From Candidatus Amesbacteria bacterium (lineage in GTDB: Bacteria > Patescibacteriota > Microgenomatia > CAZETR01 > Amesbacteraceae): DNA of 64,000 nt. The stretch is from the NCBI GenBank assembly GCA_027371535.1, contig DAHXMV010000001.1, positions 96,879-160,878 on the forward strand, read 5' to 3'. Below, piece after piece: positions 1 through 64,000 of this stretch. The notes beneath the pieces were generated by a model, which saw nothing but the letters and a program-made list of their open reading frames with translations, was not told the origin of the DNA and did no database searches. Position numbers and translations under genes: made by a program. The stretch's first letter is position 1, and the number at the start of each line of letters is the position of its first letter.

Positions 1-333
1 GAAATTATTCCCGCTGATACTGCCGACCCGCTGATTATTCCGGTATTTGTGAAGCAACTCCTGGGCAAAATAAAAGAAACTGGGGTCCGCCAAAACATCA
101 TCTTCAAGAATAATTCCCATTTTTTCATTGGTAAAAAACCAGTCCATGGCAGCAACAGGACCGAATTTACAGCCCAGATTCCGGTCCTGGAATTTCGTTT
201 TGACTACGCACTGCCAGTCTACCAAACCGATTATCCGCTGAACCTCTTTGACTAAGGTCTGTTCTTTATCGTTCCGGGGGCCGTCTACAGCAAAATACAA
301 TGCCCGGGGTTTAACTTTTTTAATACTTGCCAT
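1..333 (-). CDS. Partial CDS: N-terminal 111 aa of a glycosyltransferase-like protein (GT-A-type 'ILEDD' DxD-like motif). The C-terminus lies beyond the window edge.
   Basis: Manual translation of the minus strand from ATG (rc of 331-333) is open to position 1. It reads MASIKKVKPRALYFAVDGPRNDKEQTLVKEVQRIIGLVDWQCVVKTKFQDRNLGCKFGPVAAMDWFFTNEKMGIILEDDVLADPSFFYFAQELL... The plus-strand ORF 49-255 in the track overlaps it and is likely a shadow ORF. Confidence 0.5.
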   Translation of the reverse strand, partial: MASIKKVKPRALYFAVDGPRNDKEQTLVKEVQRIIGLVDWQCVVKTKFQDRNLGCKFGPVAAMDWFFTNEKMGIILEDDVLADPSFFYFAQELLHKYRNNQRVGSISGNNF

Positions 334-358
334 GACCCGGGCGGTGAGGTCAGGCCGG

Positions 359-1285
359 TTAAAACCAATTAATAATACCGGCGTATTTAGTTGTTTTGGC
401 ATAGTATTTCAAACTTAATATTCCGACTAAGATTATAACCGATAACATGACTTCATATACCCAGATCAGCCCTAACAAATAGACGGTGAGAAAATAACTA
501 AGATTATTAATATATGGGTGAATAACAAAAATTAGCATTGACTCTTTTCCGAACTGCTGAAATATTTTTAGCTTTTCAGGTAAATACCTAATAAAGCCAA
601 CAAGGGTGTTGATGACTAATAGGCTATATATAACTCCATATCCACTTATTACTTTTAATGCGATGTCTGTTTGCGGTATTGGAAGCAAAAACAAAGCTGC
701 AAGACAAAAAACTTTATATCTGCCCGCCAACAGCCAACCAAGAGATAGCCAGAACAAGCCCAGAAAAGCTTTATCAATTCCGAACGGCAATAACCAAGAA
801 CGGTTTGAAGCAAATAATAGAATTAATAAACTAACTAATGATATCAAGTATTTATTCCGGATAACTTTTAGCAAAATACGGTAAACAACTTTGGACCAAA
901 ACAGTGCAGGTAAAAACCATAAAACAAAACCATAATGGTGTAGATGGGAAAAATCCATCCACCAAAATATACCTATTATTTCCTGCCGGAAATTCAGTTT
1001 CCCGTTTATAAACAGGAAACCCGGAAACAACCGGTGTTTAAGGTATTCAAAAAACAAACCAATTAAAGAAAAGACTATAAAGGGGATAATCAGCCTGAAG
1101 AAATCCTTCTTTGTGGATTGTTTTAATGACGCTTCACTTTTCAGCAGCAAACCGGATACAAAGAAAAATAAGGGGATATGCCAGGCGTAGATAAAACCGG
1201 ATAACGGAGAAGCCATATGGCCAATGACAACCGCAATGATTGCCAGTCCTTTCAGGTTATCTATCCAAACGATTTTATTTTTCAT
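359..1285 (-). CDS. Acyltransferase family 3 (OatA/WecH-like) integral membrane O-acyltransferase
   Basis: 308 aa with about 10 predicted TM helices. The N-terminus 'IVWIDNLKGLAIIAVVIGHM...WHIPLFFFVSGLL' is typical of the Acyltransf_3 family. The region is low in GC. Confidence 0.65.
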   Translation of the reverse strand: MKNKIVWIDNLKGLAIIAVVIGHMASPLSGFIYAWHIPLFFFVSGLLLKSEASLKQSTKKDFFRLIIPFIVFSLIGLFFEYLKHRLFPGFLFINGKLNFRQEIIGIFWWMDFSHLHHYGFVLWFLPALFWSKVVYRILLKVIRNKYLISLVSLLILLFASNRSWLLPFGIDKAFLGLFWLSLGWLLAGRYKVFCLAALFLLPIPQTDIALKVISGYGVIYSLLVINTLVGFIRYLPEKLKIFQQFGKESMLIFVIHPYINNLSYFLTVYLLGLIWVYEVMLSVIILVGILSLKYYAKTTKYAGIINWF

Positions 1286-2037
1286 CCTATGAAGATTTTT
1301 CCGGTGAAATATTTCATCCTGGATAAGAAATCGATGATGTTTATCAGCATGGCCGGAGCTATATGGTTTTTCAGCCTTATCTTCTTGTATTCGTCATAAA
1401 TTTGTAATGTCTTATCTTTGCCGACCCCGCCTTCTCTCCATGCTGCGACAATTATGTCTTTTAAGACTACCGCCGGAAATATTTTATATGATCTCAGAAG
1501 TAAATCGTAATCCATGGCAAATTTACATTTAATATCAAATAAACCGTATTTATAAAAGTATCTTTTATTCATAAAAAGGGCTTGGTGCGGAAGGCCCATC
1601 TTGTATAAAAGTTGCCATTTATGAAAATTTATACCTGATGTATATAGGACCTGATCCCCTTTTTCAGCAATCCGGTTTATTCGGCCGCAGACTAAGATAT
1701 CTATTTCCGGATTAATACCCTGCATCATTTTTTGCAGTATATCTTTGCTCCAAAAGAAATCCCCTGCCCCCATAAAATACAAATAGTCCCCCTTAGCCGC
1801 TTTTACCCCTTTGTTAAACGCGTCGGAAATGCCTTTATCGGGTTCACTTACCCAGTAGTCTATGTATTTTTGATATTTCCTTATTATTTCTTTCGTATTA
1901 TCTTTTGATCCGCCGTCGATCACCAATAACTCTTTCTTTAGGTAATCCTGACTTATAAAACTAATAATTGTATTTTCTAGATCCGATCCATGATTAAGAC
2001 TGGGAGTTATAACAGATATAACAGGTTTATCTTTCAT
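1282..2037 (-). CDS. GT2 family glycosyltransferase (GT-A fold)
   Basis: 'ISVITPSLNHGSDLENTIISFISQDY...LLVIDGGSKDNT' followed by a DxD-like 'GAGD'. Start chosen at the internal Met (rc ATG at 2035-2037) to avoid a 41-nt overlap with the upstream gene. The ORF-track start at 2085 is an alternative. Confidence 0.75.
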   Translation of the reverse strand: MKDKPVISVITPSLNHGSDLENTIISFISQDYLKKELLVIDGGSKDNTKEIIRKYQKYIDYWVSEPDKGISDAFNKGVKAAKGDYLYFMGAGDFFWSKDILQKMMQGINPEIDILVCGRINRIAEKGDQVLYTSGINFHKWQLLYKMGLPHQALFMNKRYFYKYGLFDIKCKFAMDYDLLLRSYKIFPAVVLKDIIVAAWREGGVGKDKTLQIYDEYKKIRLKNHIAPAMLINIIDFLSRMKYFTGKIFIG

Positions 2038-2044
2038 AAATTCT

Positions 2045-3154
2045 TTAAGATTTATTATAATTACGAAGTACATCCCTATATACAATCGATGTTTGATATG
2101 CGGTTTTATCCCAAGAATATTTTTTTATTCTGATGTTACCTTTACTGACAAGGTCTTTACGAAGTTTGCTGTTTTCTATCACCTTCTGGATAGAATTTCG
2201 AATAGAGGTTTCATTTTCAGGCCTAAAATAGATAGCTGCGTCTCCCGCAATTTCAGGAAAACTACTATTATGGCTGATTACAACAGGGCATTTATTTTCA
2301 AATGCTTCCAATATCGGTATCCCGAACCCTTCATACCTTGATGGATACACAAAAGCCAAAGCTCTGCTATAACATTCCGACAAATCACGGTCATTAGTTA
2401 TAGATTGGTAAATCACTCTGTCGCTAATCCCCAGTTTGGAAAACATGTCAATTTCGTCAGAATTAAATATATTACCCCCCGCCGATACCAAATAAAGATT
2501 ATTCTTAATCAGAATATCAGATACCGCTTTAACAAAACCCATAAAATTTTTGTATATCCAGCGGAACCCAACATATAGCAGATATTTTTCAGGTAATCTT
2601 AATTTAACTTGTTTATCCCAGGGTAAAAGAGAATTGGCAAGAGGTATAACCGAAATGCTATTTCCATCTATCCCGTATATTTTCTGAATATCAGACTTGG
2701 TGCTATTAGAAATAGCAATAATATGGTCTGCTTTGGAAAGTATATATTTTTTGTTTTTTATAATTTTATTTTTAAGTGATGGGTACTCTTTTGAAAACAG
2801 TTCATGAATCATGTCATAGACTGTTATTATCAAAGGTTTTTTATGAGTTAGGGGTAAGAATATCTTTTCATAATAAGTTGGGTGATAAAGATCATAATCA
2901 ATAAAGTTCAGTTTAATTATGCCTAAAGCAGTATTTAATATTCTGTAAATATAGTTATGGTATTTATTACGGTAAATCCAGCTGTCAGTAATACCATAAC
3001 TTAAATCTTTAAGGTATTGGTTATGGCTTAATGTTAAATCGGATACAGGTAAAATATCGTATTTCGGTAATCTAGCCATTATCTCAGCGTAGTATCTTGA
3101 TATACCACCATAATCCTGTAAACTGAATATTTGTGAGTCAAATAGTACTTTCAT
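2045..3154 (-). CDS. GT4 family glycosyltransferase (GT-B fold, retaining)
   Basis: 369 aa. The C-terminal 'EGFGIPILEAFENKCPVVISHNSSFPEIAGDAAIYF' matches the E-x7-E signature region of the GT1/GT4 family. Confidence 0.8.
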   Translation of the reverse strand: MKVLFDSQIFSLQDYGGISRYYAEIMARLPKYDILPVSDLTLSHNQYLKDLSYGITDSWIYRNKYHNYIYRILNTALGIIKLNFIDYDLYHPTYYEKIFLPLTHKKPLIITVYDMIHELFSKEYPSLKNKIIKNKKYILSKADHIIAISNSTKSDIQKIYGIDGNSISVIPLANSLLPWDKQVKLRLPEKYLLYVGFRWIYKNFMGFVKAVSDILIKNNLYLVSAGGNIFNSDEIDMFSKLGISDRVIYQSITNDRDLSECYSRALAFVYPSRYEGFGIPILEAFENKCPVVISHNSSFPEIAGDAAIYFRPENETSIRNSIQKVIENSKLRKDLVSKGNIRIKKYSWDKTAYQTSIVYRDVLRNYNKS

Positions 3155-3933
3155 TTTTTCTGTGAATAACTTAGATGATCCGAAAAAGTTTTACTCTTAT
3201 AAAATATTGGTAATATTATGCTTAATACCATCCATAATTTGGAAAATATAATATTTATAGAAGAAGAGATATATATTTTAGAAAAAATATGATAAAAACT
3301 GCCGTTTGTTGTTAAGTGGTATCCAAGCTTGTCGGCGATAATTTGCAGGCTTTTTCTGGTATAAAACGATATATGCTGGCCACCTTCCGGTACAAAATAC
3401 CACCAGTCCTTCCCCGGATCGCCGTCATGAAGCGTTGTACTAAATATCAGCATATCTGGACTGTATATATTCAAAATATCACCAATTTCTTTTAGGGGAT
3501 TGTCTAAATGTTCAAACAACTCAAAACTGCATACCACATCGTAATGTTTTTCTTTTGACTCAAATCCTCTTACAAATATATTTTTGGCATACCTGTCCTG
3601 CCAATAACAATCAAGACCTATGTCTCTTAATAATCTCGTCATAACCCCATAGCCTCCAGCATAATCAAGAACCTGGGAATCCTTTTTACCAGTTAGTAAT
3701 AATAAGATTGCCGTCATCTTAGATAAGGTGATATTCCTGGACAGTAATCCCGTATCAGCTGATATTATCGCCTGCTTATATGCTTTTTTTAACCAATATC
3801 TGGGTTTTTGAGCCTCTATAAAGCTACAATTTGTACATCTATAATAATTTATGTTATATATTTTCAAGACTGTTTGAGTTACATATTCTTCCACCAGATT
3901 TCCACATACTGAGCATTTCATGACTATATTCAT
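3151..3933 (-). CDS. Class I SAM-dependent methyltransferase with an N-terminal Cys4 zinc-ribbon
   Basis: CSVCGN...CTNCSF zinc ribbon. Methyltransferase motif I-like 'VLDYAGGYGVMTRLL' and an acidic residue after beta2 'LDCYWQD'. Confidence 0.6.
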   Translation of the reverse strand: MNIVMKCSVCGNLVEEYVTQTVLKIYNINYYRCTNCSFIEAQKPRYWLKKAYKQAIISADTGLLSRNITLSKMTAILLLLTGKKDSQVLDYAGGYGVMTRLLRDIGLDCYWQDRYAKNIFVRGFESKEKHYDVVCSFELFEHLDNPLKEIGDILNIYSPDMLIFSTTLHDGDPGKDWWYFVPEGGQHISFYTRKSLQIIADKLGYHLTTNGSFYHIFSKIYISSSINIIFSKLWMVLSIILPIFYKSKTFSDHLSYSQKK

Positions 3934-4057
3934 AAATTATATCGTAGTCTCAATATATTAGATAAATTTACTTGTCTTCGGGTTAGATATACTTAGAAGG
4001 TATCATATCTAAAGATAGAATTATAATTGGCTTATATACAAAAAAGTGCATTTCAAG

Positions 4058-5359
4058 CTATGTATTATTGACTAATTCGTACTTTTTGATAACAAAGTAT
4101 TGGATTAAATAGTCAAATAAATTTGATATAAATACCATCATAAAAAAATAATATAAACCTGTATTTCTAAAGAACACCATATAATTTATATATAAAACTA
4201 GCGTCAAAAGGGGTTTATATAAGTACATTTTAACTACTTTTTGATATATTCTTGCTGAAGATAAAGCAATTTGTCCGTATAAACTAGCTACCAGTTGAAT
4301 ACATGAAATTATGGATACTAGAAATATATACCAGTAATTTATGGCATAAGACTTACCCACTAAAAACATGATAAAGAAAGTGATAAGAAATACACCGATA
4401 AAAAGAGGCGATAGTGATAATAGTATAATTTTATCGATTTTCTTTTTTGTTGAAATATAATCCCGATATTCAGTTAGATTTGGCAGTAAAACATTATTTA
4501 CGGCCACCAATACCTGAGAGATTACTGTTGTTGAAGCTATCAGATATACACTATAGATGCCCAGTAAACGAAAACCAAGATATTTTGCCATGAAGATCCT
4601 ATCCATATTAGAAATCAGCACACCTATAATTATAGCTAAATAGCAATTTATAGAATATCGAAGGCTTTTTTTGAATAAAGGCATATTCCATCGACCCAAA
4701 TATGGATATATGAATTTTAAAAAAATAATTGACATCGAGAAATAAATAATAATCGAGCCATAAATATAATATTGGTATTGATGTAAACTACAAAATACTA
4801 TTCCAGCTACCAATATAAAGATGCCTACACCCTCTATTAGCTTGGAAAGAGACTGAACTTTGAAATTTCCGAAAGCTTTAATTACAGATTCAAATAGATA
4901 TTTAAATGCCAACACCGATGAATAGACAAGGGAGTAGAAAATTATTTGGAATATATTACCGAAGTGACTTTTGATATAACCTGAAATTGATAAAAATATC
5001 ACCCATACTAATAGAGTAAAACCTGTAATCAAATATACAGAGTTTGAGATTTCCGCTTTACGGAAATTTTTGTCATGGTTCCCTGGAACATATTTTATAA
5101 CTACAGAATCACGGCTTAGCAATAAGACCATACTCAAAATCCCAGAAATAGAAATAAATAAACTATATTTACCAAATTGTTCAGGACCTAGCTGCCGGCC
5201 CAATAATATATATGAAATAAACAGTAAGATTGAGCTGATTCCGATACCTATGAATGACCATGTAATGTTATTAATAAACGAAGTAAATCTGTTTCCGGGA
5301 GTATGGCCATATATAAATATATAAGCCGAGTCTATTTTCCTTTTCAGATAAGAATACAT
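4058..5359 (-). CDS. Wzx-like oligosaccharide flippase / polysaccharide biosynthesis protein (MOP superfamily)
   Basis: 433 aa with about 12 TM segments throughout. Architecture and neighbourhood fit O-unit flippases. Low-GC island. Confidence 0.6.
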   Translation of the reverse strand: MYSYLKRKIDSAYIFIYGHTPGNRFTSFINNITWSFIGIGISSILLFISYILLGRQLGPEQFGKYSLFISISGILSMVLLLSRDSVVIKYVPGNHDKNFRKAEISNSVYLITGFTLLVWVIFLSISGYIKSHFGNIFQIIFYSLVYSSVLAFKYLFESVIKAFGNFKVQSLSKLIEGVGIFILVAGIVFCSLHQYQYYIYGSIIIYFSMSIIFLKFIYPYLGRWNMPLFKKSLRYSINCYLAIIIGVLISNMDRIFMAKYLGFRLLGIYSVYLIASTTVISQVLVAVNNVLLPNLTEYRDYISTKKKIDKIILLSLSPLFIGVFLITFFIMFLVGKSYAINYWYIFLVSIISCIQLVASLYGQIALSSARIYQKVVKMYLYKPLLTLVLYINYMVFFRNTGLYYFFMMVFISNLFDYLIQYFVIKKYELVNNT

Positions 5360-5381
5360 TTCAACAAACTTCTAAGAAAAA

Positions 5382-5726
5382 TTATTTTTTATGAGTTGTT
5401 TTTTTAGCGTTCTCGGAAACCAGTTTGCCGATTTGGCGGTAGAGATCACGGACAGCCATGTGGTCGGAAAAGGCCAGGTATGTCAGGATCATAAAGGCCA
5501 GGATCATTAGCAGGTCTAAAGCCCGGACAATACTGAGGGTGGTTAAAAGCGGAGACAGGATATGCGGAAACAGGGCAAAAATGATAAAAACCACCCAACT
5601 AAAGCACCAAAATATATATTCTTTAATCCCCAAATGTCCGCGCTTATAATGCACGCGCACCAAATAGAGCATGAAGATGGCAAAAAATATGGATATGACC
5701 TGAATGCCTAGAAAAGTTTCCACCAT
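5382..5726 (-). CDS. Small 3-4 TM membrane protein, DUF2304-like partner of polyprenyl-phosphate glycosyltransferases
   Basis: 114 aa, 'FFAIFMLYLVRVHYKRGHLGIKEYIFWCFSWVVFIIFALFP...'. It sits immediately downstream of a Dpm1-like GT2, the usual DUF2304 arrangement, and overlaps it by 19 nt. Confidence 0.45.
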   Translation of the reverse strand: MVETFLGIQVISIFFAIFMLYLVRVHYKRGHLGIKEYIFWCFSWVVFIIFALFPHILSPLLTTLSIVRALDLLMILAFMILTYLAFSDHMAVRDLYRQIGKLVSENAKKTTHKK

Positions 5727-6370
5727 AGACTGTTGGCCAATATTTTAACACTATCGGCAGGGGAAATACCCTTGTATTTATTGATATAAATGGTGTCAAT
5801 GGGAATTTCGACCCACTTCAGTTTATGCTGATGGCGGCTGAAGCGGGCGATCATTTCAGTTTCGACTCCGTAACGGTCAGACTGCCATTTAGATAAAAGA
5901 TAAGCCTTTCTGGTTAAAGCCCTGTAGCCGGATAAGATGTCCCTGATCCGCACCCCGAAGACCAAACGGCAATAAATTCTTGCCAGGAAATTCCCCAGAT
6001 GCCGGTCATGCGGATCGCCGGCAGAATAAGTCCGGGAACCGAAAACCAGATCGGTTCCCTGCTGCAGATGTTTTATAAAAACCGGTATTTCCTTGGGATC
6101 ATGCTGCAAATCAGCATCCATGTAGATCACCGCATCCGCACCCGAGGCAAAGGCATAATCAGCCCCCGTCTTCATGGCCGCCCCCTTACCCAAATTCAGC
6201 TGGTGACGTAACAGGGTGACCGGATATCGGCGGGGAATTTCCAGCGGAGCTTCGGAGCCGTCATCCACGATCACCACCCGGGATAAAGGGAAGACGGAAC
6301 GCAGTTTGGACAGCAACATCGGCAGCCGCGGTTGTTCGTTAAAAGCCGGAATAACAATAAATATTTTCAT
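5708..6370 (-). CDS. GT2 polyprenyl-phosphate sugar synthase (Dpm1/GtrB/ArnC-like)
   Basis: 'FIVIPAFNEQPRL...VVIVDDGSEAP', 'NLGKGAAMKTG', 'DADLQHDP', 'DILSGYRAL'. This motif order is characteristic of dolichyl/undecaprenyl-phosphate glycosyltransferases. Confidence 0.75.
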   Translation of the reverse strand: MKIFIVIPAFNEQPRLPMLLSKLRSVFPLSRVVIVDDGSEAPLEIPRRYPVTLLRHQLNLGKGAAMKTGADYAFASGADAVIYMDADLQHDPKEIPVFIKHLQQGTDLVFGSRTYSAGDPHDRHLGNFLARIYCRLVFGVRIRDILSGYRALTRKAYLLSKWQSDRYGVETEMIARFSRHQHKLKWVEIPIDTIYINKYKGISPADSVKILANSLWWKLF

Positions 6371-7641
6371 TTGTCGGATAATTTAACCGCTGCTAAACGC
6401 CGGTAAACAACAACCGCGGAAAGGGTCAGGAGCAATTGACCGGCTAAATTGGAAAGGGCAGAGCCGATTATCCCCAATGGGGGTATCAGAAGCAAACCGG
6501 AGACGATGGTAACCACGCCGGAGCCCAGGCTGGCCCAGAAAAAGAATTTGGGGCGGTTGTAAAAATAGAGCAAACTATCCCTGACAGGAGCGCCCAACAT
6601 GAATACCAACATGGAAACCAGCACAATTAAATACGGAACCAGGCCGGAAGTATACTGCCGGCCGGAGATCAGAAATAAGACATAACCCCCCGGAATCATG
6701 ACCCCTGCGGCCAGCAGCGCGATGCCCCCGGAAAGCAGGGTAGCTTTTAAGACATAGCGGCGGTTATGGGAGTGGTCGCTGAAACTGGCAAATTTGGGTG
6801 CCGTCACAGCGCCAATGGCATTCATCACCTGGGGCAGATAACTGACTGCCTGAATACCCAAGCCATAGACTCCGACTGCAGAAAGGCTGGCCAGACCGGA
6901 GGTCAGATAAGTATCCAGCCGGGAACTCACCGATGAGGCAACGGTAAAAGCAGTCACCCATTTGTTGAAGTGGAAGATATCGGACAATCTGGATAACGAC
7001 CCTGAAACAGTAAAAACCTCCCTTTCCACTTTAAAGAGACCGAGGATAAAACCAAAGAGGGGTATTACGGCCCACAGGGCGGTAGATATATAAGCATTCA
7101 ACCAGCCAATCCGCCAAAAGAAGATGAGGAAAATGAAACGGGCGATATTGGTCCCGGCCAGGACACTTCCCCACCAAAAAAATTTTTCATAAGCCTGCAT
7201 GTAGTAAAGGGCGAAATTAAAAAGCTGCTGACAAAGCAGGCCGATACCGATGAGGGGTATAAGAGGGGTCATTTCGGGTTGATGAAAGAGGACTACTGAC
7301 AACCAGTGAGCTGAAAAAATACAGAAGAAGGTTATCACAAAACCAACCGTAACTTTAATTTTTAGGGCCAAATTGGAAACCTGCAGCCTGGCGGTACGGT
7401 CATTTCGGTAATGGGAAATAAATTTAATCATGCCCCGGTCCGTGCCGAGCTCCAAAATGGTCGACAAAATAACAATCGTAGTCGTAGCCAAAGTAAACAG
7501 TCCATATTCGCTGCTGCCGATGTTCCTGGCCAGAAGCAGGTAAAATGTCACGGCGAAAACTCCGCTGATGACGGTGGCAACCAGAGTCACGGCCGTCTGC
7601 CTGATAGTATGGGTGTGGATTAGATGGCTGATACGGATCAT
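6367..7641 (-). CDS. MOP-superfamily flippase / polysaccharide biosynthesis membrane protein
   Basis: 424 aa and about 12-14 TM. 4-nt overlaps with both neighbours. Confidence 0.55.
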   Translation of the reverse strand: MIRISHLIHTHTIRQTAVTLVATVISGVFAVTFYLLLARNIGSSEYGLFTLATTTIVILSTILELGTDRGMIKFISHYRNDRTARLQVSNLALKIKVTVGFVITFFCIFSAHWLSVVLFHQPEMTPLIPLIGIGLLCQQLFNFALYYMQAYEKFFWWGSVLAGTNIARFIFLIFFWRIGWLNAYISTALWAVIPLFGFILGLFKVEREVFTVSGSLSRLSDIFHFNKWVTAFTVASSVSSRLDTYLTSGLASLSAVGVYGLGIQAVSYLPQVMNAIGAVTAPKFASFSDHSHNRRYVLKATLLSGGIALLAAGVMIPGGYVLFLISGRQYTSGLVPYLIVLVSMLVFMLGAPVRDSLLYFYNRPKFFFWASLGSGVVTIVSGLLLIPPLGIIGSALSNLAGQLLLTLSAVVVYRRLAAVKLSDK

Positions 7642-8915
7642 AAGGATTTTAAAACAGTATGAGCTGCACGGTTACCCAAATCGAGGGCATAATTAACGCC
7701 CCTGTCCCAGGGATAAACCTGCTGAATATTGGCTAAGTATAATCCGCTGACCGGGGTTTTGAAGGGCGTGATCCGGGAACCGGCGCCGGGATAAAAAACC
7801 GGTTGGGCAAAACCTGTTTTCCAGGCCCAGGATTTTCTGACCCGGGTTAAATTAAATCCGGGATTAATTTTTTTCAGGTGAGGTAAAAACAAATGCAACA
7901 ACTGTTTATCCGTAAAGGAGAAAAACCGATGGCCGGCCGGTAAATAGTTGCCGATATACAATATATGGTCGCCGCCATAATGATCCGGGGAGATAAAATT
8001 GGTGTGCTCCACCACCGCCAGATAGGGCATGGTCCGGTCGTTGATATTCAGCCAATAAACCCGGTCCATAAAGCCGGCTTTCAAAGCCAGGACCAGAGAA
8101 ACGGCCCCCAGGCCGGTCTGAAACTTTAGATTTTGGACATAATCGGCCGGAAATTCGGAGAACAAATTGAGAAAATATGCATTGGGCAGGGTGCACAGCA
8201 CCCGATCAAATTCGAAAGTATGTCCGTTTTGGGATACCAGCCGGAAAGCAGATCCAGTTTGGCTGATTTTTGCAATGCCGGTCTGATACCGGGTCCGGCC
8301 GCCGAGGGCGGAAAAATATTTATCCAGGCCTTTAGCAAAGGCGGTAAAACCCCCGTCCGGGTATCCCAACGACGGGGTACGGGTATGAATCCGGGCCCAA
8401 AACCAGGAGGCACAGATTTGGTCGGCAAGCGGACCGAATTTACCGGCAAAAAGCGGTTCCCAGAGAGTTTTCCAGGAAGTTTCCCCCATAGACGAGGCGA
8501 TCAGCCGGCGGGCGGTCTGATTTTCATAGATTTGCCATACGGGGTTAATTTTCAATCCTGCCAGCCCCAGACCGGTCCGCAAGCGGTCTACCACCGGCAT
8601 GCGGGAAAACCGGAGCAGGGAAAGCGGGGAATCCAGCTGTTCTATCCGACCGTCAATTAAAGTGGAAGTTATGGGACGATGGTAAGAAACTTCCGATTTT
8701 ATGGTATCGGCATAATCCAAAAATACCCTATCGGAAGCAAAGACGTGATGATAATGCCTTTCCAGCGGCCAGGACCACGATTCATCCTGAAACCCCGCGG
8801 CCAAACCGCCGGGCAACGCCTCTTTTTCCAGAATGGTGACCCGATGACCGGCTGCGGCCAGAGTAATCCCGGCAGCCAAACCCGTATAGCCCGCGCCGAT
8901 AATGCCGATCTTCAT
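7638..8915 (-). CDS. FAD/NAD(P)-binding oxidoreductase (amine-oxidase / phytoene-desaturase / protoporphyrinogen-oxidase-like fold)
   Basis: N-terminal Rossmann dinucleotide motif 'KIGIIGAGYTGLAAGITLAAAGHRVTILEK' then 'GGL'. 425 aa soluble protein. The substrate cannot be inferred. Confidence 0.7.
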   Translation of the reverse strand: MKIGIIGAGYTGLAAGITLAAAGHRVTILEKEALPGGLAAGFQDESWSWPLERHYHHVFASDRVFLDYADTIKSEVSYHRPITSTLIDGRIEQLDSPLSLLRFSRMPVVDRLRTGLGLAGLKINPVWQIYENQTARRLIASSMGETSWKTLWEPLFAGKFGPLADQICASWFWARIHTRTPSLGYPDGGFTAFAKGLDKYFSALGGRTRYQTGIAKISQTGSAFRLVSQNGHTFEFDRVLCTLPNAYFLNLFSEFPADYVQNLKFQTGLGAVSLVLALKAGFMDRVYWLNINDRTMPYLAVVEHTNFISPDHYGGDHILYIGNYLPAGHRFFSFTDKQLLHLFLPHLKKINPGFNLTRVRKSWAWKTGFAQPVFYPGAGSRITPFKTPVSGLYLANIQQVYPWDRGVNYALDLGNRAAHTVLKSL

Positions 8916-8919
8916 TTGG

Positions 8920-9204
8920 TTAATAACCCAAAAACTGGCGGGCCGGAATTAACAGCCGGCCCGGTTCTATTTTATCCGGTTTAGAGGTCAAATATAAAGC
9001 GGCTGCGACCCGGGGATAATAATCGGCAAAATAATTATTATCCGAGAGAGCGGTTTTTAAAACCGCCGCCGGCTGCAGGGGATTTTCAGCCCGGCTGATG
9101 TTTAACAAAAAGAAGTCATCGTTGGTAAAAAAGGTGTTAAAGGCCGGAAAAAAAAGGCAGACGGTTATGAGGAATCCCACCAGCAAAGTTTTTATCCCCG
9201 GCAT
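8920..9204 (-). CDS. Small protein with an N-terminal signal/anchor helix, unknown function
   Basis: 94 aa. 'MPGIKTLLVGFLITVCLFFPAFNTFF' is a hydrophobic N-terminus. Tightly packed between flanking genes. Confidence 0.35.
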   Translation of the reverse strand: MPGIKTLLVGFLITVCLFFPAFNTFFTNDDFFLLNISRAENPLQPAAVLKTALSDNNYFADYYPRVAAALYLTSKPDKIEPGRLLIPARQFLGY

Positions 9205-9205
9205 A

Positions 9206-10339
9206 TCAGGCTACCCAATAACCAAACGCAAACAGGGAAAGATAAATAAAGAAAGCCATACCGGACAGACTGAATAACAGATACCTGAGACGGGGAAATC
9301 CGGCCGCAAAATCCCCCAATACGATAAACAACGGAAAGCACACCAGCACATAACGGGGCAGGGAAACAAAATTACCGGTAAGGGTGGGTAAAAATAAGGC
9401 AAAAAGACTGAAAACAGAATATGAAAGCCGCTGTCTGAACAGAGAAAAAACAGTCAGAGTGATGAAAACGATACCGACGATGAATTCCAACCAGATGGTT
9501 AAATAAAGAAAATCATTTGTCGATACGGTCGTAATCATTTTCAGATAACGCCAGATAACCTGATAGGGTAAAACTATACGCAGACTGCGGGATTGATTAA
9601 AAGCCGTCTGAACGTGATAAAAAGCCAGGGCGTCACCGGTGGTTTTATAAAGATAAAACATGTATATTCCCAAAGACAGCGGGATTAAAAGCAAAGGCAG
9701 CAACCGGGTCAAAATCCGGCCGAAAGTAAGGTTTTGCATACCCGATTGCCAGAAATATTCGATAATCAAAGCCGGGAAGAGAAACACGCCGACCAATCTG
9801 GTATAGGCAGCCAGGGCCCCGAATATGCCTGCCAGCAGCCATTTCCCCCGTCTGGCCGTGTAGAAGGACAGCACGATCCATAACAAACAAAGCCCTTCCG
9901 TATACACCGAGGAGAAAAAAAAGCTGGTGGGAAAAAATAACAACAGCAGTACCGTCCATCGTGAGACCTGCCGGGGATAATCCATCTCTATTAATCTGAC
10001 CAGAAAAATCAGGGCCAGGAAAAAAGAAAAAGAGGAAATAACCACGCCGATTAAAACCGGTGATCTGACATATGTGAAGACCCAACTGATAAGCTTGGGG
10101 TACAAAGGGAAAAATGCCTGCTGTCCGAAATTGTATCCATGAGTGGCGATCAATATAAAATGCACGCCGTCAAAATTTGAGCGGAAGTTTAAGAGCGGGT
10201 CCCGGTGATATTCTGTTACCCCCCCGCCCAAATAGGTGCCGCTTTCCCTGACCGGTAAAAACCCGGAAGCAATGATGACTACGGCGAGGATCAGGACCTG
10301 CCAGATAAGATAATATTTCAGAATAGCTTTAAATGTCAT
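9206..10339 (-). CDS. PIG-V/Gpi18-like (GT76-like) integral membrane mannosyltransferase candidate
   Basis: 377 aa polytopic protein. 'DGVHFILIATHGYNFGQQAFFPLYP' resembles the conserved 'D..HF..IA..GY...AFFP' loop of the PIG-V mannosyltransferase family. Confidence 0.45.
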   Translation of the reverse strand: MTFKAILKYYLIWQVLILAVVIIASGFLPVRESGTYLGGGVTEYHRDPLLNFRSNFDGVHFILIATHGYNFGQQAFFPLYPKLISWVFTYVRSPVLIGVVISSFSFFLALIFLVRLIEMDYPRQVSRWTVLLLLFFPTSFFFSSVYTEGLCLLWIVLSFYTARRGKWLLAGIFGALAAYTRLVGVFLFPALIIEYFWQSGMQNLTFGRILTRLLPLLLIPLSLGIYMFYLYKTTGDALAFYHVQTAFNQSRSLRIVLPYQVIWRYLKMITTVSTNDFLYLTIWLEFIVGIVFITLTVFSLFRQRLSYSVFSLFALFLPTLTGNFVSLPRYVLVCFPLFIVLGDFAAGFPRLRYLLFSLSGMAFFIYLSLFAFGYWVA

Positions 10340-11400
10340 ATGGACTTGTTTAATACCGAACGATAGACGGACAACATTTCCCCGGCAACCCGGTCCCAGG
10401 AAAATAACAGGGCTTGGGCCGGTCCTGCAGCGGACATTCCGGAACGCAAAGTCTTATCAAAAAAAACGGACTTTAATTTGGCGGTGAAATCCATTTGATT
10501 ATAAGGGTCAAAGTAAACAGCACTAAGTCCGGCAATTTCTGGCAGTGATGAAGCCCGGCTGCAAATAACCGGGGTACCGCACGATAAAGCCTCCAATACC
10601 GGAAATCCAAAACCTTCCCGGAATGAAGGCTGACAGTAAACAGTAGCCAATTGATAAACGGAGACCAGTTCCGCATCCGGGACAAAACCCAATCTGATAA
10701 ATTGGGATTTTTGATTTACGATGTACGATTTAAGATTTTCCAGGTGCCTGAGTTCGGGGTGACGGGAATCCAGGGTTTCAATCTCCAAAGCGGATTTGCC
10801 GGCCAGAACCAAAGGTATTTTCAATTCCTGACAGGCCCGGAATAAACCCGGCAGATTTTTATTCCAGTTAATGTCGCCGACATAAAGCACAAATTCGGGC
10901 GGTAAATGATATTTGCTCCTGACAATTTTCAATTCGGCCGGATTTTTTTTACGGGTATATACCGGGTCGGCAGCCAAATATACCAATTTGATTTTGGCAT
11001 CGGGTATCTGCAGGTATCTTTTTATACCTTTTACAGAGGCGTAGGAATCCGTTACCACTACAGAAGCTGATCTTAACGCGATTTTTTGCCATAAAAAATT
11101 CAGGCTACCACGCAGCCCGGGGCGGTAAATATCGGGAAATTCCAGGGGGATGACATCGTGGACGGTGACGACCGCGGGGAGTGATTTGAAAAAGGGCAAA
11201 CCGGGTTTAAACAGATCAAAATAGGGATAGTGGACCAAATCCAGCCCGGAAAAATTTCCCGGACCGACCTCCAGAATTTGGAAATCACTTTGTAACGCAG
11301 CCCGCGTTAAAGCGGCTACCAGATTGCGGGTATAAAACCCCACCCCGCGCACCCCATGAGCCTGGCTTAAGTTCCGGGTGACGATGCCGACCTTATTCAT
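10336..11400 (-). CDS. GT4 family glycosyltransferase
   Basis: 'REGFGFPVLEALSCGTPVICSRASSLPEIAG' GT-B signature. Start placed at the Met of 'MNKVGIVTRNL...' (rc ATG at 11398-11400). This gives an 8-nt overlap with the upstream GT2 stop instead of a 120-nt overlap. Confidence 0.8.
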   Translation of the reverse strand: MNKVGIVTRNLSQAHGVRGVGFYTRNLVAALTRAALQSDFQILEVGPGNFSGLDLVHYPYFDLFKPGLPFFKSLPAVVTVHDVIPLEFPDIYRPGLRGSLNFLWQKIALRSASVVVTDSYASVKGIKRYLQIPDAKIKLVYLAADPVYTRKKNPAELKIVRSKYHLPPEFVLYVGDINWNKNLPGLFRACQELKIPLVLAGKSALEIETLDSRHPELRHLENLKSYIVNQKSQFIRLGFVPDAELVSVYQLATVYCQPSFREGFGFPVLEALSCGTPVICSRASSLPEIAGLSAVYFDPYNQMDFTAKLKSVFFDKTLRSGMSAAGPAQALLFSWDRVAGEMLSVYRSVLNKSI

Positions 11401-12178
11401 CCGGGTACCTGGAGATCTGCCAGTATTTAATGTAGGAAATACCCCAGCGTAAACCGGAAAACAGGGCAAATACAAAACCCGGAAAGCCGTCCGCGTAGCC
11501 CCTGTGCCTGACATAAATACTGAAAAATTCGCTGAAGGGTTTGATAAACAGATAGTCTACCGCCTGCCATGAGCCGACAGGAATATTTTCAGTCCGTAAC
11601 TGATCGGCAATCAGCGAGGTGTAACGCTGATAACGGAGTAAATAATTTTCAAAGTCGGGCGTATTATAATGCAGCAGGTTATTTTTCAGATACTCCGTGG
11701 GGCCATTTACCTCTGCCTGTTCATGAACGTCTTTGGCCGGCAGCCGGCCCAAGCCCCGTTTATAAAGCCTAAGGGTAAGATCCGGGTATTGTCCGCCTTT
11801 GGTTAAAGGTGAACCCAAAAAATAATTTAACCGGGGAATCCAGTAACCGGCTAATTGCCCAGGTTGGCTGATAACCCCGGCAATTTCCTCAGCCAGCGGA
11901 GGTGAAACCACCTCATCGGCATCCAATTGCAATATCCAGTCCCCGCCGGCCGCATCTATCGCCATATTTTTATTGATATGGAAGTTCGGTTTATTGTCAG
12001 CGGAGTAGACCTGAGCGTGGTATTGGCGGGCAATATCGACAGTTTTATCAGTTGATTTACCGTCCACGACAATAATTTCGTCCGCCAGGCGGCTGACAGA
12101 TTCCAGACAGCGGGCCAGATTTCTTTCCTCATTGTATGTGGCTAAAACAACCGAGAGGAGAATTTTTTTATCAGCCAT
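11393..12178 (-). CDS. GT2 family glycosyltransferase (WaaE/KdtX-like small GT2)
   Basis: 'ILLSVVLATYNEERNLARCLESV...IIVVDGKSTDKT...QLDADEV'. Start at 'MADKK' (rc ATG at 12176-12178). Confidence 0.8.
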   Translation of the reverse strand: MADKKILLSVVLATYNEERNLARCLESVSRLADEIIVVDGKSTDKTVDIARQYHAQVYSADNKPNFHINKNMAIDAAGGDWILQLDADEVVSPPLAEEIAGVISQPGQLAGYWIPRLNYFLGSPLTKGGQYPDLTLRLYKRGLGRLPAKDVHEQAEVNGPTEYLKNNLLHYNTPDFENYLLRYQRYTSLIADQLRTENIPVGSWQAVDYLFIKPFSEFFSIYVRHRGYADGFPGFVFALFSGLRWGISYIKYWQISRYPDE

Positions 12179-12182
12179 AAAT

Positions 12183-13802
12183 TCAGTTGGAAATAATTTT
12201 AAAAGCCGGACTGCCACCCGGAAAATAAATAGTTTTGACGATATTGACACCGACAGACGGGATATCCTCCGGGGCCGCGACGATCAGGGTACCATGAATA
12301 TCCCGTACCAGGTTCCAGTTTGTGTCCGTGAACCGGTATTTGTCAAATTGCTTCACCGTAGAGAAATTATACCGGTCACGCAAAGTTAATTCATGATGAC
12401 CCTGGAATTTTTGGGGCGGATATTTTAAATAAAATAAAAACAAAATATAGGGCTGGTCATATTTATCGGTCACTAAAATCCGGTGATACCTGTCCTGGTT
12501 TCGAGCCACATAGGCTACCATTTCCTTAAACCCGTATTCCCAGGCTGAAGGATAAGTTTGGGGATAATGAACATAATATTCATGAAGGTAACGGGTAAAC
12601 TGATACGTATAAATCCCCAGCACCAAAATACATATTACAGACAATTTCCAATCTGAAAACAAACCCAAAAAATAAGACAGACCGGCGGCGGTAATAATGG
12701 TCAGGGGAATAACCATATTCTGGGCTCTTAAAGCGTGGGGGACCTGGAAAGTCATGGCGGCAGCCACGGGAGCCACCAGAAGCCATAACCAGACAATTTT
12801 TAATTTCGAATTTTTAATTTTTAATAAATAAAATAACCCGAAGAGCAAAAAAACAAAATCTGTCCAGTAGAGAAGACCCGTTTCCGGCACCCGGTTGCGC
12901 TGGATGGCATCGCCGCCGATAAACAGGAAATTTCCGTCAAAATGGGAAAGGTAGTTTTTAATAAACTGAATGGTATAGAAGACAGGCCGGTTGAAAAGCA
13001 TTTTTTCAAGCACCGCCCCCGGTCCGTGATATTGGCCGCGCAGCTCATTAACCAGATTCAGCGGACCCATATCGGCCAACAGACCGACACCGGAAAGACG
13101 CGAGGCGGTATCTTTATTAAAAACCGAAAAAAGGAGCGGCAGAGAAATCAAAAACATCAGAGGAAGCGCTGCCATACAGGTTTTTGCATGGGAAAAAACA
13201 TATTTATAACTGATAATTAACAGGCCGAATAACAACAACGGGGAGATGACTCTGGCAGACTGATATGTGTACATCGACAAAATCAAATTTAAAAGAAAGA
13301 AGGTAAAATTAATAAAAGTGGGTGTTTTTCGCCACTTGAGGAAAAAAATTACTCCCAGAAGTATCAGAGCAGTAGATACATTGACTTCCCAGGCACCCCG
13401 GGAAAAGTGAAGATGCCAGGGGGAGATAGCCAGGAGTACGGAGCTGACGGCAGAGAGTTTGTAGTTATAAGTTATCAGTAAGACAAAAACAAAAATTAAA
13501 AATACCGAAAGAACACCAAAGAGAGCTGACGGAAGACGGACAGCAAATTCATTCAAGCCCAGGAATTTAACGACCGGAACCAAAAGGTAAGAATAAAGAG
13601 CCGGTTTATAGTCACCGAAAGATTCCAGGTTAACCGGCAGCAGATGACCATCTTCGTCCTTACCGGTATTTAAAAGCGAATAGGCGTTATAACCCAGAGC
13701 CGCCTCATCGGCGTTTAAGCCTGAAGGGAAATCGGAAACGGCATAAAATCGCAGAACAGCTGCAAAAATTATTATCAGGATTATTAACAGATATTTTTTC
13801 AT
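12183..13802 (-). CDS. GT39/PMT-like GT-C membrane glycosyltransferase (family A paralog 1)
   Basis: 539 aa. TM1 then a loop reading 'NADEAALGYNAYSLLNTGKDEDGHLLP...FGDYKPALYSYL', comparable to the PMT 'DE' loop-1 motif. At least 10 further TMs. Confidence 0.7.
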   Translation of the reverse strand: MKKYLLIILIIIFAAVLRFYAVSDFPSGLNADEAALGYNAYSLLNTGKDEDGHLLPVNLESFGDYKPALYSYLLVPVVKFLGLNEFAVRLPSALFGVLSVFLIFVFVLLITYNYKLSAVSSVLLAISPWHLHFSRGAWEVNVSTALILLGVIFFLKWRKTPTFINFTFFLLNLILSMYTYQSARVISPLLLFGLLIISYKYVFSHAKTCMAALPLMFLISLPLLFSVFNKDTASRLSGVGLLADMGPLNLVNELRGQYHGPGAVLEKMLFNRPVFYTIQFIKNYLSHFDGNFLFIGGDAIQRNRVPETGLLYWTDFVFLLFGLFYLLKIKNSKLKIVWLWLLVAPVAAAMTFQVPHALRAQNMVIPLTIITAAGLSYFLGLFSDWKLSVICILVLGIYTYQFTRYLHEYYVHYPQTYPSAWEYGFKEMVAYVARNQDRYHRILVTDKYDQPYILFLFYLKYPPQKFQGHHELTLRDRYNFSTVKQFDKYRFTDTNWNLVRDIHGTLIVAAPEDIPSVGVNIVKTIYFPGGSPAFKIISN

Positions 13803-15436
13803 TTGAGAGCGACTGCTGTTAAAGCCGGCTGGCCGTCAGGATATTTAATGTCTCCCAGGTGCAATAGTCCGGCAAACCGGGTATCTTTGTCCGGCAGCTC
13901 ATACTGATCACCGATAAAAATCGTGTCTTTCTGGCCTCTCAGAGACGGCCAGAAAACAGGCATAAACCTGAATTGGGAAAAACCTGAAACCTGTCCCACG
14001 TCGCCATTGGGTCCGGCAATCAACCTGGCCTGTTTCTGATACCCGGCCGGGTTGATTTTGAGATAAAAAAGGAAAAAGATATAAGGCTGACCCAGCTTGT
14101 CAGTCATAACCACATGGTGATATTCAGAGAGATATGGTTTAATTAATTGAATCACGGGTTTGTAAGCCGAAACCCATTCCCGACTTGAGTAATAAGAGTT
14201 GTGAAGGTAATACATATCCAGATAAAGGACCAGAAATAATCCGACTAACAGTACATATGCCCCGGCCAAAAATTTGCGGTTTAGCAGACGGGAAATTCCA
14301 ATTCCGATAAAGATAGTGAGCGGAATTAGCATCGGTAAAGACCTGACTCCAGACACCAAATCCCGGGAAAAGGCAGACGGAACAGGAGCCAGGAACAACC
14401 AGGAAAGCAAAAAAACCGTGCTGCGGTTTAATTTCCTCAAAATATAAATTATTCCCATAAGCAAAGTGACCAGTTCAGGATAATAAAAATAACCCTGATT
14501 ATATTCAGCCAGACGCAAACTGGTCCAATCACCCTGAATAAATAAGAACCGGGGTGAAAAATGATTTAAATATCTCTGATAGACCCCTATCAGCTGATTA
14601 AGCAGTTCCGAATGAAAAAGAAAGTATGTCCAGTCTTTTGAGGCAGTGTGATCCTGGGCCAAAAGCCGGCTGACGTAATCGCCCCCCCGGGTGTAACTGA
14701 AAACACTGAAGACTTTTAACCGGCCGGACTGGGAAGCAAATCCCCAAATTATAGGTAAAAGGAATAAAGCTGAAACAAGCAAAGGGGTGATGATGCGGGT
14801 CAGTTTCAAATTACGGCGAAATATTAAAAGCAGGCTGAAAACAATTAATGGGGTAAATAATTTAGCACCCTGATAAGACCAGAAAGTCAGACCGAAAAAC
14901 AGAAAAGCCAATAGATAATGCCATCTGGATGCTGATTTATGTGCACGGATAAACAGGACTGCACCTAAAACGGTTAAAAACAGCGACAGGTTGGCCTCCC
15001 AGGCCCCCCGGGAAAAATGGATAGCCCAGGGATTTAAAGAAAGAACCAGGGTAGAAAGCAGCGCAGAAGAGGGATTTTCAGGATATAAATACCGCACCAG
15101 AAGAAAAATCAAAACGATCATTATCGTGCCGAAAAGAGCCGAAGGCAGCCGGGTGGAAAATTCGTTTAAATCCAAAAATTTTACCGAAGGGACGGTAAAA
15201 TAAATATATAAACCCGGTTTATAATCCCCAAACGATTTAAAGACAACCGGAGCCAACTGCCCGTATTCGTCCCTGCCCGTTCTTAACAGCGAATAGGCAT
15301 TGTAGCCGAGAGCCGCTTCATCCCAGGTAAATCCGGCAGGACGGATATTTAAGCCCACAACGCGCAATATCAGGCCTATAAAGATAATCAGTCCCAGTAA
15401 AACAAAATTCTTTTTCATATCAAATCTGTTTAACAA
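13799..15436 (-). CDS. GT39/PMT-like GT-C glycosyltransferase (family A paralog 2)
   Basis: 545 aa. 'WDEAALGYNAYSLLRTGRDEYGQLAPV...GDYKPGLYIYFTVP'. Tandem to paralog 1, about 60% identical across the conserved loop. Confidence 0.7.
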   Translation of the reverse strand: MLNRFDMKKNFVLLGLIIFIGLILRVVGLNIRPAGFTWDEAALGYNAYSLLRTGRDEYGQLAPVVFKSFGDYKPGLYIYFTVPSVKFLDLNEFSTRLPSALFGTIMIVLIFLLVRYLYPENPSSALLSTLVLSLNPWAIHFSRGAWEANLSLFLTVLGAVLFIRAHKSASRWHYLLAFLFFGLTFWSYQGAKLFTPLIVFSLLLIFRRNLKLTRIITPLLVSALFLLPIIWGFASQSGRLKVFSVFSYTRGGDYVSRLLAQDHTASKDWTYFLFHSELLNQLIGVYQRYLNHFSPRFLFIQGDWTSLRLAEYNQGYFYYPELVTLLMGIIYILRKLNRSTVFLLSWLFLAPVPSAFSRDLVSGVRSLPMLIPLTIFIGIGISRLLNRKFLAGAYVLLVGLFLVLYLDMYYLHNSYYSSREWVSAYKPVIQLIKPYLSEYHHVVMTDKLGQPYIFFLFYLKINPAGYQKQARLIAGPNGDVGQVSGFSQFRFMPVFWPSLRGQKDTIFIGDQYELPDKDTRFAGLLHLGDIKYPDGQPALTAVALK

Positions 15437-17006
15437 AAAGGGCGGGAGAACGGTCTAAAAAGTTTATCCGGTATAAAAGCCCCCCGTTTTTTATCTGATG
15501 ATCCGGACTGGTAACCACAATGGCGTGAATCCCCGGATCCCGCTTACTAACTATATCCGGCAACTCCCAATCGTTAACAAAACGGAATTTGGAAAAAGCA
15601 TCCACCCAGAACCAGTCATCGTGAAAGTTCCAGGCAAGACTTGCTGTGGTCTGATAATAACGGGGGTCGATACGCAGATACCAGAGGAAATATTCGTGCG
15701 GTTCACCGTACCTTTTAGTGACTATAATCCGGTCATATCTGTTTGAAATTGTGTTCAGATAAGAAGTCAGCTGTTGATAACCGTATTGCCAGCTGGCAGA
15801 GTATTTAACCGGATAATTGCTTAAAAAATCCGAGAAATAGAACCACACAAACAGACAGTAAACCCCGATAAAAAGCCCGCCCAAAACAAGATGAAATTTT
15901 TGCTGAAGACGTTTCCAGAAGTACCAGAAACCATAGACAGTGATTAAAAATACCACAGGCAGCATAGCGGTGGACCTGATGACAGCAAACTCGTCCCTGG
16001 TAACCGCAGCCGGAAGAGGCGAAAGCAGGATCCAACTTAAAAGAAAATATTTACGTTTTTTGAATAAAAGGTATAAACCAAAATAAAAGAAGGGCAAATC
16101 GGCCCAATTCATGACCCCGAATCCGGGTATGCTGTACTGATACTGAGTACCTCCGGATATAAATAAAAATGCCGGAGAAAAATATTGGAAATAATGCCGG
16201 ACGGCGGTGGTCATAAAATACACCGGCCGGTTTACCAGCAACCTGGTGAGTAATAACGGCAAAGGGCTATGGTTTCTTAATTGCTCCAAATAGGCTATGG
16301 CACCGGAATCCAATATCCCAACCCAGGAACTCCGGGCCCGGGTCTGGGGTAAAATGAGGATTCCCAATCCGAATATAATTACTGACAATGAGGCCAGAAA
16401 GACCCTGGTATTTTTAATAAATTTGGGGAGCAAAAAAATTAAAAACAGGGGAATAAATATCCGGGTGTTGTGATATGCAAACAAACTTAATCCCCAGATA
16501 ACCACCGCCCAAAAAGGCCTTTTAGCAAAATAAAGCGCCAGGCCCAAAGTAAGCAGCAGAACCGCCAGGTTTGATTGGAAGACCGCCCGGGAAGGAAAAA
16601 AAGTCCAGGGCTCAAAGGCAATAAACAAGCATAACAACAAAGCCGGAGCGGGCTTTTTGAAATAATAAAAACCGGCTAAAAAACCCAAAAGACAGGTTAA
16701 CACCCCTACCAAAGCCGGTACCATACGGACCGAATAATCTGTGGGGCCAAAAAGAAAAATCGGAACGACCGTCAGATAGGTATCCAGAACTGCCGGATAA
16801 TCCCCATAAGCGCGATAATTTAAAACCGGAAAAGGCACCCCCCACTGATCCCTACCGGTTTTTAACAGGGAATAAGCATTATAAGCATGGCTGACTTCGT
16901 CCCAATTTAAAGCAGGAGGCAAATCCACCAGCCGGTAAAACCGGATAAAGGCAGCGGAAAATAAAATTAATACCAGAATCAGCCAATACGTCTTTTTAGC
17001 AAACAT
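15420..17006 (-). CDS. GT39/PMT-like GT-C glycosyltransferase (family A paralog 3)
   Basis: 528 aa. 'WDEVSHAYNAYSLLKTGRDQWGVPFPV...YGDYPAVLDTYL'. Confidence 0.7.
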   Translation of the reverse strand: MFAKKTYWLILVLILFSAAFIRFYRLVDLPPALNWDEVSHAYNAYSLLKTGRDQWGVPFPVLNYRAYGDYPAVLDTYLTVVPIFLFGPTDYSVRMVPALVGVLTCLLGFLAGFYYFKKPAPALLLCLFIAFEPWTFFPSRAVFQSNLAVLLLTLGLALYFAKRPFWAVVIWGLSLFAYHNTRIFIPLFLIFLLPKFIKNTRVFLASLSVIIFGLGILILPQTRARSSWVGILDSGAIAYLEQLRNHSPLPLLLTRLLVNRPVYFMTTAVRHYFQYFSPAFLFISGGTQYQYSIPGFGVMNWADLPFFYFGLYLLFKKRKYFLLSWILLSPLPAAVTRDEFAVIRSTAMLPVVFLITVYGFWYFWKRLQQKFHLVLGGLFIGVYCLFVWFYFSDFLSNYPVKYSASWQYGYQQLTSYLNTISNRYDRIIVTKRYGEPHEYFLWYLRIDPRYYQTTASLAWNFHDDWFWVDAFSKFRFVNDWELPDIVSKRDPGIHAIVVTSPDHQIKNGGLLYRINFLDRSPALFVKQI

Positions 17007-18634
17007 AAGGGTGATAATAATAAACTAAACAGGCTAATATAATTACCAAGGCTTCTGGGCCAGGTATCAGAAAATACGGCGTAGATCTGATGGAACCCGG
17101 GGTCAAGCAAACGGAAACTAGTCAAACCGAGCAATCCCGAAGGTGAGGAGGCAACTGACCGGCCATCCACCAGCACATGCCAACCAGGAAAATAGGTAAT
17201 GGGCAAACTGACAACCGCCGGCGCCCGGGAAACATCGAGAAGATAATCAGCTGAAGAAGATTTCTTGACTGCTGAGACAGTCAGTCCGTCACCTGAGATA
17301 AACCGGGCGGAAACAGGGGCAAAATCCGCCGGCGGCTGGGGAGCTGACCGCGGCCAAAAATCGGTTAATGAAGAACTGCGGCCTTCATCCCACAACGGGC
17401 CGGAATACTGCTCTTTGTCCGTGATGTTTCTCCAGATATCCGGGCGGAAAAAATTGTAATTAATCAGAATTACCAATAAAATCAATAACACAGGCCACAA
17501 GCGGATGCCGGGCCAGTTAAAAAAACTGACGGCGTAGCCGGATGCCAGGGATAAAAAGAAGAGGGCCGGCCCTAAAAATCTCCAGGGAAACTGAATGTAT
17601 TTCATTAACGGGACCAGGTTCCAAATGACGGAAGACTTACCATGGGTGAGAAACAGAGCCGCCACTCCCAGAAGACAAAAAGTTAAGAAAGAAAAATTGT
17701 GTTTCTTCAGAATGAAACCAAGACAGATAATCACCAGGGGCAGGATCCAGTGCAGCTGGCCGATGGAGATACTGAGGAATTTTTTAGCCCATAACGAGGC
17801 CCCATATCCCCAGAAGCGGGAAATAAATAATTCGTTGAGAGTGGCGAAATGAATATGAAAATCATAATAGCCACTTACGGTACTACCCAGATCGATAAAT
17901 TTATTTTCAGCCAATACCGGCAGTAAATAGTAAGCGGATAAGCCCAAAGCTATAATTCCAACCAGTACTAATCCGGGAACGCCGGAAAAGTCGTGTCTAT
18001 GGACAGCACCGATCAGCCAGTACAAACCCAGAAAAGGTAAAAACATAAATACGGATAAATTATGGGTGGTAATTAAAAGCGCCAGGGACATAGCTAAAAG
18101 AAGCAAATAGCGTGAGGAATGTTTTTCCAAATAAAGATCCAGAAAATAAATCAGCAAAGGATATAAAACAAAAGACAGAGCCTCGGGTAACGCCCCCCTG
18201 ACCCAAACATCCACCGAGCGATAGGGGGCATAAAGGTAGAAAACCGCCGAGACCAAGCCGCCTTTATTTCCCCAGTATTTTCTGGCCAGGAGAAACATGG
18301 TGAAACCGGAAAGCAGCAGGGATAAACCGTAGACAATTTTGGCGGAATCCAAAAGCGACAGACCGGTAAAATGGACAAGTTCAGTCAGCCAGTAGGGAAA
18401 TTGGGCATAATAGTTGAACAAGGGTTCACCATAACCTTTTCCGGAATCGGCTGCCCACCGGCAGGGAAAAACACGGTCCTTTATACACTGATCAAACTCC
18501 TTCATTCTGAAGAGGTGAGGGTCGTGCATGGTAAAGATTCCCGACCTGACCATCAGAGAAAAAGTCGGCAGGGCCAATACCACCAAAACCGCCAAAAAAC
18601 GCAGAGTTTTCATCCTAAGGTCCATTATACTCAA
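16979..18634 (-). CDS. YfhO-like polytopic membrane protein (family B GT-C candidate)
   Basis: 551 aa. N-terminal motif 'MHDPHLFRMKEFDQCIKDRVFPCRWAADSGKGYGEPLFNYY' is shared with the proteins at 50782-52419 and 59829-61535. It resembles the YfhO-family 'HD..FHL.R...G.FP....GYG...FY' opening. Confidence 0.45.
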   Translation of the reverse strand: MSIMDLRMKTLRFLAVLVVLALPTFSLMVRSGIFTMHDPHLFRMKEFDQCIKDRVFPCRWAADSGKGYGEPLFNYYAQFPYWLTELVHFTGLSLLDSAKIVYGLSLLLSGFTMFLLARKYWGNKGGLVSAVFYLYAPYRSVDVWVRGALPEALSFVLYPLLIYFLDLYLEKHSSRYLLLLAMSLALLITTHNLSVFMFLPFLGLYWLIGAVHRHDFSGVPGLVLVGIIALGLSAYYLLPVLAENKFIDLGSTVSGYYDFHIHFATLNELFISRFWGYGASLWAKKFLSISIGQLHWILPLVIICLGFILKKHNFSFLTFCLLGVAALFLTHGKSSVIWNLVPLMKYIQFPWRFLGPALFFLSLASGYAVSFFNWPGIRLWPVLLILLVILINYNFFRPDIWRNITDKEQYSGPLWDEGRSSSLTDFWPRSAPQPPADFAPVSARFISGDGLTVSAVKKSSSADYLLDVSRAPAVVSLPITYFPGWHVLVDGRSVASSPSGLLGLTSFRLLDPGFHQIYAVFSDTWPRSLGNYISLFSLLLSPLCLLKRRIG

Positions 18635-18636
18635 AG

Positions 18637-20247
18637 CTAGGGGGATTTTTCAGCCAGGACAATAGCCGGAGTGTCATCGGGATATCTGGCGGCGACGAAG
18701 TAAGTGATTGACGCGGGAAAATCTTCCGGACGGCCGACATATAATGTGGGAACATATACGGGATCGGGATAAAATAAATTACCAAAGCGAAAATTACTGA
18801 GTTTATAACCATCATACTGATCCAGGAATTTGTAACCCTGGTTTTCAAAATCCGACCAGTCGGGAGTAGAAGCCTGAAAAAATCGGGGGTCAGTCCGGGT
18901 ATAAAATGCCAGGTAGATCTGGGGTTCGGAAAGGGATCTTGAAAAACGTATTTCCGGGTAGTCAGGAGCGGCCTTTAATATCCGGGGAAGTGCCTGCAAC
19001 CAGCCATAACCCATAGCCTTGGCAGAAACCAACGGCAGCTTTTGTGTATACGTAACCGTAAAAGCGCCGAAGGAAACCAACAGGGCAATTAAGAACAAAC
19101 CTGTCATCAGTCCTTTACGGCCGGCTAAAGAATCTAAATAAATTCCGCCGCCGACGGCGGATAATAACACCAGCGGGATAATCATGACTGCGGACCGATT
19201 GGCAGCAAAACCGGGTCCCTTGGTTAACGCAGCCGGGACAGGGCTTATAAAAAGCAGAAGGAGAATAAAGAAATATATTTTCCCGGGCTTCTGGATAAAC
19301 TTAACCAAAAAAATCATTAACAGAGGAAATTCAATTAAATAAATTACACCCAAACCCGGTAGCATGCCATAGGTGGCTTCTCCGGGACCGGAAAAAAACA
19401 GAAAATCCGGAGAAAAGTAAGTCAGATAATTTTTAATAAAAACCGGTAAGGCAAAGGTGAGTTTGTTGTAGAGTAACTGAGCCAGCGGCCCCGGCCAACC
19501 GGACTGAACTGCAACCCTGTGGTATAAAGACATCGACTGCCATTTGTCAGGGGGATTAAAAATGGAGATATCATATGATCTGGGATTTAAGAAGATTAAC
19601 GAATAAAAAGCTCCGCCGGAAAGAATTAAAAATATAACCCAAGTGAGAAATATTTTCATTTTCGGGATATAAATGACTGAAAGTCCCAACAATATCAAGG
19701 GTGTCAATAACCGGGCAGAATGATAGGAATACATGCCCAGGGCCAAAATTAAAGCCCCTAGGTAAGGTCTTTTATAAAAACACAGAGCCATCCCCAAAAG
19801 AACAAAAATCACCGCTAAATTTGCCTCAAAAGCCCCCCGCGAAAGAGATATATACCAGGGAGAAACAGTCAAAAGCAAAGCAGCTAATAATCCTGTAGTA
19901 TGACCGAGAATTTTGACTGTTAACAGATAGATGACCAGGATAGCCAAAAAGCTTAAAATGGAGTTTGGCAAGCGGGTGGAAAATTCATTCAAACCAAAAA
20001 ATCGGATTGCAGGCACGGTCAAAAAGCTATACAGAGGCAGTTTATAGTCGCCATATGATTTCAACCCGGTTACCGGCAATTTCCAAAAAGCAGTCCCCCA
20101 TTCATCCCTACCAGTCTTTAAAAGGTTATATGCATCATAACCGAAGGTGGCCTCGTCGGGGGTAAAACCAAGCGGAAATTTATCCAGCCATAAAAATCTG
20201 GTCAGACAAGCCAGAACTATGATCAATATAAAAATGAAACAGCGCAT
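18637..20247 (-). CDS. GT39/PMT-like GT-C glycosyltransferase (family A paralog 4)
   Basis: 536 aa. 'TPDEATFGYDAYNLLKTGRDEWG...YGDYKLPLYSFLTVP'. Confidence 0.7.
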   Translation of the reverse strand: MRCFIFILIIVLACLTRFLWLDKFPLGFTPDEATFGYDAYNLLKTGRDEWGTAFWKLPVTGLKSYGDYKLPLYSFLTVPAIRFFGLNEFSTRLPNSILSFLAILVIYLLTVKILGHTTGLLAALLLTVSPWYISLSRGAFEANLAVIFVLLGMALCFYKRPYLGALILALGMYSYHSARLLTPLILLGLSVIYIPKMKIFLTWVIFLILSGGAFYSLIFLNPRSYDISIFNPPDKWQSMSLYHRVAVQSGWPGPLAQLLYNKLTFALPVFIKNYLTYFSPDFLFFSGPGEATYGMLPGLGVIYLIEFPLLMIFLVKFIQKPGKIYFFILLLLFISPVPAALTKGPGFAANRSAVMIIPLVLLSAVGGGIYLDSLAGRKGLMTGLFLIALLVSFGAFTVTYTQKLPLVSAKAMGYGWLQALPRILKAAPDYPEIRFSRSLSEPQIYLAFYTRTDPRFFQASTPDWSDFENQGYKFLDQYDGYKLSNFRFGNLFYPDPVYVPTLYVGRPEDFPASITYFVAARYPDDTPAIVLAEKSP

Positions 20248-20825
20248 ACAATCAGCCCGGCACAGAATACGAACAGGATTAAAAAAGCGGCTAAAAATTT
20301 AAAATCCAACACTGATTTAACCAGACCATTTACTTCAGCCTGCAGAACCTGAATGCGCAGAGTGGGAAAATAATAGGTTTGATAAGAAATATTGCCTGAA
20401 GATACACCCACACCAATGGCTTCCCGGGTATCCGTCCCGGGGGATTCCAGCCTTATTTGAAAAGTCTGTCCGGCAGAATCGGTAATGGGTGAAAACTGAA
20501 ATCTGACTGAATCCCCGTCACCCACATTATAACCATTCAGGGATATCCGGCGGATAATTTTGCCGTTTTGCAGAAGATAAAAAAACAACGGTTTTTGATT
20601 TCTCAGCCCCACATTTTTTAAATAGATGGTGACTACATTCAGTCCGTCATGTCCGGGGTAGATATCCTGATCCACCGGGTGATTTTTTGAAATCCAGATA
20701 AATTCATCCGACCGGGGTTGTCCGGTATCCGGTAAACGCCTGATAAACAGAGACAGGCTGACGGCAAACAAAACAGGCAGTAAACAATAAACGAGAGCGA
20801 TAAGCCAATATTTATTCTGAAGCAT
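20223..20825 (-). CDS. Bitopic membrane protein: N-terminal and C-terminal TM helices flank an extracytoplasmic domain of about 140 aa. Unknown function.
   Basis: 200 aa. N-terminal 'YWLIALVYCLLPVLFAVSLSLFI' and C-terminal 'FLAAFLILFVFCAGLIVCAVSFLY' hydrophobic helices. Confidence 0.4.
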   Translation of the reverse strand: MLQNKYWLIALVYCLLPVLFAVSLSLFIRRLPDTGQPRSDEFIWISKNHPVDQDIYPGHDGLNVVTIYLKNVGLRNQKPLFFYLLQNGKIIRRISLNGYNVGDGDSVRFQFSPITDSAGQTFQIRLESPGTDTREAIGVGVSSGNISYQTYYFPTLRIQVLQAEVNGLVKSVLDFKFLAAFLILFVFCAGLIVCAVSFLY

Positions 20826-22062
20826 ATGATTTCCAAAGAAAATAAGTGAGCCAGATTCCGGATCCAGTCAGTATTGCCTGAAACAAACCCTGAAGCAGCC
20901 AGGGGTCAATAAATAATTTGATCATTTCCGAAAGAGCGGGAAACATTACCGACTGGGAATTTAAAGGACTGAATAATCCCAGGAAAACATACTGGTCCGG
21001 CGTTAACCAACTGACGGCAAAATAGCTTAATAAACAAATATATATCAACCACCTTCGGGAAGACGGCAGACGGGTCCATAACAGGGCTATAAAAGGCATG
21101 CTCCAGACAATCCACTGGGCATGAAACGGAGATAATAGAATAACGTAAAAAGTCGTGACCAAAAACTCCGGAGTGACGTCTGATCTTTGACGACTAAACC
21201 AGGAATAAACAAGCATCAGAGCGTAAACCAATACGTAATAAGGGATCCTCTGAGTCGGGCTGACTTCCAGACCGGAAATAAATATACCCTGCATTAAATT
21301 TGAATGCGTCATTGTATAGCGATAATCGTTGGAATTCAAAACCGGTAACATAGGGAAAATAAAAGCCGTTATAAAAGCCATAGCCGAGATAATAAATTGT
21401 TTGAGATTCCGGGATCTGAATAACAGAAATGGCATCAGTAATAATGGGTATGTTTTCAGGGCAGCCCCCAAGCCTAAAAGCAGTGCGGCACAGGAATTTT
21501 TACGGTCTTTAATTAAATAAAGCGCAGCCACCGTCAGGAAGGCGCAGACGATATCAAACTGGCTTAGCATATAGACGGCATAGAGGGTAACAGGATTGTA
21601 AAACCAAAAAATTATCAAAAGGCGCCGGTGTTTCTTTTCCGTGATAAATTTGGCGAGCAACAAACCGCATGCCAAATCAAATAACAGATAAGGTAACTTG
21701 AGTACCAGCATTATTTCAAACATTCGGGAATTAAAATAACCAAGCGGACCCCAGTCGTTCAACCATGAACCCAGGGTTTGGGGGCCGATTATCCAACCGG
21801 CTATTTTGTCCCAGCTGCCTAAAAAGTAGTACGCCAAAGGCGGATAGTTGAAGCTGTCGGTGTACGGCAGACGGGCTTTATTTTGCCCTATAAACGAATA
21901 AATATCGGCAATCCCCCGGCTCAAAAACTGGGCGTGGAAATGCTGGCTTTTAATATCGGGGTGAAAAAAGAAAGCGGCAAAAATCAGACGGATAATTAAA
22001 GCCGGAATCAGAATATTTAACCAGGGTGAATCAATTCTGACTTTCATTGAAATAGACAGCAA
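20812..22062 (-). CDS. GT87/DUF2029-like polytopic membrane glycosyltransferase candidate (family C)
   Basis: 416 aa. After TM1: 'HPDIKSQHFHAQFLSRGIADIYSF...NYPPLAYYFLG'. This is the D...F.A...G...Y plus YPPL pattern shared by four paralogs in the window. Confidence 0.45.
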   Translation of the reverse strand: MLSISMKVRIDSPWLNILIPALIIRLIFAAFFFHPDIKSQHFHAQFLSRGIADIYSFIGQNKARLPYTDSFNYPPLAYYFLGSWDKIAGWIIGPQTLGSWLNDWGPLGYFNSRMFEIMLVLKLPYLLFDLACGLLLAKFITEKKHRRLLIIFWFYNPVTLYAVYMLSQFDIVCAFLTVAALYLIKDRKNSCAALLLGLGAALKTYPLLLMPFLLFRSRNLKQFIISAMAFITAFIFPMLPVLNSNDYRYTMTHSNLMQGIFISGLEVSPTQRIPYYVLVYALMLVYSWFSRQRSDVTPEFLVTTFYVILLSPFHAQWIVWSMPFIALLWTRLPSSRRWLIYICLLSYFAVSWLTPDQYVFLGLFSPLNSQSVMFPALSEMIKLFIDPWLLQGLFQAILTGSGIWLTYFLWKSYASE

Positions 22063-23314
22063 TCCAGGAATACCAGGAAATAAATAAGATAATGACTGCG
22101 CTCACAATTGTAACCCAGGCGGAGACCAGAGGAACCAACACCGGAATATCCGGAAACCACCACTGATGGTACATATTAATCAGGTGGGCGAGCGAGACCA
22201 GAAAATAAATCGGCCAAAGTTGCCGGTTTTTAGAAGCCGAGATGGCCATAAAAGGCAAAACAGGTGCCAGATATCGCTCATGCATCCGGGTCAGAAACAT
22301 GAATGAGGTGAAAGCCAGGAGGCCAAACAAATTAATCAGAGCGGTATTTTTGCGGGAGACCAAAAATCGGGAAAAAAGGATGGCCGTCAGACATATAAAT
22401 ATCAATTGCCCGAACAAACTGGCGGAAATACCGCGGATAATTTCGACCGAATCAGAAATTTTTGCCAAATGGCTGAACAAAGCCCAAAGATTAAAAGCGT
22501 GATCGGAAATATAATCGGAACCGGAGCCGGTCTGGAAACGATTAATGTAGACAGAGACAGGATAAAAAAGGTTATCCGTATGCCAATTAATAAAAGGCAG
22601 GTAAGCCGCATAAAAAAGCAGACACTGGAGGACCAGACCCAGCAGGGTTTTCCGCCAGCCGACTTTTTTTATACTGAATACGGCAAAAACGGGAAAAAAT
22701 AAGAGCGAGGATTGCTTAAACAACAAAGCAGCCATAAATGAAGCGTGGGCAGACAGATATTTATTATGCAATAACAGCCAGACAGCCAGTAAAACAAAGA
22801 ATACAGGTACGGATTCCAGCTGTCCCCAGAGGGTGCTGTTATAAAACACTGAAGGATTGAATAAATACAGACACATGGCTCCAAAAGCTGCCGGTGACTT
22901 AACATTAAAAATGGTTTTAGCCAGCAGATAAATCAAAATACCGATACCAATATCGGAAAAAATGGAAACAATTTTGTGAAAAGCGGGTAAAACATTCTGA
23001 TTTTCAAAAAAGAAAACCAAAAATGACGGAGACAAGTGGATATTAACCCGAAAATGAACGAAGCGGACAAGAGAATTCAAATTATTAAACAACCAATGGG
23101 AGGTCACAAAAGAATAAAGCGCCAGGGGCGGATAAGTTGGCTGCATCACATGGCTATATGACCGGTCGTAAGCACCGGAAAAACCGGATTCCAAAATACC
23201 CGCCGACCAGGCGATATGATTGTTTACGTCCCCGCTGTAAATTGATGTGGACAAGTATATCCGTAATCCCAAGGCCAAAATTACTGCCAGAAGAATATTC
23301 ACGGGGTGTTTCAT
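22031..23314 (-). CDS. GT87/DUF2029-like polytopic membrane protein (family C)
   Basis: 'SGDVNNHIAWSAGILESGF...PTYPPLALYSF'. Start at 'MKHPVNILLAVILALGL' (rc ATG at 23312-23314) gives a 4-nt overlap with the upstream gene. The ORF-track start at 23410 would overlap by 100 nt. Confidence 0.45.
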   Translation of the reverse strand: MKHPVNILLAVILALGLRIYLSTSIYSGDVNNHIAWSAGILESGFSGAYDRSYSHVMQPTYPPLALYSFVTSHWLFNNLNSLVRFVHFRVNIHLSPSFLVFFFENQNVLPAFHKIVSIFSDIGIGILIYLLAKTIFNVKSPAAFGAMCLYLFNPSVFYNSTLWGQLESVPVFFVLLAVWLLLHNKYLSAHASFMAALLFKQSSLLFFPVFAVFSIKKVGWRKTLLGLVLQCLLFYAAYLPFINWHTDNLFYPVSVYINRFQTGSGSDYISDHAFNLWALFSHLAKISDSVEIIRGISASLFGQLIFICLTAILFSRFLVSRKNTALINLFGLLAFTSFMFLTRMHERYLAPVLPFMAISASKNRQLWPIYFLVSLAHLINMYHQWWFPDIPVLVPLVSAWVTIVSAVIILFISWYSWIAVYFNESQN

Positions 23315-24924
23315 GATTTGGTCACCAGGTAAAATATCGGCTGATTCAGAGGGTTGGTACTGGTAAATAAAACTTTTACACCGCCCGGGGGATTTTTTCT
23401 CCAATCCCAATCACCGGCAACGTTATCCCGCTGACTGACCACATACAGGTCTCCGGGAATCAGGACATCGGGAATGGATTTACCGGGAGGTAAGGAAAAA
23501 TTTCCGAAATAATATTTCGGGGCCAGGAAAAAGCCATAATAATCGGGGGCGATTCCGCTTTTGGGCTGATCCAAAGTGAAATTCCGCTGAAACTCCGCCG
23601 GCGGATAACGGGAATAGAACAGGAAACGGATCAGGGAAGGTTCGTAGGTGTTATTGATAAACACCCGGGGATATAAAGGAGCCAGTCGGGCGACCTGGGT
23701 CATGGCGGTTTTAAAGCCGACATGCCACCAAATCCAGGTTCTTTGTGAATAATGGTTAAGATAATAGTTTGCCGCCTGGACAAATTGATAAGAAATAACA
23801 AGCCAGATTATCAGGTAGACGAATATTTTTACCGGACGGCGGAAAAAATTGACGGAAGTTATTATACCTGTACCGACAGCTACCGAAAGCGGAGGGATCA
23901 TCATAAATAGTCGGGTAGCATGATAAGCTCCGTCATAAGTCAAAGCTGCCGGGACAGGGGCCAAAAGCAACCAGGACAGCCAGAGATATTGCCGTCTTTT
24001 AATCATAAACACCAGGCCGAGGATGAGAAAGGGTGCCCAAACCGGCAATAACTCACCGATATACTGGAGACTTTGCCGGGCTGTGGGGTCTCCCCGGATA
24101 AACAGGAATTCGGGGGAAAAAGCCGACAGATAATTCGTGTAAATTTTCTGGGCGATGACGACGGGTTTATTGGAAAACCATCTTTCCCAGAAACCGGGGT
24201 TTTCCCGGCGGAAATTGAATATCTCATCGGTAATTTCCCGGTTATTAAACAAGCCCACCTTACCAAACCGCTCGGCGGCATGGCCTGAAAACAGGGAAAT
24301 TACAAAAGGCAGTATCAACACAACCGGCAACAGACTGACCAATTTAATTTTAGGTTTGTAAAAAACGCCCAGACAAACAAGCCATAACGGGGTAAAGACG
24401 GTGGCGGTGCTGTAGATATACGGCGTCAGAATGAAAAACAGACCCGCCATAAAATACTGCCGCCTGATAAATAACAGGGTACCCAAAAGTTCAAAATCCA
24501 AAAGCAGAACGGCTTCGAATGCCGCCCGGGAATAGAGAATATGCCAGGGCATTAAAGATAAAGCCAGGGATGAGATCAGGGACAGAGAACGTTTATGGGA
24601 AAGCTGATACACAAGCAAAAATAAGATGACAGGCGACAGAGTTCCCAGGACGACCTCAGGACCCCGGACGCCCCATTCGGTATTATTAAAAATAAAAATT
24701 GCGGGGACGGTGTAATACATCAGCAAAGGAGTCCGCCATTCTGACAGGGAATGGATATAGGTGGGAAATAACTGACCGTATAAATCCCTGCCGGTATGCA
24801 GGAGGGAATAAGCCTGATAACCGACATCAACTTCGTCCCCGAACAGTTCGGGCGGTAAAGATGAGACTGCATATCCCCGTATGAGGCCTGAAAACAGAAG
24901 CAGTAAACTTAAAATCAAACCCAT
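23311..24924 (-). CDS. GT39/PMT-like GT-C glycosyltransferase (family A paralog 5)
   Basis: 'FGDEVDVGYQAYSLLHTGRDLYGQLFPT'. Start chosen at 'MGLILSLLLLFSGLIRG', where TM1 begins as in the paralogs. Alternative upstream ATGs lie at 24975 and 24960. Confidence 0.65.
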   Translation of the reverse strand: MGLILSLLLLFSGLIRGYAVSSLPPELFGDEVDVGYQAYSLLHTGRDLYGQLFPTYIHSLSEWRTPLLMYYTVPAIFIFNNTEWGVRGPEVVLGTLSPVILFLLVYQLSHKRSLSLISSLALSLMPWHILYSRAAFEAVLLLDFELLGTLLFIRRQYFMAGLFFILTPYIYSTATVFTPLWLVCLGVFYKPKIKLVSLLPVVLILPFVISLFSGHAAERFGKVGLFNNREITDEIFNFRRENPGFWERWFSNKPVVIAQKIYTNYLSAFSPEFLFIRGDPTARQSLQYIGELLPVWAPFLILGLVFMIKRRQYLWLSWLLLAPVPAALTYDGAYHATRLFMMIPPLSVAVGTGIITSVNFFRRPVKIFVYLIIWLVISYQFVQAANYYLNHYSQRTWIWWHVGFKTAMTQVARLAPLYPRVFINNTYEPSLIRFLFYSRYPPAEFQRNFTLDQPKSGIAPDYYGFFLAPKYYFGNFSLPPGKSIPDVLIPGDLYVVSQRDNVAGDWDWRKNPPGGVKVLFTSTNPLNQPIFYLVTKS

Positions 24925-25819
24925 TTCTGATATTATAACTGTAGTGGTATCAGTAATCATTATTTCCTTTAACACAAAGGAAATTACCCTAAAATGCCTG
25001 GATCATCTGCTGGCATCGGAAGGAGCGGATCTGGAAGTCATTGTGGTGGATAACAGTTCATTTGACGGATCGGCCGAAGCAATTGCCGAAAAATATCCGC
25101 AAATAAAGCTGGTCGTTAATAAAAAGAATACCGGTTTTGCCAGGGCAAATAATCAGGGCATGGGACTGGCTAACGGGGAATATTTGCTTTTGTTAAACAG
25201 CGACTGTTTTGTGGATAAGGATACAATTAAAAAGATTCTGGCCTCCGATTACGTGCTGAATAACAGCGACGTCATAGGGATCAAATTATTAAATACCGAC
25301 GGCAGTATTCAACATACATTCGGCTATTTTCCCACATTATTCAGGGTCATCGCTCTCATGTTGTTCATAGATAACCTGCCGATAGCCAGAAATTTTTTTA
25401 AATCCATTCATGTCAGGGATAATAACCGGTATTTGACCACCCATGAAGCAGACTGGGTAATGGGAGCTTTTGTATTTTTAAAACGCCGCGTCTGGGAAAA
25501 TACGCGGGGTCTGGATGAAAAATATTTTATGTATGGGGAAGAAATGGAATGGATGTACAGGATAAAAGCCGGAGGGATGACCATTAGGTATTTCCCGGGC
25601 TCAAAAGCATATCACATCGGAGGAGCAAGTTCGCCGAACAAAGCCCCGGCAATTATCGGCGAAATGGTCGGCTGGAAGTACTGGTTTGGCAAATACTACC
25701 CCCCCTGGCAGCAAAAAATACTGCCTTTTTTTATTATCTTCGGCTGCATGCTGAGGATGGTGTTTAAGCCAAAACTGGGCAGGTTTTATCGGGAAGCTAT
25801 AGGAAAAATTCGCAGTTAG
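24881..25819 (+). CDS. GT2 family glycosyltransferase (rhamnosyltransferase-like)
   Basis: 'VVVSVIIISFNTKEITLKCLDHLLAS...EVIVVDNSSFDGS...LNSDCFV'. The 5' end is ambiguous: ATG 24881 overlaps the divergent minus-strand gene, and an in-frame GTG at 24944 is a possible alternative start. Confidence 0.7.
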   Translation: MRPENRSSKLKIKPISDIITVVVSVIIISFNTKEITLKCLDHLLASEGADLEVIVVDNSSFDGSAEAIAEKYPQIKLVVNKKNTGFARANNQGMGLANGEYLLLLNSDCFVDKDTIKKILASDYVLNNSDVIGIKLLNTDGSIQHTFGYFPTLFRVIALMLFIDNLPIARNFFKSIHVRDNNRYLTTHEADWVMGAFVFLKRRVWENTRGLDEKYFMYGEEMEWMYRIKAGGMTIRYFPGSKAYHIGGASSPNKAPAIIGEMVGWKYWFGKYYPPWQQKILPFFIIFGCMLRMVFKPKLGRFYREAIGKIRS

Positions 25820-26958
25820 GGTGAAACCGTTGGAGTAGCTGACGGACTGGCAACGGGAGCCGGTGTGGAGGTGAGAAATGTTTCAGGTACTGCCGACGGA
25901 GTGGCTAGCGGATGGTTGACAAACAAACCCGAGGCATTACCCGGGATCAGTAAAATACGCCTGGCTAATACAGAATCCGGACCGGTAGTATCGCCGACAG
26001 CGATTAACCGGCTCCCGACTGTAATCTCTGCCAGGCTGATAGCGGTATTTTTGAAGGTAAATATGGTATGGGTATCGGTAAGCACTGTGAATTGGCGCCC
26101 GGCCCGAGTCGGATGAGTCAGAGTGACAGTCAAACCATTCACCGCCGTAACCACACCCTGTACGGCCCGTCTTTTGGACATCAACAGCCGGGCTGAATCG
26201 GTAGCACTGGCAAAAAATACTTTTAATGCAGCACTGTCAGAGGCTATAATAATCGCCTCGTGTTCAGCTTTAATCAGACTGCTTTTGATCGGTTTGTTCT
26301 TTTCGTCGACAAAAATTGTCCGTTTATCCACTTTGAGATTTTTCATTTGCTGACCCGGGTTTTCCCTGACCTGGATGTTATCAGAGCTGAATGAAGAAAT
26401 TTCACCTCCGATTACAGGATTGGTATGCCGGAATTTAGAAGTATCGGTTGTGGCACCCAAAACCTGTGAATTATAGGCAATAACCCGGGTAAGGGTGGTT
26501 TCCCGGCCATCGGAACCCATGGCAGTTACTATCAAAGTATTCAACCCCCCCGTCAGGGTCAGGGCAGCGGTAAATTTACCTGCAGAATCACTTATGACTG
26601 CGGCATCAGAAGTGTCGGTATACATCGCCACAGGCGTATCGGGGGCAGTATTACCGGTGACTACCAGCTGACCGGAGTCGACCACTGACATGTCCTGCGG
26701 ACCGGCAATGTCCAGAAACAGTTGGGGAGAAACCGGGGCAGGGGAAGGTTTGGGTAATTGGATCACTGCCGTCGGTGACAAGGCGGGGGTTTTGACGGAA
26801 AAATACATATAGGAAATACCAGCTGCACAGATTAAACAGAACATTGCCAGCGACAGAAAAAATTGCAATGGCGTCAGTGTTTTTTTTAAACCGGAAGGAG
26901 GGGCAGTTGCTACAGCGGAAGACGGAACCGAAGCCACCGGCGGGTCAGGTTTCTCCAT
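25816..26958 (-). CDS. Membrane-anchored Pro/Ser/Thr/Ala-rich surface protein, a candidate glycoprotein
   Basis: 380 aa. N-terminal low-complexity 'PPVASVPSSAVATAPPSG', then TM 'FFLSLAMFCLICAAGISYMYF', 'PKPSPAPVSPQ', a beta-rich T/S/G-rich body, and C-terminal 'TSTPAPVASPSATPTVSP'. Confidence 0.5.
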   Translation of the reverse strand: MEKPDPPVASVPSSAVATAPPSGLKKTLTPLQFFLSLAMFCLICAAGISYMYFSVKTPALSPTAVIQLPKPSPAPVSPQLFLDIAGPQDMSVVDSGQLVVTGNTAPDTPVAMYTDTSDAAVISDSAGKFTAALTLTGGLNTLIVTAMGSDGRETTLTRVIAYNSQVLGATTDTSKFRHTNPVIGGEISSFSSDNIQVRENPGQQMKNLKVDKRTIFVDEKNKPIKSSLIKAEHEAIIIASDSAALKVFFASATDSARLLMSKRRAVQGVVTAVNGLTVTLTHPTRAGRQFTVLTDTHTIFTFKNTAISLAEITVGSRLIAVGDTTGPDSVLARRILLIPGNASGLFVNHPLATPSAVPETFLTSTPAPVASPSATPTVSP

Positions 26959-27040
26959 GTCTACACGTTACAAAAACAAAAAGGGATTGTCAACCTTAAT
27001 CTTCCTTATGTAAAAAATCCTATAGATTTGTACGGTAGGC

Positions 27041-27046
27041 TATAAT
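27041..27046 (+). promoter_or_regulatory. Candidate -10 element (TATAAT) 11 nt upstream of the ATG at 27058. It would imply a near-leaderless transcript.
   Basis: 'ggcTATAATataaaaaattcATG', with AT-rich sequence upstream. No convincing -35 element. Confidence 0.2.
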
Positions 27047-27057
27047 ATAAAAAATTC

Positions 27058-27504
27058 ATGGCAGATTACGAACGATTCCGAAACCCATTCTCTCCAAACA
27101 AACGAAAGGAGGACGTCAAAGAGGTTTGTGTACGTTTTAGTGAGAGTATAACCAAATTTAAAAATCATTTGGCAAACAGACAAGTGGTAAAAACGGAAAT
27201 AAAAGATAAAAACTGCTCTTTAGTATCTGCGTCCATTGAAGGTATGGACGCACGGGTTGAGGGGCAGGAAATCTGGCACTTTCCCGATGTGACAAGGGTG
27301 ATTACCCGTTTGGCTAATAATCACATTACCCTGAGAAAACAATTGGCTGAATTGGAAATTGATAAAGTCAGGGAGATTGTCGGGGATAAGGGGGACGATG
27401 ATGCCCTGGCAGCGGACACCAGAATGCTGGCAGAAGATTTATGGAAAATCTGTTATTACCAGAATAAATTGGCAATAAAAGAGCGAGGAGTGAATCTAAA
27501 ATAG
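27058..27504 (+). CDS. Hypothetical soluble protein of 148 aa. It is charged and probably cytoplasmic.
   Basis: No TM segments and no recognisable motif. It lies alone on the plus strand between two minus-strand operons. Confidence 0.45.
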   Translation: MADYERFRNPFSPNKRKEDVKEVCVRFSESITKFKNHLANRQVVKTEIKDKNCSLVSASIEGMDARVEGQEIWHFPDVTRVITRLANNHITLRKQLAELEIDKVREIVGDKGDDDALAADTRMLAEDLWKICYYQNKLAIKERGVNLK

Positions 27505-27552
27505 CTGGCCGTGGGGGGATATAAGAAACGGAACTGACAAGAAACCCAAACC

Positions 27553-28056
27553 TCAATAATGAACCAGGCCAAGAGTATCAAGATCAGGCGATTGTCCGGA
27601 AACCAAATTACGTATCGCCTCCGGGGATTTAAAGAGTATGTATAGATCCGGTACCAAATCAAGATGAGACAATTCTTCAGGACTAAACGAAGCTATTCTC
27701 TGCCCCTCATTACCTTTTCTTATCTGGAGTTCCTGTTGGGGTGTCAATTTGGCCATGGCAATATGTTTACAGTGATCACGATCATCGCCGGCATCTAAAT
27801 TTCCCAGTAAAGTAATCTGTTGTTCATCCAGTGTGACATTTGCCTCTTCGCGTACTTCCCTAATGAAAGTATCCAACGGAGATTCACCGGGTTCCGACCT
27901 GCCGCCTAATATTCCCCATTTGCCCCGATAGGGAATTTGGGGAAAATTGTCCCTTTGTAAAAGCCATAATCTCTGACCGTCGGCAGAGATAACAAAACCG
28001 CCACATGAAGCAGGTTTTATATTTTCTTTTTCAGCTATATAAGGGTGCGTCTCCAA
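27553..28056 (-). CDS. NUDIX hydrolase
   Basis: Nudix box 'GILGGRSEPGESPLDTFIREVREEANV' (GX5EX7REUXEEXGU). Confidence 0.8.
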   Translation of the reverse strand: METHPYIAEKENIKPASCGGFVISADGQRLWLLQRDNFPQIPYRGKWGILGGRSEPGESPLDTFIREVREEANVTLDEQQITLLGNLDAGDDRDHCKHIAMAKLTPQQELQIRKGNEGQRIASFSPEELSHLDLVPDLYILFKSPEAIRNLVSGQSPDLDTLGLVHY

Positions 28057-28059
28057 TTT

Positions 28060-28878
28060 CTACATTATATTATGTAATTTGCGGAATTTTTGACCGGAGT
28101 AGGAGATCAGAAAAATCAGATAGTGTTTTACCAGGCCGTTGTACCAGAGGCTGGACTGCCATAAATATTTTAAGGCCAAAGGAGACTGACGGGAGCTGGC
28201 GCCGTGCTCGTGGGTGATTTGAATTCCGGGATGGAAATAAATAAACCAACCGGCCCGACGAATCCGGCGGCAGAAATCCAAATCCTCATAATACATAAAG
28301 ATTTTTTCGGTTAACCTGCCCACCAGGGCCAATGTAGTTCTTGGAAATAACATACAAGCTCCCGAGACTGCATTTACTTTTACAGGCTGATCGCCGTATG
28401 GAATATATTTTGCAGTCAGATTTTTATTACCAAACCAAAATTCCCTCAGGGTATTGATTACGGAAGGTTCGGGAAAAACACTTCCCTGTGCCGTACCGTC
28501 CGGATTCAAAAATTCGGGACCCAAAAGAGCCGCATCGGGATATTCATTAAAAAAACGGATCCCCGAATTGAAAAAATCTGATGAAAGCAGGCAATCAGGG
28601 TTTAATAGCAAAATATATTCGCCCCCGGCAATATCCAGCCCCTGATTGACAGCCTTCGGAAAGCCAAGATTAATGGAGTTTTTTATAATTTTGATATTCA
28701 GATTCCGAAAACTTTTTTGGCTGAGAATCTTCAGACTGCGGTCGGACGAAGCATTATCAACTACAATAACTTCCAAAGCCGGATATTTGGTTAAACGAAT
28801 TGATTTAAGACATCCGTCTAAGAGATCAGCCACGTTCCAGGAGACGATAATCACCGAAACTACCGGAACCGTTGGCAT
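28060..28878 (-). CDS. GT2 family glycosyltransferase
   Basis: 'VVSVIIVSWNVADLLDGCLKSI...VIVVDNASSDRS...LLNPDCL'. Start at 'MPTVP' (rc ATG at 28876-28878). The track ORF extends to 28956. Confidence 0.75.
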   Translation of the reverse strand: MPTVPVVSVIIVSWNVADLLDGCLKSIRLTKYPALEVIVVDNASSDRSLKILSQKSFRNLNIKIIKNSINLGFPKAVNQGLDIAGGEYILLLNPDCLLSSDFFNSGIRFFNEYPDAALLGPEFLNPDGTAQGSVFPEPSVINTLREFWFGNKNLTAKYIPYGDQPVKVNAVSGACMLFPRTTLALVGRLTEKIFMYYEDLDFCRRIRRAGWFIYFHPGIQITHEHGASSRQSPLALKYLWQSSLWYNGLVKHYLIFLISYSGQKFRKLHNIM

Positions 28879-29135
28879 GGGATTTATTTTCTCATAAAAT
28901 GCCAAAACTGTATAATTTACCCGCCTGATCAGGAAAACTGTTCCCGATGTTTCCATAATAGTGCCGGTTTACAATGAGGAATTTCCGATAGATGAATTCG
29001 TCCGGCAGGTGACCGAATACCACATTTTATTTTTAATTGTGCAGTGCAAAAGTACCTGCTTAGCCACAGCGGGGTGGAAATCAGTCAAAATGATTATATT
29101 AATAATCGGTGCCCGTGTTAAAAAAATCTTCCCGA

Positions 29136-30020
29136 TTAAAGCTGATTATAGGCTGTATTTATGAGAGAGAACATCTGCGAATCCGAAAGCTGCCGGACCG
29201 GTTTAGCCTTTTTCCGATAGGTAAATATATGTCCCAGTGAGGCAAGAGCCCAGATGACCGGCAGCAGATATCCGGGGCGGGTGAGGCAGCGTTTTAAAAG
29301 ATTAATGGTGTGAGCAGGCAGGTTGGTGGCGTCTAAATTTTTCCAATGGCAAAGCAGATAATTCCGGTCTTTTAACCGGGTCAGGTAAGCGGGGGGGAAA
29401 GCCATCCGGAAACTGGTTTCGGGAGTGTGATTAACTTTGGAACGGGGATTCCATATAATCCGGTATCCCCTCTTCCAGCACCGATAACCGTAATCAAAAT
29501 CCTCATAATACCCGGGTGAAAAAACCGGGTCAAAACCTCCCAGAGATTTCCAGACGGTTTTATTAAAAGCCGCACTGCCCCCGGATGCCCATAAAGAGAA
29601 ATGCACATGGTTGTCTATAGGACCATTGGTATAATCAATAACTCCCTTTTTTAACCGGGCCAGGGCCCAGGAACGACGGTTTTCATTAAAGGTAACGGCA
29701 GCCAGCCGGGGATCCGTAACATAGGCAGATAAAGTTGTTAAAAGATCTTTTTGCGGACGGACATCCTGGTTTAAAAGAATTACCCAGTCTCCCCCGGCAG
29801 TCTGAAAACCGTCATTTACGGTAACCGGAAAACGCTGATTTATACGATGGACTATAATTTTGATCTCCGGGAAATTCCGTCTGACAAAATCCGCTGAACC
29901 GTCTGCGGAGGCGTCATCAACCAAAATCACTTCATCGGCCCCGATGGCCATGATTGAAGGCAGATTTTTTTTCAACAGGCTTAAACCGTTATAAACGGGG
30001 ACCACGACTGAATATGTCAT
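29136..30020 (-). CDS. GT2 family glycosyltransferase
   Basis: 'YSVVVPVYNGLSLLKKNLPSI...VILVDDASADGS...LNQDV'. Confidence 0.75.
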   Translation of the reverse strand: MTYSVVVPVYNGLSLLKKNLPSIMAIGADEVILVDDASADGSADFVRRNFPEIKIIVHRINQRFPVTVNDGFQTAGGDWVILLNQDVRPQKDLLTTLSAYVTDPRLAAVTFNENRRSWALARLKKGVIDYTNGPIDNHVHFSLWASGGSAAFNKTVWKSLGGFDPVFSPGYYEDFDYGYRCWKRGYRIIWNPRSKVNHTPETSFRMAFPPAYLTRLKDRNYLLCHWKNLDATNLPAHTINLLKRCLTRPGYLLPVIWALASLGHIFTYRKKAKPVRQLSDSQMFSLINTAYNQL

Positions 30021-30670
30021 TTTGGTTTGCGGGCTTTAATTAACAAGAGCATACCAAGAATAAAAGTGTGAATCCTGATATCGGCGAAACCGCAGGCATG
30101 CATCAAATCCGGAAGTTTTGAACCGGAAAAAAAATTTAAATGAGTTTCGTTCCAGATTTTTCCCCGGGTTTTAAGCCAAACCGGCCAGCCTAATTTAAAT
30201 AGCCAATTTTCCGAAGGCACAAGCACCAAAACAAAGCCACCCGGTCTGAGAATCCTATAAATCTGATTCATAACATGACGGGCATCCGGGATATGTTCCA
30301 GGGCTTCCAGAATGTAAACGGCCGCAAACCTGCCGGAGGTAAAATTTAATTTTTGGGCATCTGCCACCCGGAAGACGAGCGATTTGTTTTTTTTATAGCG
30401 CCTATTGGCATAGGCCACGGAACTTTGTAAAACATCGATGCCGATAACTTTCCGGGCCCGGGTAAAATCAAGCAACCGCTTCGTAAAATACCCGTCTGCA
30501 GAGCCGATATCCAATATTTCACCGGCCACGGGTTCGGAATATTTCCCAACTTCCGATATCCTCCTGGAGTGCCAGTAACGCTGCAGCAGATTGTCGCGGA
30601 CCGAGGTTTCATACCAGTCCGGGGGCACCCGTTCATGCAGCTTGGCGGCGGAAAAATTTGCTGAGTCCAA
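30017..30670 (-). CDS. Class I SAM-dependent methyltransferase
   Basis: Motif I 'ILDIGSADGYFTKRL', post-I 'VIGIDV', motif II-like 'FAAVYILEALEHI'. Confidence 0.65.
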   Translation of the reverse strand: MDSANFSAAKLHERVPPDWYETSVRDNLLQRYWHSRRISEVGKYSEPVAGEILDIGSADGYFTKRLLDFTRARKVIGIDVLQSSVAYANRRYKKNKSLVFRVADAQKLNFTSGRFAAVYILEALEHIPDARHVMNQIYRILRPGGFVLVLVPSENWLFKLGWPVWLKTRGKIWNETHLNFFSGSKLPDLMHACGFADIRIHTFILGMLLLIKARKPK

Positions 30671-32927
30671 AGATAGTCATCAGAGAAATAATGCTGACGG
30701 ACGCTCCAATTTTAATTGAATCCGGCTCGTAAGTAAATTCAACCCGGTGACTGCCGGAGGGCAGTATAACCGCCTGGAAGGCGTAATCCGCCCGGTAAAT
30801 TTGCACCGGATTTCCGTCTACTACCGCTTGCCAGCCGGGATAATCCTCCTGTGTATTTAAGAGAATGGCCGGGGCGGGCAAGTCCACCGCGAATAATTGG
30901 TTACCCGGAATATCAGACAAAAGCTTAAGACTGCCGTTATTTGTAGTGCCGGCGAGCTTGACTCCCGGATTTTCTTCTAAAACTACCAGACGTTTTGAAT
31001 CAAACCGGGGGTCCTGCAACCGGCTGATTATATTGTCTTCTCCTTTAATCACCTCATATCCGGTTATCAGGGAAAATTCCGGAAGAGCCTGCAAATTACG
31101 GTACACCCGGACAGTTTTGTAGGCAAAAACCTGTTCAAACTTGGGCAGACTGAAGCGCGGATAAGGAACGCCTGCCGGGTCGGGTAAACCGTCCGGGCGG
31201 CGGTTTAAGGCCAGAATATAACCGTTACCTGCAATGTCAAAGAGCGGAGAAGCGTAATTCGTCACATCATTGAAGCGGCCTTTGGGACGATAAATACTTC
31301 CGTAATCCAGGGCAGATTCGTAACGCGACCAGAGACCCGGATATACGGCGTCGTATCCGCTTCCCGATTTCAGGCCGTAAGCCATCCAAACGCTTAAAGG
31401 CAGAACATCACCCCCATCGAGCCGGTAACCAGGATGAGCTTTTAAATAATCCGTTATTTTTGTCGGAGGAAAAATCAGTCTATCCGGGAAAAAAACATTA
31501 TATTTCCATCCAAAACGGAAAAGTTCGGCAGTAACTTCCAACACCAGAAGAACCAAGACAATATTTTTCAATTTGGGAACCATGGTTATCAAAAAGACAG
31601 AAAAATAAGCGGTAATAACGAAGATCGTGGGGAAAAACAGGTTGCGCAAAGCGATTATTTTCTCCGGACCGGTCCTCACATCAGCCGCCCAGGCAAAACC
31701 AACAATGATGAATAATGGTAAAAGCAGGTACTTTAACTGACTAAAACGAAAAGCAACCGACCGACTGAGTACGTCTGTGCCTGCTGCCGCCAGAACTGCC
31801 AGTGAAAACCCGGAAAAAACCATGATCCGGGTCATGACTGAAGCGGAAAACACGGGCAGCTTCTGAATAAAAAAGGAGGCCGGGGTCGGAAGTGACAGGA
31901 ATACGGGAAGCAGATATAAACCCGCAAAAAAATACTTATCGCGGCGGCGGGATAATACCAAAGCCAGGAGTCCCAGCACCAAAGCTACTGCTGATGCATA
32001 ACCGGTATTATTGGTATATTGCACTCCGCCCCAGACGTTGTATGTGGAAGGGTTGCCGAAATAATCAGGTGCTATTAGGGTAATAAGCTGGGATACAGGA
32101 TAAAACGCACCGGATTTACTGCCGCCTGCCAGAGACTCGCCTACCCGCTGAGACCGGCTGAAGAGTTCAAAGCCCGGGACCAGAAGCAGGCCCGCCAGAC
32201 CCAGGCCCAGTAAAACCGTCAATATATATTTATAAAGCGGGGCAAATGTAATCCTGGTCCGGCCCCAGAGCACCCAGAAACCTAAGAAGATAATGGTATA
32301 TAAAGAAATCTGGGGATAACCGGCAAACAGCTGAGCTGCCAGAACCACCGCAGCCATCAGCCACCGGCGGCGGCCGACCAGCAAAAACAGTAAGGGAATA
32401 TATGCCGCTACATAGCCGTGGATGCCGTATTCAAGCCAGAGGAGGTTAAACCCGCAAAAAGCGTAAACTACAGCTCCGAGAACAGAGGCGATTTTGCGGA
32501 TGCCGAGAGTACGCAGGAAAAAGTACATAAACAACAAAGCCAGCAGAGGCTGAGTGGCTATGTAGAGCGTCCAGGCAACCGGATTGGAAAAGAACATGAA
32601 GTACAGATTAAAGGGATTGAGAACCCCGGACTGGAATGTAGCCAGGAGGGGGTAGCCATTGAAAATCATGGGGTTCCAGGTAGGAAATTTACCTGATCTG
32701 AATAATCCCATGGAGAAGATTTTCAGCGGGTAAAACAATGAGGGAACGTCGGCCAGCAGAGGATTTTTAACCGGGACGCCGGCAGGAAAACCGGGCCATT
32801 TGTAGTCGAGCCAGGGGTAATAGACTCCGACAATATGATCTCCGGGCATGGGTATTTCCCCGTATATCCAGGAGCGGTAAAAAAACACTGCTACTAAAAA
32901 AATGAACAACAGGAATATTTTCTTCAT
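30633..32927 (-). CDS. Large (764 aa) polytopic membrane protein with a C-terminal extracytoplasmic domain of about 250 aa. GT-C/YfhO-like candidate.
   Basis: About 14 TM segments in the N-terminal 500 aa (N-terminus 'GDHIVGVYYPWLDYKWPGFPAGVP'). The C-terminal 250 aa are hydrophilic. Confidence 0.45.
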   Translation of the reverse strand: MKKIFLLFIFLVAVFFYRSWIYGEIPMPGDHIVGVYYPWLDYKWPGFPAGVPVKNPLLADVPSLFYPLKIFSMGLFRSGKFPTWNPMIFNGYPLLATFQSGVLNPFNLYFMFFSNPVAWTLYIATQPLLALLFMYFFLRTLGIRKIASVLGAVVYAFCGFNLLWLEYGIHGYVAAYIPLLFLLVGRRRWLMAAVVLAAQLFAGYPQISLYTIIFLGFWVLWGRTRITFAPLYKYILTVLLGLGLAGLLLVPGFELFSRSQRVGESLAGGSKSGAFYPVSQLITLIAPDYFGNPSTYNVWGGVQYTNNTGYASAVALVLGLLALVLSRRRDKYFFAGLYLLPVFLSLPTPASFFIQKLPVFSASVMTRIMVFSGFSLAVLAAAGTDVLSRSVAFRFSQLKYLLLPLFIIVGFAWAADVRTGPEKIIALRNLFFPTIFVITAYFSVFLITMVPKLKNIVLVLLVLEVTAELFRFGWKYNVFFPDRLIFPPTKITDYLKAHPGYRLDGGDVLPLSVWMAYGLKSGSGYDAVYPGLWSRYESALDYGSIYRPKGRFNDVTNYASPLFDIAGNGYILALNRRPDGLPDPAGVPYPRFSLPKFEQVFAYKTVRVYRNLQALPEFSLITGYEVIKGEDNIISRLQDPRFDSKRLVVLEENPGVKLAGTTNNGSLKLLSDIPGNQLFAVDLPAPAILLNTQEDYPGWQAVVDGNPVQIYRADYAFQAVILPSGSHRVEFTYEPDSIKIGASVSIISLMTIFGLSKFFRRQAA

Positions 32928-32931
32928 TCAC

Positions 32932-34443
32932 CTATATCCTAACCCGTTTCTGTACCCGGATTTTTCCAAAATTATATTCTGCCTCTAATTTGGAAAAGCC
33001 GTTTTCTTCTTCAATACCGGGTTGGATGAATCTGACGAAATTGGGTTCCGGAGGATCAATAATCAAATAATAATCGGTCACATCTGCGGGTGTTTTTTGC
33101 AGGTTATTCCCCAATAAACCTATCTGGTCATGACCGTGCCAATAAGGTAGATAACCGTATTTAGATTCACCATACCAATTAAAAAGATATGACCAGGATG
33201 TATTTATATGTAGAGGCGAAGTAATAGAGTTTAGAGAAAATCTAGTACCGTTTTCTGAACGGTAGATAAAATCTATGGCTGCTGTTTCGTTTTTTATGGT
33301 TAAATCCGGTTGAAGAGCGAAAATTGTCTGTCCTGATGGATTATTTTTAAATATTGCCAGTAAATTACCTACTGTAATAAGGGTTATCACAATTAAAAAC
33401 AGAAACCTTCTTTTTAATATTGCACTTAGAAAATATCCCAAAATAAGGTAGATTACAAAACCAATACCTACATGGACAAAGGGTGTCGCTACTCCACCAT
33501 AAGGAAAAGCTATTAGTGAAGAAAAAAGATAAGCTAGCAAAATATTTTTTTGTGGTGTATCTATTACATGTCTGATAAACCAAAACACCAAACAAATTCC
33601 GGCCAACCCACCTAAAAATATCTGGATCGGGAATAGATTTAGGGCAAAAGTCCTGGTGAGTTGATTCAGATAGATTAGAGCCGTATCGGTAAATAATGCT
33701 TTTGTCTGGTTAATTCCTGAAGGCAACAATAAATTCCTGACGGCAACAAAACCAGTGAAACCAAATTTAAATTGAGCGATTACCAGAGGTAGTATTCCAA
33801 TCAGTAAACCAGTAATAAACTTAGCCAGAAGCTGCTTGGTAAAGGGAATCGTCCTGATTATGAACAATATTAGTAGTGGGAATATATGATAAGCTAAAAA
33901 TATATCCGCTTGAATACTCAAACCTAAGAACAAACCGGCTAATAATGGTGACCACCGGTTTTGACCCCTGCTTTTAAATAAAAAATAGTAGTACAAGGGA
34001 ACAGTTAGCGCTGCATATGAGGGGTTGCTTAACCAGACTGCATACTGGCTTTGTTCAAAGGAAAAAGCGTAAAAGAGGGCTAAAGTCAACGATATCGGAC
34101 GGCTAAAATTTAGTTCCCTGGCAAAATAATACATGAGTAAAATACCCAGACAATTAAGAACGGCTAAACCGAAAACCGGGTAAATTGGGTTCCCTAATCC
34201 AAGAAAATAAAAAGGAGCAAGTAAATAATAATAAAACACACCATGATAAAGACCCGGCGTAGAGGACGGAGGTCCTTGGATTTTAAAGTCTCCAGCTAAT
34301 ATTTCCCTGACGATAAACGCATCTCTCCCTTGGTCATAACTAAAAGTTAATGCGCCGAAGGGAATAAATACATATCGTAAAATTAATCCAATTAAAATAA
34401 TCAGAAGTAATTTAATTACGTTTCTGTATCGCATTATCAACAA
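32932..34443 (-). CDS. ArnT/GT83-like GT-C glycosyltransferase (family D paralog, low-GC copy)
   Basis: 503 aa. 'FSYDQGRDAFIVREILAGDFKIQGPPSSTPGLYHGVFYYYLLAPFYFLG' (compare the ArnT 'DE.RYAE' loop-1 motif). GC is about 30% against about 50% in the flanks. Confidence 0.6.
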   Translation of the reverse strand: MLIMRYRNVIKLLLIILIGLILRYVFIPFGALTFSYDQGRDAFIVREILAGDFKIQGPPSSTPGLYHGVFYYYLLAPFYFLGLGNPIYPVFGLAVLNCLGILLMYYFARELNFSRPISLTLALFYAFSFEQSQYAVWLSNPSYAALTVPLYYYFLFKSRGQNRWSPLLAGLFLGLSIQADIFLAYHIFPLLILFIIRTIPFTKQLLAKFITGLLIGILPLVIAQFKFGFTGFVAVRNLLLPSGINQTKALFTDTALIYLNQLTRTFALNLFPIQIFLGGLAGICLVFWFIRHVIDTPQKNILLAYLFSSLIAFPYGGVATPFVHVGIGFVIYLILGYFLSAILKRRFLFLIVITLITVGNLLAIFKNNPSGQTIFALQPDLTIKNETAAIDFIYRSENGTRFSLNSITSPLHINTSWSYLFNWYGESKYGYLPYWHGHDQIGLLGNNLQKTPADVTDYYLIIDPPEPNFVRFIQPGIEEENGFSKLEAEYNFGKIRVQKRVRI

Positions 34444-35614
34444 TCAATAGAGAAATAACCGCTCCAGCAAATATTCCCCTGACTATCGATGCCAGCTGGT
34501 CCGGGACAATATAACGGCTCACCAGCCGGGAAAAATTAAACGTGAGGCCAAATAGACCGAAATTCAAAGATGGTTCAAATAACAGGACGATCAGCAGATA
34601 ACAGGCAATTAAAGCGATGATCTGAAGCCGGGAGGATGACACCTGCGACCAAAACAGAACCAGAAAAGGAGTGATCCAGACAAACCATTGGGGATGAAAG
34701 TTGGAAACCATATAAAACAAAAACAGAGGCAGGGAAAGCCATATCCAATCCCGGAAACGTTTGGGGAAAAAAATGTGCCACCAGTAAATCAGCACCAATC
34801 CCAGGACGAATACGGGGATGTACTGGGATCCCGAAACCAGGATTTTGGCAAACAATAATTTATCGCTCTGACTGGCCAACAGGGCATATTGTTTAAAAGC
34901 CGTTGAGTGCAGATACGGCAATATGGTACCCAGATAGACACCGCAGGAAATGATAATGTTTTTAATTTTATTTCCGGGTAAAAGAGGAGACAGCACCAGG
35001 GTGAAGGGTTTAAAACAGGCACTCAAACCTAAAAATACCGCCGAGAGTAAAGGCTTTTTGTCCAGATAATAAACGGTCAGCAGTAAAAATAAGGCGATAA
35101 AAATATCAAACTGGCCTACCATATAAGAAACATAAATTGTCACCGGATTAAAGAGCCAAAACAACAAACCGCTGAATCTGGTTTTTTCGGGCAGAATTTT
35201 TGAAATTAAATACAGGCAGGCTGCATCGGCCAATAAATAAGGAAGTTTTAACAGGAACATAAGCGGGAAAAAGCCAGGGGTACGGCGGAGGGCCCCGATG
35301 TCATTTATCAGGGTCCAGAAAGCGTTCTGAGGGTAGGCCCAATACAACATTTTATTAAAGACGGCATGGGTCAGATAAGCCAGGGGCGGATAAATAAACA
35401 GGTTGTCACCATAAAGAAGAACCAAATGATTATTTCTGGGCAGGCGACTGATGTGATCATAAAAAGTGAAAATTTCACCTTTCTGGGCGATCCAGTAGGC
35501 GGCTAAATTAACCGCCCGAAAGTCCGGATGCAAAGTAATCGGTATCAGTATCAGCCGGAGAAGCAAACCGGCTGATAACCAGGGCAGTAATCTGGTCCAC
35601 AGAGATTTGGTCAT
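34412..35614 (-). CDS. GT87/DUF2029-like polytopic membrane glycosyltransferase candidate (family C)
   Basis: 400 aa. 'HPDFRAVNLAAYWIAQKGEIFTFYDH...IYPPLAYLTHA'. Confidence 0.45.
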   Translation of the reverse strand: MTKSLWTRLLPWLSAGLLLRLILIPITLHPDFRAVNLAAYWIAQKGEIFTFYDHISRLPRNNHLVLLYGDNLFIYPPLAYLTHAVFNKMLYWAYPQNAFWTLINDIGALRRTPGFFPLMFLLKLPYLLADAACLYLISKILPEKTRFSGLLFWLFNPVTIYVSYMVGQFDIFIALFLLLTVYYLDKKPLLSAVFLGLSACFKPFTLVLSPLLPGNKIKNIIISCGVYLGTILPYLHSTAFKQYALLASQSDKLLFAKILVSGSQYIPVFVLGLVLIYWWHIFFPKRFRDWIWLSLPLFLFYMVSNFHPQWFVWITPFLVLFWSQVSSSRLQIIALIACYLLIVLLFEPSLNFGLFGLTFNFSRLVSRYIVPDQLASIVRGIFAGAVISLLIVDNAIQKRN

Positions 35615-36648
35615 TGATGTAATAACCCGGAAAAGGCTTTCCGGAAATTAGCTACACTAAATATATTACTTTTATCCCTGGCGCTTTGCGAGAGCTGAAG
35701 AATTTTTCCGGGGTGCGAAATCAGATCCAAAGTTATCGATTGCAACTCATCCAAAGTGTGCCAGAGGTAGCCGTTTTTCCCGTCATCAACGATTTCCCGG
35801 AAACCGCCGAGCCCGATAACTACCGGGACGGCTCCGGCTGTCATGGCCTCGGCAACGGAAATGCCAAAGTGCTCAACTTTTTTCGGGTCGGTCTGATCAT
35901 CAAAGCCAAAGCCGGCAGCAGACCAAAATATTTCGGCGTGAGAATAAAGCTCCTTTAAAGTTATCAGATCCGGGTCGGTAATGATTTCCACCGGTAAATC
36001 GGAGACTTCGGTTTTTAAACGACTGATAACCCGGGGCGGTGATCCCACACCGGTGCCTCCGGCCAATATCAATTTCCAGCCGGGAATCCGGGGAGAAATT
36101 TTGCGAAAGGCGGAGATTAGAACCGACTGACCCTTATTTTGGGTCAAATTGGAGAACCGACCGACATAAAGGATATAAGGGCTTTTTTTACCGGGCGTGA
36201 ATACCGTCGTATCCACCGGAGGATAGACTATCCGGCTGTCGACTCTAAACTCGGCATCTATAAACGACTTGGTAAACCGGGAGTTGACCACAAATTTATA
36301 AAACCGGGATTTTACCAGATTAGACAAAGATCCGCCGCCAATATGCCGGAAAGGGAACTGGATGTGAATTATAGTCCGATTTGAAAAAGAGATGGGCAAA
36401 CTGCCGTCTGAAACCCAAAATAGCAATCCGAGACCCAATGATTTGGCCGGAGAATATTTTTCATTTTTCCACCCGGCAGCTGAGATATCCAGCCCAAAAC
36501 GGTTGGACAGGGCCGGGGAATAATTTCGGTCGGAAAAAATATCCACCTGCCATTTTTTATCCAAAAGCCATCTGACAAATGTAGCCGTATATCTCTCCCC
36601 TCCTCCCAAAGTATCCCAATACGGATTAATGATCAAGGCTTTAGCCAT
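35611..36648 (-). CDS. GT4-like (GT-B fold) glycosyltransferase
   Basis: 'LIINPYWDTLGGGERYTATFVRWL' N-terminal domain and C-terminal 'EHFGISVAEAMTAGAVPVVIGLGGFREIV'. Start at 'MAKALII' (rc ATG at 36646-36648) gives an 8-nt overlap with the upstream stop. Confidence 0.7.
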   Translation of the reverse strand: MAKALIINPYWDTLGGGERYTATFVRWLLDKKWQVDIFSDRNYSPALSNRFGLDISAAGWKNEKYSPAKSLGLGLLFWVSDGSLPISFSNRTIIHIQFPFRHIGGGSLSNLVKSRFYKFVVNSRFTKSFIDAEFRVDSRIVYPPVDTTVFTPGKKSPYILYVGRFSNLTQNKGQSVLISAFRKISPRIPGWKLILAGGTGVGSPPRVISRLKTEVSDLPVEIITDPDLITLKELYSHAEIFWSAAGFGFDDQTDPKKVEHFGISVAEAMTAGAVPVVIGLGGFREIVDDGKNGYLWHTLDELQSITLDLISHPGKILQLSQSARDKSNIFSVANFRKAFSGLLHQ

Positions 36649-37393
36649 GTTTGGATAGCTGCATTTCCCAAAGCCTGGCATAAATAACAAACATATTAAA
36701 AACCTGGAACAGGCCATCGATGATCCCTTCCGGACCGTCCCGCCAGGCCGACAGCCTGACGAACCGCTGCCAAAATTCGGTGATCATAACCCGAAAAATC
36801 CGCCACCAGACTACCGGCGGGTGACCGGACCGATAACGCAACCCGGCTTCATACCCGGTAAACAGTAGGGTCTTTTCCAGCATGGAGGTCAGGTCGCGAT
36901 GTGAATAATGGATGAGTGACGAAGATAATTTTCCCAGCCGGCCGTTAAATTCCGGCTGCTCATGCAAAGCATGGTGCCAGGTAACCAGGCGTTCCCTGAC
37001 GAATAACCTGATGACGCGATCATGGCCCCAGCCACCGGAATGCATTTCCCGACCCAAAAAAATATTTGTGCGGGGAATTTCAAAGGCTGCATCCGTGACC
37101 GGAGCGGATATCAGCTGCTGAATTTCTTCAGCCAACTGCCCGGAGACTCTCTCGTCAGCATCGACGTACAAAAGCCAGTCATATCCCGCAGCTTTCAGAC
37201 CATAATTTCTGAATTCCGAATAATCCGATCCGATTACGGAAACTACCCTGGCACCCATCCGTCGGGCAATTTTTATGGTGTCGTCCGTACTACCGGAATC
37301 AATTATCACGATTTCATCCGCAAATTTCAGTGATTTCAGACAATCGCCGATCATCCGGGATTCATTTTTGGCAATCACAACTGCGGAAATCAT
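36641..37393 (-). CDS. GT2 family glycosyltransferase (WaaE/KdtX-like)
   Basis: 'ISAVVIAKNESRMIGDCLKSLKFADEIVIIDSGSTDDT...VDADERV'. Confidence 0.75.
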   Translation of the reverse strand: MISAVVIAKNESRMIGDCLKSLKFADEIVIIDSGSTDDTIKIARRMGARVVSVIGSDYSEFRNYGLKAAGYDWLLYVDADERVSGQLAEEIQQLISAPVTDAAFEIPRTNIFLGREMHSGGWGHDRVIRLFVRERLVTWHHALHEQPEFNGRLGKLSSSLIHYSHRDLTSMLEKTLLFTGYEAGLRYRSGHPPVVWWRIFRVMITEFWQRFVRLSAWRDGPEGIIDGLFQVFNMFVIYARLWEMQLSKHG

Positions 37394-38310
37394 AACGGTT
37401 TACCGGGAACAAAAGATCCCCGGCCCATATTTCCCGTATAAAAATCCCAGACACCCTTCTTTTGCCAGGGACGACCGGTAAACAATAACTTCAGGGATTG
37501 TCTTATTAACAGAATTTTCATTTTTAACGGGGCGTATCTCAAACCGAATAACAGACGGTTTCTGGTGATGTAATAATCCTGCAGAGGGGAGCCGACGCCG
37601 GTTGCCTGAGCGTTGGCATGCCAGGCAACACTTTTGGGGATGACCATCAGATTAAAACCCTTTCTTTCGGCCCGCCGGCAAAAATCGTTTTCTTCATAAT
37701 AGAGAAAGTATCCGGGGTCAAACAAACCAATTTCTTCGAACACCTGACGACGGACAAACATGGAAGCCCCGGTGATAAAATCCGTGACCCGGTCATCTTG
37801 AAACTGACCATGATCGACTTCATCCACTCCGGGGTGGACGCCCTGGATATTATTCCAGTCATTTAATCCTCCGACATACCAAATCACCTTACCTAAATCT
37901 TTTTTGGTATAACGGTCTTTGTGAAATTCATAACCGGGAGCGAAATAAATCTTTGAACCGAAGATGCCGGTTTGGGGGTAAATGCCAGCAGCCTTTACCA
38001 GGGCCGTGAGGGAATCCGGAGAAACTTCGATATCGGGGTTAACTATCCAGATGAAATCACTCCGGCTGGCCAGTGCCTGTCTGATACCGACATTATTGCC
38101 TTCGGTATAACCCAAATTGTCAGGATTTTTAATCAGTTTAAATGAGGAGAATTTATTAATGACTGATACAGAGTTGTCGGTTGAGGCATTATCAACCACG
38201 ATCGTCTCCAATTCTATCCCGGAAGGAAGATGTAAATGCCCCAGCGCTGTCAGACATTTAGCAATATACCTTCCCCCGTTCCAATTCACCACCACCACCG
38301 TAATTTTCAT
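37390..38310 (-). CDS. GT2 family glycosyltransferase (rhamnosyltransferase-like)
   Basis: 'ITVVVVNWNGGRYIAKCLTAL...TIVVDNASTDNS...VNPDIEV'. Confidence 0.75.
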   Translation of the reverse strand: MKITVVVVNWNGGRYIAKCLTALGHLHLPSGIELETIVVDNASTDNSVSVINKFSSFKLIKNPDNLGYTEGNNVGIRQALASRSDFIWIVNPDIEVSPDSLTALVKAAGIYPQTGIFGSKIYFAPGYEFHKDRYTKKDLGKVIWYVGGLNDWNNIQGVHPGVDEVDHGQFQDDRVTDFITGASMFVRRQVFEEIGLFDPGYFLYYEENDFCRRAERKGFNLMVIPKSVAWHANAQATGVGSPLQDYYITRNRLLFGLRYAPLKMKILLIRQSLKLLFTGRPWQKKGVWDFYTGNMGRGSFVPGKPL

Positions 38311-39224
38311 ATAAATTTACTGATAATGACAGACAGATCTTTGATAATCCGGATAAACGGCCTAAAAACTAGGGGGCTTTTATCGACTAGTTTTTCATAA
38401 TACCACCATTGAAACTGGGATATTTTACGGCGGACCGGCAGGATAAATTCCCGGGGGGGGATGTTTTCAGGTTTAAAACCCAAATACTGCCAGTACTTGG
38501 CATAGAGGACCAGCTCCGAAAAAGCCTGCAAACCTGATAAAAGTAAACCGTGCAGGCCTTCCCGGTAACCGTTCCTGGCAAAATACTGGCTGAAGAATTC
38601 TTCGCTGGGTTTGGTGATCAGAAGTTTCCAGGAAAAAACAGCTCCGGAGTCGATTAACAATTGCAGCTGGTTATCCGTGTAGCGGTTAATCCGGTCAACA
38701 TACTGGCTGACGGTCTGATAATTATGATGGATGATGGCATATTTTTCTTCCGGGGGAAAATCACCGCCGACCCCCCGGGTCTGGGGAATGCTATGAACGG
38801 CAGGAGACCAGGTAACATAACCATTTCTGAATAAGCGGTAGACATAGTCGGGCCACCAATGTTCGCTTTTGATCCATGAGCCAAAAATGATATTTTTTCT
38901 GGGAAGACGGTAATAATCAATACCGGGGGTGGTGATTACCTGTTTAATATAAGCCGCCAGCCCGGAGGATATTTCCTCATCCGCATCCATTAAAAGGATC
39001 CAGTCGCCACGGGCTTTGGAAATGGAATAATTTCTGACCGGTTCGACAATGCCGGTATTTTGGTGGTGAAATACCCGACAGCCGAATTTTTTGGCTATTT
39101 CTACGGTTTTGTCCGTACTTTGGGTATCCACAACAATTATCTCATCAGCCAGCCGTTTAACGGACGGCAATACCCGGGGCAGGTTTTTTTCCTCGTTCCA
39201 CGTGGTAATGACTACGGATAGCAC
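38307..39224 (-). CDS. GT2 family glycosyltransferase (WaaE/KdtX-like). It contains a G8/C8 homopolymer tract.
   Basis: 'LSVVITTWNEEKNLPRVLPSVKRLADEIIVVDTQSTDKT...MDADEEI'. A run of 8 G (plus strand 38453-38460) encodes 'IPPRE' about 50 codons before the stop. Confidence 0.75.
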   Translation of the reverse strand: MLSVVITTWNEEKNLPRVLPSVKRLADEIIVVDTQSTDKTVEIAKKFGCRVFHHQNTGIVEPVRNYSISKARGDWILLMDADEEISSGLAAYIKQVITTPGIDYYRLPRKNIIFGSWIKSEHWWPDYVYRLFRNGYVTWSPAVHSIPQTRGVGGDFPPEEKYAIIHHNYQTVSQYVDRINRYTDNQLQLLIDSGAVFSWKLLITKPSEEFFSQYFARNGYREGLHGLLLSGLQAFSELVLYAKYWQYLGFKPENIPPREFILPVRRKISQFQWWYYEKLVDKSPLVFRPFIRIIKDLSVIISKFI

Positions 39225-39232
39225 AAGCTGAT

Positions 39233-39262
39233 TTTACATTATTTAACGGTTTAATGTATAAA
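39233..39262 (+). promoter_or_regulatory. Candidate sigma70-type promoter in the 64-nt divergent intergenic region. -35 TTTACA (39233-39238), 18-nt spacer, -10 TATAAA (39257-39262).
   Basis: 'gaTTTACAttatttaacggtttaatgTATAAAaatt', 27 nt upstream of the ATG at 39289. Confidence 0.35.
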
Positions 39263-39288
39263 AATTAAGGGTCTGATATGATTGCCTG

Positions 39289-40860
39289 ATGAAGCGGGCA
39301 GCGGGTATAATTTTACCGGGATTGGTAATTTTTTGGAGCCTGGCGGTGCTCTTAAATCATTTTCCACCCGGTGAGCAGGAAATCCAGTTGAGATACCTGG
39401 CATGGTCGCAAGCCCGGCATATTCCGGTCCCGGATAATTATTACCGGGAAATGCCTTTTCCGCTGCCAATTTGGCTGCTGTCCGTCTGGCCGGCCAGGCT
39501 ACTTTTTTCAGACACTTACTTCCGGCTGCCGAATCTGATTATCGGGTGGGGGGGATTGGCATTGCTTTACATGATGTTGAAAAAGCAACAGCCGGAAATT
39601 GCCTTGGCAACAATAATAATTTTTGGGATCACCCCCTGGGTCTTATGGATGATTATCAGCGATACGGCGGCCGTACTGACTTTATTTATGGCTTTACTGA
39701 TCACGGTCATGGGATTTAATACCAAGGTCAATCAATTAATATTAATCGCGGTGTGGCTGGGTTTATGTCTGACCAGCCTGTCCGGGCTGGTTTTCGGGGT
39801 GATCTTCGGAATCCGGTGGGTGGGAAAACAGAAAATGGTGATTGCCGGCAGCCTGATGTTTTTAGCAGCAGCCGGAATAAGCTGGCAGTACAGGGGGTAT
39901 ATATATCAGCAGTCTATTTTTTATATTAATGGCATCAATAATGAAAGCATCAGTAAAGAAGTCGATCAAAGAGTGAGAGATGAATTCAAGCTGGATAATT
40001 TTCAAAATATAGTTCCGCTGTTTATAAAGAGGTGGGTTTATAACAAACCATTTTATTGGTACCGGGCGGTGACGGGACAAATATTGGGTAATTTCAGTGT
40101 GGAAAAACTGGCATATCCCGCCGAAAGTTCGGCGACGGTTACCAGAAGTCTGTGGGACAGCAAGGACTTACCCTGGCTCTTATTTTGGGAGGTGGGACTG
40201 GTGATGGCCGGAGGGTATTTTTGGAGGGTATTAAAACCGGAACTTGGAACCGTTTGCGGGTTGTTCGGAGTCTGGAGTTTTACCGCAATGGGAATCTTCG
40301 GAAACAATTTTTTGGCAACCGGAATAGGTCTGACAGTTCCCGTGGCAATTTTGGCTGCCATGGGTTGGCGGAAATTTCCCCGGCTGCTGAAGGGGTTGTC
40401 AATATTAATTGTGATTTTCAGTCTGCTGTCCACATATGACCTCTTCTTCAACCGGGAAATGGTTTGGAGAGACAACCGGCCCGAAGTGCAGATGATGATA
40501 GCCAAAATGGCCAAAAAATATCAGGCAGACTATGCCACCGCGGTACTGGGGCGGTCTTTTTTATACTATGCCTGGCTGGTTAAACTTTCACCTGAAAATT
40601 TGTGGACCGGGATAGCCGACCATAATCATCCGGAAAAAACTGTTTTTGAAAGTTTTAATCTCAAATCAACGGCAGCGGCCAAAGGCCGGGTGTATGTAGG
40701 ATTTCCGGGGGAATTCTTAGGCAACAGAAAAGAAAACGGCAGCAATGAATTTCATATCAGCGAGCTCCCATTGAATTGGCAATTATTAGCCAGTTACCCG
40801 ATTCATGATACGGTAAGTTTCGGCAACGGTGATTTTATCTGGACGGTGAAAATAAATTAA
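39289..40860 (+). CDS. Polytopic membrane protein (523 aa), a possible GT-C-like glycosyltransferase of an unassigned family
   Basis: At least 10 TM helices in the first 330 aa, then a hydrophilic C-terminal domain of about 190 aa. First gene of a plus-strand operon of GT-C paralogs. Confidence 0.4.
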   Translation: MKRAAGIILPGLVIFWSLAVLLNHFPPGEQEIQLRYLAWSQARHIPVPDNYYREMPFPLPIWLLSVWPARLLFSDTYFRLPNLIIGWGGLALLYMMLKKQQPEIALATIIIFGITPWVLWMIISDTAAVLTLFMALLITVMGFNTKVNQLILIAVWLGLCLTSLSGLVFGVIFGIRWVGKQKMVIAGSLMFLAAAGISWQYRGYIYQQSIFYINGINNESISKEVDQRVRDEFKLDNFQNIVPLFIKRWVYNKPFYWYRAVTGQILGNFSVEKLAYPAESSATVTRSLWDSKDLPWLLFWEVGLVMAGGYFWRVLKPELGTVCGLFGVWSFTAMGIFGNNFLATGIGLTVPVAILAAMGWRKFPRLLKGLSILIVIFSLLSTYDLFFNREMVWRDNRPEVQMMIAKMAKKYQADYATAVLGRSFLYYAWLVKLSPENLWTGIADHNHPEKTVFESFNLKSTAAAKGRVYVGFPGEFLGNRKENGSNEFHISELPLNWQLLASYPIHDTVSFGNGDFIWTVKIN

Positions 40861-40875
40861 CAATTAATAATGTAA

Positions 40876-42480
40876 ATGAAACAGATAATAATTATAACCA
40901 GCATTATTTTTTTATTATTGGCCAGTTTCGGGTTGAGGATATGGCGAATAGACAAAGCACCCGCGTCAGTAAATTGGGATGAAGCCGCCTTGGGATATAA
41001 CGCCTATTCAATGCTGCTTACAGGGAAAGATGAATTTGCCAAAGCCATGCCGGTTTCTTTAAGGTCGTTTGATGATTACAAACCGGCACTGTATGCCTAT
41101 CTGGCAGTGCCGTTTATCAGATTTATCGGCTTAAACGCATTGTCCACCCGGATAGGGTCCGTAATCAGCGGAGTAATGCTGGTATTTTTTGTGGTTTATA
41201 TCACCAGTTTTCTGCTGGGGAAGTTGAAATACGGGCTGCTGGCCGGGGTATTCACGACTGTCAGCCCATGGGCTTTACATTTTTCCCGGATTGCTTTTGA
41301 GGCCAATCTGGCAGCCAGCCTGTATTTTGCCGGGCTGGCATTATTTGTAATGGCACTCAGGCACAAATATGCTTACATAGGGGCAATTATGATGATGGTG
41401 TTGTCCATGTATGCCTACCATGCCCAACGAGCGATTGCAATCCCGACTTTAATCATCCTGACTATGCTGTTTTGGAATAATTTTAAAGATACCTTTATTT
41501 CCAAGTGGAAAATTTATCTGGCAGTGGCAGTAATTGGCCTGTTACCTTTAATCTATAGTTTTCTGACCGAACCGGCGGGCAGCCGTCTGGTATCGACCTT
41601 TATCCTGAAACTGTGGCCGTTTGCACCGCATGATTATCCCCTACTGATTTATAACCCGATTTACAGTCTCATCATGCAGTTGGCGGGGCAATTTTTAGCC
41701 TATTTTTCCCCGGTAAATATTTTTCTGAAAGGTTCGACAGAACCCATACTAAGGATTCCGACACTGGGCCTCCTGCCTCTGGAATTATTTCCCTTATGGA
41801 TATTCGGGCTTTTCAGATTAAATAAAAACAGATCCCTGGCCAAAGTACTGGGGACAGTTTTGGTGATGGCCCCGCTGCCGGCGGTGATTACCTGGAACTG
41901 GTTTTCGGTAGTGAGAACTTTGGCATTGTATCCGGCTTTTATAATCCTGGCTGCAGCCGGGGGGAAGTGGCTGTGGGAAAGGCAATTTCACCATAGCGGA
42001 TTAAAATTTGCGGTGGGCGGCTTTTGGGCCGTCTTATTTTCCCTGTCTTCGCTGTACACGTTTCTGACCATCACTATTTACGCACCCCTGGTTACCTTCG
42101 GTGATTTTCAGCCGGGATTTAAGGAGACCGTGCCATATGTAATGCAGGAGTCAGCCAAGTATTCCAAAGTGGTTATAGACAGTGACCAGGCGGCACCCTA
42201 CATTTTCTTTTTGTTTTATTCCAAATACCCACCGGCGTTATATTTAAAAGACAATCACGTGATCAAAACCAATAACGGTACGGAAAAAAGATCTTTCGGA
42301 AAATTTGAAGTCAGGAATATCACCAGAGCAGATCTGGACCAAACGGGGATATTATATATGGGTCCGGTAAAGAGCCTGCCGGACTGGGCAGTGACCAATA
42401 TTTTTCAAAAAGAAGGCGCCAGGGTAAAAGATTTCAAAGATCTTTTGGGCTATACTAGTTACCGGGTTGTCAGTTTATAA
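40876..42480 (+). CDS. GT39/PMT-like GT-C glycosyltransferase (family A paralog 6)
   Basis: 534 aa. 'NWDEAALGYNAYSMLLTGKDEFAKAMPVSLRSFDDYKPALYAYLAVP'. Confidence 0.7.
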   Translation: MKQIIIITSIIFLLLASFGLRIWRIDKAPASVNWDEAALGYNAYSMLLTGKDEFAKAMPVSLRSFDDYKPALYAYLAVPFIRFIGLNALSTRIGSVISGVMLVFFVVYITSFLLGKLKYGLLAGVFTTVSPWALHFSRIAFEANLAASLYFAGLALFVMALRHKYAYIGAIMMMVLSMYAYHAQRAIAIPTLIILTMLFWNNFKDTFISKWKIYLAVAVIGLLPLIYSFLTEPAGSRLVSTFILKLWPFAPHDYPLLIYNPIYSLIMQLAGQFLAYFSPVNIFLKGSTEPILRIPTLGLLPLELFPLWIFGLFRLNKNRSLAKVLGTVLVMAPLPAVITWNWFSVVRTLALYPAFIILAAAGGKWLWERQFHHSGLKFAVGGFWAVLFSLSSLYTFLTITIYAPLVTFGDFQPGFKETVPYVMQESAKYSKVVIDSDQAAPYIFFLFYSKYPPALYLKDNHVIKTNNGTEKRSFGKFEVRNITRADLDQTGILYMGPVKSLPDWAVTNIFQKEGARVKDFKDLLGYTSYRVVSL

Positions 42481-43855
42481 GATGAAGTATAAATGGATTT
42501 TACTGATTATATTTTGTCTGGCAGTATTTGCCAGGGTTTACAGACTGGATGTATCCAGTCATTTCGAATTTGACGAATCACGCGATCTGGTAAACATGCA
42601 TCAAATTTGGGTAGAGAAAAAAATCACTTTAGTGGGGCCTATTTCTGAAGACAGAGGCCATGCGTACAGTTCCCTGACCTATTATATGCTGCTGCCGTTT
42701 GCGGTTCTGTTTAATTTCGATCCGATAGGGCCGGCGGCAGGGGCGGTTTTTTGGGGACTGGTGACCGCCGGCATGCTGACATGGGTACTGGCAAAAATTA
42801 ATTCCAAATGGCTGATTCCGGCAGCAATAATCTCCGCCATCTGGGTACCGCTGGTGATTACATCCAGATGGGCCTGGAATCCCAATTTGCTGATGTTTTG
42901 GTTTTTAGCCGGAATAATATTGGAGCAAAAACCCCAATGGGGTTTTAAGCTGGCAGCCGGCGTGGCATTCGGGCTGATGATCCATCATCATTATCTGGCA
43001 ATAGTGCCTGTGGGTTTATGGATTTTGTGGAAAAGAAATCTCTTTACAGCAGCGGGCGCGGGCCTGGCCCTACTGCCATTTCTGATTTTTGACCTGAGAC
43101 ATCCGCCGGGAATATTCATCATGAGAATGATTCAGTATAATCAGGGCCCCCTAAGCCAGAATCCGCTGCACTTAATACAACAAATACCGGGAGTATTTAC
43201 TTATTTCTTTGATTATGTTTTCAGATTGAGATTTTTAACCATCATCGGCGGATCTGTGATTGTTTTTTTGGGCATCTGGGACCTGATTACCAAAAGCAGA
43301 GCCAGGATGTGGCTTTTGTTGTGGGCGGGGTCGGTACTGCCGATTGTGTTTTACAACAACAACGTCCAGTATGTGCTGCCGGCTCTTCCGGGTTTTATCA
43401 TCTGGGTGTTTTTTGCCCGGAAGGGTAAAGGCATTATTTTGGGAAAATTACTGTCGGCTTTAATTATTACGGGTTCGATACTAACTGTAGCCAACACCTG
43501 GCATGAGGCGGATTGGGAAGGCAACCTGCAGCTGGACCGGGGCGGCACACAGATAATAGCCGAACAAATAAAAACGCAAAAACTGGTCAACCCCAACCTG
43601 GCGGTTTTGGGCAGCCCCGATATTTTTACCAACGGAAATAAATTCAGGAATCTGTTATTGGTGGAAAATATCAAAGTCAAACCTTATGAAGAATATTTTT
43701 CCTCGGATAATTTATTCGTGGTTACTAAAGCCGATATCAAGGCATTAAGATTAGATCCGGCGGCTGAAATGATGTATTTCCGAAACGGACCGGTCAAGGG
43801 GGTATGGAATATTCCCGAAACCGACTGGAAAGTGGTTCAGTTTAACAGATATTAA
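42467..43855 (+). CDS. ArnT/GT83-like GT-C glycosyltransferase (family D paralog)
   Basis: 462 aa. 'FEFDESRDLVNMHQIWVEKKITLVGPISEDRGHAYSSLTYYMLLPF'. Confidence 0.6.
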   Translation: MSVYKMKYKWILLIIFCLAVFARVYRLDVSSHFEFDESRDLVNMHQIWVEKKITLVGPISEDRGHAYSSLTYYMLLPFAVLFNFDPIGPAAGAVFWGLVTAGMLTWVLAKINSKWLIPAAIISAIWVPLVITSRWAWNPNLLMFWFLAGIILEQKPQWGFKLAAGVAFGLMIHHHYLAIVPVGLWILWKRNLFTAAGAGLALLPFLIFDLRHPPGIFIMRMIQYNQGPLSQNPLHLIQQIPGVFTYFFDYVFRLRFLTIIGGSVIVFLGIWDLITKSRARMWLLLWAGSVLPIVFYNNNVQYVLPALPGFIIWVFFARKGKGIILGKLLSALIITGSILTVANTWHEADWEGNLQLDRGGTQIIAEQIKTQKLVNPNLAVLGSPDIFTNGNKFRNLLLVENIKVKPYEEYFSSDNLFVVTKADIKALRLDPAAEMMYFRNGPVKGVWNIPETDWKVVQFNRY

Positions 43856-43863
43856 AATCCAAA

Positions 43864-45225
43864 ATGTTTAAAAAATTTCTGCCGATAATAATTCTGTTAT
43901 CGGCGGCGCTGGTTTTTCGGCTATGGCTAACCGACAAAGGCTGGCACGTGGATTTATTTTCCAATGCGGGCTGGGGAGAATGGATCTATGAACACGGCCC
44001 GGGCAAGTTTTATGACAATGTGTACTGGACTTATTCCTGGCCTACCCAGCCACCACTGATTAACAGCGTCTATGCCTATAACAAAAATCTGTATATTAAT
44101 ATTTTGGGCAGACTGGCCTGGATAGATTTTCAGATCAAAAAAATAACCCATGTCAGGGAAGTTATTTGGCTATCCAATTTCGTCACCTGGTTCGGTTACG
44201 GAAAAATCAATACCGAAATTCCGTTTCAGATAGGTTATCTGGTGACGATGAAACTTTTCCCAATAATGGCGGATATTTTCATCGGTTTGATAATTTATTT
44301 TGTGAGCGGAAAAAAATGGCAGTGGGCCTCAATTTATCTTTTCTCACCTTTTACATGGTACCTGTCTGCCATGTGGGGACAATACGATCAGGTCAGCTTT
44401 TTAATTGCCCTTGCGGGTTTTGTTTTGGTGGGCAGGAAATCAGATTTCCTGGCGCCACTATTATGGGGAATTGCAGTGATGATAAAACCCACCGCACTGA
44501 TCCTCTTACCATTTGCCGTCTACTGGCTGATCAGGCGGGGAAAAAGTCCCGTCATTATTAAACTGCTCAGTTTCATCCTGCCACTGATCTTTTTTTGGAT
44601 TACCACGGCACCGTATACTAATAAAAATCCTCTGGTTTTTGCCAGATATGACCTGATCCGGATCATTTTTGAAAAGTCCGAACCCCGGGTGACGGTAAAT
44701 GCTTTTAATTTCTGGAGAATTTTCTTAGGCGATCAGGCAGAAAATCAGCAAATGAAATTCCTTTTTATACCAACTTATATCTGGAGCTGGATAGTTTTCG
44801 GGGTATTAAACCTGATGGCAGGATACAAGTGCGAGAAAGAAACCAAAAATAAATACGTGCTGTGGGAAAGCCTGTTTTTGATTACCGGCGGGTCCTGGAT
44901 GTTTATGGCGGGAATGCTGGAACGATATTATTTTCCCGGAATAGTTTTTGCCCTACTGGCGGTAATTAACAAACCCAAACTGGTGAAATGGTGGTGGGTA
45001 ATATCCATAATATTCTTTATTAATCTTTATTATCATTGGTGGGTACCGGAATTCTTCGGGATTCCGAAAAATATATTATCATGGCAAAACAGCCTGGTGA
45101 CCAGAATATTGGCACTGGCTAATACGGCAGTTTTTGTGATATTGGCAGTCAGTTTGTATCCACCTGCCAAATTGATGCCTGGGAATTTTCAAAAATTATT
45201 TTACCGCCCAGCTGAGAAGCCGTAA
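43864..45225 (+). CDS. GT87/DUF2029-like polytopic membrane protein (family C)
   Basis: 453 aa. 'HVDLFSNAGWGEWIYEHGPGKFYDN...WPTQPPLINSVYAY'. Its 3' end overlaps the convergent gene by 77 nt. Confidence 0.45.
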   Translation: MFKKFLPIIILLSAALVFRLWLTDKGWHVDLFSNAGWGEWIYEHGPGKFYDNVYWTYSWPTQPPLINSVYAYNKNLYINILGRLAWIDFQIKKITHVREVIWLSNFVTWFGYGKINTEIPFQIGYLVTMKLFPIMADIFIGLIIYFVSGKKWQWASIYLFSPFTWYLSAMWGQYDQVSFLIALAGFVLVGRKSDFLAPLLWGIAVMIKPTALILLPFAVYWLIRRGKSPVIIKLLSFILPLIFFWITTAPYTNKNPLVFARYDLIRIIFEKSEPRVTVNAFNFWRIFLGDQAENQQMKFLFIPTYIWSWIVFGVLNLMAGYKCEKETKNKYVLWESLFLITGGSWMFMAGMLERYYFPGIVFALLAVINKPKLVKWWWVISIIFFINLYYHWWVPEFFGIPKNILSWQNSLVTRILALANTAVFVILAVSLYPPAKLMPGNFQKLFYRPAEKP

Positions 45226-46972
45226 GAAACGGCCGATATTTAGCTACTAAAGCCAGGTAAATATATTTAATCCGGTTTTGGTGAAGAAATTCCCTGGCCT
45301 GATTAATGTTCTGCATGGCGATAAATTCTTCCGACTGGGCCTGCCTCCGGGGCCAGTCAAAACCGGTAATATTCAAATTAACCGTATCCTCCATAAAGAC
45401 CGGGTGGCCGCTATAAGCCGAGACATAGGCCGTAGAATCGTAATAATACAGCGGGCGGGGAGGAGGATAATAAGCGTCGGGCTGAATGGGATAGGTAAAA
45501 ACGTTACCGGGGGGCAGGGAAGCCAGTTTATTTAACGCCTGCAGTTCATCTTTGCTGATCATGGCCGGAGGACGGGAAGGCAGATAGTGGTCCAGGGTAT
45601 CCAGAGTGGTAGGGATAGTGACAATAATTATCAATAACCAAATCGCATACCGAAAATACTTATGGTGATTTAATCTGCCGAATAATCCGGATATAAATAA
45701 GGCGGCCAAAATCCCCAGAAATATCTGGGAGTAATAGAAAAACTGAATAGTATTCCAGGGAGTGCCTTTTTGTAAAAATAACATCGGTAAAAGCAAACCG
45801 CCAAAAATAAATGAATAAATAAACAAGGAAACAATATCTGGTTTACGGTTTTTGATAACAGCAATTAAGGCCAGGACTCTGGTTCCCAGGTTACCGATCA
45901 GAAAAATAAATAAGGCCAAAAAATATCCCAGGAGGGATTTTGGCCAATTATGCAACTGTCTGGAATCAACAATGGTGTGATAGAGCCTGGGCCAGTAAAA
46001 CCGATCGGAATAGATGAGCATCGTTTCCAAAAACCAACCGGGACGAAGCACAATCAGAGATTGGGAATTCCGGTTAAACGGTAAAAAAATGATTAAAGAT
46101 ATTACCAAACTGCCTAAAAATATCCGCAAAAGACCAGTTTTTTTTTCGGTCAGAAACTCATAAACCGAAATCACCAACAGTGAGCCCAGGGCCAAAATAC
46201 CGGCATAGACTTTGATCTCCAGCAAAAAACCGAACAAAATAACCGAAATAAGCCAAGCCGTTTTAGTCGGGTGGCGCTGATATTTGAGGAGGCTGGTCAA
46301 GCTAAAAAAGACGATAATAAGCGACAAAGCAAACGGCGGATTCAACAGGGTGGAAATACTCTGCTGGGACCAAAACATGGATTCACCTCCGGTCTGACCG
46401 TTTCTGATCAGGCTGACCAGCCAACCAAAACTGCCTCCGAAATAGGTAAAAAACAATCCCCATCTGATTGCCCTGTCATCCTTTTTCCAGGCTTTGAGAA
46501 AGCCCATTACCGACCAGCCGACTCCCAGGGCCAGAAGCGGCGGCAAAATTTGAAAATAGAGAAAACTAACGGGAAGATCTGAAATAAGATGCAAAACCGC
46601 CACCAATAAATCAAAGCCTATATGGTAATTTTTGATTAATTCTCCGGCAAATATGGGCATACCAAAACTACCCCTGGCTAACCCGGTAATGAGAGAAAGA
46701 TGCCAGATGCCATCATGACCGTTCGGGCCCCAAAAACCGATGCCATAAGAATATATCAAACCGCTTTTGACCATGGTCAGAGACCAGATAAAAGATCCGA
46801 ATAAAATCAAAAGCAGGGTTTTATATTTTGGCACGGAAGTGGGTATAAAAAGGTTTAATATCCGCCAATAACTGCCGACCACCGATAAAATAGACAGCCA
46901 TGACATAGACCACAGTTGCCGATAATAATGCCATGACAAGTCCGGTATGATAAAGGATGACCCCGGTGACAA
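45149..46972 (-). CDS. Polytopic membrane protein (up to 607 aa) with a C-terminal extracytoplasmic domain. GT-C-like candidate of an unassigned family.
   Basis: About 12 TM helices. The C-terminal 150 aa are hydrophilic and Pro/Tyr-rich ('YPIQPDAYYPPPRPLYYYDSTAYV'). The true start is uncertain: in-frame Mets at 46972, 46906 and 46774, and the first two overlap the upstream flippase gene. Confidence 0.5.
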   Translation of the reverse strand: MSPGSSFIIPDLSWHYYRQLWSMSWLSILSVVGSYWRILNLFIPTSVPKYKTLLLILFGSFIWSLTMVKSGLIYSYGIGFWGPNGHDGIWHLSLITGLARGSFGMPIFAGELIKNYHIGFDLLVAVLHLISDLPVSFLYFQILPPLLALGVGWSVMGFLKAWKKDDRAIRWGLFFTYFGGSFGWLVSLIRNGQTGGESMFWSQQSISTLLNPPFALSLIIVFFSLTSLLKYQRHPTKTAWLISVILFGFLLEIKVYAGILALGSLLVISVYEFLTEKKTGLLRIFLGSLVISLIIFLPFNRNSQSLIVLRPGWFLETMLIYSDRFYWPRLYHTIVDSRQLHNWPKSLLGYFLALFIFLIGNLGTRVLALIAVIKNRKPDIVSLFIYSFIFGGLLLPMLFLQKGTPWNTIQFFYYSQIFLGILAALFISGLFGRLNHHKYFRYAIWLLIIIVTIPTTLDTLDHYLPSRPPAMISKDELQALNKLASLPPGNVFTYPIQPDAYYPPPRPLYYYDSTAYVSAYSGHPVFMEDTVNLNITGFDWPRRQAQSEEFIAMQNINQAREFLHQNRIKYIYLALVAKYRPFLTASQLGGKIIFENSQASIWQVDTN

Positions 46973-48281
46973 CCATCAGGATGGCGGAAATCACAGAAGT
47001 CTTCAGACTTTTCGAAATGCTGAAACCGATAATTTTTTTGGCGATAAAAAAGGGCACGAACGATGAAAAAGATATTATTCCGGCCGCCACAGCTATACCA
47101 AGATAACCGAATTTAACAGCTAAAATCGGTTTTAACAGCCATTCCAACACTAACCACATAATCATCAGACCCGTGTTTATTTTGGCCTTACCCAAGGCAT
47201 AGAGCGTATTAGTCAGGGGGGTTGAAAGACAGGAGAGCAGAGCGCTGAAACAATAAATATAAAGAGAGATGAGCGCCGGCTGCCATTTAAACCATTTGGG
47301 GACCAAAAACGCCAGATGGGACCAGGCCAGGGCAATACCAACCAGGGCCGGAAATATTACCAGACATATAAACTGCAGCAGTTTTTCTACCGACTTTCTG
47401 AATTCCTCGGGACGGGATTGCATCCGGGATAGGGCGGGAAACGCCACTTTGGTGGCATTATCCATTACCAGACGCTGAGGTATCTGACTGTAATAGAAAC
47501 CCCAACTAACCAGACCCATGCCGGCGGCCCCGACAATTTTCCATAAGAAAAGATTAACCACCTGATCTTTGGCTACGGCCAAAAGAGAATTGGTCTGATA
47601 CGGAACTCCGAATTTGAGCAGTTTTTTGAGCGAAGGTACGGAGAAAGCCAACCCAACAGGCCAGGGTTTAAAAATATAAATCAAAATCAGGCCGATCAGA
47701 CTCTGGGCCAGGACAGCCGGAACATAAGACATGACCCCCATCCCCCGGATGGCCAAAATGACGGCGATGATATTAAACGTCAGAGCTTCAACAATGCGAA
47801 CTGCCATAATCAAATCAAAACGCAGGGTCCTTTCCAGCATCACCGAAGGTACGGATTTTAAAGAGGACATGAAAAAACTGACCAAAAGGGCAATGAGCAG
47901 TGAAAACTCCGGATTCGCGAGACCATAATAGTTTCTGATGGCACCGGAAAATATAAATACCAAAAGCACTAAAGTTGTTACCAGAGCCTGCTGAATGGTA
48001 AAAGTCGTCCGGAGATCCGAAACGGAGAGCTGGTCCTTTTTTTGGATCAGAGAGGCGGCCAAACCGATATCGGAAAAATAACCGAGAATAACGATTATAT
48101 TTCCCACCAGTCCATACAGTCCGAATTCCTTGGGACCGAGATAGGTCGTCAAAAGCAAAACCCCCAAACCGGAAATTAATACCAGGATTACTCCCCCGCC
48201 GGTCAGGGTGGCCATACCCCTGACAGCCCGGGATTTAACCAAATTCAGGTCCACATCTTCTACCAGGCTATCCGGATCCAT
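46821..48281 (-). CDS. MOP-superfamily (Wzx-like) oligosaccharide flippase
   Basis: 486 aa and about 14 TM. N-terminal cytoplasmic segment then 'GMATLTGGGVILVLISGLGVLLLTTYLGPKEFGLYGL' is typical of polysaccharide biosynthesis/flippase proteins. Confidence 0.6.
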   Translation of the reverse strand: MDPDSLVEDVDLNLVKSRAVRGMATLTGGGVILVLISGLGVLLLTTYLGPKEFGLYGLVGNIIVILGYFSDIGLAASLIQKKDQLSVSDLRTTFTIQQALVTTLVLLVFIFSGAIRNYYGLANPEFSLLIALLVSFFMSSLKSVPSVMLERTLRFDLIMAVRIVEALTFNIIAVILAIRGMGVMSYVPAVLAQSLIGLILIYIFKPWPVGLAFSVPSLKKLLKFGVPYQTNSLLAVAKDQVVNLFLWKIVGAAGMGLVSWGFYYSQIPQRLVMDNATKVAFPALSRMQSRPEEFRKSVEKLLQFICLVIFPALVGIALAWSHLAFLVPKWFKWQPALISLYIYCFSALLSCLSTPLTNTLYALGKAKINTGLMIMWLVLEWLLKPILAVKFGYLGIAVAAGIISFSSFVPFFIAKKIIGFSISKSLKTSVISAILMVVTGVILYHTGLVMALLSATVVYVMAVYFIGGRQLLADIKPFYTHFRAKI

Positions 48282-48338
48282 GAAGTAATTATAACAAGCA
48301 ATCCTGCCGAAGGATTGATTTATATACCGGTTGGGGTT

Positions 48339-48344
48339 TATGAT
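48339..48344 (+). promoter_or_regulatory. Candidate -10 (TATGAT) with a TTGATT -35 (48315-48320, 18-nt spacer) upstream of the dehydrogenase gene
   Basis: 'aggaTTGATTtatataccggttggggttTATGATcctttaatacgATG'. Confidence 0.25.
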
Positions 48345-48355
48345 CCTTTAATACG

Positions 48356-49300
48356 ATGAAAATAGCTATTTATTCGCCCAAAGCAGCCTTTTCCGATTTC
48401 CTGGTGAAACGCCTGTCCAGCCTGGGTGAGATAATTTTTTCAGACACTTCCCAGGGGATGTCTGATAATGAATTGATTAAACTGGCGCAAGGAGCGGAGA
48501 TAATCGCACCGGATCCCGATAATTTCGGTGGCTTTGAGAAGGCCAAACCCCGGCTGACAAAGGTGATGGAAACCTTACCAAACCTGAGGGGGGTATGCCT
48601 GTCGACAACATCTTTCGGGTGGATTGATACTGATTACTGCAAGAAACGAAAAGTCCCGATCAGCAATGTGCCCGGCTATTCCGGAGAGTCGGTGGCCGAA
48701 CATGCCCTGGCACTGATGTTAAATCTGGCTAAAAATATTCTGATTTCCGACCGGAGATACCAGAAAGGCCGATATAAACTGCAAATGGGTTTTGAATTAA
48801 GAGGTAAAACGTTAGGAATAATAGGCCTCGGTAACATCGGCAGCCGGGTGGCGCAGTTGGGAATGGGAATCGGGATGAAAGTAATCGCCTGCAACCGGTC
48901 ACCCAAAACAATGGCGGGTGTAGAAATGACGACTTTTGAAGAAGTCCTAAAAAAAGCCGATGTGATTTCGCTGCACACTACCCACGAAAAGGCCAATAAA
49001 AATTTAATCGGCCAAAAACAAATCGCGTTGATTAAACCGGGGGCAATAATCGTCAATACCGTGGACCGGGAACTGGTGGATGAAGCAGTGATGGCCGAAG
49101 CCCTGAAATCCGGAAAAGTGTACGGGTATGCCCTGGAGGCAGAAGATTTGGAGCACGGACCGCTCTCCGGAGTGGAAAATGCCATTTTAATCAAAGGTTT
49201 TGGCTGGTATACCAGGGAAGCCCTGGAAAATTTATATCAGATTTGGGCGGATAACATTCAGGCTCTGGCAAAAGGAAAACCACAGAATTTAATTTATTAA
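48356..49300 (+). CDS. D-isomer-specific 2-hydroxyacid dehydrogenase family (NAD-binding)
   Basis: 'LRGKTLGIIGLGNIGSRVAQLGMGIGMKVIACNRS' Rossmann motif. C-terminal catalytic region 'ADVISLHTTHEKANKNLI...PGAIIVNTVDRELVDE'. Confidence 0.8.
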   Translation: MKIAIYSPKAAFSDFLVKRLSSLGEIIFSDTSQGMSDNELIKLAQGAEIIAPDPDNFGGFEKAKPRLTKVMETLPNLRGVCLSTTSFGWIDTDYCKKRKVPISNVPGYSGESVAEHALALMLNLAKNILISDRRYQKGRYKLQMGFELRGKTLGIIGLGNIGSRVAQLGMGIGMKVIACNRSPKTMAGVEMTTFEEVLKKADVISLHTTHEKANKNLIGQKQIALIKPGAIIVNTVDRELVDEAVMAEALKSGKVYGYALEAEDLEHGPLSGVENAILIKGFGWYTREALENLYQIWADNIQALAKGKPQNLIY

Positions 49301-49854
49301 ACCGGACGGATAATCAGAAATACCGTCAGACTATCTATAAATATTATATATAAAGGATAGGTTGATTCACCAATAGTCCAATTCGAGATAGCCAGGAGAT
49401 TTAAAACAGAAGCCAATATATCCAAAAAATAAAAAGTCCATACTTCAGTTTTCGGAAATTTGTAAGTTTTAATTAACATGGGGATTTGTCCGAACAAATC
49501 CGCCAGTATGGACGAGAATAATCCGAATAACGGATTAGTCGTTAATTGCCAAATGAAAATACCCAGCACTGAAATAATCAGGCAACCGAGATCGACTTTA
49601 GTCCAACCACCCATACCATATTTAAGACTTAACACAAAAACAGCCAGGCAACCGATTGCAAAAGCGCCTGATAACCAGACCGCTCCGGAACTACCCTGGG
49701 CGATTAAGGACCAGGTGGCAGTGATGGTAATTAATGCCAGAATAAATCTGGTAGTCCGGTGAGGTTTTGCCCTGCCTTGGAAAATTGCCCGGATGTAAAC
49801 AATATAAGATACCAAAGCCAACAAACTGCTACCACCAAGCAGAAGGTGTGTCAT
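49297..49854 (-). CDS. Integral membrane protein (185 aa, about 5-6 TM), unknown function
   Basis: Continuous hydrophobic segments. Diverges from the next gene with a 38-nt spacer. Confidence 0.45.
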   Translation of the reverse strand: MTHLLLGGSSLLALVSYIVYIRAIFQGRAKPHRTTRFILALITITATWSLIAQGSSGAVWLSGAFAIGCLAVFVLSLKYGMGGWTKVDLGCLIISVLGIFIWQLTTNPLFGLFSSILADLFGQIPMLIKTYKFPKTEVWTFYFLDILASVLNLLAISNWTIGESTYPLYIIFIDSLTVFLIIRPV

Positions 49855-49892
49855 TCCAAAATTATATCTTCAATGGGTGGTAAACTGAAGAT

Positions 49893-50810
49893 ATGAACCC
49901 GGTACAGCTGCCGACCAATCAAAAGCTGGTAGGCAAGCTCAGGCAGGCGGCGTTTTTGGTGAATCTGACAGCCGTTCTGGTTTTGGGAATAGCTTTTTGG
50001 GGTGGATTGATTGTGCCCTTAGGAACCGCAATCCTGTTTTTAATAATTACCGGAGCGACGATATTTCATGCTACGGAAAGCTCCGGTGATAAAACTAAAA
50101 GATTGTTTATGGTTATTCCCGTGATTACGGGTTTATTGGTTGCGTTTGTCAGCAGCAACCTGTTTTGGTTACATCTTGAAGCCATCAGTTTTTATTCCTG
50201 GATAAGTTTTTTGTGTGTCGGGGCGGCCATCTCCATCCCATATCTGAAAATTATTGCGCACAGGTTTCACCCGGCCCAATTACTGGCTTTTTTTACCCTG
50301 GTACCGAATTTAATGTCTACCTTGGGAATGATTAATGTTGACAGGCAGATATTCTTTGTTTCGCTGATATTCACACTGGAAAGCCTGGCAATCCTTCTCA
50401 GGTGGCCCGGCAGGGGTTTTATGAGTGTATTTACCATTGAATCTGTCAGCAGTAAGCTGGCTTTTAAATTGCTGGCCGGCAGCCTGGTCCTGGTGCCGGT
50501 AATCGGATGTCTGGCGATCGTCTGGGGCAGCCTGGCAGACAGGAGTGTAAATGAAATTGCGGCCTTAATTACCGCCTCGGTGATGGCAATGATGATTATT
50601 CTGATTTGGATAAATATCCGGGCGGTAAAAAAAACCGAGCTGAACAATCTACTGTTTAAAGAAGAGTTGGTGGAACTTAATACTGATCTGAAACAGAACA
50701 ATGCCAGTTTGGCAAACCAGATGGAAGAATTGGAAAAGGTCAAACAGGAATTGGCTGACAGGTTAAATTACCAGGATAAATTCAGAGATATCGCCGAAGG
50801 ATTGGGATAG
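49893..50810 (+). CDS. Integral membrane protein (about 7-8 TM) with a C-terminal cytoplasmic coiled-coil tail
   Basis: 305 aa. The C-terminus 'ELNNLLFKEELVELNTDLKQNNASLANQMEELEKVKQELADRLNYQDKF' shows heptad-like periodicity. Confidence 0.45.
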   Translation: MNPVQLPTNQKLVGKLRQAAFLVNLTAVLVLGIAFWGGLIVPLGTAILFLIITGATIFHATESSGDKTKRLFMVIPVITGLLVAFVSSNLFWLHLEAISFYSWISFLCVGAAISIPYLKIIAHRFHPAQLLAFFTLVPNLMSTLGMINVDRQIFFVSLIFTLESLAILLRWPGRGFMSVFTIESVSSKLAFKLLAGSLVLVPVIGCLAIVWGSLADRSVNEIAALITASVMAMMIILIWINIRAVKKTELNNLLFKEELVELNTDLKQNNASLANQMEELEKVKQELADRLNYQDKFRDIAEGLG

Positions 50811-52419
50811 CAGGCAATGCCAGCCAGGACAGCAGACTGAGAAGATCACCGGCAGTTCTGACCGGGGTATTGCCAAAAACGGCGGTCAGAAGATGATCGC
50901 CCCGGCTGACATCTATCTGCATCCGGCCCAGCAGGGGGTCGCGGGCAGGATCAACGGCCACCCGTTTACCGTCCAACCAAACCCGCCAACCCGGAAAATA
51001 AAAGGTCTGGAGTTCAACAACGGCTGAAGAAGAAGCGATATTCAGGGAATATTGCTGATAATCCGAAGTTTTCTTAATCCGGGTATAAGTTCCGGTACCG
51101 CCGGTGATGCCCAAATCGCTTCCGGGAGGATTAACCGGAGGCAACGGGGCATAAATAGGCAGATAATCAAAAATACTCCCGGTAATCTGCAACCTCCAGG
51201 AATTACCCGAGAATTTTTGAGCATCGGACATGCCGGGAAACCATTTGTCAGGATGAAAATAACCCGCGTTAAGAATGAGCGTAAAAAACAATAACAAAGG
51301 CAGCCATTTTCCGGCCACGAGTGAAAAACAGCCGGCAATAAAAGCGGCCGAAAAAACGGCCAATGCCAGAAAACGCCAGGGGAACTGAAGATATTCCAAA
51401 GGCGTAATCTTTAACCAAATCGGCGTCGACCGGCTGTGGGTCATGAAAATGGCCGTAAGCGAAATCGTTAGCATTAGAATAATTAAATATTTATGCTGCC
51501 TGACAGACCGGGAAAAAATAATCAACAATCCGACAAGAAGAGGAATCAGCCACTGAAGATAGCCCAGATTGAAACTGAGGTGGTCCGTCTGGCCCAGATT
51601 ACTGGCACCATATCCCCAATTTATTATAAAAAAGATACGGTTTAAGGGTACAAAGTGGGCCAGGAAGTTGAAGTATCCCTCTACCAAAGATTCGATATGG
51701 GCGAATTTCTGTTCAAATAAAACCGGCAGGGTGAAAAAGGCCGCCAGACCAAAAGCCCAAACCGCAGAAAGAATTAAAGGTCCAAAAGAGGCCGGGGATT
51801 TGGTCCGCCAAACCCAAAAAAGGCACCAGATCACCAGGACCGGGGAAAAAATCATCAGTATGGGATTGTGGGACAGCATAAGCAGGGCGACTGATACAGA
51901 CAACCACGGCAAATACCTGAATTTTGAGGAACCGGAGATAAGTTTATAAGACAGCCAAAAAATGTAAGGGAAAAGCGCCATAGCCCAAAATTCATTCATA
52001 GCACCGCGGACATAAAAATCTACGGAATGGTAAGGGGCGTAGGTATACAAAACCGAAGACAACAAGCCGCCTTTTGAACCCCAGAACTCCCTGCCCAGTA
52101 AAAACATCCCCAGGGCGCAAACCACAAAACCCAAGATACCGACAATTTTGACAATATCAATATTCTGAAAACCTAAGTAATGGAAAGGCACTCCAAGAAG
52201 ATATGGCAGGGGGGGATAATAATTAAACAGGGGGTAACCAAATCCATATCCCATATCGGGAACCCAGCGACAGGGAATCTGGCCGTCGGCAAAACACTTA
52301 TTCATTTCCAGTTGCCGGGCTGCCTGTAAATCGTCATGCATGGTAAAATAACCTTTCTGAAATAAAGGACCGATAGCCGGAAGCAGAAGTATCAGCAAGA
52401 CTAGGAAAAACTTATTCAT
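50782..52419 (-). CDS. YfhO-like polytopic membrane protein (family B GT-C candidate)
   Basis: 545 aa. 'YFTMHDDLQAARQLEMNKCFADGQIPCRWVPDMGYGFGYPLFNYYPPLPY'. Confidence 0.45.
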   Translation of the reverse strand: MNKFFLVLLILLLPAIGPLFQKGYFTMHDDLQAARQLEMNKCFADGQIPCRWVPDMGYGFGYPLFNYYPPLPYLLGVPFHYLGFQNIDIVKIVGILGFVVCALGMFLLGREFWGSKGGLLSSVLYTYAPYHSVDFYVRGAMNEFWAMALFPYIFWLSYKLISGSSKFRYLPWLSVSVALLMLSHNPILMIFSPVLVIWCLFWVWRTKSPASFGPLILSAVWAFGLAAFFTLPVLFEQKFAHIESLVEGYFNFLAHFVPLNRIFFIINWGYGASNLGQTDHLSFNLGYLQWLIPLLVGLLIIFSRSVRQHKYLIILMLTISLTAIFMTHSRSTPIWLKITPLEYLQFPWRFLALAVFSAAFIAGCFSLVAGKWLPLLLFFTLILNAGYFHPDKWFPGMSDAQKFSGNSWRLQITGSIFDYLPIYAPLPPVNPPGSDLGITGGTGTYTRIKKTSDYQQYSLNIASSSAVVELQTFYFPGWRVWLDGKRVAVDPARDPLLGRMQIDVSRGDHLLTAVFGNTPVRTAGDLLSLLSWLALPAIPILRRYL

Positions 52420-53918
52420 GGCAATGTCTGCCGGACTTTAAAAAACAGTAAATAATCCCGCGAACCGTCCGGGTGAGCGGCTTTAGGGTAAGAATTAATT
52501 AATTCCAGGCCCAAATTATCGGGACTTCCCATAAAGCGGTTGGAATTAACCACCAGATAGACCCGGTTATCAACCAATGCGTTTTTGAGTTTTGGATCTA
52601 CAGACCGGATATCCAGCCCCACACCGATAACCCGGACTCCCGGTCTGTCATTTAAATACATCTGCAGAGCCGAAAATGGTGTCCCAAAATAGCCTTCTGA
52701 ACCCACCAGGATGTGGGTATTTGCCGGTAATCCGTGAAGATAATCCGAGACCTGCCTGAGGCCTGTACCGGCAGTCCAATCCTCCAGATAACCGGATCTT
52801 TCGTTTTCTGGTAATACGGCTTTGGCCGGGTTAACAATCAACAAACCATCTGAAACCAAACAAAGAAATACCAATAAGCCAAAAAGTATCATACCTAAAA
52901 AGTGTTTTTTGGTCCGGTCGCCGAAATGCCACAAACCATGGGCCATTAAAATGACGGCAAAAGGCACTGTAAATAACAGATATCGGGCGGTAAAAACTTT
53001 GGCAATGAAAGCCTGGCCCAGAACCGGTATCAACCACCAGGCAGCTAAAACGATCCGGGCCCGGACATGCTTTAATTCACCGTCAGCCAGGCCGAGCAGG
53101 GCCAAAAGCAAGCCTAACGGGGTAGTCAGATACAAATAAAAAGTCAGGGCATCTTTGATGTGCGGCAGGAGGGGATCCAGGGGATGTTTAATAATTTCAG
53201 ACAGCGGCCAGACATAGTCCCGGTTTCTGATACCGATCATGTAAAATTCAGGTCCCAGGCGCAAAATGTTGTACATGGCAAAACTGATAAAGAATGTCAC
53301 CAAAACCAACCCCACTGCCAACAATCTGGCTTTAAGAGGCCGGGTCCACCAACCGGAAAAAAATAAGGTCAACGGGATGAGAAAATAAGCAAATATAGCC
53401 GGGAATTTGGTGAGCCAGGCAAAACCCAGGGTAAAGCCGGCCAGCATGGCCAAATCCAGGCGAAGGCGTTGCAGCGCCAGCCAGGCAAAAACGAAAGTCC
53501 AGATCATAAACATCACCAGCATACCGTCGGCCAAGGCCATTCTTTCAAAAAACAGGGCATACGGCAGGACTGCCCAGATAGCAGCAGCAAAAAGGGCCAG
53601 GCGGTAATTTTTAAACAGGATAAAAGCCGCCATCCCCACGCCGATTACGGTCAGCAAACCGCATAAAGCCGAAACCGCTCTCCCGGCGATTAACGGATCG
53701 GAGATGAACTTCAGAAAGGGAATTACCGTCCACATAAACAGCGGTTGCTTACCGTCTGACAGAGGCAGAAAACGCAGGGTTGATTCTACCCGCATGACCT
53801 GGGACCACCTGACATATATGGATTCATCGGCAAAAACCGGCAGAGAATTCAGATTGAAAAACCTTAAAAAAGCACCTCCGATCAGAATCAATAAAGCCAA
53901 CAAAATCACCTGTTTCAC
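52416..53918 (-). CDS. ArnT-like (GT83/GT39 superfamily) GT-C glycosyltransferase
   Basis: 500 aa. 'FADESIYVRWSQVM' closely parallels the ArnT loop-1 'DETRYAEISREM' motif. About 11 further TMs. Confidence 0.6.
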   Translation of the reverse strand: MKQVILLALLILIGGAFLRFFNLNSLPVFADESIYVRWSQVMRVESTLRFLPLSDGKQPLFMWTVIPFLKFISDPLIAGRAVSALCGLLTVIGVGMAAFILFKNYRLALFAAAIWAVLPYALFFERMALADGMLVMFMIWTFVFAWLALQRLRLDLAMLAGFTLGFAWLTKFPAIFAYFLIPLTLFFSGWWTRPLKARLLAVGLVLVTFFISFAMYNILRLGPEFYMIGIRNRDYVWPLSEIIKHPLDPLLPHIKDALTFYLYLTTPLGLLLALLGLADGELKHVRARIVLAAWWLIPVLGQAFIAKVFTARYLLFTVPFAVILMAHGLWHFGDRTKKHFLGMILFGLLVFLCLVSDGLLIVNPAKAVLPENERSGYLEDWTAGTGLRQVSDYLHGLPANTHILVGSEGYFGTPFSALQMYLNDRPGVRVIGVGLDIRSVDPKLKNALVDNRVYLVVNSNRFMGSPDNLGLELINSYPKAAHPDGSRDYLLFFKVRQTLP

Positions 53919-53920
53919 AA

Positions 53921-54673
53921 CTAGATTTTATACGCTCCCCGGACAGAACGCCAACGGATGAGAAGCAGTTCCTTTAAACCGTTGACCGAGTCTTTGAAAA
54001 AAGATACCCGGTTACTCTCCCGGTGAGTCCAGAATACCGGAACTTCGGCAATCCGATGACCCATCCTACGGGCCAGAAACAGAAATTCCACATCGAAACC
54101 GGGATTGGTCGAAGGACCGCGGATGCTTTTGGGGGGGTGGGCGGCGGCAATAATTTTGAAAATTTTCACTGCCAGGTCAGTTGAAAAGGCTTTGAATCCG
54201 CATTGACTATCCCGAACCATAACCTGCAAAATCAGAGTCCGGAAAACGGGCATACCCAAGGCCAGTATCTGTCTATATAATGGGGCCCCTTTTCTTCCGG
54301 TCCGGGAACCGATAACGACCTGAAAACCCTGATCCAAAAGCGGTTTAAATTTGTCAAACTCAGAAATTGGAGTAGCCTGATCGGTGTCGGTAAAGAGTAA
54401 ATATTTTCCCAGGGCATTAAAAACCCCGGCGGCTACCGTGGCGGCTTTTCCCTGGTGAGGATTATCGATGACCCGAACACCCGGATGATGAGCAGAAAAA
54501 GCCTGAATTATTTTCAGCGTGTCATCGGTTGAGCCATCATTGACCAGCAACATCTCCCAAGTAAAAACCCGGCTTTTCAGATAATCACAGACTTGCTCCA
54601 GACTCCCTTTTTTCAGGTTGTCAGCTTCGTCATAGAGGGGAATGATGACTGATAAATATGGTTTTGTAGTCAT
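53921..54673 (-). CDS. GT2 polyprenyl-phosphate sugar synthase (Dpm1/GtrB-like)
   Basis: 'LSVIIPLYDEADNL...LLVNDGSTDDT', 'HQGKAATVAAG', 'DTDQATP', 'DSQCGFKAF'. Confidence 0.8.
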   Translation of the reverse strand: MTTKPYLSVIIPLYDEADNLKKGSLEQVCDYLKSRVFTWEMLLVNDGSTDDTLKIIQAFSAHHPGVRVIDNPHQGKAATVAAGVFNALGKYLLFTDTDQATPISEFDKFKPLLDQGFQVVIGSRTGRKGAPLYRQILALGMPVFRTLILQVMVRDSQCGFKAFSTDLAVKIFKIIAAAHPPKSIRGPSTNPGFDVEFLFLARRMGHRIAEVPVFWTHRESNRVSFFKDSVNGLKELLLIRWRSVRGAYKI

Positions 54674-54674
54674 T

Positions 54675-56144
54675 TTATCTGGTAAACCCGAACAGAGGAT
54701 CTGTGAGATTGGCGTCAGGTCCCTGACAGCTTATTTTAACAGTTTGGGCAGAATACCGCTGATAGTCCGGGAGAATTAATCCCAACGCACCGTAGGTTTT
54801 ATCCAGGTGATTGACCAGACTATGCGGAAAAACGATGGTATAAACCGGGCTGCCGCTTTTGGGCTGGTTAACATGCAAATGCACTAAATAGAAAAAATAG
54901 CGGTAGCCCAGGTTGTAACCGGGATTGGTGATATATGACACGGAAACGCATGGGTAACCATGCAGTTTGGCATCAGCGGCAATCTGAGCCGTGAGAGCTT
55001 TTTTCTCCAGGTAACCGAAACGGTTGATATTGGAAGTAAAAAACAAGTAAAGATTGTAATAAATAATAAGGGTGATCAAACCCAGTGACAGAAATTTCAG
55101 AATTCTATACTGCCAGAGACAGTCTAAAAGCAAGGCAGTGATGATCACCCAAAGAATATTGAGACTGTTTAAATAATATTCGGAAAGATTCAAAGACTGC
55201 AGGGCAAAGAAAATAATATTAAGAATCAGCCAGACCGGGACGATGAATAAATAAAAACCGGGAAGACGCTTTTTTGCCAGCAGATAAATGAAAGCCGCAA
55301 TCAGAAGCAGGGGCAGGATGTATACAGAGACGGAATGGGGGTTATCCCAGAAAATAGTGTTGATATTTTTAGAAACATAATCCCCGACGTGGACAATTTT
55401 ATCTGCCAAGTCTGATTTTATCGACCCCGATGATACCATGGTAGAAAACAGGGCCCGGGTTTGGATAAAATGATGTTTGATTTCAAACAGCCATAACGGA
55501 GAGGATAAGAAAAACAAAACCAATAGAGGCCTGACAAAATCCCGGAGGGTAAAATGGCGCCGATTTAATAAGCCGGCAATTAAAACCAGCGGGAAAGTGA
55601 GGAACAGGGCAAGATTAATGTTCCAAACCAAAGCAAACAGGACTGCCAGCCAAATCAGAGCTGATTTTTGGCCCTGAAACAAGCGGTGAATGAAATATAA
55701 AAACCAGACTGACCAGAGCATAACCGGAGTGGTGGGCACCATTTCCCTTTCAGTCTGAGAGATGGTGAAAGAGACAGCATAAATCAATACGGCAAAATTG
55801 GCGGCCGAGGATGAAAATAATTTTTTAGTCACGATGTAGACACTAAATATTGCTGCCATGCCCACAAATAACGGGAAAGCCAAACCACCAACCGGATCCA
55901 TACCGGTAAACAGGTAGAAAGGAATCAGCAGGTAATAAAAAAGCGGACCGATAAAAATACCCGGAGAGGAGGTTTCCTGGCCGATAAGCCTGAGGTGGTG
56001 GTCAACGACTATGTCTTTGACTATCCAGGACGCTAAATCCCCGTCATGAGCGTATAAAAACCTCTCCTCAAGCTGCCATCCCCGGGTAACCAAACCCAAA
56101 ATTAAAGCTGCCAGAAAAAGCCAGGAAAAGGTTTTGGATTTCAT
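54675..56144 (-). CDS. ArnT/GT83-like GT-C glycosyltransferase (family D paralog)
   Basis: 489 aa. 'YAHDGDLASWIVKDIVVDHHLRLIGQETSSPGIFIGPLFYYLLIPFY'. Confidence 0.6.
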   Translation of the reverse strand: MKSKTFSWLFLAALILGLVTRGWQLEERFLYAHDGDLASWIVKDIVVDHHLRLIGQETSSPGIFIGPLFYYLLIPFYLFTGMDPVGGLAFPLFVGMAAIFSVYIVTKKLFSSSAANFAVLIYAVSFTISQTEREMVPTTPVMLWSVWFLYFIHRLFQGQKSALIWLAVLFALVWNINLALFLTFPLVLIAGLLNRRHFTLRDFVRPLLVLFFLSSPLWLFEIKHHFIQTRALFSTMVSSGSIKSDLADKIVHVGDYVSKNINTIFWDNPHSVSVYILPLLLIAAFIYLLAKKRLPGFYLFIVPVWLILNIIFFALQSLNLSEYYLNSLNILWVIITALLLDCLWQYRILKFLSLGLITLIIYYNLYLFFTSNINRFGYLEKKALTAQIAADAKLHGYPCVSVSYITNPGYNLGYRYFFYLVHLHVNQPKSGSPVYTIVFPHSLVNHLDKTYGALGLILPDYQRYSAQTVKISCQGPDANLTDPLFGFTR

Positions 56145-57628
56145 AGTGCGATACGGATCCGTTTTGAGACCGTAATCCCGCCGAATTTCACAGTCGCCCC
56201 GGGAGTGGCAATCCCCGCCTGGCGGGCCAGCCAGGCAGTCAGTCTTTCAGGGTGGGGAGTATCAACTTCCGATAAGGTGTAAAGCAGGGGCCGGAGATGA
56301 GTATCGGGCACGGTATGATATTTGGTAGTCCCCTGCCAGAGAAAGAGATAATCATAGGCGTAGGGAATAACCGGCGGGACATAAACATCAACATTAAACG
56401 GCGTACTGCCGGCGTCGGCATAAACCCAGTCAACCGCTTTTAATGAGGCTCCCAAGACTATCTCCGTCGGGCCGTCCGTCCCGGCAGACAGGTAATTTCT
56501 GAGATGGAAAAGATTTGTAGCCAGAAAAAGACAAACCAGAAAGCTGGCTAAAATGGTAAATAATCGGGTTTTCTCAGCCGAAGCAACCAATATTTCCGCT
56601 ACCAATAAGACAAACAGGGAAAAGATCCCCGTGAAATAATAATCCCAGACATAGCCGTTGTTACCGTGATAAAAAAGCAGGAGAAGTAAAGGAGTGGCAA
56701 TAATTATGGCCAATGCAGCAGTTGAACGATTCATAAACCGCTTAAAATTAAACAGCAGCATGGTAGCAGTCACGGTAAAGAACAGAATTGCCCAGGATCT
56801 GTCGAGCAGCAACTTCTGGGAAAATGAATCAAAATAAAAAGCCAGTCTTTGGGTATAAAAACCGCTCAGAACAGGGGTAAAACTTTTTTCGGAAACCAGA
56901 AAACGTTTAAAAGCATTAACCAGCAGGTTATCGTGCCGGTAATTAAAATAGAGCTGGGGAAGCAGAGTCAGGCAAAAAAGAAACACCGAAAACAGTAATT
57001 TGAAGTTCCAATTTACGTGTTTGCGAAAGATGATTAAAATTAACAGGGTAGCCGGCAGGAAAAAGACCGCGGAAGCGGCTTCACACTGCAAACCCAAACC
57101 AAGGCTCAGTCCCAGCAACAGCCACGACCAGACAGATTTTGAACCATGGATTAATTTCAGGAGGCAATAAACCGCCAGGGCGGTAAAGAAAGGCAGGGGG
57201 GTAGGATTGGAAAGCCAGCGATGGGCCTGGGTTAACGGCAATGAGAAGGTAATAAAAAATGCCGCCAGTAAACCGATGCTTTTATCAAAAAAGTCCCGAC
57301 CAATCAGATAGATCAGATAAATACCGGCTACATTTATCAATGCCAGAGCAAAAGAAGCCGCTACCGGATTGCCGTTTCCCAACCAATAGAAAGGCGTGAT
57401 CAAATAATAATAAAACGGCCCCAAAAAGATACCCTCAATACCGGTAGTGGGACCGATAAGAAAAAATTTATGCTGATGAATCAAGTTCCAGACCACCAGG
57501 GCGTCACGCCCCTGATCGTAATAAAATCCGGTCAAATCCCCGGCCCGATAAGTTCTGAGAAAAAGGGCGGTCAGAAGTATAACCAGAAGCAGCCAGCTTT
57601 TTTGAGAAATAATTTTTAATAATTTCAT
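56141..57628 (-). CDS. ArnT/GT83-like GT-C glycosyltransferase (family D paralog)
   Basis: 495 aa. 'FYYDQGRDALVVWNLIHQHKFFLIGPTTGIEGIFLGPFYYYLITPFY'. Confidence 0.6.
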   Translation of the reverse strand: MKLLKIISQKSWLLLVILLTALFLRTYRAGDLTGFYYDQGRDALVVWNLIHQHKFFLIGPTTGIEGIFLGPFYYYLITPFYWLGNGNPVAASFALALINVAGIYLIYLIGRDFFDKSIGLLAAFFITFSLPLTQAHRWLSNPTPLPFFTALAVYCLLKLIHGSKSVWSWLLLGLSLGLGLQCEAASAVFFLPATLLILIIFRKHVNWNFKLLFSVFLFCLTLLPQLYFNYRHDNLLVNAFKRFLVSEKSFTPVLSGFYTQRLAFYFDSFSQKLLLDRSWAILFFTVTATMLLFNFKRFMNRSTAALAIIIATPLLLLLFYHGNNGYVWDYYFTGIFSLFVLLVAEILVASAEKTRLFTILASFLVCLFLATNLFHLRNYLSAGTDGPTEIVLGASLKAVDWVYADAGSTPFNVDVYVPPVIPYAYDYLFLWQGTTKYHTVPDTHLRPLLYTLSEVDTPHPERLTAWLARQAGIATPGATVKFGGITVSKRIRIAL

Positions 57629-59085
57629 GAGCCGGTGGGGTTATGAACTAAACGGTAAACCACGACCCCCCAGGGAAATTCCCATTGTTTATCGATCCTG
57701 GCCCAGCCGAAAGCCGCGATTTCCCACAGAGGATTACCTACCGGATGACACGGGGTCTCTTCGCAGATGACAAACAGCTGATCGGTCAGTTTTTCATGGA
57801 TGGTAACATTAGAACTATTCAAAAGGGCCAATTCATAGCGATAACCGGCGTCATAGTTATTTTTCGAGAGCAGGGCCAGATTGAAGGGAATTCCGGCAGT
57901 CTGATCGGTGATGAAGTAGGCAATTTTTTGGGTATGGACAAGTTGGGAATTTGGAGCAAATTTTAAAGGATTATGCTGAAGGTTAACCAGCGCCAATAAT
58001 ATAAACAGAACAACCGATACGGCTTGTGCAGCCAGGCGGCGGCTGAAGGACTGCAGCCAAAAACCCAAAAGCAGAAACGGAACCGGGAAAAGAAATCCGT
58101 AATAGTGGATATAAATATGCTGTTTATACAGGCCCAAACCCAGCAAGCCGAAGCCCAACCAGGTCAGGGTAAAGATAAATTGGGAGGAGATTTGCCTTTT
58201 TATCAATCTGATCAGCGTAAAGAAAACCAGTAACAATGACAACAACCAACCCAGGAAATAATTTTGAGCGGTTAACAAACCCGAGACAAGGTCATTCCAG
58301 ATCGGCCAGAGGTTGGGCATGGCTTTGTAAATCCTGAGGTTGACCGTATTACCCCGGTTGGTTAAAAAAGTGACCAGGGCATGGAAATTTGTCCATCCAT
58401 GGCGCATATCAAATATCACCAGCGGGGACATTAACAAAATAAAAATCAGCACGGATGCAAGAAGTAAGGGATAGGATTTATGAAGCTGTTTGGATAAAAA
58501 CAAAAAAATAACCACGGTCGGAAACAGCAGCAAGCCAAGATAGTGGGAATTCAAAACAAATGCCAGACAGACACCAATTACGGGTAACCACCGGGGGTCG
58601 TGCCGGCGCCAAAAAAGCCAGGTACCATACATAGCCAGCAAGGCAAAAAAAGGCATGATATTGGGATTCCAGGATGAACGGGAATAAGTTATGACTACCG
58701 GAGAGATGGCATACAAAAATGAAATACCCAAACCGATTTTCGGACCAAACCACGATCTGGCTATCCACCACAACAGGGCGACAGTCAATATGCCGATGAC
58801 CGCGACTTCACCGGCCAGACCCACCGGAGAAAAACCTGCCAGCCAAAGCGACGGAGCCACCAGATAATAATAGAGCGGACCCAAATACATGCTGCCTACC
58901 GAAGTCCCCGGACCGATTAAAGGAAAATGCTTCCCCAGGACAATATCCCTGACAGCCAGCGCATCACGGCCTTCATCACCCAAAAAGGTCATGTATTCAG
59001 AAATTCTATATAATCTGAAGACAGACCCCGCCACCAGAATCAGGGTGAGGAAGAGAATTTCAATTTTGGTGATTTTTAGAGTCAT
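57625..59085 (-). CDS. ArnT/GT83-like GT-C glycosyltransferase (family D paralog)
   Basis: 'FLGDEGRDALAVRDIVLGKHFPLIGPGTSVGSMYLGPLYYYLVAPS'. Start at 'MTLKITK' (rc ATG at 59083-59085) gives a 4-nt overlap with the upstream gene. The alternative start at 59100 would overlap by 19 nt. Confidence 0.6.
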   Translation of the reverse strand: MTLKITKIEILFLTLILVAGSVFRLYRISEYMTFLGDEGRDALAVRDIVLGKHFPLIGPGTSVGSMYLGPLYYYLVAPSLWLAGFSPVGLAGEVAVIGILTVALLWWIARSWFGPKIGLGISFLYAISPVVITYSRSSWNPNIMPFFALLAMYGTWLFWRRHDPRWLPVIGVCLAFVLNSHYLGLLLFPTVVIFLFLSKQLHKSYPLLLASVLIFILLMSPLVIFDMRHGWTNFHALVTFLTNRGNTVNLRIYKAMPNLWPIWNDLVSGLLTAQNYFLGWLLSLLLVFFTLIRLIKRQISSQFIFTLTWLGFGLLGLGLYKQHIYIHYYGFLFPVPFLLLGFWLQSFSRRLAAQAVSVVLFILLALVNLQHNPLKFAPNSQLVHTQKIAYFITDQTAGIPFNLALLSKNNYDAGYRYELALLNSSNVTIHEKLTDQLFVICEETPCHPVGNPLWEIAAFGWARIDKQWEFPWGVVVYRLVHNPTGS

Positions 59086-59792
59086 CGAAGCTGGTACCAC
59101 AATTTCAACAGATCACGGATACTTCTGATAATGACCTTTAAATCGGCACCGGTATTATGGCCGAACCGGCGGGGGTAATGATGAACCCTAACCTGGGCAA
59201 ATTTAAATCCCATACGCTGGGCTTTGGTTAACATTTCAATCTGAGTCACTTTCTCCTCGCCGATTAAGGGTTGGACGCCGGTATACACTTTTTTATTGAT
59301 CAATTTATATCCGCAGGAATAATCAGTCACTTTCAAACCCAGGAGGATTCTGGGTAACAGTTTGGACCAGACAAACGTATAAAACTTGCGGATAAAGGCA
59401 TCTGCCCTGCCGATGCGGATACCCAGTACCAAATCCGCACCGGTCAGCTTTTGAGCTTCAATAAATAATTTAATTTCCGAAAAATCAAACTGGCCATCCG
59501 AATCCATAAAGGCCACCCACTGAAAACGGGACGTCTCATAGCCGCTTTTTAAAGCACCGCCGTAACCGCGATTCGGATGATGATGGACGACCCGGACATG
59601 TTTGTTTTTAGCCGCCATCGTGTCGGAAATTCCGCCTGTCCGATCACTTGACCCGTCATCCACAATAATTACCTCCCATTTACCGGCAACCCCGGGGAGG
59701 ACAGCGAGGACCCCATTGACTGTTTTTTCGATATTTTTTTCCTCATTGTAAGCCGGCAGAAACACTGATAACTCGTCAATAAGCTTTGTCAT
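59082..59792 (-). CDS. GT2 polyprenyl-phosphate sugar synthase (GtrB/ArnC/Ppm1-like)
   Basis: 'LSVFLPAYNEEKNIEKTV...VIIVDDGSSDRT', 'NRGYGGALKSG', 'DSDGQFD', 'DYSCGYKLI'. Confidence 0.8.
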   Translation of the reverse strand: MTKLIDELSVFLPAYNEEKNIEKTVNGVLAVLPGVAGKWEVIIVDDGSSDRTGGISDTMAAKNKHVRVVHHHPNRGYGGALKSGYETSRFQWVAFMDSDGQFDFSEIKLFIEAQKLTGADLVLGIRIGRADAFIRKFYTFVWSKLLPRILLGLKVTDYSCGYKLINKKVYTGVQPLIGEEKVTQIEMLTKAQRMGFKFAQVRVHHYPRRFGHNTGADLKVIIRSIRDLLKLWYQLR

Positions 59793-59828
59793 TGCAGGGA
59801 CAAGTTTATCACAAACCGAAGACCCGGT

Positions 59829-61535
59829 TTGGAATATAATCAGAAGGTGGTAAAAAAGAATTTACTGGTGCTGGGGGTAATGATAATCCTGACATTTCCG
59901 GCATGGAAAGCACTCAGGCATATGGGAATGATTTCCGGGCATGATACCCAGGCGGCGGTTTTCAAAGGGGAAGAGTTTTTTAATGCTATAAAAGACGGCA
60001 GTTTTCCGCCCAGATGGTCAAAAAGGCTGGATTTTGGATTAGGGCAGCCAACTTTTACTTTTACCTATTCCATGCCCTATTACCTGATGTCTGCAATTAT
60101 GTTTTTAAACAGCGGACCCATATGGGCATTTAAGATTGTCATGGCTGCCAGTTTTCCTTGCGGTGCATTCTTTACCTTTCTGTGGCTGAAAAAACATTTC
60201 GGTGGCTTACCGGCTTTTTTAGCCAGCCTGCTTTATGCCTATTTACCATATCATTTTGCCAATGTCTATGTCCGGGGCGACATCGGAGAAACCGTAGCTG
60301 CTGCCTGGTTACCGCTGGCTTTCTGGGGATTGGACAGGGTAATCGACTCCCCAACCCCGGCTAAAACGGCGGTGGCTGCCCTAACCGTGGCAGCGGTAAT
60401 AATCAGTCATCCGTTTTACGGTTTGGTTTTCGGGGCGATCTGGACCGGTTATATATTATTGAGAAGCCGGAAGAATATCCAAGCATTGAAAATGGCAATG
60501 ACTGCTCTGATATGGGGATATGTCTGTTGTGCCTTTTATATAATTCCGTCGCTGGTTTATAAAAATATGACTTTTTTAAGCAGGCTGGAAAGTTATTTTA
60601 TTGAAAAGCAATATTTTGTGACTTTGGACAGAATTTTTTATTCGCCGTGGGGCTTTGACGGGGCTAATGAGTTGGACAGGCGGCCGATGTCGGTCCAGGC
60701 GGGATTGGTCGCATGGGGCTTTTTTACCGGCTGGTTAGGAATTGCATTATTATCAAAGAAAGTCAGAAAAGACAGACATTTTTATGAAGGACTTTATTTT
60801 TCCATGCTGACTGTTGCGGCTGTTTTTTTGATGCTTTCTATAAGCCTGCCGGTGTGGAAATTATTATCCCCCATGGAAAACCTACAGTTTCCCTGGAGAC
60901 TGTTATTTGTAGTCAATATCGGAATGACATATCTGGCCGGATTTGTGTTGAGATATCTGGCCGGGATTTTAAAACAAAATAAAATCAAATTACTCGTCTT
61001 TACCGGATTAGCGGGGCTGATAATTATTGCCAGCAGAAGTTACTGGAGTGTAGGCCGGTATTTTCCGTATGTTGATCTGACCCGCGAGGCCATCGGTTAT
61101 CCGGGGACTTTGACAATGCTTTTGGAGGAAACCCCGGTCTGGCATAGCCGGAATCAGGAAGCTAACCCGCATAATTTCATCCAAAATGCCGAAGGCCGGG
61201 CAATATTACTGACAATGCTGGTTTGGAAAACCAATTATCACAAGTTTCTGGTGGTGACGGATAAACCGATTGCAGTTAACGATAAGACTCATTTCTGGCC
61301 GGGCTGGAAAGTATGGGTGGACGGAGTGGCTTCTCCGACTTTGGATCCGTTTGCTAAAATCAGCCAGGGATTAATTACCTTCAGGGTTGGTCCGGGGACA
61401 CATATAGTAGAGACCAGACTGACGGAAACCGGGGTAGAACAAACTTCGGATTCCATAAGTCTGATCAGTATTTTCGGAGCAGTCGCCATCAGTCTCCCGG
61501 GAGTGCTAAGATTGAAAAGGCATGACACAGTTTAG
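59829..61535 (+). CDS. YfhO-like polytopic membrane protein (family B GT-C candidate)
   Basis: 568 aa. 'MISGHDTQAAVFKGEEFFNAIKDGSFPPRWSKRLDFGLGQPTFTFTYSMPYY'. Confidence 0.45.
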   Translation: MEYNQKVVKKNLLVLGVMIILTFPAWKALRHMGMISGHDTQAAVFKGEEFFNAIKDGSFPPRWSKRLDFGLGQPTFTFTYSMPYYLMSAIMFLNSGPIWAFKIVMAASFPCGAFFTFLWLKKHFGGLPAFLASLLYAYLPYHFANVYVRGDIGETVAAAWLPLAFWGLDRVIDSPTPAKTAVAALTVAAVIISHPFYGLVFGAIWTGYILLRSRKNIQALKMAMTALIWGYVCCAFYIIPSLVYKNMTFLSRLESYFIEKQYFVTLDRIFYSPWGFDGANELDRRPMSVQAGLVAWGFFTGWLGIALLSKKVRKDRHFYEGLYFSMLTVAAVFLMLSISLPVWKLLSPMENLQFPWRLLFVVNIGMTYLAGFVLRYLAGILKQNKIKLLVFTGLAGLIIIASRSYWSVGRYFPYVDLTREAIGYPGTLTMLLEETPVWHSRNQEANPHNFIQNAEGRAILLTMLVWKTNYHKFLVVTDKPIAVNDKTHFWPGWKVWVDGVASPTLDPFAKISQGLITFRVGPGTHIVETRLTETGVEQTSDSISLISIFGAVAISLPGVLRLKRHDTV

Positions 61536-62601
61536 ACCGGGGTTAAAAACTTTATTAGGGGTAGCCATTTTAAGTACGCTGGCGATATGGGTGGTCTTGG
61601 GGATGCCAAAAATTTATCAGAACTACGACGGGCCTTTTTATCTGGTGGTAGCCAAAGCCTGGTACAACAAAGACTTAATAAGGCACAGTTTTTCTTTTGC
61701 CCTGCCGCTGGAATATTACCCGGCGCATTTTCCCCTTTATCCAATGCTTATTGACCTGTTTGCGCTGGCTTTTTTAAATCATCTGCAGGCCATGGTGGCA
61801 GTCAATTTAATTATCTCAGCTGCCGGGGCGGCGGTAATATACAAAACGGCAGAAAAAATGAGATGGGAGAGCCCTTTCTGGACGGGTTTGGCCTGGTTAT
61901 TCTGGTGGCCCAGGATGTGGGCCGTACGCAGTGTCGGCAGTCCGGAATCGTTATTTGTTACAGCCATCGTCTTATCCTTATACTTTTTCGGCAAAAGAAA
62001 ATACTGGTTAGCGGGTTTGGCGGGGTCTGCAGCGATGCTGACTAAAAGTCCGGGGATATTGCTGCTGGCGGCTTTTGGCATGTGGCTCGTGGTAAATTAC
62101 ATTAAAACAAAAAAATGGGATAAAGATATTTGGCCGGTGGCACTAATCGGGCTGACGGCACTGGGCCTATTTTATTTTTTCTATCTGAAAACCGGTGACT
62201 TCATGGCATATTTTCACACCGGTGACAACATTCATCTGCAGATTCTGCCGTTTCGGGTTTTTGACAGCAGCCAGTTATGGGTAGGTAGTTTCTGGCTGGA
62301 AGATATCATTTGGATATACCTGATTGCCGGGATCGGAGTATACAGGGCCTTGAAAAAGAACCTGGTGTGGGGAGGGTTTGGGCTGATATTTTACCTGACG
62401 TTACTCTTTGTATCCCATAGGGATATCAGCCGGTATAGCCTGCCGCTGGTACCCGTGGTGCTTTTGGGATTTTCCGATTTGTTAGCCAGAAAGGAAGTAA
62501 AATGGGCTTTGGCATTAGCCATTATCCCCTTGTTTTTCTACACCCTAAACTTTGTGAATAACAATACGCTGACAATTGCCAACTGGGCCCCGTTTCTTTA
62601 A
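61522..62601 (+). CDS. PIG-V/GT76-like integral membrane mannosyltransferase candidate (second copy)
   Basis: 359 aa. 'YDGPFYLVVAKAWYN...YYPAHFPLYPMLIDLFA' parallels the 'DGVHFILIATHGY...AFFPLYP' motif of the protein at 9206-10339. Confidence 0.4.
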   Translation: MTQFRPGLKTLLGVAILSTLAIWVVLGMPKIYQNYDGPFYLVVAKAWYNKDLIRHSFSFALPLEYYPAHFPLYPMLIDLFALAFLNHLQAMVAVNLIISAAGAAVIYKTAEKMRWESPFWTGLAWLFWWPRMWAVRSVGSPESLFVTAIVLSLYFFGKRKYWLAGLAGSAAMLTKSPGILLLAAFGMWLVVNYIKTKKWDKDIWPVALIGLTALGLFYFFYLKTGDFMAYFHTGDNIHLQILPFRVFDSSQLWVGSFWLEDIIWIYLIAGIGVYRALKKNLVWGGFGLIFYLTLLFVSHRDISRYSLPLVPVVLLGFSDLLARKEVKWALALAIIPLFFYTLNFVNNNTLTIANWAPFL

Positions 62602-62609
62602 TCTTTCAA

Positions 62610-63767
62610 CTACGCCCGGGGTTTTTTCTGCCAGATAAATTTGTTGTAGATAAACCAGTTATAAGGGACGGTAAAACCGAAAACAGCCAAAACCAGAAAT
62701 AGCGTCCGGTACCGGTCCCCGAAAACCTGAGTCCCCAAACCGATAATCAAAGAAGGAACTAATATTCCGCCTAATACCGAGGAGAAATTAAACGCCAGGA
62801 ATTTGGAAATTAATTGGGAAACCCTGGAAATTTTGTCCTGGGAGAAAGTCCAGAGGTTGTTGAAAATAAAATTGGAGATAATGGAAATTTCAGCCGCAGT
62901 TGCATTAGCTAAAAAATTAATCACACCAATGGGAAACGGTAAACCGGAATACGTCTTATTAAAATATATCAAACCCAGGTAATTGATGACAAATCCAAAA
63001 CCGCCGACCACCCCGAATTTGAAAAATTTAATCGTCGCGGGGTTGTGCAGTTGAATTAGAAAAATAACCCTAATGGTTTCCTGCATCTCGTTTTTGATAA
63101 TTTTGGATTTACCTTCAGTGCGGGGGGAAAAGTGAAAAGGCAGTTCTTTAACCCGGGCCCCTTTCTGAACCATGTAATGCAGGAGCTGGACTTTGTAGGC
63201 AAAACTTTTAGAATACAGAGCGGAAAAATCAAACTGATCCATAAATCCCTTTACACGGGAGAGTTTAAAACCCCCGGTTACGTCATGCACCCCAAGGGTC
63301 AGCAAACCTACACGGCCAACCAGATTGCCGACTACGCTTAAAAATTTCCGGTCAAAGCTCCAGGCGCCGGGAATGGATCCTCCCGGGATATACCGGGAGG
63401 CAATAATATAGTCAAAACCACGGTCTATCTGTTCTATCATCCGGGGAATATCCCGGGGAGGATGCTGGAAATCAGCGTCGAATTCCATTAACCAATCAGC
63501 GTGCATTTTTTTCATGGCATAAGTCATTCCCCGGGCATAGGCCACACCCAAACCCTGCTTTTGACTGCCGCCCAACAAGTGCAGCCAGGGGTATAAACGC
63601 ATGGCTTTTTCCACTTCCAGGGCTGTGCCGTCGGGGCTGGAATCATCCACATATAGGACTTCAACATCATGTTTGGGAATCAGGGGGATTATTTCTGCCA
63701 GGGTACTGATCATTTCCCGGGTGTTTTTCCGTTCATTATATGTGGGGATGATAATAACAATTTTCAC
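62610..63767 (-). CDS. Fusion protein: Dpm1-like GT2 polyprenyl-phosphate sugar synthase with a C-terminal GtrA-like 4-TM domain
   Basis: N-terminus 'IVIIIPTYNERKNT...VLYVDDSSPDGT', 'FDADFQHPP', 'DVTGGFK'. C-terminus 'KFFKFGVVGGFGFVINYLGLIYF...ANATAAEISIISNFIFNNLWTF' (GtrA-family signature). Confidence 0.75.
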   Translation of the reverse strand: MKIVIIIPTYNERKNTREMISTLAEIIPLIPKHDVEVLYVDDSSPDGTALEVEKAMRLYPWLHLLGGSQKQGLGVAYARGMTYAMKKMHADWLMEFDADFQHPPRDIPRMIEQIDRGFDYIIASRYIPGGSIPGAWSFDRKFLSVVGNLVGRVGLLTLGVHDVTGGFKLSRVKGFMDQFDFSALYSKSFAYKVQLLHYMVQKGARVKELPFHFSPRTEGKSKIIKNEMQETIRVIFLIQLHNPATIKFFKFGVVGGFGFVINYLGLIYFNKTYSGLPFPIGVINFLANATAAEISIISNFIFNNLWTFSQDKISRVSQLISKFLAFNFSSVLGGILVPSLIIGLGTQVFGDRYRTLFLVLAVFGFTVPYNWFIYNKFIWQKKPRA

Positions 63768-63805
63768 AGGAATTAATTCTAAGGCATTTTAGGTATAATT
63801 AATAC

Positions 63806-64000
63806 ATGAGGATAGACATACTGACGCTGTTTCCGGAAATGTTTACCGGACCATTCGATTATTCAATTGTTAAAAGAGCCCAGATCAAAGGGGCGGCGGA
63901 TATAAAAATACACAATTTAAGAAATTGGGCTACCGATAGTTATAAATCAGTAGACGATCATCCGTTCGGCGGAGGTGCCGGTATGATAATGAGAGTGGAT
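63806..64000 (+). CDS. trmD: tRNA (guanine37-N1)-methyltransferase TrmD, N-terminal fragment running off the window
   Basis: Manual translation from ATG 63806: [65 protein letters not shown]. This matches the conserved TrmD N-terminus 'LTLFPEMF...H.LR.....H..VDD.P.GGG.GM'. It is absent from the ORF track because there is no stop within the window. Confidence 0.85.

Follow-up and report, generated by a model that had tools for sequence, protein, structure and literature searches.

A family of short YfhO-like membrane proteins, probably GT-C glycosyltransferases, in Candidatus Amesbacteria

Three genes in a 64,000-nucleotide stretch of a Candidatus Amesbacteria genome (GCA_027371535.1, DAHXMV010000001.1:96879-160878; hereafter the window) encode what are, as judged by sequence comparison, true paralogues from a large and already catalogued family of putative membrane glycosyltransferases. 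The family can best be regarded as a sister subfamily of YfhO with shorter proteins, partly captured by the Pfam model PF10131. Its three members here, W1, W2, and W3 (Table 1), probably glycosylate the surface of this tiny CPR bacterium. We consider it likely that they are outward-facing GT-C integral-membrane glycosyltransferases, YfhO-like in a shortened form, which take a sugar from a polyprenyl-phosphate donor and pass it to a surface acceptor.

The three reading frames had been proposed in an earlier, sequence-only reading of the window, and all are present at exactly the coordinates it gave. Their homology spans the full length: in BLASTP, W1 and W2 share 38% identity across 549 aa (E 2e-100), W2 and W3 27% (E 1e-46), and W1 and W3 25% (E 5e-37). 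Chance similarity was rejected; W3 is the most divergent of the three. A family HMM, built from 123 family members and run on all ORFs of the window, matched these three only (E 1e-145 to 1e-204; next ORF, E 0.29), so the description “three-member” is correct. Please note that the public gene calls begin two of the genes further downstream, W1 at the ATG of residue 8 (544 aa) and W3 at M32 (537 aa), by which W3 loses TM1. The long form of W3, counted from its TTG, is favored here because homologues measure 560-561 aa. The start of W2 overlaps the stop of its upstream gene by 4 nt.

Table 1. Features of the window discussed in the text (coordinates counted from its first nucleotide)
Feature	Coordinates	Strand	Description and basis
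W1	16979..18634	(-)	Family member, 551 aa counted from TTG start; family HMM E 1e-184
W2	50782..52419	(-)	Family member, 545 aa; family HMM E 9e-204
W3	59829..61535	(+)	Family member, 568 aa counted from TTG start; family HMM E 4e-145
W1 loop-1 motif, first extracytoplasmic loop, residues 32-81	18392..18541	(-)	GIFTMHDPHLFRMKEFDQCIKDRVFPCRWAADSGKGYGEPLFNYYAQFPY; translation checked
W1 D38 codon	18521-18523	(-)	
W2 loop-1 motif	52198..52353	(-)	GYFTMHDDLQAARQLEMNKCFADGQIPCRWVPDMGYGFGYPLFNYYPPLPYL; alignment of three copies
W3 loop-1 motif	59925..60083	(+)	GMISGHDTQAAVFKGEEFFNAIKDGSFPPRWSKRLDFGLGQPTFTFTYSMPYY; alignment of three copies
W1 QFPWR motif, residues 348-352, outer loop before TM10	17579..17593	(-)	Conserved 99-100% (n=120)
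W1 extracytoplasmic beta-sandwich, residues 444-521	17072..17305	(-)	DSSP strands in model
W1 final TM helix, residues 525-550	16985..17062	(-)	Model helix; hydropathy peak 528-546
Long-form YfhO, 764 aa, window comparator	30633..32927	(-)	PF09586 E 3.8e-16
W1-type conserved operon	11393..20247	(-)	Pfam
PMT_2-like gene, W1-type operon	18637-20247	(-)	Pfam
GT-C-like gene, W1-type operon	15420-17006	(-)	Without Pfam match
PMT_2-like gene, W1-type operon	13799-15436	(-)	Pfam
PMT-like gene, W1-type operon	12183-13802	(-)	Pfam
GT2, end of W1-type operon	11393-12250	(-)	Pfam
W2-type conserved operon	50782..59100	(-)	Pfam
Three PMT_2-like genes, W2-type operon	57625-59100, 56141-57628, 54675-56144	(-)	Pfam
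GT2_250, W2-type operon	53921-54673	(-)	250 aa, two genes upstream of W2; Pfam
PMT-like gene (PMT_500), W2-type operon	52416-53918	(-)	Pfam
GT2_236	59082..59792	(-)	236 aa, divergent from W3; PF00535 E 4e-30
PMT_2-like W3 neighbor	61522-62601	(+)	Overlaps W3 stop; Pfam
GT2 fused to GtrA/DPMS TM domain	62610-63767	(-)	~1 kb from W3; Pfam

The family is large, with Microgenomates (CPR) dominating; judged by best hits, the window itself comes from this group. For 70 of 87 members the best Pfam match is PF10131 (PTPS_related), which Pfam places in its GT-C clan (CL0111) and lists as of unknown function (PMC7801869); other matches are to PMT_2 (20 members), DUF6541 (five), and a TMEM260-like model (one). 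In the window, W3 and W2 reach 45.6 and 33.0 bits against PF10131 and W1 reaches 25.9 (gathering threshold 26.4); W1 also matches PMT_2 at 31 bits. The match is weak and covers only positions 1 to ~300 of the 621 in the profile (to ~286 for the window proteins), and NCBIfam returned no meaningful match for the three proteins. The earlier suggestion of a distinct catalytic family was thus too strong, since the TM core is already in Pfam. The PF10131 model omits TM1 of the family and begins at W1 residue 73, so that the loop-1 motif described below falls outside it; the motif is a new descriptor in this narrow sense only. Literature searches on PF10131/PTPS_related, CPR glycosyltransferases, and Patescibacteria GT-C found no functional study of the family or of PF10131, which agrees with its having been called functionally uncharacterised.

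The suspected resemblance to YfhO turned out to be real homology over the full length. It becomes visible only with a YfhO profile; a single YfhO sequence from the window recovers the C-terminal module only. Profile against profile, hhalign gives Prob 99.5% and E 2.3e-22 over 507 aligned columns (family residues 8-549, YfhO 1-760), with the HD of the family on the conserved “PxD” that follows TM1 in YfhO, and with the P.(R)W and G.P blocks aligned too. Direct profile searches, which the sequence-only reading had proposed with PF09586 and DUF6541, gave a divided answer: W1, W2, and W3 have no PF09586 (YfhO) match at E ≤1 (threshold 28.5 bits), whereas 12 of the 87 homologues match it at E ≤0.01 (best 1e-11) and 5 of 87 match DUF6541. 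Against a custom YfhO HMM, W1 scores no more than 21.6 bits; the homologues of the long-form YfhO in the window (Table 1) all match PF09586.

What the family has in common with YfhO is a polytopic core, an extracellular domain between the last two TMs, and a terminal TM (PMC5836110), together with a “YPGW..VDG” beta module that closes the extracellular domain, a conserved Asp soon after TM1, an Arg equivalent to R352, and a GT2 as operon partner. As had been noted from the sequence, the proteins are shorter, at 545-568 aa against 764 for the YfhO of the window and 764-850 aa for YfhO more widely; the Pfam YfhO profile is 835 positions long. In the hhalign alignment they are without a 35-aa loop-1 insert and ~200 aa of the outer domain, which measures ~130 aa here (residues 396-524) and 389 aa in B. 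subtilis YfhO (PMC5836110). Given full-length homology with a shorter loop 1 and outer domain, we refer to them as “mini-YfhO” proteins. They also differ from YfhO in their hosts, which are CPR bacteria, and in a motif set of their own that is absent from YfhO, namely HD, P.RW with the invariant R59, K99, R146..E151, H191, and QFPWR. Another clade labeled PF10131 (Anaerolineae-like, P0446-P0453) is different again, with “YPGFFE..” in loop 1 and neither the PGW module nor the terminal TM.

The loop-1 block was found directly after TM1 in all three window proteins, as first described. Invariant among them are G32, H37, D38, P57, R59, W60, G67, G69, P71, F73, and Y81. The term “strictly conserved,” which had been applied to the whole motif, is too strong for the motif as first written. 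In its core, among 120 representatives of 50%-identity clusters (median identity to W1, 31%), R59 is kept in 100%, G69 in 99%, D38 and P71 in 97%, P57 in 96%, R43 in 93%, F73 in 92%, and W60 in 90%, far above chance. The term fails at W3, which reads ISGHD...K...FPPRW...GLGQPTFTFT and so departs at four places (TM to SG, R43 to K, GYG to GLG, YY to FT). Loss of the motif among homologues, or a confident placement in a characterised family of different function, had been named as grounds against the proposal; the motif is conserved, no such placement resulted, and the proposal stands on both points. It is kept in Omnitrophota and Chloroflexota relatives at 22-28% identity, and D38 in all distant homologues with an alignable region (about 22-31% identical to W3). 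Conservation in W1 peaks in loop 1 (mean top-residue frequency 0.61; 10 positions at ≥90%); D38 stands in this first outer loop, 8-9 residues past TM1. Further along, R352 of the QFPWR motif aligns by hhalign with a conserved Arg of YfhO.

The AlphaFold model of W1 (pLDDT 94.5, pTM 0.93) contains 12 TM helices and an outward-facing beta-sandwich; the last TM anchors this outer domain, leaving the C-terminal KRRIG inside. Both termini are inside, and the inner loops carry positive residues. Model and hydropathy agree on 11 helices beyond TM1, so that the earlier count of about 12 more (~13 in total) has to be lowered. The invariant polar residues all lie on the outer face, as seen from the model, hydropathy, conservation, and reading of the sequence. 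The beta-sandwich carries the YFPGW..VDG module common to the YfhO C-terminus (hhalign Prob 90.5% against that of the window YfhO), its Foldseek matches are beta-sandwich appendages of glycosidases, and no part of the family proteins varies more than the outer C-terminal domain.

The structure comparison bears out the GT-C fold that had been proposed: the significant full-length Foldseek matches of the W1 model in the PDB (E ≤0.05) are GT-C enzymes only, namely STT3, PglB, AftD, ArnT, Pmt4, AftA, Emb, and ALG9/12 (best E 9e-5, probability 1.0, with TM-scores of only 0.36-0.50). A sequence search of the PDB with an 87-sequence profile gave nothing at E ≤10, and neither the sequence nor the fold searches of the PDB found a solved YfhO-family structure.

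The family sits in two conserved types of operon, and across both, 71 of 80 family loci have a GT2 gene no more than 6 kb away. The W1-type operon runs PMT_2-like, W1, GT-C-like, PMT_2-like, PMT-like, GT2, with overlaps of 4-28 nt, and this order is kept in 22 of 29 W1-type loci of other Microgenomates genomes. Its closing GT2 resembles the soluble protein glycosyltransferases GmaR and SunS, not GtrB. In most W2-type loci the order is GT2_250, PMT_500, W2, often with 1-3 extra tandem W2 copies behind; among solved structures, GT2_250 is closest to GtrB sll0501, ArnC, and DPMS. Similarly, the best PDB relatives of GT2_236, beside W3, are ArnC (E 6e-16), GtrB, and DPMS, and on these matches it is a candidate polyprenyl-phosphate sugar synthase. 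The GtrA/DPMS TM domain occurs only as the GT2 fusion near W3, with no stand-alone GtrA among the small ORFs tested, and the window encodes three Wzx-type flippases for lipid-linked oligosaccharides. In addition, fusions of a GT2 with the family GT-C occur in at least five separate 50%-identity clusters. One of them (P0126, of the GT2_250 type) was verified on contig DNA and adjoins a sugar-nucleotide pathway; the other four of the five carry another GT2 type (GT2_312-like, Glyco_tranf_2_3), which cannot readily be recognised as a polyprenyl-phosphate monosaccharide synthase. Taken for itself, the 64-kb glycan super-cluster around W1, W2, and W3 is more striking than the family.

YfhO (PF09586) is the GT-C of CsbB/GtcA/YfhO, a genetically established three-component system for GlcNAc glycosylation of LTA/WTA in B. 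subtilis, S. aureus, and L. monocytogenes (PMC5836110, PMC8035078). In the mechanism proposed here, a cytoplasmic GT2 of the same operon (GtrB/ArnC/DPMS-like) would transfer a sugar from its nucleotide to polyprenyl phosphate, and the lipid-linked sugar would be flipped over the membrane; nearby genes encode a GtrA domain and Wzx-type flippases. The mini-YfhO, its active site facing outward, would then pass the sugar to a cell-surface acceptor. It is the GtrB/ArnC-like GT2 neighbors and the fusions that point, indirectly, to a lipid-phosphate-linked sugar as the donor on the outer face. Judged by position only, the invariant D38 is likely a catalytic base or acceptor-activating residue, and the outward invariant R59, K99, R146/E151, H191, and QFPWR348-352 may bind the donor phosphate and sugar. 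The variable beta-sandwich on the last TM helix probably positions the acceptor.

The donor could instead be a polyprenyl-diphosphate-linked oligosaccharide, which would make the proteins oligosaccharyltransferases, ligases, or polymerases like PglB and STT3; we think this rather unlikely. STT3 and PglB are the top Foldseek matches; however, the ranking of STT3 over ArnT reflects small differences at TM-scores of ~0.4-0.5, and a WWDYG-type peptide-binding motif was not seen when the sequence was read by eye. The three Wzx-type flippases would fit such donors, as would the Glyco_tranf_2_3-type GT2s, which are assumed to extend lipid-linked glycans in the cytoplasm as a rule and which occur in four of the five fusions and, in several loci, immediately upstream of W2 arrays. 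Against this, the most regular neighbors are the GtrB/ArnC-like GT2s, one of which is also a fusion partner, and YfhO, the nearest relative that has been characterised, relies on a C55-P-monosaccharide system (PMC5836110).

That the proteins are O-glycosyltransferases of the PMT/TMTC type, modifying surface proteins (for example, S-layer or pilus subunits) at Ser/Thr and not glycolipids or polymers, appears quite improbable. The PMT_2 matches of 20 of the 87 members, the single TMEM260-like match, the PMT/PMT_2-like neighbor genes, and the GmaR/SunS-like GT2 of the W1 operon all lean this way, but PMT_2 models the GT-C core in general, ArnT-like lipid glycosyltransferases included, MIR or TPR acceptor-binding domains are absent, and the family is related far more strongly to YfhO than to PMT. 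Moreover, this alternative departs from the polyprenyl-phosphate-sugar reading in the acceptor only. It is hardly credible that they are non-enzymes (a transporter or scaffold) or pterin-related proteins: the inherited NCBI name of some members, “6-pyruvoyl-tetrahydropterin synthase-related protein,” is all that speaks for this, and we rejected it as effectively refuted by the GT-C fold, by Pfam and NCBIfam searches in which no PTPS domain was matched, and by an outward set of invariant charged residues typical of a catalytic site, Pfam itself listing PF10131 in the GT-C clan with function unknown (PMC7801869).

Returning to the reading of the mini-YfhOs as users of polyprenyl-phosphate sugars, some known systems are worth comparing. 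In the Gtr modules of Shigella and Salmonella phages (GtrA/GtrB/Gtr(type)), which glucosylate the O-antigen with three components, a conserved GT2 and flippase serve a variable GT-C. The arrays of 2-4 tandem W2 copies per GT2_250 are similar, as if one donor supplied several acceptor- or linkage-specific GT-Cs; in contrast to Gtr modules, the GT2s here are without C-terminal TM helices, the GT-C is from another family, and an operon holds up to five or more GT-C genes. With ArnT (GT83) and PMT (GT39) the family has in common the fold match (5f15, 9i5k), matches to the PMT_2 core, and an acidic residue past TM1 followed by a juxtamembrane helix. Loop 1 differs, with HD...R...P.RW here and (W/P)DE...Y in E. 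coli ArnT and in neighboring genes of the window. hhalign of the family profile against E. coli ArnT, run so as to carry over the catalytic and phosphate-binding residues known there, was non-significant (Prob 0.9%); the pairing of D38 with the “PDE” of ArnT is suggestive at most and was not counted as evidence. Finally, “Connected component 27” of Durairaj et al. 2023 is a functionally dark YfhO-like GT-C family that forms its own cluster apart from YfhO (bioRxiv 10.1101/2023.03.14.532539). Compared by description, it is likewise a bacterial TM family, YfhO-titled and Pfam-dark, with STT3/PglB as best PDB matches at medium TM-score, and it differs in its median length of 665 aa (representative A0A7X7MB17) against ~550 here.

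For YfhO itself, a 2018 study could not predict the catalytic residues, and we found no later work in the literature that defines them. At ~550 aa, the family provides a YfhO-type enzyme of minimal size for studies of structure and mechanism, and the finding corrects a misleading database name. CPR bacteria, with genomes of ~0.8-1 Mb, have shed most biosynthesis. The genome here devotes at least 64 kb to surface glycosylation, with three genes from this family, and the family definition (boundaries, catalytic-loop signature, relation to YfhO, and GT2 partners) provides a handle on the surface glycans of Microgenomates.

More tentatively, the mini-YfhOs may be one station in a mainly Microgenomates assembly line, in which many GT-Cs build a complex extracytoplasmic glycan from polyprenyl-phosphate sugars. 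If this were true, at least five different GT-Cs per operon, and ~24 per 64-kb super-cluster, would be building a glycan jointly, an analogue in sub-megabase CPR genomes of mycobacterial LAM/arabinogalactan assembly. The loop-1 “HD...R...P.RW” would then be a distinct catalytic solution within GT-C, and the tandem W2 arrays would encode differences in linkage or acceptor that matter for attachment to the host.

The three ORFs named in the sequence-only reading, here W1, W2, and W3, lie in the window exactly where they had been placed, and are homologous over their full length: by BLASTP, W1 and W2 are 38% identical (E 2e-100), W2 and W3 27% (E 1e-46), and W1 and W3 25% (E 5e-37). The family does have three members here, as an HMM built from 123 family sequences matched only W2, W1, and W3 among the window ORFs (E 9e-204, 1e-184, and 4e-145, respectively), the next-best ORF scoring E 0.29. 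The public gene call of W3 (P0387, 537 aa) takes M32 as its start and so loses the first transmembrane helix (TM1). A TTG start regains a TM1 that aligns with those of W1 and W2, agrees with homologues of 560-561 aa, and brings W3 to only 36 bp from the divergently oriented GT2 gene.

Coordinates of the features discussed (window positions unless a residue range or another locus is named)
Feature	Coordinates	Strand	Description
W1	16979-18634	-	551 aa
W2	50782-52419	-	545 aa
W3	59829-61535	+	568 aa
W3 start region (TTG at 59829)	59829-59924		TM1
Long-form YfhO	30633-32927	-	764 aa; PF09586 E 3.8e-16
GT2_250	53921-54673	-	250-aa GT2, W2-type operon
GT2_236	59082-59792	-	236-aa GT2, divergent from W3
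W1-type operon	20247-11393		PMT_2-like > W1 > GT-C-like (no Pfam match) > PMT_2-like > PMT-like > GT2
W2-type operon	59100-50782		(PMT_2-like x2-3) > GT2_250 > PMT-like > W2
Eight Pfam-less ORFs	15420-17006, 23311-24975, 32932-34443, 34412-35614, 39289-40860, 40876-42480, 42467-43855, 45149-46972		400-607 aa
W1 model, TM1	residues 3-29
W1 model, loop 1	residues 30-93		two short juxtamembrane helices
W1 model, ten more TM helices	ending at residue 395
W1 model, linker, then beta-sandwich	residues 444-521 (beta-sandwich)
W1 model, last TM helix	residues 525-550
P0126 fusion	L083 6001-8466		on a 30-kb contig
Genes downstream of P0126	L083 8473-11772		GHMP kinase, nucleotidyltransferase (NTP-transferase), HAD phosphatase, epimerase
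Loci with tandem W2 arrays	L032, L035, L037, L041, L046, L048, L049, L051, L053, L054, L061, L064-L066, L070, L074, L081

W1-W3 are new members of an already catalogued family. Their main Pfam match is PF10131 (PTPS_related; 33.0 bits for W2, 45.6 for W3, and 25.9 for W1, which misses the cut-off by 0.5), a member of the GT-C clan CL0111 with its function listed as unknown (PMC7801869); W1, at 31 bits, also exceeds the PMT_2 threshold. The suggestion of a distinct catalytic family does not hold as it was put, since databases already include this one, and the YfhO-like impression was correct. The PF10131 match spans only profile positions 1 to ~286 of 621 and begins at W1 residue 73, so that TM1 and the conserved motif of loop 1 lie outside the Pfam model. 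W1-W3 gave no match to PF09586 (YfhO) at E <= 1 and no meaningful match to any NCBIfam model. Across 87 family members, Pfam matches were to PF10131 (70/87), PMT_2 (20/87), YfhO (12/87, best 1e-11), and DUF6541 (5/87). W1 as query in a word-indexed search gave 806 homologues; the best come from Microgenomates (Amesbacteria, Blackburnbacteria, and Daviesbacteria), and one is named “6-pyruvoyl-tetrahydropterin synthase-related protein” by NCBI. The GT-C fold, and the absence of a PTPS domain from the Pfam and NCBIfam matches, leave this pterin-related name unsupported. Literature searches turned up no functional work on either PF10131 or the GT-C enzymes of CPR bacteria. Among the “dark” families surveyed in 2023 is a YfhO-like GT-C cluster (component 27, median length 665 aa) that may be related.

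How much of the relationship to YfhO shows up depends on the comparator. Aligned to the single YfhO sequence of the window, the family profile matched only in the C-terminal “YFPGW..VDG” module (Prob 90.5%), and hhalign against a 121-sequence YfhO profile gave a full-length match (Prob 99.5%, E 2.3e-22, 507 aligned columns, family residues 8-549 against YfhO residues 1-760). In this alignment HD38 pairs with the conserved Asp of YfhO (“PMPGD”) and R352 with a conserved Arg, and the “G.(F/I)P.(R)W” and “G.P” blocks match, YfhO being without R59. W1-W3 are short-form YfhO relatives: YfhO has a large extracellular domain between its last two TM helices (389 aa in B. subtilis; PMC5836110), and W1-W3 share this plan, the loop being ~130 aa. 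As for their shortness, YfhO has 35 aa more in loop 1 and ~200 aa more ahead of the terminal beta module.

The block after TM1 is common to all three paralogues, with G32, H37, D38, P57, R59, W60, G67, G69, P71, F73, and Y81 identical (W1 numbering). It had been described as strictly conserved, which is true of this core only, since several other positions differ in W3 (ISGHD, K for R43, GLG, and FTFT). A profile of the three paralogues, searched exhaustively, retrieved 17,147 representatives of 50%-identity clusters at E <= 1e-3; with the limit set to E <= 1e-30 there were 5,119. In an alignment of 120 of the best-scoring full-length representatives (median identity to W1 31%), the motif is retained: H37 87%, D38 97%, R43 93%, P57 96%, R59 100%, W60 90%, G67 91%, G69 99%, P71 97%, F73 92%, and Y81 90%. 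K99, Y133, P137, R146, E151, P159, H191, P239, Q348, P350, W351, and R352 are also near-invariant. Relatives 22-28% identical to W3, Omnitrophota and Chloroflexota proteins among them, retain the same residues. A remoter, Anaerolineae-like clade labelled PF10131 keeps K99, R146, E151, and P350-W351; its loop 1 differs (“YPGFFE...”) and it is without the C-terminal module, so the motif defines a subfamily. Separately, a Cys pair in loop 1 (C50/C58, QC...PCRW) occurs in W1, W2, and ~55% of representatives, is absent from W3, and may form an extracytoplasmic disulfide stabilising the catalytic loop.

An AlphaFold2 model of W1 built from an 87-sequence alignment has a mean pLDDT of 94.5 and a pTM of 0.93, and hydropathy analysis agrees with its layout. 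The suspected GT-C fold was borne out: significant full-length Foldseek matches in the PDB are GT-C enzymes only (TM 0.36-0.50), namely STT3 and PglB (E 9e-5 to 1e-3), AftD, ArnT 5F15, Pmt4, AftA, EmbA/B/C, and ALG9/12, and the beta-sandwich by itself matches accessory beta domains of glycosidases. A PDB sequence search found no solved structure related to the family in sequence. Reading the sequence against the model and conservation, an N-terminus inside puts the basic loops RKYWGNK, EKHSSR, HRHD, and LKKHN and the C-terminal KRRIG inside, and all invariant polar residues, the W275-G276 loop, D406, and the PGW module outside. Segment 271-290, in the outer loop bearing W275-G276, has low confidence (pLDDT 64-69) and may be a candidate mobile catalytic loop. 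By region, conservation peaks in loop 1 (mean top-residue frequency 0.61) and is lowest in the outer C-terminal domain (0.34), as would suit a catalytic and donor site that is kept constant and an acceptor-binding part that varies.

Scanning species-representative genomes confirmed at least 573 loci, and context was examined in the best 80, all Patescibacteria/Microgenomates wherever the record title gives a lineage (Ames-, Woese-, Davies-, Blackburn-, and Shapirobacteria). Many CPR-like contigs are titled “uncultured Gammaproteobacteria bacterium,” including the complete chromosome OZ246419.1 (810 kb; 0.81 Mb); bulk-submitted MAGs under a wrong label are the probable explanation. A GT2 gene lies within 6 kb of the family gene in 71 of the 80 loci. 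Immediate neighbours are identical in 22/29 W1-type loci, and the W2-type operon often continues in other genomes with 1-3 further tandem W2 copies or three GT2 genes. In at least 10 genomes, as in the window, the two operons sit 14-31 kb apart on one contig. Tandem arrays of 3-4 W2-type paralogues behind a single GT2, seen in Woesebacteria, Daviesbacteria, and related genomes, suggest diversified acceptor or linkage specificity.

The nearest solved relatives of GT2_250 and GT2_236 are the polyprenyl-phosphate glycosyltransferases GtrB sll0501, ArnC, and DPMS; the GT2 ending the W1 operon is GmaR- and SunS-like instead. Near W3, ~1 kb away, is a gene joining a GT2 to a GtrA/DPMS TM domain. Five of the top 150 representatives (~820-830 aa) are fusions of GT2 to the family: P0126, verified on its contig, joins a GT2_250-type domain (41% identical to that of the window) to a W2-type body, and in P0123, P0135, P0141, and P0153 the GT2 domain is of the GT2_312 type (Glyco_tranf_2_3). 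The four genes after P0126 together make up a sugar-nucleotide pathway; it looks activated-heptose-like, a hint as to which donor sugar that organism uses. Some very long predicted proteins (P0121, P0122, P0125, P0134, P0145, P0173, P0247, and P0253; 727-3329 aa), in which the family stands in tandem with further copies of itself or with PMT_2/PMT-type GT-C domains, are putative fusions or merged gene calls.

Fold, homology, topology, conservation, synteny, and fusions are observed; donor, acceptor, and residue roles are inferences, and the best-supported mechanism for them is a three-component scheme, as in the CsbB/GtcA/YfhO and Gtr systems (PMC5836110, PMC8035078). A cytoplasmic GT2 would make a polyprenyl-phosphate sugar, this would be flipped to the other side of the membrane, and the outward-facing GT-C would move the sugar onto a surface acceptor, D38 taking a putative role in catalysis or in activating the acceptor, and the invariant basic residues being putative phosphate binders. 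The main rival is that the family works on diphosphate-linked oligosaccharides, for which the STT3/PglB top Foldseek matches, the Wzx flippases, and the GT2_312-type fusions speak. A role as protein-O-glycosyltransferase would differ from the three-component scheme in its acceptor only.

The entire window (1-64000) is one glycan-biosynthesis super-cluster, in a lineage where related genomes measure only ~0.8-1 Mb. It holds ~24 polytopic GT-C-like genes (PMT_2, PMT, GT87, PIG-V-like, YfhO, and PF10131), at least 14 GT2, 3 GT4, 3 Wzx-type flippases, 2 methyltransferases, an Acyl_transf_3, and a Glf-like flavoenzyme. The eight large ORFs with no significant Pfam match even at E <= 1 look, by sequence and position, like additional divergent GT-C-like membrane proteins; the first of them, a conserved partner of W1, has an “NWDE...Y.A..L..G” loop-1 motif resembling that of ArnT. 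The finding on W1-W3 is sound and of moderate interest in itself, and the super-cluster around them is the more unusual feature.

Follow-up and report, generated by a model that had tools for sequence, protein, structure and literature searches.

A membrane-tethered Ig-like and tandem-OB envelope protein with a Pro/Thr/Ser-rich tail, a candidate O-glycosylation region, in an Amesbacteria genome

We have characterised from sequence a gene in a 64,000-nucleotide stretch of Candidatus Amesbacteria DNA (the window) and find that it comes from an uncultured Microgenomates (CPR/Patescibacteria) bacterium and that its product, one of a large and uncharacterised family, is exported and stays tethered to the membrane as part of the cell envelope. 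The protein displays an Ig-like domain, two OB-type barrels and a disordered Pro/Thr/Ser tail, and we are highly confident of this architecture, of its export and of its family membership. The best overall explanation, to which we give about even weight, is a tethered Ig/tandem-OB protein whose tail, if it is glycosylated, would be modified by a general system.

Gene, family and membrane topology

The gene lies on the minus strand at 25816..26958, as do all of its parts given below, and is a fused family form to which homologues align end to end. The earlier note's 380-aa open reading frame, which begins with ATG, was recovered exactly, and assemblies in NCBI, ENA and Logan contain an identical protein (P0001). 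We rejected the reading that this is not a gene, since the product has homologues, is modelled with a confident fold and shares a conserved architecture. An exhaustive HMMER search gave 3365 family matches at E<1e-3, and 129 cluster representatives remained once the threshold was tightened to E<1e-30; such a search was needed because low-complexity PT words swamped word-indexed homologue searches, which returned only 3 and 5 matches. Twenty genome matches come mostly from MAGs named Daviesbacteria, Gottesmanbacteria, Roizmanbacteria, Shapirobacteria, Amesbacteria or Microgenomates. Of two queries for related loci, A2 showed no conserved stretch, and A1 yielded no relatives among genome contigs and, among metagenome contigs, just the contig of L003, already found.

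A putative promoter-like element read from the sequence (TTGACA, 17 nt, TAACGT, with the ATG 6 nt further on; 26959..26993, minus strand) has a similar arrangement 5' of the homologues in L008 and L002; a consensus promoter/terminator scan around the gene stayed at background level and did not detect it. As no Shine-Dalgarno sequence precedes the ATG, a leaderless mRNA is possible. The DNA beneath the tail is not a tandem repeat, and the 64-kb window contains no tRNA gene.

The transmembrane anchor proposed earlier is borne out by residues 31-53 (26800..26868), a single helix and signal anchor that is the sole hydrophobic segment of the protein (Kyte-Doolittle 19-mer maximum 2.09, none other above 1.6; AF2 helix 30-54) and is found in almost all family members. 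It is preceded by a cytoplasmic N-terminus (residues 1-30, 26869..26958, pLDDT about 50) ending in a conserved KK25-26, and followed by an extracytoplasmic Pro-rich linker (residues 54-81, 26716..26799; 27% Pro over residues 55-80, pLDDT 65-77). This linker contains 'PKPSPAPVSPQ' (residues 69-79) just C-terminal to the helix. Of the P/S/T/A-rich segments ascribed to both ends of the protein, the linker and the tail lie outside the membrane, yet the first 25 residues, which are P/S/A-rich too, face the cytoplasm. With an N-terminal net charge of +1 (family median -1), the protein gives a weak positive-inside signal, and the anchor may alternatively be cleaved. Independent evidence that the tail is extracytoplasmic comes from relatives in which the protein is split, since their OB-plus-tail halves bear their own classical Sec signal peptide in 64 of 65 cases. 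A cytoplasmic position of the P/S/T-rich segments, which the earlier note had named as the outcome that would count against glycosylation, was checked, and as both linker and tail were placed outside, the idea is not refuted on this count.

Folded domains and split forms

What had been described as a T/S/G-rich beta-type body is indeed beta, and resolves into three discrete folded domains, one Ig-like and two OB barrels (AF2 pLDDT 79.8 for the full-length model and 90.3 for the C-half). Residues 82-162 (26473..26715, pLDDT 84-96) form an acidic Ig-like beta-sandwich of net charge -6 which, by Pfam match and fold together, is of Glucodextran_B type, with a marginal score (PF09136, E 6.4e-6, 26.4 bits against a cutoff of 27). 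Its top match is PDB 1ug9 (sequence E 0.005, Foldseek E 8.7e-6), and the homologue P0151 bears PF09136. A flexible linker (residues 163-180, 26419..26472; pLDDT <50 at residues 167-178) separates this domain from a first OB-fold-like beta-barrel (residues 181-252, 26203..26418), seen in the AF2 C-half model and by Foldseek, and a second OB-fold barrel (residues 253-348, 25915..26202; basic, net +5), which corresponds to DUF5666.

The DUF5666 assignment rests on a match to PF18914 below the Pfam cutoff (E 1.7e-3, 19.0 bits, cutoff 27), on a C-terminal family signature, ..RI(H)xIPG(K)A(T)Gx(F), and on PF18914 matches carried by the homologues P0002, P0028 and P0152 and by the P0008 locus, precomputed for several of these. 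The target differs from DUF5666 proteins in adding the Ig-like stalk, a second, degenerate barrel and the PT tail; the two barrels show a weak in-register hhalign match to each other (E 0.0026). Literature mentions of DUF5666 were confined to expression or proteomics tables. Foldseek matches of the C-half are to tandem OB proteins (S1 D3-D4, Mpa, and Unr CSDs and CSD arrays) and to CcmE and YobA, all at the level of the generic fold (TM-scores 0.2-0.35). CcmE (8ce8_E) and B. subtilis YobA (4qy7) resemble the target in having an OB barrel outside the membrane, with an N-terminal anchor or signal peptide before it and a flexible C-terminal tail after it. However, the similarity is at fold level only (E about 0.025), a haem-binding HxxxY motif is missing from the target, and the tandem barrels and PT-rich tail are the target's own features. 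Across 33 family members the Ig domain is acidic (median charge -10) and the OB domains are basic (+6 and +5), and within the OB tandem His282 and Arg317 are invariant and Arg263 and Arg288 near-invariant.

In 12 genomes (12 loci) the protein is encoded by two adjacent genes, an anchored N-half and a C-half, divided at the interdomain linker equivalent to residues 163-180. The halves are separated by gaps or overlaps of <=9 nt in the 9 split loci where ORF calls allow reading; one such pair, in L006, is 7932..8426 with 8436..9260. As the fused form is elsewhere split into an anchored Ig half and a secreted OB-plus-tail half, the two halves probably act as a complex. A distant split subfamily has housekeeping genes for neighbours, encoding DnaB, EamA, a HisRS-like protein and an MBL-fold hydrolase; a two-component system or ABC transporter, guessed there from gene sizes, was rejected when Pfam gave these families instead.

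A conserved tail and the glycosyltransferase island

Residues 349-380 (25819..25914, pLDDT 43-50) form a disordered Pro/Thr/Ser/Ala tail and a candidate O-glycosylation region: 32 residues with 11 Ser/Thr and 25% Pro, falling below pLDDT 50 at residues 354-372 in the AF2 model and ending the protein with TSTPAPVASPSATPTVSP (residues 363-380). P, S, T and A together make up a fraction of 0.75 of the tail and 0.58 of the post-TM linker, against 0.34 of the folded body; the low-complexity segments noted earlier are present at the linker and the C-terminus. A stretch of at least 70% P/T/S occurs in the target alone among 55 window ORFs, and shuffled window proteomes hold on average 0.04 proteins with one. 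However, when the target's own residues are shuffled, 226 of 5000 trials yield such a stretch, and the single-sequence signal is thus modest. Stronger evidence is the composition of the tail across the family.

Pooled family tails contain 20% T, 18% P, 15% S and 10% A, with a median length of 47-49 residues and about 16 Ser/Thr each. Their composition is conserved and their sequence is not; a (T/S)P(S/T)A periodicity recurs and begins at a fixed distance from the last strand across the family. None of 143 family tails contains a hydrophobic 17-mer above KD 1.6, and they typically end ...TP. Lacking a hydrophobic C-terminal helix, the tails are not C-terminal sorting signals (LPXTG/sortase, PGF-CTERM and similar), a reading we rejected.

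More than 20 GT-C genes lie in the window, including YfhO, PMT_2 and GT87 types, among them a YfhO-family GT-C 3.7 kb from the target (30633..32927, minus strand; Pfam YfhO E 3.8e-16, 59.1 bits, cutoff 28.5) with weak PgfM1/M2 matches far below equivalog cutoffs. Small GT2s of the window (candidates lie at 5708..6370, 53921..54673 and 59082..59792) best match the polyprenyl-phosphate-sugar synthases PpgS, AglJ, PgfS and ArnC, at 53-76 bits against cutoffs of 325-529. The description of the neighbours as GT39/PMT-type proved weak: PMT/PMT_2 matches on some island GT-Cs are marginal (23.6-40.7 bits, cutoffs 22.7-26.1), and a PDB sequence search with three single GT-Cs and an 8-sequence paralogue profile matched no solved structure, PMT and ArnT included. 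Genes of a kind typical of polysaccharide loci, for Wzx-type flippases, an acyltransferase and GT4s, are present in the island too, and it may build surface polysaccharide rather than glycoproteins.

The strongest alternative to a glycosylated tail, which we nevertheless consider somewhat unlikely, is that the protein carries no sugar, its PT-rich segments serving as flexible spacers or as 'bristles' that span the wall, and that the gene lies as a passenger at the edge of an island for surface polysaccharide. The island's gene content is in keeping with this, as are the variable genomic contexts of the family and the position of the target at the boundary of a synteny block shared with L002, and in other exported proteins of these genomes (L007, L009 and L019) PT linkers act purely as spacers that join a folded domain to a C-terminal TM anchor. 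A free C-terminal tail, however, has nothing to space, and the conserved number of Ser/Thr and the conserved periodicity suggest that the hydroxyls matter. Moreover, exposed Ser/Thr-rich disordered regions in monoderm bacteria need glycosylation for protection against proteases (PMC12041528).

A second alternative makes the protein a dedicated acceptor, its PT-rich linker and tail O-glycosylated by the adjacent PMT-like enzymes; the topology is compatible, and the evidence lies in gene order. The target's stop codon end overlaps by 4 nt, as previously reported, with the end at 25819 of a convergent GT2 (24881..25819, plus strand; Pfam Glycos_transf_2 E 5.6e-24). The GT2 itself is present as claimed, although its start is more likely 24944 (a 291-aa public gene call), and its convergent orientation means that it and the target are not co-transcribed. 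It is missing from this position in L002, the closest syntenic relative. There, a 40%-identical homologue of the target is followed 20 nt on, on the same strand, by a 69%-identical orthologue of a 554-aa GT-C-like polytopic protein of the window (23311..24975, minus strand), which has no Pfam or PDB match, and then by an orthologue of 22031..23410, an operon-like order with two GT-Cs. Homologues in L005 and L008 likewise adjoin PMT_2-type and DUF2079-type polytopic proteins.

These arrangements are nonetheless a minority. The window's GT-C partner is kept in one close relative only, and the L005 GT-C is a different paralogue, whose best window match, 15420..17006, is 25% identical. Similar PT-rich proteins beside GT39 genes had been suggested as a check in relatives, and no conserved association emerged: of ~27 family contexts, the ~15 with the fused form include 3 that have a GT-C directly next to the gene and the 12 with the split form include none, and adjacency is also lacking in L027-L031. 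Large polytopic genes in the same loci are no more frequent beside the family's genes than expected from background (proximal 5/38 versus distal 30/118). With the GT-Cs also lacking sequence matches to solved PMT or ArnT structures, we regard the dedicated-acceptor explanation as improbable, and we strongly doubt any functional tie between the target and the adjacent GT2 or GT-C.

Binding of oligosaccharides or polyanions is a classic role of OB folds, and domains similar to the Ig-like one occur in glycan-active enzymes and in surface proteins that bind glycans. Still, it is very improbable that the Ig and tandem-OB module serves as an accessory subunit that binds a nascent glycan or anionic wall polymer and hands it to or from GT-Cs, as the consistently basic OB tandem with its conserved His and Arg residues and the L002 gene order might suggest, for the linkage to GT-Cs is not conserved and the OB matches are generic.

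Possible tail glycosylation and its meaning for the family

We return to the preferred account, a tethered envelope protein whose tail, if modified, would be the substrate of a general system. An uncleaved N-terminal signal anchor would insert the protein N-in and C-out, displaying in order outside the membrane the Pro-rich spacer, the acidic Ig-like 'stalk', the basic tandem OB module and the ~32-residue (T/S)P(S/T)A-type tail; in split lineages the Ig half would tether the secreted OB-plus-tail half at the membrane surface. The basic OB module would bind an anionic envelope polymer or glycan, and the tail would form an extended spacer, open to proteases and O-glycosylated once the protein has been exported. 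A lipid-linked route could supply the sugar, with a small GT2 making a polyprenyl-P-sugar and a GT-C transferring it outside the membrane. Because the place of the gene in a glycosylation island is not conserved in the family, any glycosylation of the tail would be carried out by a general system and not by dedicated enzymes.

The closest precedent is in streptococci, where PrsA, PBP1a, LytR, PknB and FtsQ carry glycosylated, extracytoplasmic, C-terminal Ser/Thr-rich disordered regions, modified by GtrB with PgtC2, a YfhO-family GT-C, or by the Pgf system (Rahman et al. 2025, PMC12041528). The target shows the topology and disorder of such Ser/Thr-rich IDR glycoproteins, being membrane-tethered and exported, with a disordered Ser/Thr-rich C-terminus directly after a folded domain and outside the membrane. 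Additionally, the same genome region encodes small GT2s that resemble polyprenyl-P-sugar synthases and a GT-C of the YfhO family, their matches to PgfS and PgfM falling far below equivalog cutoffs. The target's tail differs in being Pro-rich and periodic rather than poly-Ser/Thr, its Ig and tandem OB/DUF5666 domains are unrelated to those of the streptococcal clients, and its host is a CPR bacterium. By analogy, this precedent makes the substrate idea plausible.

Substrates of actinobacterial PMT (GT39) enzymes, such as M. tuberculosis Apa/MPT32 and cellulase PT linkers, offer a second comparison. Like the target, they place Thr/Ser within Pro/Ala-rich, unstructured, Sec-exported segments near the termini, and PMT/PMT_2-type Pfam matches occur among the target's neighbouring GT-Cs; in contrast, the adjacent, syntenic GT-C has no PMT match and the lineage is different. 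A literature search for glycosylation in Microgenomates or Patescibacteria found nothing. The original proposal that the protein is an acceptor substrate of the island's machinery thus survives in part: export, a disordered and conserved tail, and lipid-linked-route enzymes in the island speak for it, and a specific tie to that machinery does not appear. That the tail is glycosylated at all is a tentative proposition, to which we assign rather less than an even chance.

To our knowledge, there is almost no experimental information on the Microgenomates/CPR cell envelope or on the reason for so many GT-Cs in small genomes. The individual gene encodes an uncharacterised envelope protein whose parts are familiar, and we see no tie between it and the neighbouring genes. 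A bolder view, which we think quite unlikely, is that the family is a major general acceptor of an undescribed Microgenomates/CPR O-glycosylation system, with the (T/S)P(S/T)A tail as its module and the fused and split forms revealing an obligate complex. If this were true, the large GT-C repertoires of Microgenomates/CPR genomes would act at least partly on proteins, and the family would constitute an obligate two-subunit envelope complex made up of an anchored Ig stalk and a secreted glycoprotein whose tandem OB folds bind an anionic polymer of the wall. From the existence of fused and split gene forms a specific interaction between two proteins can be predicted, and a widespread, recognisable family with an exposed Ser/Thr/Pro tail provides a concrete test substrate for protein glycosylation by those GT-Cs.

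A membrane-tethered protein with Ig-like and OB domains

The target (25816..26958, -) is a genuine gene with an ATG start that encodes 380 aa, and an identical protein, P0001, is present in public assemblies (NCBI, ENA, Logan; longest contig 320 kb). Its sole hydrophobic segment, residues 31-53, is preceded by KK25-26 (Kyte-Doolittle 19-mer maximum 2.09; none else above 1.6), in keeping with the TM anchor proposed in an earlier note. The P/S/T/A-rich segments described there are equally real: 'PKPSPAPVSPQ' (residues 69-79) lies immediately past the TM helix and 'TSTPAPVASPSATPTVSP' (363-380) forms the C-terminus, with P+S+T+A fractions of 0.75 in the last 32 residues and 0.58 in the post-TM linker versus 0.34 in the body. 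The target alone among 55 window ORFs carries a 15-aa stretch of at least 70% P/T/S, and shuffled proteomes contain a mean of 0.04 proteins with one; shuffling the target's own residues produces such a stretch in 4.5% of cases, and thus the single-sequence statistic is modest. Coordinates also confirm the 4-nt overlap between the target stop codon and the 3' end of the convergent GT2 ORF (24881..25819, +).

Near-threshold Pfam matches place an Ig-like Glucodextran_B domain at residues 82-162 (E 6.4e-6) and DUF5666 at 267-335 (E 1.7e-3), and by sequence the PDB yields a single match, domain B of glucodextranase 1ug9. An AlphaFold2 model built from a 33-sequence family alignment (mean pLDDT 79.8) shows a TM helix at 30-54, three beta domains (82-162, 182-250 and 263-341) and disordered segments at 12-25, 167-178 and 354-372; a second model, of residues 175-350 with 75 sequences, reached pLDDT 90.3. 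Foldseek against the PDB matched the N-terminal domain to Ig-like domains of glucodextranase, adhesins, GbpA and glycosidases, and the C-terminal half, at the fold level only, to tandem OB-fold proteins (ribosomal protein S1 D3-D4, Mpa, Unr cold-shock arrays, LysRS anticodon domains, CcmE and YobA). Aligned with each other, the barrels give a match that is weak but in register (hhalign E 0.0026), and an Ig-versus-OB control gave no alignment. Charge differs between the domains over 33 members: acidic in the Ig domain (median net -10), basic in both barrels (+6 and +5). We conclude that the target is an exported, membrane-tethered protein comprising a spacer, an Ig-like domain, tandem OB folds and a disordered PT tail.

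In three genomes a promoter-like element precedes the family gene (window 26956..26993, -; 7885..7922 in locus L008; 9946..9982 in locus L002): a strong -35 box (TTGACA/TTGACT) is separated by 17-18 nt from a -10-like hexamer rich in A/T. It lies only 6-9 nt before the ATG, and a Shine-Dalgarno sequence is absent there in all three; this layout suggests leaderless mRNAs. In L002 the element would shift the start codon to 9980. Divergent from the target is a 148-aa soluble orphan (27058..27504, +) for which no Pfam or NCBIfam family was found, and which is not conserved beside family members elsewhere.

Fused and split forms share a Pro/Thr/Ser-rich tail

Low-complexity words overwhelmed the word-indexed homologue searches. 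Exhaustive profile searching across 1.84 billion cluster representatives gave 3365 matches at E<1e-3, of which 129 reached E<1e-30. Full-length members span 365-480 aa, alongside forms of ~250-290 and ~140-190 aa. Scanning GTDB species genomes yielded 20 loci, mostly named Daviesbacteria, Gottesmanbacteria, Roizmanbacteria, Shapirobacteria, Amesbacteria or Microgenomates MAGs, and the family thus occurs mostly in Microgenomates-group MAGs. The target's own clade is sparse, holding only P0002 (40% identity) and P0003 (35%). Records of family loci L011, L012, L015, L016, L021, L022 and L025 are titled 'uncultured Gammaproteobacteria' or 'Pseudomonadales', probably through taxonomic mislabelling of bulk-submitted bins.

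The family exists both as one fused gene and, at 12 of the 20 loci, as two adjacent same-strand genes separated or overlapped by no more than 9 nt (nine split loci with readable simple ORF calls). The N-half comprises the TM anchor, Pro-rich linker and Ig domain and ends ...YDS; the C-half comprises two barrels and the PT tail. That the halves are fused in some members argues that they would function together as a complex. Classical signal peptides, with a basic n-region, an h-region from median residue 8.5 and ...A-x-A/K-like ends, begin 64 of 65 C-half-type proteins. Thus, the OB and tail module is exported, an independent line of evidence for an N-in/C-out target; a cytoplasmic placement of the P/S/T-rich segments, which the earlier note named as counting against its proposal, is not what we found.

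A distant split-gene subfamily occurs at L020, L022, L023 (~7150-8570), L024 (3582-4834) and L025 (3188-4389). Its pair sits in a conserved block of housekeeping genes: divergent DnaB helicase and MBL-fold hydrolase genes lie upstream, and a class II synthetase paralogue resembling HisRS (~305 or ~420 aa) and then an EamA transporter lie downstream, which suggests that the pair are vertically inherited core genes in that lineage.

The tail begins at a fixed offset past a near-invariant last-strand signature, (A)(K)RIH(V)IPGKATG(V/I)F(K)K.P, found in 60 of the first 152 proteins and divergent in the target (ARRILLIPGNASGLF). It is low in charge and (T/S)P(S/T)A-periodic, has a median length of 47-49 aa with ~16 Ser/Thr each, and mostly ends ...TP; across the family its composition (pooled T 20%, P 18%, S 15%, A 10%) is kept and its sequence is not. 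A hydrophobic C-terminal anchor is absent from all 143 family tails, excluding sortase- or CTERM-type sorting. Comparable stretches occur in just 5 of 261 non-family proteins of related loci, as linkers from a folded domain to a C-terminal TM helix. Exported PT-rich proteins adjoin family members at L007 (459..1415), L009 (4786..6030) and L019 (2314..4121), where the stretches either precede a C-terminal TM helix or separate Cys-rich modules; PT spacers are thus a general trait of envelope proteins in these genomes.

A glycoconjugate island with no conserved linkage to the family

A very large glycoconjugate island makes up the window, with >20 large polytopic GT-C-like ORFs in 64 kb, an extraordinary density; nine of them are consecutive on one strand, and the paralogues lie at 12183..24975, 39289..46972 and 50782..61535. 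Their Pfam matches include PMT_2, PMT, GT87, Alg6/8-like, PIG-V-like and YfhO, several having none, and the island also encodes many GT2 and GT4 genes, two Wzx-type flippases, methyltransferases and one acyltransferase. The earlier note took the target's neighbours to be GT39/PMT-like. Window GT-Cs do score just over the PMT/PMT_2 cutoffs (23.6-40.7 bits versus 22.7-26.1), but the syntenic 554-aa GT-C (23311..24975, -) has no Pfam match and a single NCBIfam match, Agl23-like (E 0.003). Neither single GT-Cs nor an eight-sequence profile (six window paralogues and two homologues from other loci) matched solved structures by sequence; the GT-C family consensus has a GT-C-like first-loop D/E motif with invariant Asp47. 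These neighbours are GT-C-like proteins and PMT-type only loosely, and any action on protein acceptors is putative.

At L002, a 69%-identical orthologue of the 554-aa GT-C follows the closest homologue 20 nt on, on the same strand, and is itself followed by an orthologue of window 22031..23410; the convergent GT2 of the window has therefore been inserted into this gene order. Elsewhere, the homologue abuts a PMT_2-type GT-C that is another paralogue (L005) or a DUF2079 protein (L008). Such arrangements are exceptional: an immediately adjacent GT-C was found in 3 of ~15 fused-form contexts and 0 of 12 split-form contexts, and large polytopic genes are not enriched near either form (within two genes versus further: fused, 5/38 versus 30/118; split, 2/44 versus 4/87). 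Also encoded beside family members are a transposase, MFS transporters, DsbB together with an ABC transporter, GH130 enzymes, a P-type ATPase and histidine kinases; at L003, an rve-family integrase/transposase (253..1269) lies directly upstream of the P0003 homologue. The expectation that relatives carry PT-rich proteins beside GT39-like genes thus holds solely in the nearest relative and fails at the family level.

Longest-ORF models of the GT2 and 554-aa GT-C overlap head-to-head by 95 nt (24881..24975). In public calls the GT2 begins at 24944 and has 291 aa, and the divergent GT-C begins at 24924 and has 537 aa; the 19-nt spacer between them (24925..24943) could not accommodate two conventional promoters plus leaders. 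At the island edge, window 1..6000 has GC of 0.32-0.38 versus ~0.45 in the remaining window and encodes an Acyl_transf_3 acyltransferase, GT2, GT4, methyltransferase and Wzx-type flippase; this segment may be a cassette for glycan modification gained by horizontal transfer.

The target as a possible glycosylation substrate

In streptococci, extracytoplasmic Ser/Thr-rich disordered regions, often C-terminal on membrane-associated proteins beside folded domains, are glycosylated: GtrB and the YfhO-family GT-C PgtC2 glucosylate them, the Pgf system adds GalNAc, and the modification shields them from proteolysis (Rahman et al. 2025, PMC12041528). This is the best precedent for glycosylation of the target tail, actinobacterial PMT substrates being a looser analogy. 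A YfhO-family protein (30633..32927, -) is encoded 3.7 kb from the target. Additionally, three small soluble GT2s of 220-250 aa (5708..6370, 53921..54673 and 59082..59792), with 0 or 1 TM by simple KD count, are candidates for supplying the GT-C array with lipid-linked sugar donors; their best NCBIfam matches are polyprenyl-phosphate-sugar synthases (PpgS, AglJ, PgfS, ArnC and DPM-like), all far below equivalog cutoffs. With these components a lipid-linked mechanism is available in the window, and its use on the target is putative. We propose that the tail would be O-glycosylated outside the membrane by a two-step lipid-linked route, and that the basic OB tandem may bind an anionic envelope polymer or glycan.

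The reading of the target as a glycosylation substrate is thus partly supported: topology, sequence type and plausible chemistry favour it, but no specific genomic linkage was found. The target belongs to familiar classes, as an Ig-like stalk with OB/DUF5666 domains and a PT-rich disordered tail, and what is new and most useful here is how large its family is, that the tail is conserved and that the gene has a split and fused architecture.

Follow-up and report, generated by a model that had tools for sequence, protein, structure and literature searches.

A conserved gene module of Microgenomatia combining putative polyprenyl-phosphate glycosyltransferases and GT-C enzymes

In three-component glycosylation systems a lipid-linked monosaccharide is made inside the cell and used outside (PMC11127046, PMC7389260), and this family comprises GtrA/GtrB/Gtr* of Shigella and Salmonella, CsbB/GtcA/YfhO and GtlA/GtlB of Bacillus and Listeria, and GacI/GacL of streptococci. 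The operon that we have analyzed, which lies in a 64-kb window (the whole stretch of DNA under study), likewise encodes together putative GT2 synthases of polyprenyl-phosphate sugars and membrane transferases of GT-C type. It departs from the three-component systems in several respects: There is no stand-alone gene for a GtrA/GtcA flippase, the two synthases, here called GT2a and GT2b, have no transmembrane (TM) helices of their own, and one of them is joined to its GT-C by translational coupling or by fusion. Moreover, instead of a 1:1:1 set the operon encodes two or three synthases together with several GT-Cs, and a conserved, class-wide core takes the place of serotype-converting accessories. 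As to the flippase, a Pfam search of the operon and its flanks found no stand-alone gene of PF04138 (GtrA/GtcA type), the domain being seen solely in the neighboring DPMS-type gene, whose C-terminal TM domain it forms, and the small membrane ORFs at 49297-49854 and 49893-50810 had no Pfam match.

Two other groups of known systems invite comparison. In mycobacterial Ppm1, the catalytic PI-GT part is tethered through a fused membrane partner. GT2a and GT2b would also resemble the human DPM1-DPM2-DPM3 complex (type-II DPMS), in which a TM-less catalytic PI-GT subunit is held by a separately encoded membrane partner (PMC5526996). Unlike the small anchor DPM3 or the Lnt-like domain D1 of Ppm1, the tether here would be the downstream GT-C transferase itself. 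The abundance of GT-C paralogs relative to few polyprenyl-phosphate-monosaccharide donors recalls instead PimE, MptA-C, EmbA-C and AftA-D of mycobacteria and corynebacteria, which use decaprenyl-P-Man or decaprenyl-P-Ara, with one linkage presumed for each GT-C. In contrast to that set, the present genes belong to an unrelated lineage, their GT-C subfamilies are PMT_2 and PTPS_related, and they lie close together in a single island of a very small genome.

The operon consists of seven genes on the minus strand, in the order GT2, three related GT-Cs, GT2, a further GT-C and a PTPS_related GT-C, and our ORF check reproduced all the coordinates given earlier for them (table 1). Overlaps of 0-4 nt had been claimed for every joint; those of 4 nt are present at GT2a/D1, D1/D2, D2/D3 and between GTC5 and the last gene, whereas the D3/GT2b and GT2b/GTC5 joints are gaps of 1 and 2 nt, respectively. 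The start of D1 is the ATG of the public assembly, which overlaps the stop of GT2a as ATGA, and its ORF is extendable to a GTG at 59100.

Table 1. Genes of the operon and of its upstream flank, with positions counted along the window
Gene	Coordinates	Strand	Length	Assignment
GT2a	59082-59792	-	236 aa	PF00535; TM-less putative polyprenyl-phosphate glycosyltransferase (donor synthase)
D1	57625-59085	-	486 aa	PF13231 50.3 bits; putative GT-C (PMT_2), GT2a partner
D2	56141-57628	-	495 aa	PF13231 52.3 bits; putative GT-C (PMT_2/PMT)
D3	54675-56144	-	489 aa	PF13231 29.9 bits; putative divergent GT-C paralog
GT2b	53921-54673	-	250 aa	PF00535; second TM-less putative polyprenyl-phosphate glycosyltransferase, ALG5-like
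GTC5	52416-53918	-	500 aa	PF02366 44.2 bits, PF13231 40.4 bits; putative GT-C
PTPS_related GT-C-like membrane protein	50782-52419	-	545 aa	PF10131 33 bits; last gene of the operon
Lineage-specific PTPS_related GT-C	59829-61535	+		PF10131 45.6 bits; between the 359-aa gene and GT2a
Conserved divergent membrane protein	61522-62601	+	359 aa	Weak PMT_2; AZOBR_p60025-like
Third donor synthase (putative)	62610-63767	-		PF00535 + PF04138; full-length DPMS-type GT2 with GtrA/DPMS TM domain

The gene order of the operon is repeated without interruption in 62 of 81 related loci and so is not due to chance. It is found across Microgenomatia, in Amesbacteria, Woesebacteria, Shapirobacteria and Blackburnbacteria, and a relative of D2 is encoded by 254 species-level genomes. 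By this comparison of gene order and homologs, the module is conserved throughout a single class of ultra-small (CPR) bacteria and is not a local novelty. The window itself is closest to Candidatus Amesbacteria. We consider it probable that Microgenomatia (CPR/Patescibacteria) have a pathway of extracytoplasmic glycosylation, built from polyprenyl-phosphate donors and GT-C enzymes, and that the operon region is its conserved core. Judging from the sequences, the operon most likely serves to attach sugars to a membrane lipid on the inside of the cell and to pass them on to a surface molecule outside. The cytoplasmic GT2a and GT2b would each transfer one sugar from a nucleotide sugar to polyprenyl phosphate on the inner side of the membrane; the lipid-linked sugar would be flipped across by a putative flippase activity and then used by D1, D2, D3, GTC5 and the PTPS_related protein. 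Each GT-C has its own fixed acidic signature in loop 1 and a divergent C-terminal half, and each may add its sugar at a distinct position of the surface acceptor. The pathway would be of a known type, here in an unusual, physically coupled form.

What would the acceptor be? A glycopolymer of the cell wall or a lipoglycan, produced by the surrounding Wzx, GT2 and GT4 genes, is the most likely. A possible but clearly less probable alternative retains the same mechanism with another acceptor: The GT-Cs would be protein O-glycosyltransferases, comparable to the PMTs of actinobacteria and eukaryotes or to streptococcal GtrB/PgtC2, and would act on Ser/Thr-rich stretches of secreted, pilus or S-layer proteins instead of on a polysaccharide. 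The Pfam families matched are indeed PMT and PMT_2, but PMT_2 is broad and includes lipid- and glycan-modifying enzymes. Proteins at the cell surface are important to the episymbiotic life of CPR bacteria; no candidate acceptor protein was identified here, however. In streptococci, as outlined in PMC12041528, disordered regions of membrane proteins are glycosylated by GT-C enzymes that use Und-P-sugar made by GtrB. The present operon, in contrast, lies within a locus of polysaccharide type, with three Wzx genes, many GT2 and GT4 genes, a methyltransferase and an acyltransferase in the window and rmlABCD adjacent, just outside it, and in relatives a Wzx gene directly follows the module.

Whichever the acceptor, GT2a and GT2b are most likely polyprenyl-phosphate glycosyltransferases of the ArnC/GtrB/DPMS class and not chain-elongating GT2s, because their best PDB matches in sequence and predicted structure are all of that class, the arginines binding the lipid phosphate are conserved, and control GT2s from the same window match other classes. 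The best sequence matches in PDB are ArnC, GtrB and PfDPMS for GT2a, with GtrB and ArnC at the top for GT2b. In Foldseek searches of PDB with their AF2 models (pLDDT 92.8 and 88.9), the top 22 matches of GT2a (TMq 0.6-0.82) and the top 23 of GT2b are all ArnC, DPMS or GtrB, the leading ones for either protein having TMq of 0.7-0.82. With the control GT2s, the matches are GmaR, SunS, and synthases of heparosan or chondroitin. Similarity over the full length is confined, among the GT2s of the window, to GT2a, GT2b, the DPMS-type gene and a gene at 5708; the remaining GT2s share the N-terminal half only.

The residues binding lipid phosphate and nucleotide have been shown for GtrB, PfDPMS and ArnC (PMC4728340, PMC5526996, PMC12690121), and we took as reference for the lipid phosphate and acceptor loop the arginines R122 and R200 of GtrB, R128, R137 and R205 of ArnC, and R117, R131 and R202 of PfDPMS. 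In HMMER alignments with the ArnC residues of PMC12690121, D46, N74, D97/D99 and Q101 of GT2a correspond to D48, N77, D100/D102 and Q104, and its R126, R129, R135, T139 and R208 to R128, R131, R137, S141 and R205. Among GT2a homologs, R208 is invariant, as are D99 and Q101 of the DxD-x-Q motif (D97-S-D99-G-Q101), and R126 and R135 are nearly so (≥90%). GT2b has D96-T-D98-Q99, with D96, D98 and Q99 invariant in the homolog alignment; its R124, R127, R134 and A138, which align with R122, R125, K132 and A136 of GtrB, are invariant in 41 homologs, and R222 would be its loop arginine, as placed by position alone. The polyprenyl-phosphate acceptor features on which the original prediction turned are thus present in both proteins, in the arginines, in the PDB and Foldseek matches and in the comparison with the control GT2s.

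These results bear on an improbable reading, in which GT2a and GT2b would be cytoplasmic chain-elongating GT2s acting on Und-PP-linked oligosaccharide, and the GT-Cs would receive their donors from another source such as the DPMS-type gene. It is true that all GT-A folds are similar, with chondroitin polymerase, GpgS and WrtF next in Foldseek (E about 1e-11), that neither protein has TM helices, that some GT2a relatives are fused to GT4 domains, which is compatible also with a cytoplasmic role, and that a complete DPMS-type synthase adjoins the operon; yet the unbroken run of structural matches to polyprenyl-phosphate enzymes, the retained arginines, the full-length similarity to the DPMS-type gene and the different matches of the control GT2s all speak against it, as do widespread fusions to GT-C and GtrA domains.

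As polyprenyl-phosphate glycosyltransferases, GT2a and GT2b would share with ArnC, GtrB and PfDPMS the predicted GT-A fold, the DxD-x-Q motif and helices at the JM1 and JM2 positions, which in the AF2 models span residues 133-151 and 218-235 of GT2a and 132-149 and 225-244 of GT2b. Only helix 218-235 of GT2a has a hydrophobic moment above that of shuffled sequences (muH 0.76, 0/2000 shuffles), the other three being not significant. In contrast to those enzymes, the two proteins end right after JM2 and lack TM1, TM2 and the C-terminal beta-hairpin, so tetramerization of the ArnC/GtrB kind is not expected; identity is 20-25%, and no TM helix was predicted in either. Their earlier description as Dpm1-like needs correction, given that PfDPMS (E 1e-10 with GT2a, 1e-8 with GT2b) scores behind ArnC and GtrB and the term better fits the neighboring DPMS-type gene, which matches PfDPMS over its full length (residues 1-369, E 9e-40). 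By sequence comparison, GT2a and GT2b are TM-less relatives nearer to ArnC and GtrB than to DPMS. Orthologs of GT2b carry the JGI name 'dolichyl-phosphate beta-glucosyltransferase', and from this ALG5-like naming its sugar is possibly glucose.

How would a synthase without helices of its own be kept at the membrane? For GT2a, the fusion of its orthologs with D1 implies a membrane partner in trans. GT2a::D1 is fused into one protein of ~730 aa in 21 of the 81 related loci (e.g., a 736-aa GT2::PMT_2 protein in L004/L005), and more than 100 protein clusters of 710-750 aa combine PF00535 and PF13231 in this way, the fused orthologs being collinear with GT2a and D1 of the window across the junction. 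Such fusion indicates that the donor synthase is physically tied to its transferase: GT2a would be kept at the membrane by D1, with which it is translationally coupled here and forms one polypeptide in many relatives, and where the two are fused, the GT2's amphipathic C-terminal helix would continue directly into TM1 of the GT-C. Additional fusions among GT2a-related proteins are GT2::GtrA, GT2::GtrA::PMT_2 and PMT_2::GT2. The logic of donor synthases working with GT-Cs, as originally predicted, is strengthened by the widespread GT2a::D1 fusions. No fusion or other direct link of GT2b to any one GT-C was seen among relatives. The earlier proposal was of two donors, each of which may feed its own set of transferases; direct evidence of pairing is limited to GT2a and D1, and the same conserved neighborhood has a third putative synthase.

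D1-D3 and GTC5 are putative GT-C enzymes on the basis of Pfam profiles and topology. All four exceed the gathering score of PF13231 (PMT_2, 26.1 bits), and D2 (27.3 bits), like GTC5, also that of PF02366 (PMT, 22.7 bits). The GT-Cs of the operon are polytopic, with 7-11 hydrophobic segments (about 10 in D1 and in GTC5), and loop 1 has a conserved acidic motif, DEGRD in D1, DQGRD in D2, HDxD in D3 and (A/G/V/N)DE in GTC5. Sequence and profile searches of these proteins against PDB returned no match to solved structures. GTC5, considered earlier to be ArnT-like, has a loop-1 motif of ArnT/PMT type (FADESIYVRW) and retains a clan-level resemblance through PMT and PMT_2, but specific similarity to ArnT is absent: No ArnT chain was found in PDB by phmmer at E<=1, and in NCBIfam its sole match is a weak one to Agl23. 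Its orthologs invariably lie downstream of GT2b; their identity is 57-62% where the locus is Amesbacteria-like and about 37-50% where it is more distant. The last gene, which follows GTC5 in 64 of the 81 loci, had been called YfhO-like; here too the likeness is at clan level, for the protein matches PTPS_related and not PF09586, and the true YfhO-family gene of the window is at 30633-32927. Its paralogs in the window are at 16979 and 59829.

D1, D2 and D3 are, from their sequence relationships, ancient paralogs and not recent in-situ duplicates, because their mutual identity is 23-32% against 50-60% to orthologs. The loop-1 signature is TFLGDEGRDA in D1, kept in its orthologs, GF[YW][YF]DQGRDA in D2, with D38-Q-G-R-D42 invariant, and [YF]xHDxDLxxW in D3. 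The earlier description of three 'DQGRDA' paralogs therefore holds for D1 (DEGRDA) and D2, which carry D[EQ]GRDA, as does the gene at 32932-34443 outside the operon, but not for D3, which has HDGDLA instead. It is very improbable that the three arose recently by local tandem duplication and are redundant or still diverging, despite their adjacency, common orientation, similar length and shared N-terminal architecture, because BLAST finds 25-32% identity over only about the first 155-250 residues, 1:1 orthologs of each are present in L002 and L004, the closest related loci, each is monophyletic in 50/50 bootstraps of a tree of 16 genomes, and each has its particular loop-1 signature. The separate clades, with 1:1 orthologs across Microgenomatia, thus contradict the duplication in situ that had been proposed. 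D2 orthologs in Microgenomatia are full-length, with 40-71% identity; D1 and D2 are near-universal among related loci, and D3 occurs in about 40%, directly after D2 in 31 of 81.

The flank of the operon is also largely conserved. Nearly all related loci have the DPMS-type gene upstream of the module, and in almost all loci an ortholog of the 359-aa gene lies, in opposite orientation, between it and GT2a, while a PTPS_related gene next to GT2a occurs, among relatives, only in L007-L009. At least 20 GT-C-like genes are present in the window. Members resembling GT87/PimE and PIG-V are found in the same window.

The seven-gene operon on the minus strand, here called the module, is best explained as a variant of the three-component scheme of extracytoplasmic glycosylation (as defined in PMC11127046 and PMC7389260), with sugars, acceptor and flipping step that are, from sequence, predicted at most. 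The module departs from this scheme in having synthases devoid of transmembrane (TM) helices, several specialised GT-C enzymes and, in our proposal, a complex between synthase and GT-C, while carrying no dedicated GtrA-type flippase. An acceptor that is a protein instead of a polymer would be compatible with this main mechanism; we consider it somewhat unlikely. The genes of the module are conserved; they occur widely in public data, under annotations that are only generic, and a search of the literature on CPR GT-C systems or GT2::GT-C fusions found nothing relevant.

The observation behind the original prediction is confirmed, its gene coordinates agreeing exactly with our ORF table, and its interpretation is partly supported and sharpened. 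Four of the operon junctions are 4-nt overlaps and two are gaps of 1-2 nt; at the first, the tetranucleotide ATGA combines the stop of GT2a with the start of D1. Pfam matches of the four GT-C proteins of ~490-500 aa all exceed the gathering scores. Three details needed correction, one of them, the low identity among the "family-D" proteins, being taken up below. The last gene, previously called YfhO-like, matches PF10131 (PTPS_related), the YfhO gene of the window being 30633-32927, and the motif DQGRDA, ascribed to all three "family-D" paralogs, holds as D[EQ]GRDA for D1 and D2, is absent from D3 and has an extra copy in 32932-34443. A promoter and terminator scan of 49200-60200 returned counts at chance level, and the single promoter-like site upstream of GT2a (59909-59880) carries no weight.

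Genes of the module in operon order, with product length and Pfam match.
Gene	Coordinates	Strand	Product
GT2a	59082-59792	-	236 aa; PF00535
D1	57625-59100 (longest ORF)	-	486 aa with the public assembly's start, ATG at 59085; PMT_2
D2	56141-57628	-	495 aa; PMT_2 + PMT
D3	54675-56144	-	489 aa; PMT_2
GT2b	53921-54673	-	250 aa; PF00535
GTC5 (GT-C)	52416-53918	-	500 aa; PMT_2 + PMT
Last operon gene	50782-52419	-	545 aa; PF10131 PTPS_related

The two GT2 proteins had been expected to show the features of enzymes acting on polyprenyl phosphate, and this expectation is borne out by sequence, structure, individual residues and controls. For both, the top PDB sequence matches are ArnC, GtrB and PfDPMS, and the NCBIfam models spanning their full length are those of ArnC, dolichyl-phosphate hexose transferase, AglJ and PpgS; GT2b orthologs are named dolichyl-phosphate beta-glucosyltransferase by JGI. 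Their AF2 models are confident (pLDDT 92.8 for GT2a and 88.9 for GT2b), and the leading 22-23 Foldseek matches in the PDB are all ArnC, DPMS or GtrB, with soluble GT2s ranking below. [quoted passage not shown] At the ArnC positions GT2a carries D46, N74, D97/D99, Q101, R126, R129, R135, T139 and R208 in the HMMER alignment, while R122, R125, K132 and A136 of GtrB align with R124, R127, R134 and A138 of GT2b. Alignments of 39 and 41 homologs show no or almost no variation at most of them, the exceptions being D97, R129 and T139 of GT2a, which fall outside the listed conserved columns. That GT2a and GT2b might be chain-elongating GT2s is therefore improbable: The control GT2s of the same window, genes 38307 and 28060, match GmaR, SunS and heparosan/chondroitin synthases and not the polyprenyl-phosphate glycosyltransferase class, and in an all-against-all BLAST of the window full-length similarity joins only GT2a, GT2b, 5708-6370 and 62610-63767. 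The weak point of the assignment is that a TM helix was sought in GT2a and GT2b and found in neither; among four juxtamembrane helices subjected to a hydrophobic-moment test, only the C-terminal helix of GT2a is clearly amphipathic.

How, then, would a synthase of this kind be held at the membrane? In loci L004 and L005 of related genomes, the orthologs of GT2a and D1 form a single protein of 736 aa. A database search with this fusion recovered >100 clusters of 710-750 aa, each with PF00535 and PF13231, from Amesbacteria, Woesebacteria and other Microgenomates. The separate GT2a and D1 of the window are collinear with the fusions, in which the chain continues at the end of the GT2a C-terminal helix; TM1 of the GT-C follows without a linker in one fusion clade and after an 11-residue insert in the other. 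We take the recurrent fusions and this collinear junction as strong evidence that GT2a acts together with D1 at the membrane. D1 would be the membrane anchor of GT2a, in a role like that of human DPM3, which anchors DPM1 (PMC5526996).

Among 81 loci drawn from species-level genomes, the split form occurs in 51 and the fused form in 21. The D1 neighbour-joining tree, which carries no support values and hence allows only a tentative history, would place the split state as ancestral, with a single fusion event at the root of the Amesbacteria-like clade, three or more later returns to the split form within it (including one in the lineage of the window) and an independent fusion elsewhere. An assembly frameshift is an unlikely source of the split, as the same protein is found in the NCBI, Logan and ENA assemblies and each half has its own start codon in the split loci. 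Close members of the GT2a family also take other architectures, namely GT2::GtrA, GT2::GtrA::PMT_2 (923 aa), PMT_2::GT2 and GT4::GT2. In the 923-aa protein (P0408, GT2::GtrA_DPMS_TM::PMT_2), synthase, putative flippase domain and GT-C share one chain, and a reversed PMT_2::GT2 fusion (P0384, 673 aa) lies among the close GT2a-family representatives. Further apparent GT-C fusions are GTC5::PTPS_related (L019, ORF of ~1061 aa) and PTPS_related::D1-like (L060, ORF of ~1038 aa).

The histories of GT2a and D1 are discordant in the window and in loci L008, L066, L051 and L084. GT2a of the window is 62-71% identical to that of genomes where D1 identity is only 41-56%; in the genomes with the nearest D1 relatives, the GT2 is only 36-47% identical to it. 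This disagreement suggests exchange of the donor-synthase cassette independently of its GT-C partner. A bolder reading, which we regard as rather unlikely, is that GT2a and D1 constitute an obligate holoenzyme, split in the window and fused in many relatives, that channels the sugar donor from synthesis through flipping to transfer. With its TM bundle, the GT-C would take the place of the synthase's own membrane anchor; this bundle would also receive, and possibly translocate, the polyprenyl-P-sugar produced at its cytoplasmic side; with the three steps within one complex, a separate GtrA-type flippase would not be needed, and the tree discordance would reflect donor-sugar cassettes swapped onto a fixed transferase scaffold.

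The GT-C paralogs are old and, it appears, functionally distinct copies. D1, D2 and D3 share 25-32% identity in BLAST, confined to their first ~155-250 residues, and their C-terminal halves cannot be aligned between paralogs. The closest loci, L002 and L004, have one ortholog per operon gene in the same order, except that L004 is without D3; these orthologs are 50-62% identical, as against 23-32% among the paralogs. In a tree of 16 genomes built on capped Kimura distances, D1, D2, D3 and GTC5 are each monophyletic in 50/50 bootstraps, with window gene 32932 falling with D2 and 42467 with D1. Each type also has a distinctive loop-1 signature that is retained from genome to genome: TFLGDEGRD in D1, GF[YW][YF]DQGRDA in D2, HDxDL..W in D3 and F.DE[SA]IY[VI]RW in GTC5. 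The in-situ duplication originally predicted is thus old, and recent origin of the three tandem genes, against which both the identities and the tree speak, is hardly credible. D3 is the variable member, directly following D2 in 31/81 loci. A PDB search with a D2 profile and with the single GTC5 sequence gave no match.

The recurrent gene order starts with a DPMS-type gene that combines GT2 and GtrA domains, a 359-aa membrane protein on the opposite strand and GT2a(::)D1, and goes on with D2, (D3), GT2b, (a second GT2b-like gene), GTC5, PTPS_related, Wzx and a ~580-aa membrane protein. The window departs from it by an additional PTPS_related gene (59829-61535), by the missing second GT2b-like gene and by three unrelated genes separating the operon from Wzx. 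Its neighbouring gene 62610-63767 is homologous to PfDPMS over the full length (E 9e-40), so that the neighbourhood has three donor synthases and not the two predicted. Just outside the window (L001 1-5400), trmD and a complete rmlABCD set for dTDP-rhamnose adjoin this DPMS-type gene, as they do in L002, which makes rhamnose a likely constituent of the glycan. Two ORFs between module and Wzx are missing there in relatives: 49297-49854 (185 aa, five TM) and 49893-50810 (+ strand, 305 aa, six TM). Neither has a family assignment; the latter, which matches no Pfam entry, is convergent with the last operon gene, whose 3' end it overlaps by 29 nt. Directly after Wzx in most relatives comes the counterpart of 45149-46972 (607 aa, ~10 TM, no Pfam match), which may be a polymerase, a ligase or another GT-C.

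CPR bacteria (Patescibacteria) have tiny genomes and rely on surface contact with hosts. Despite such a genome, an island of 64 kb, with no fewer than 20 GT-C-like genes, is given over to envelope glycosylation. The operon is its class-wide conserved part, hence a good entry point for defining a core CPR surface glycan. Its most interesting element is the recurrent fusion and fission of synthase and GT-C consumer, the fusion designating a specific, testable enzyme pair. With no dedicated flippase encoded, the passage of the lipid-linked sugar across the membrane becomes a question; to our knowledge, flipping is the least understood step in all three-component glycosylation systems.

The whole window, part of a 153-kb metagenomic contig (ENA ERZ27233560), is a glycosylation island: Its GT-C-like genes belong to PMT/PMT_2, GT87, PIG-V-like, PTPS_related and YfhO families, accompanied by ~13 GT2, three GT4, one methyltransferase and one acyltransferase. 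The GT-C-like genes, at a density remarkable for a CPR genome, include those of 9206-46972 (e.g., 12183-24975, 40876-42480, 20812-23410, 32932-35614 and 42467-45225); one family comprises six paralogs of 25-34% identity (12183, 13799, 15420, 18637, 23311 and 40876), and the GT87 members are PimE-like. Three Wzx-type (Polysacc_synt) flippases within 64 kb (4058-5359, 6367-7641 and 46821-48281) imply several Und-PP-linked glycans. Positions 1-6000, with a G+C of 0.32-0.38 against ~0.45 elsewhere, encode an acyltransferase, a GT2, a GT4 and a Wzx-type flippase; this may be a glycan cassette that is variable or was acquired horizontally. Nearly all homologs of D2, the GT2a-D1 fusion and GT2b come from Patescibacteria (Microgenomates group), the nearest ones from Candidatus Amesbacteria. 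Many module-bearing GenBank TPA MAG records (L007, L009, L010 and others) are titled 'uncultured Gammaproteobacteria bacterium' and one 'Clostridia bacterium', evidently placeholder or wrong labels on records of a Microgenomatia module.
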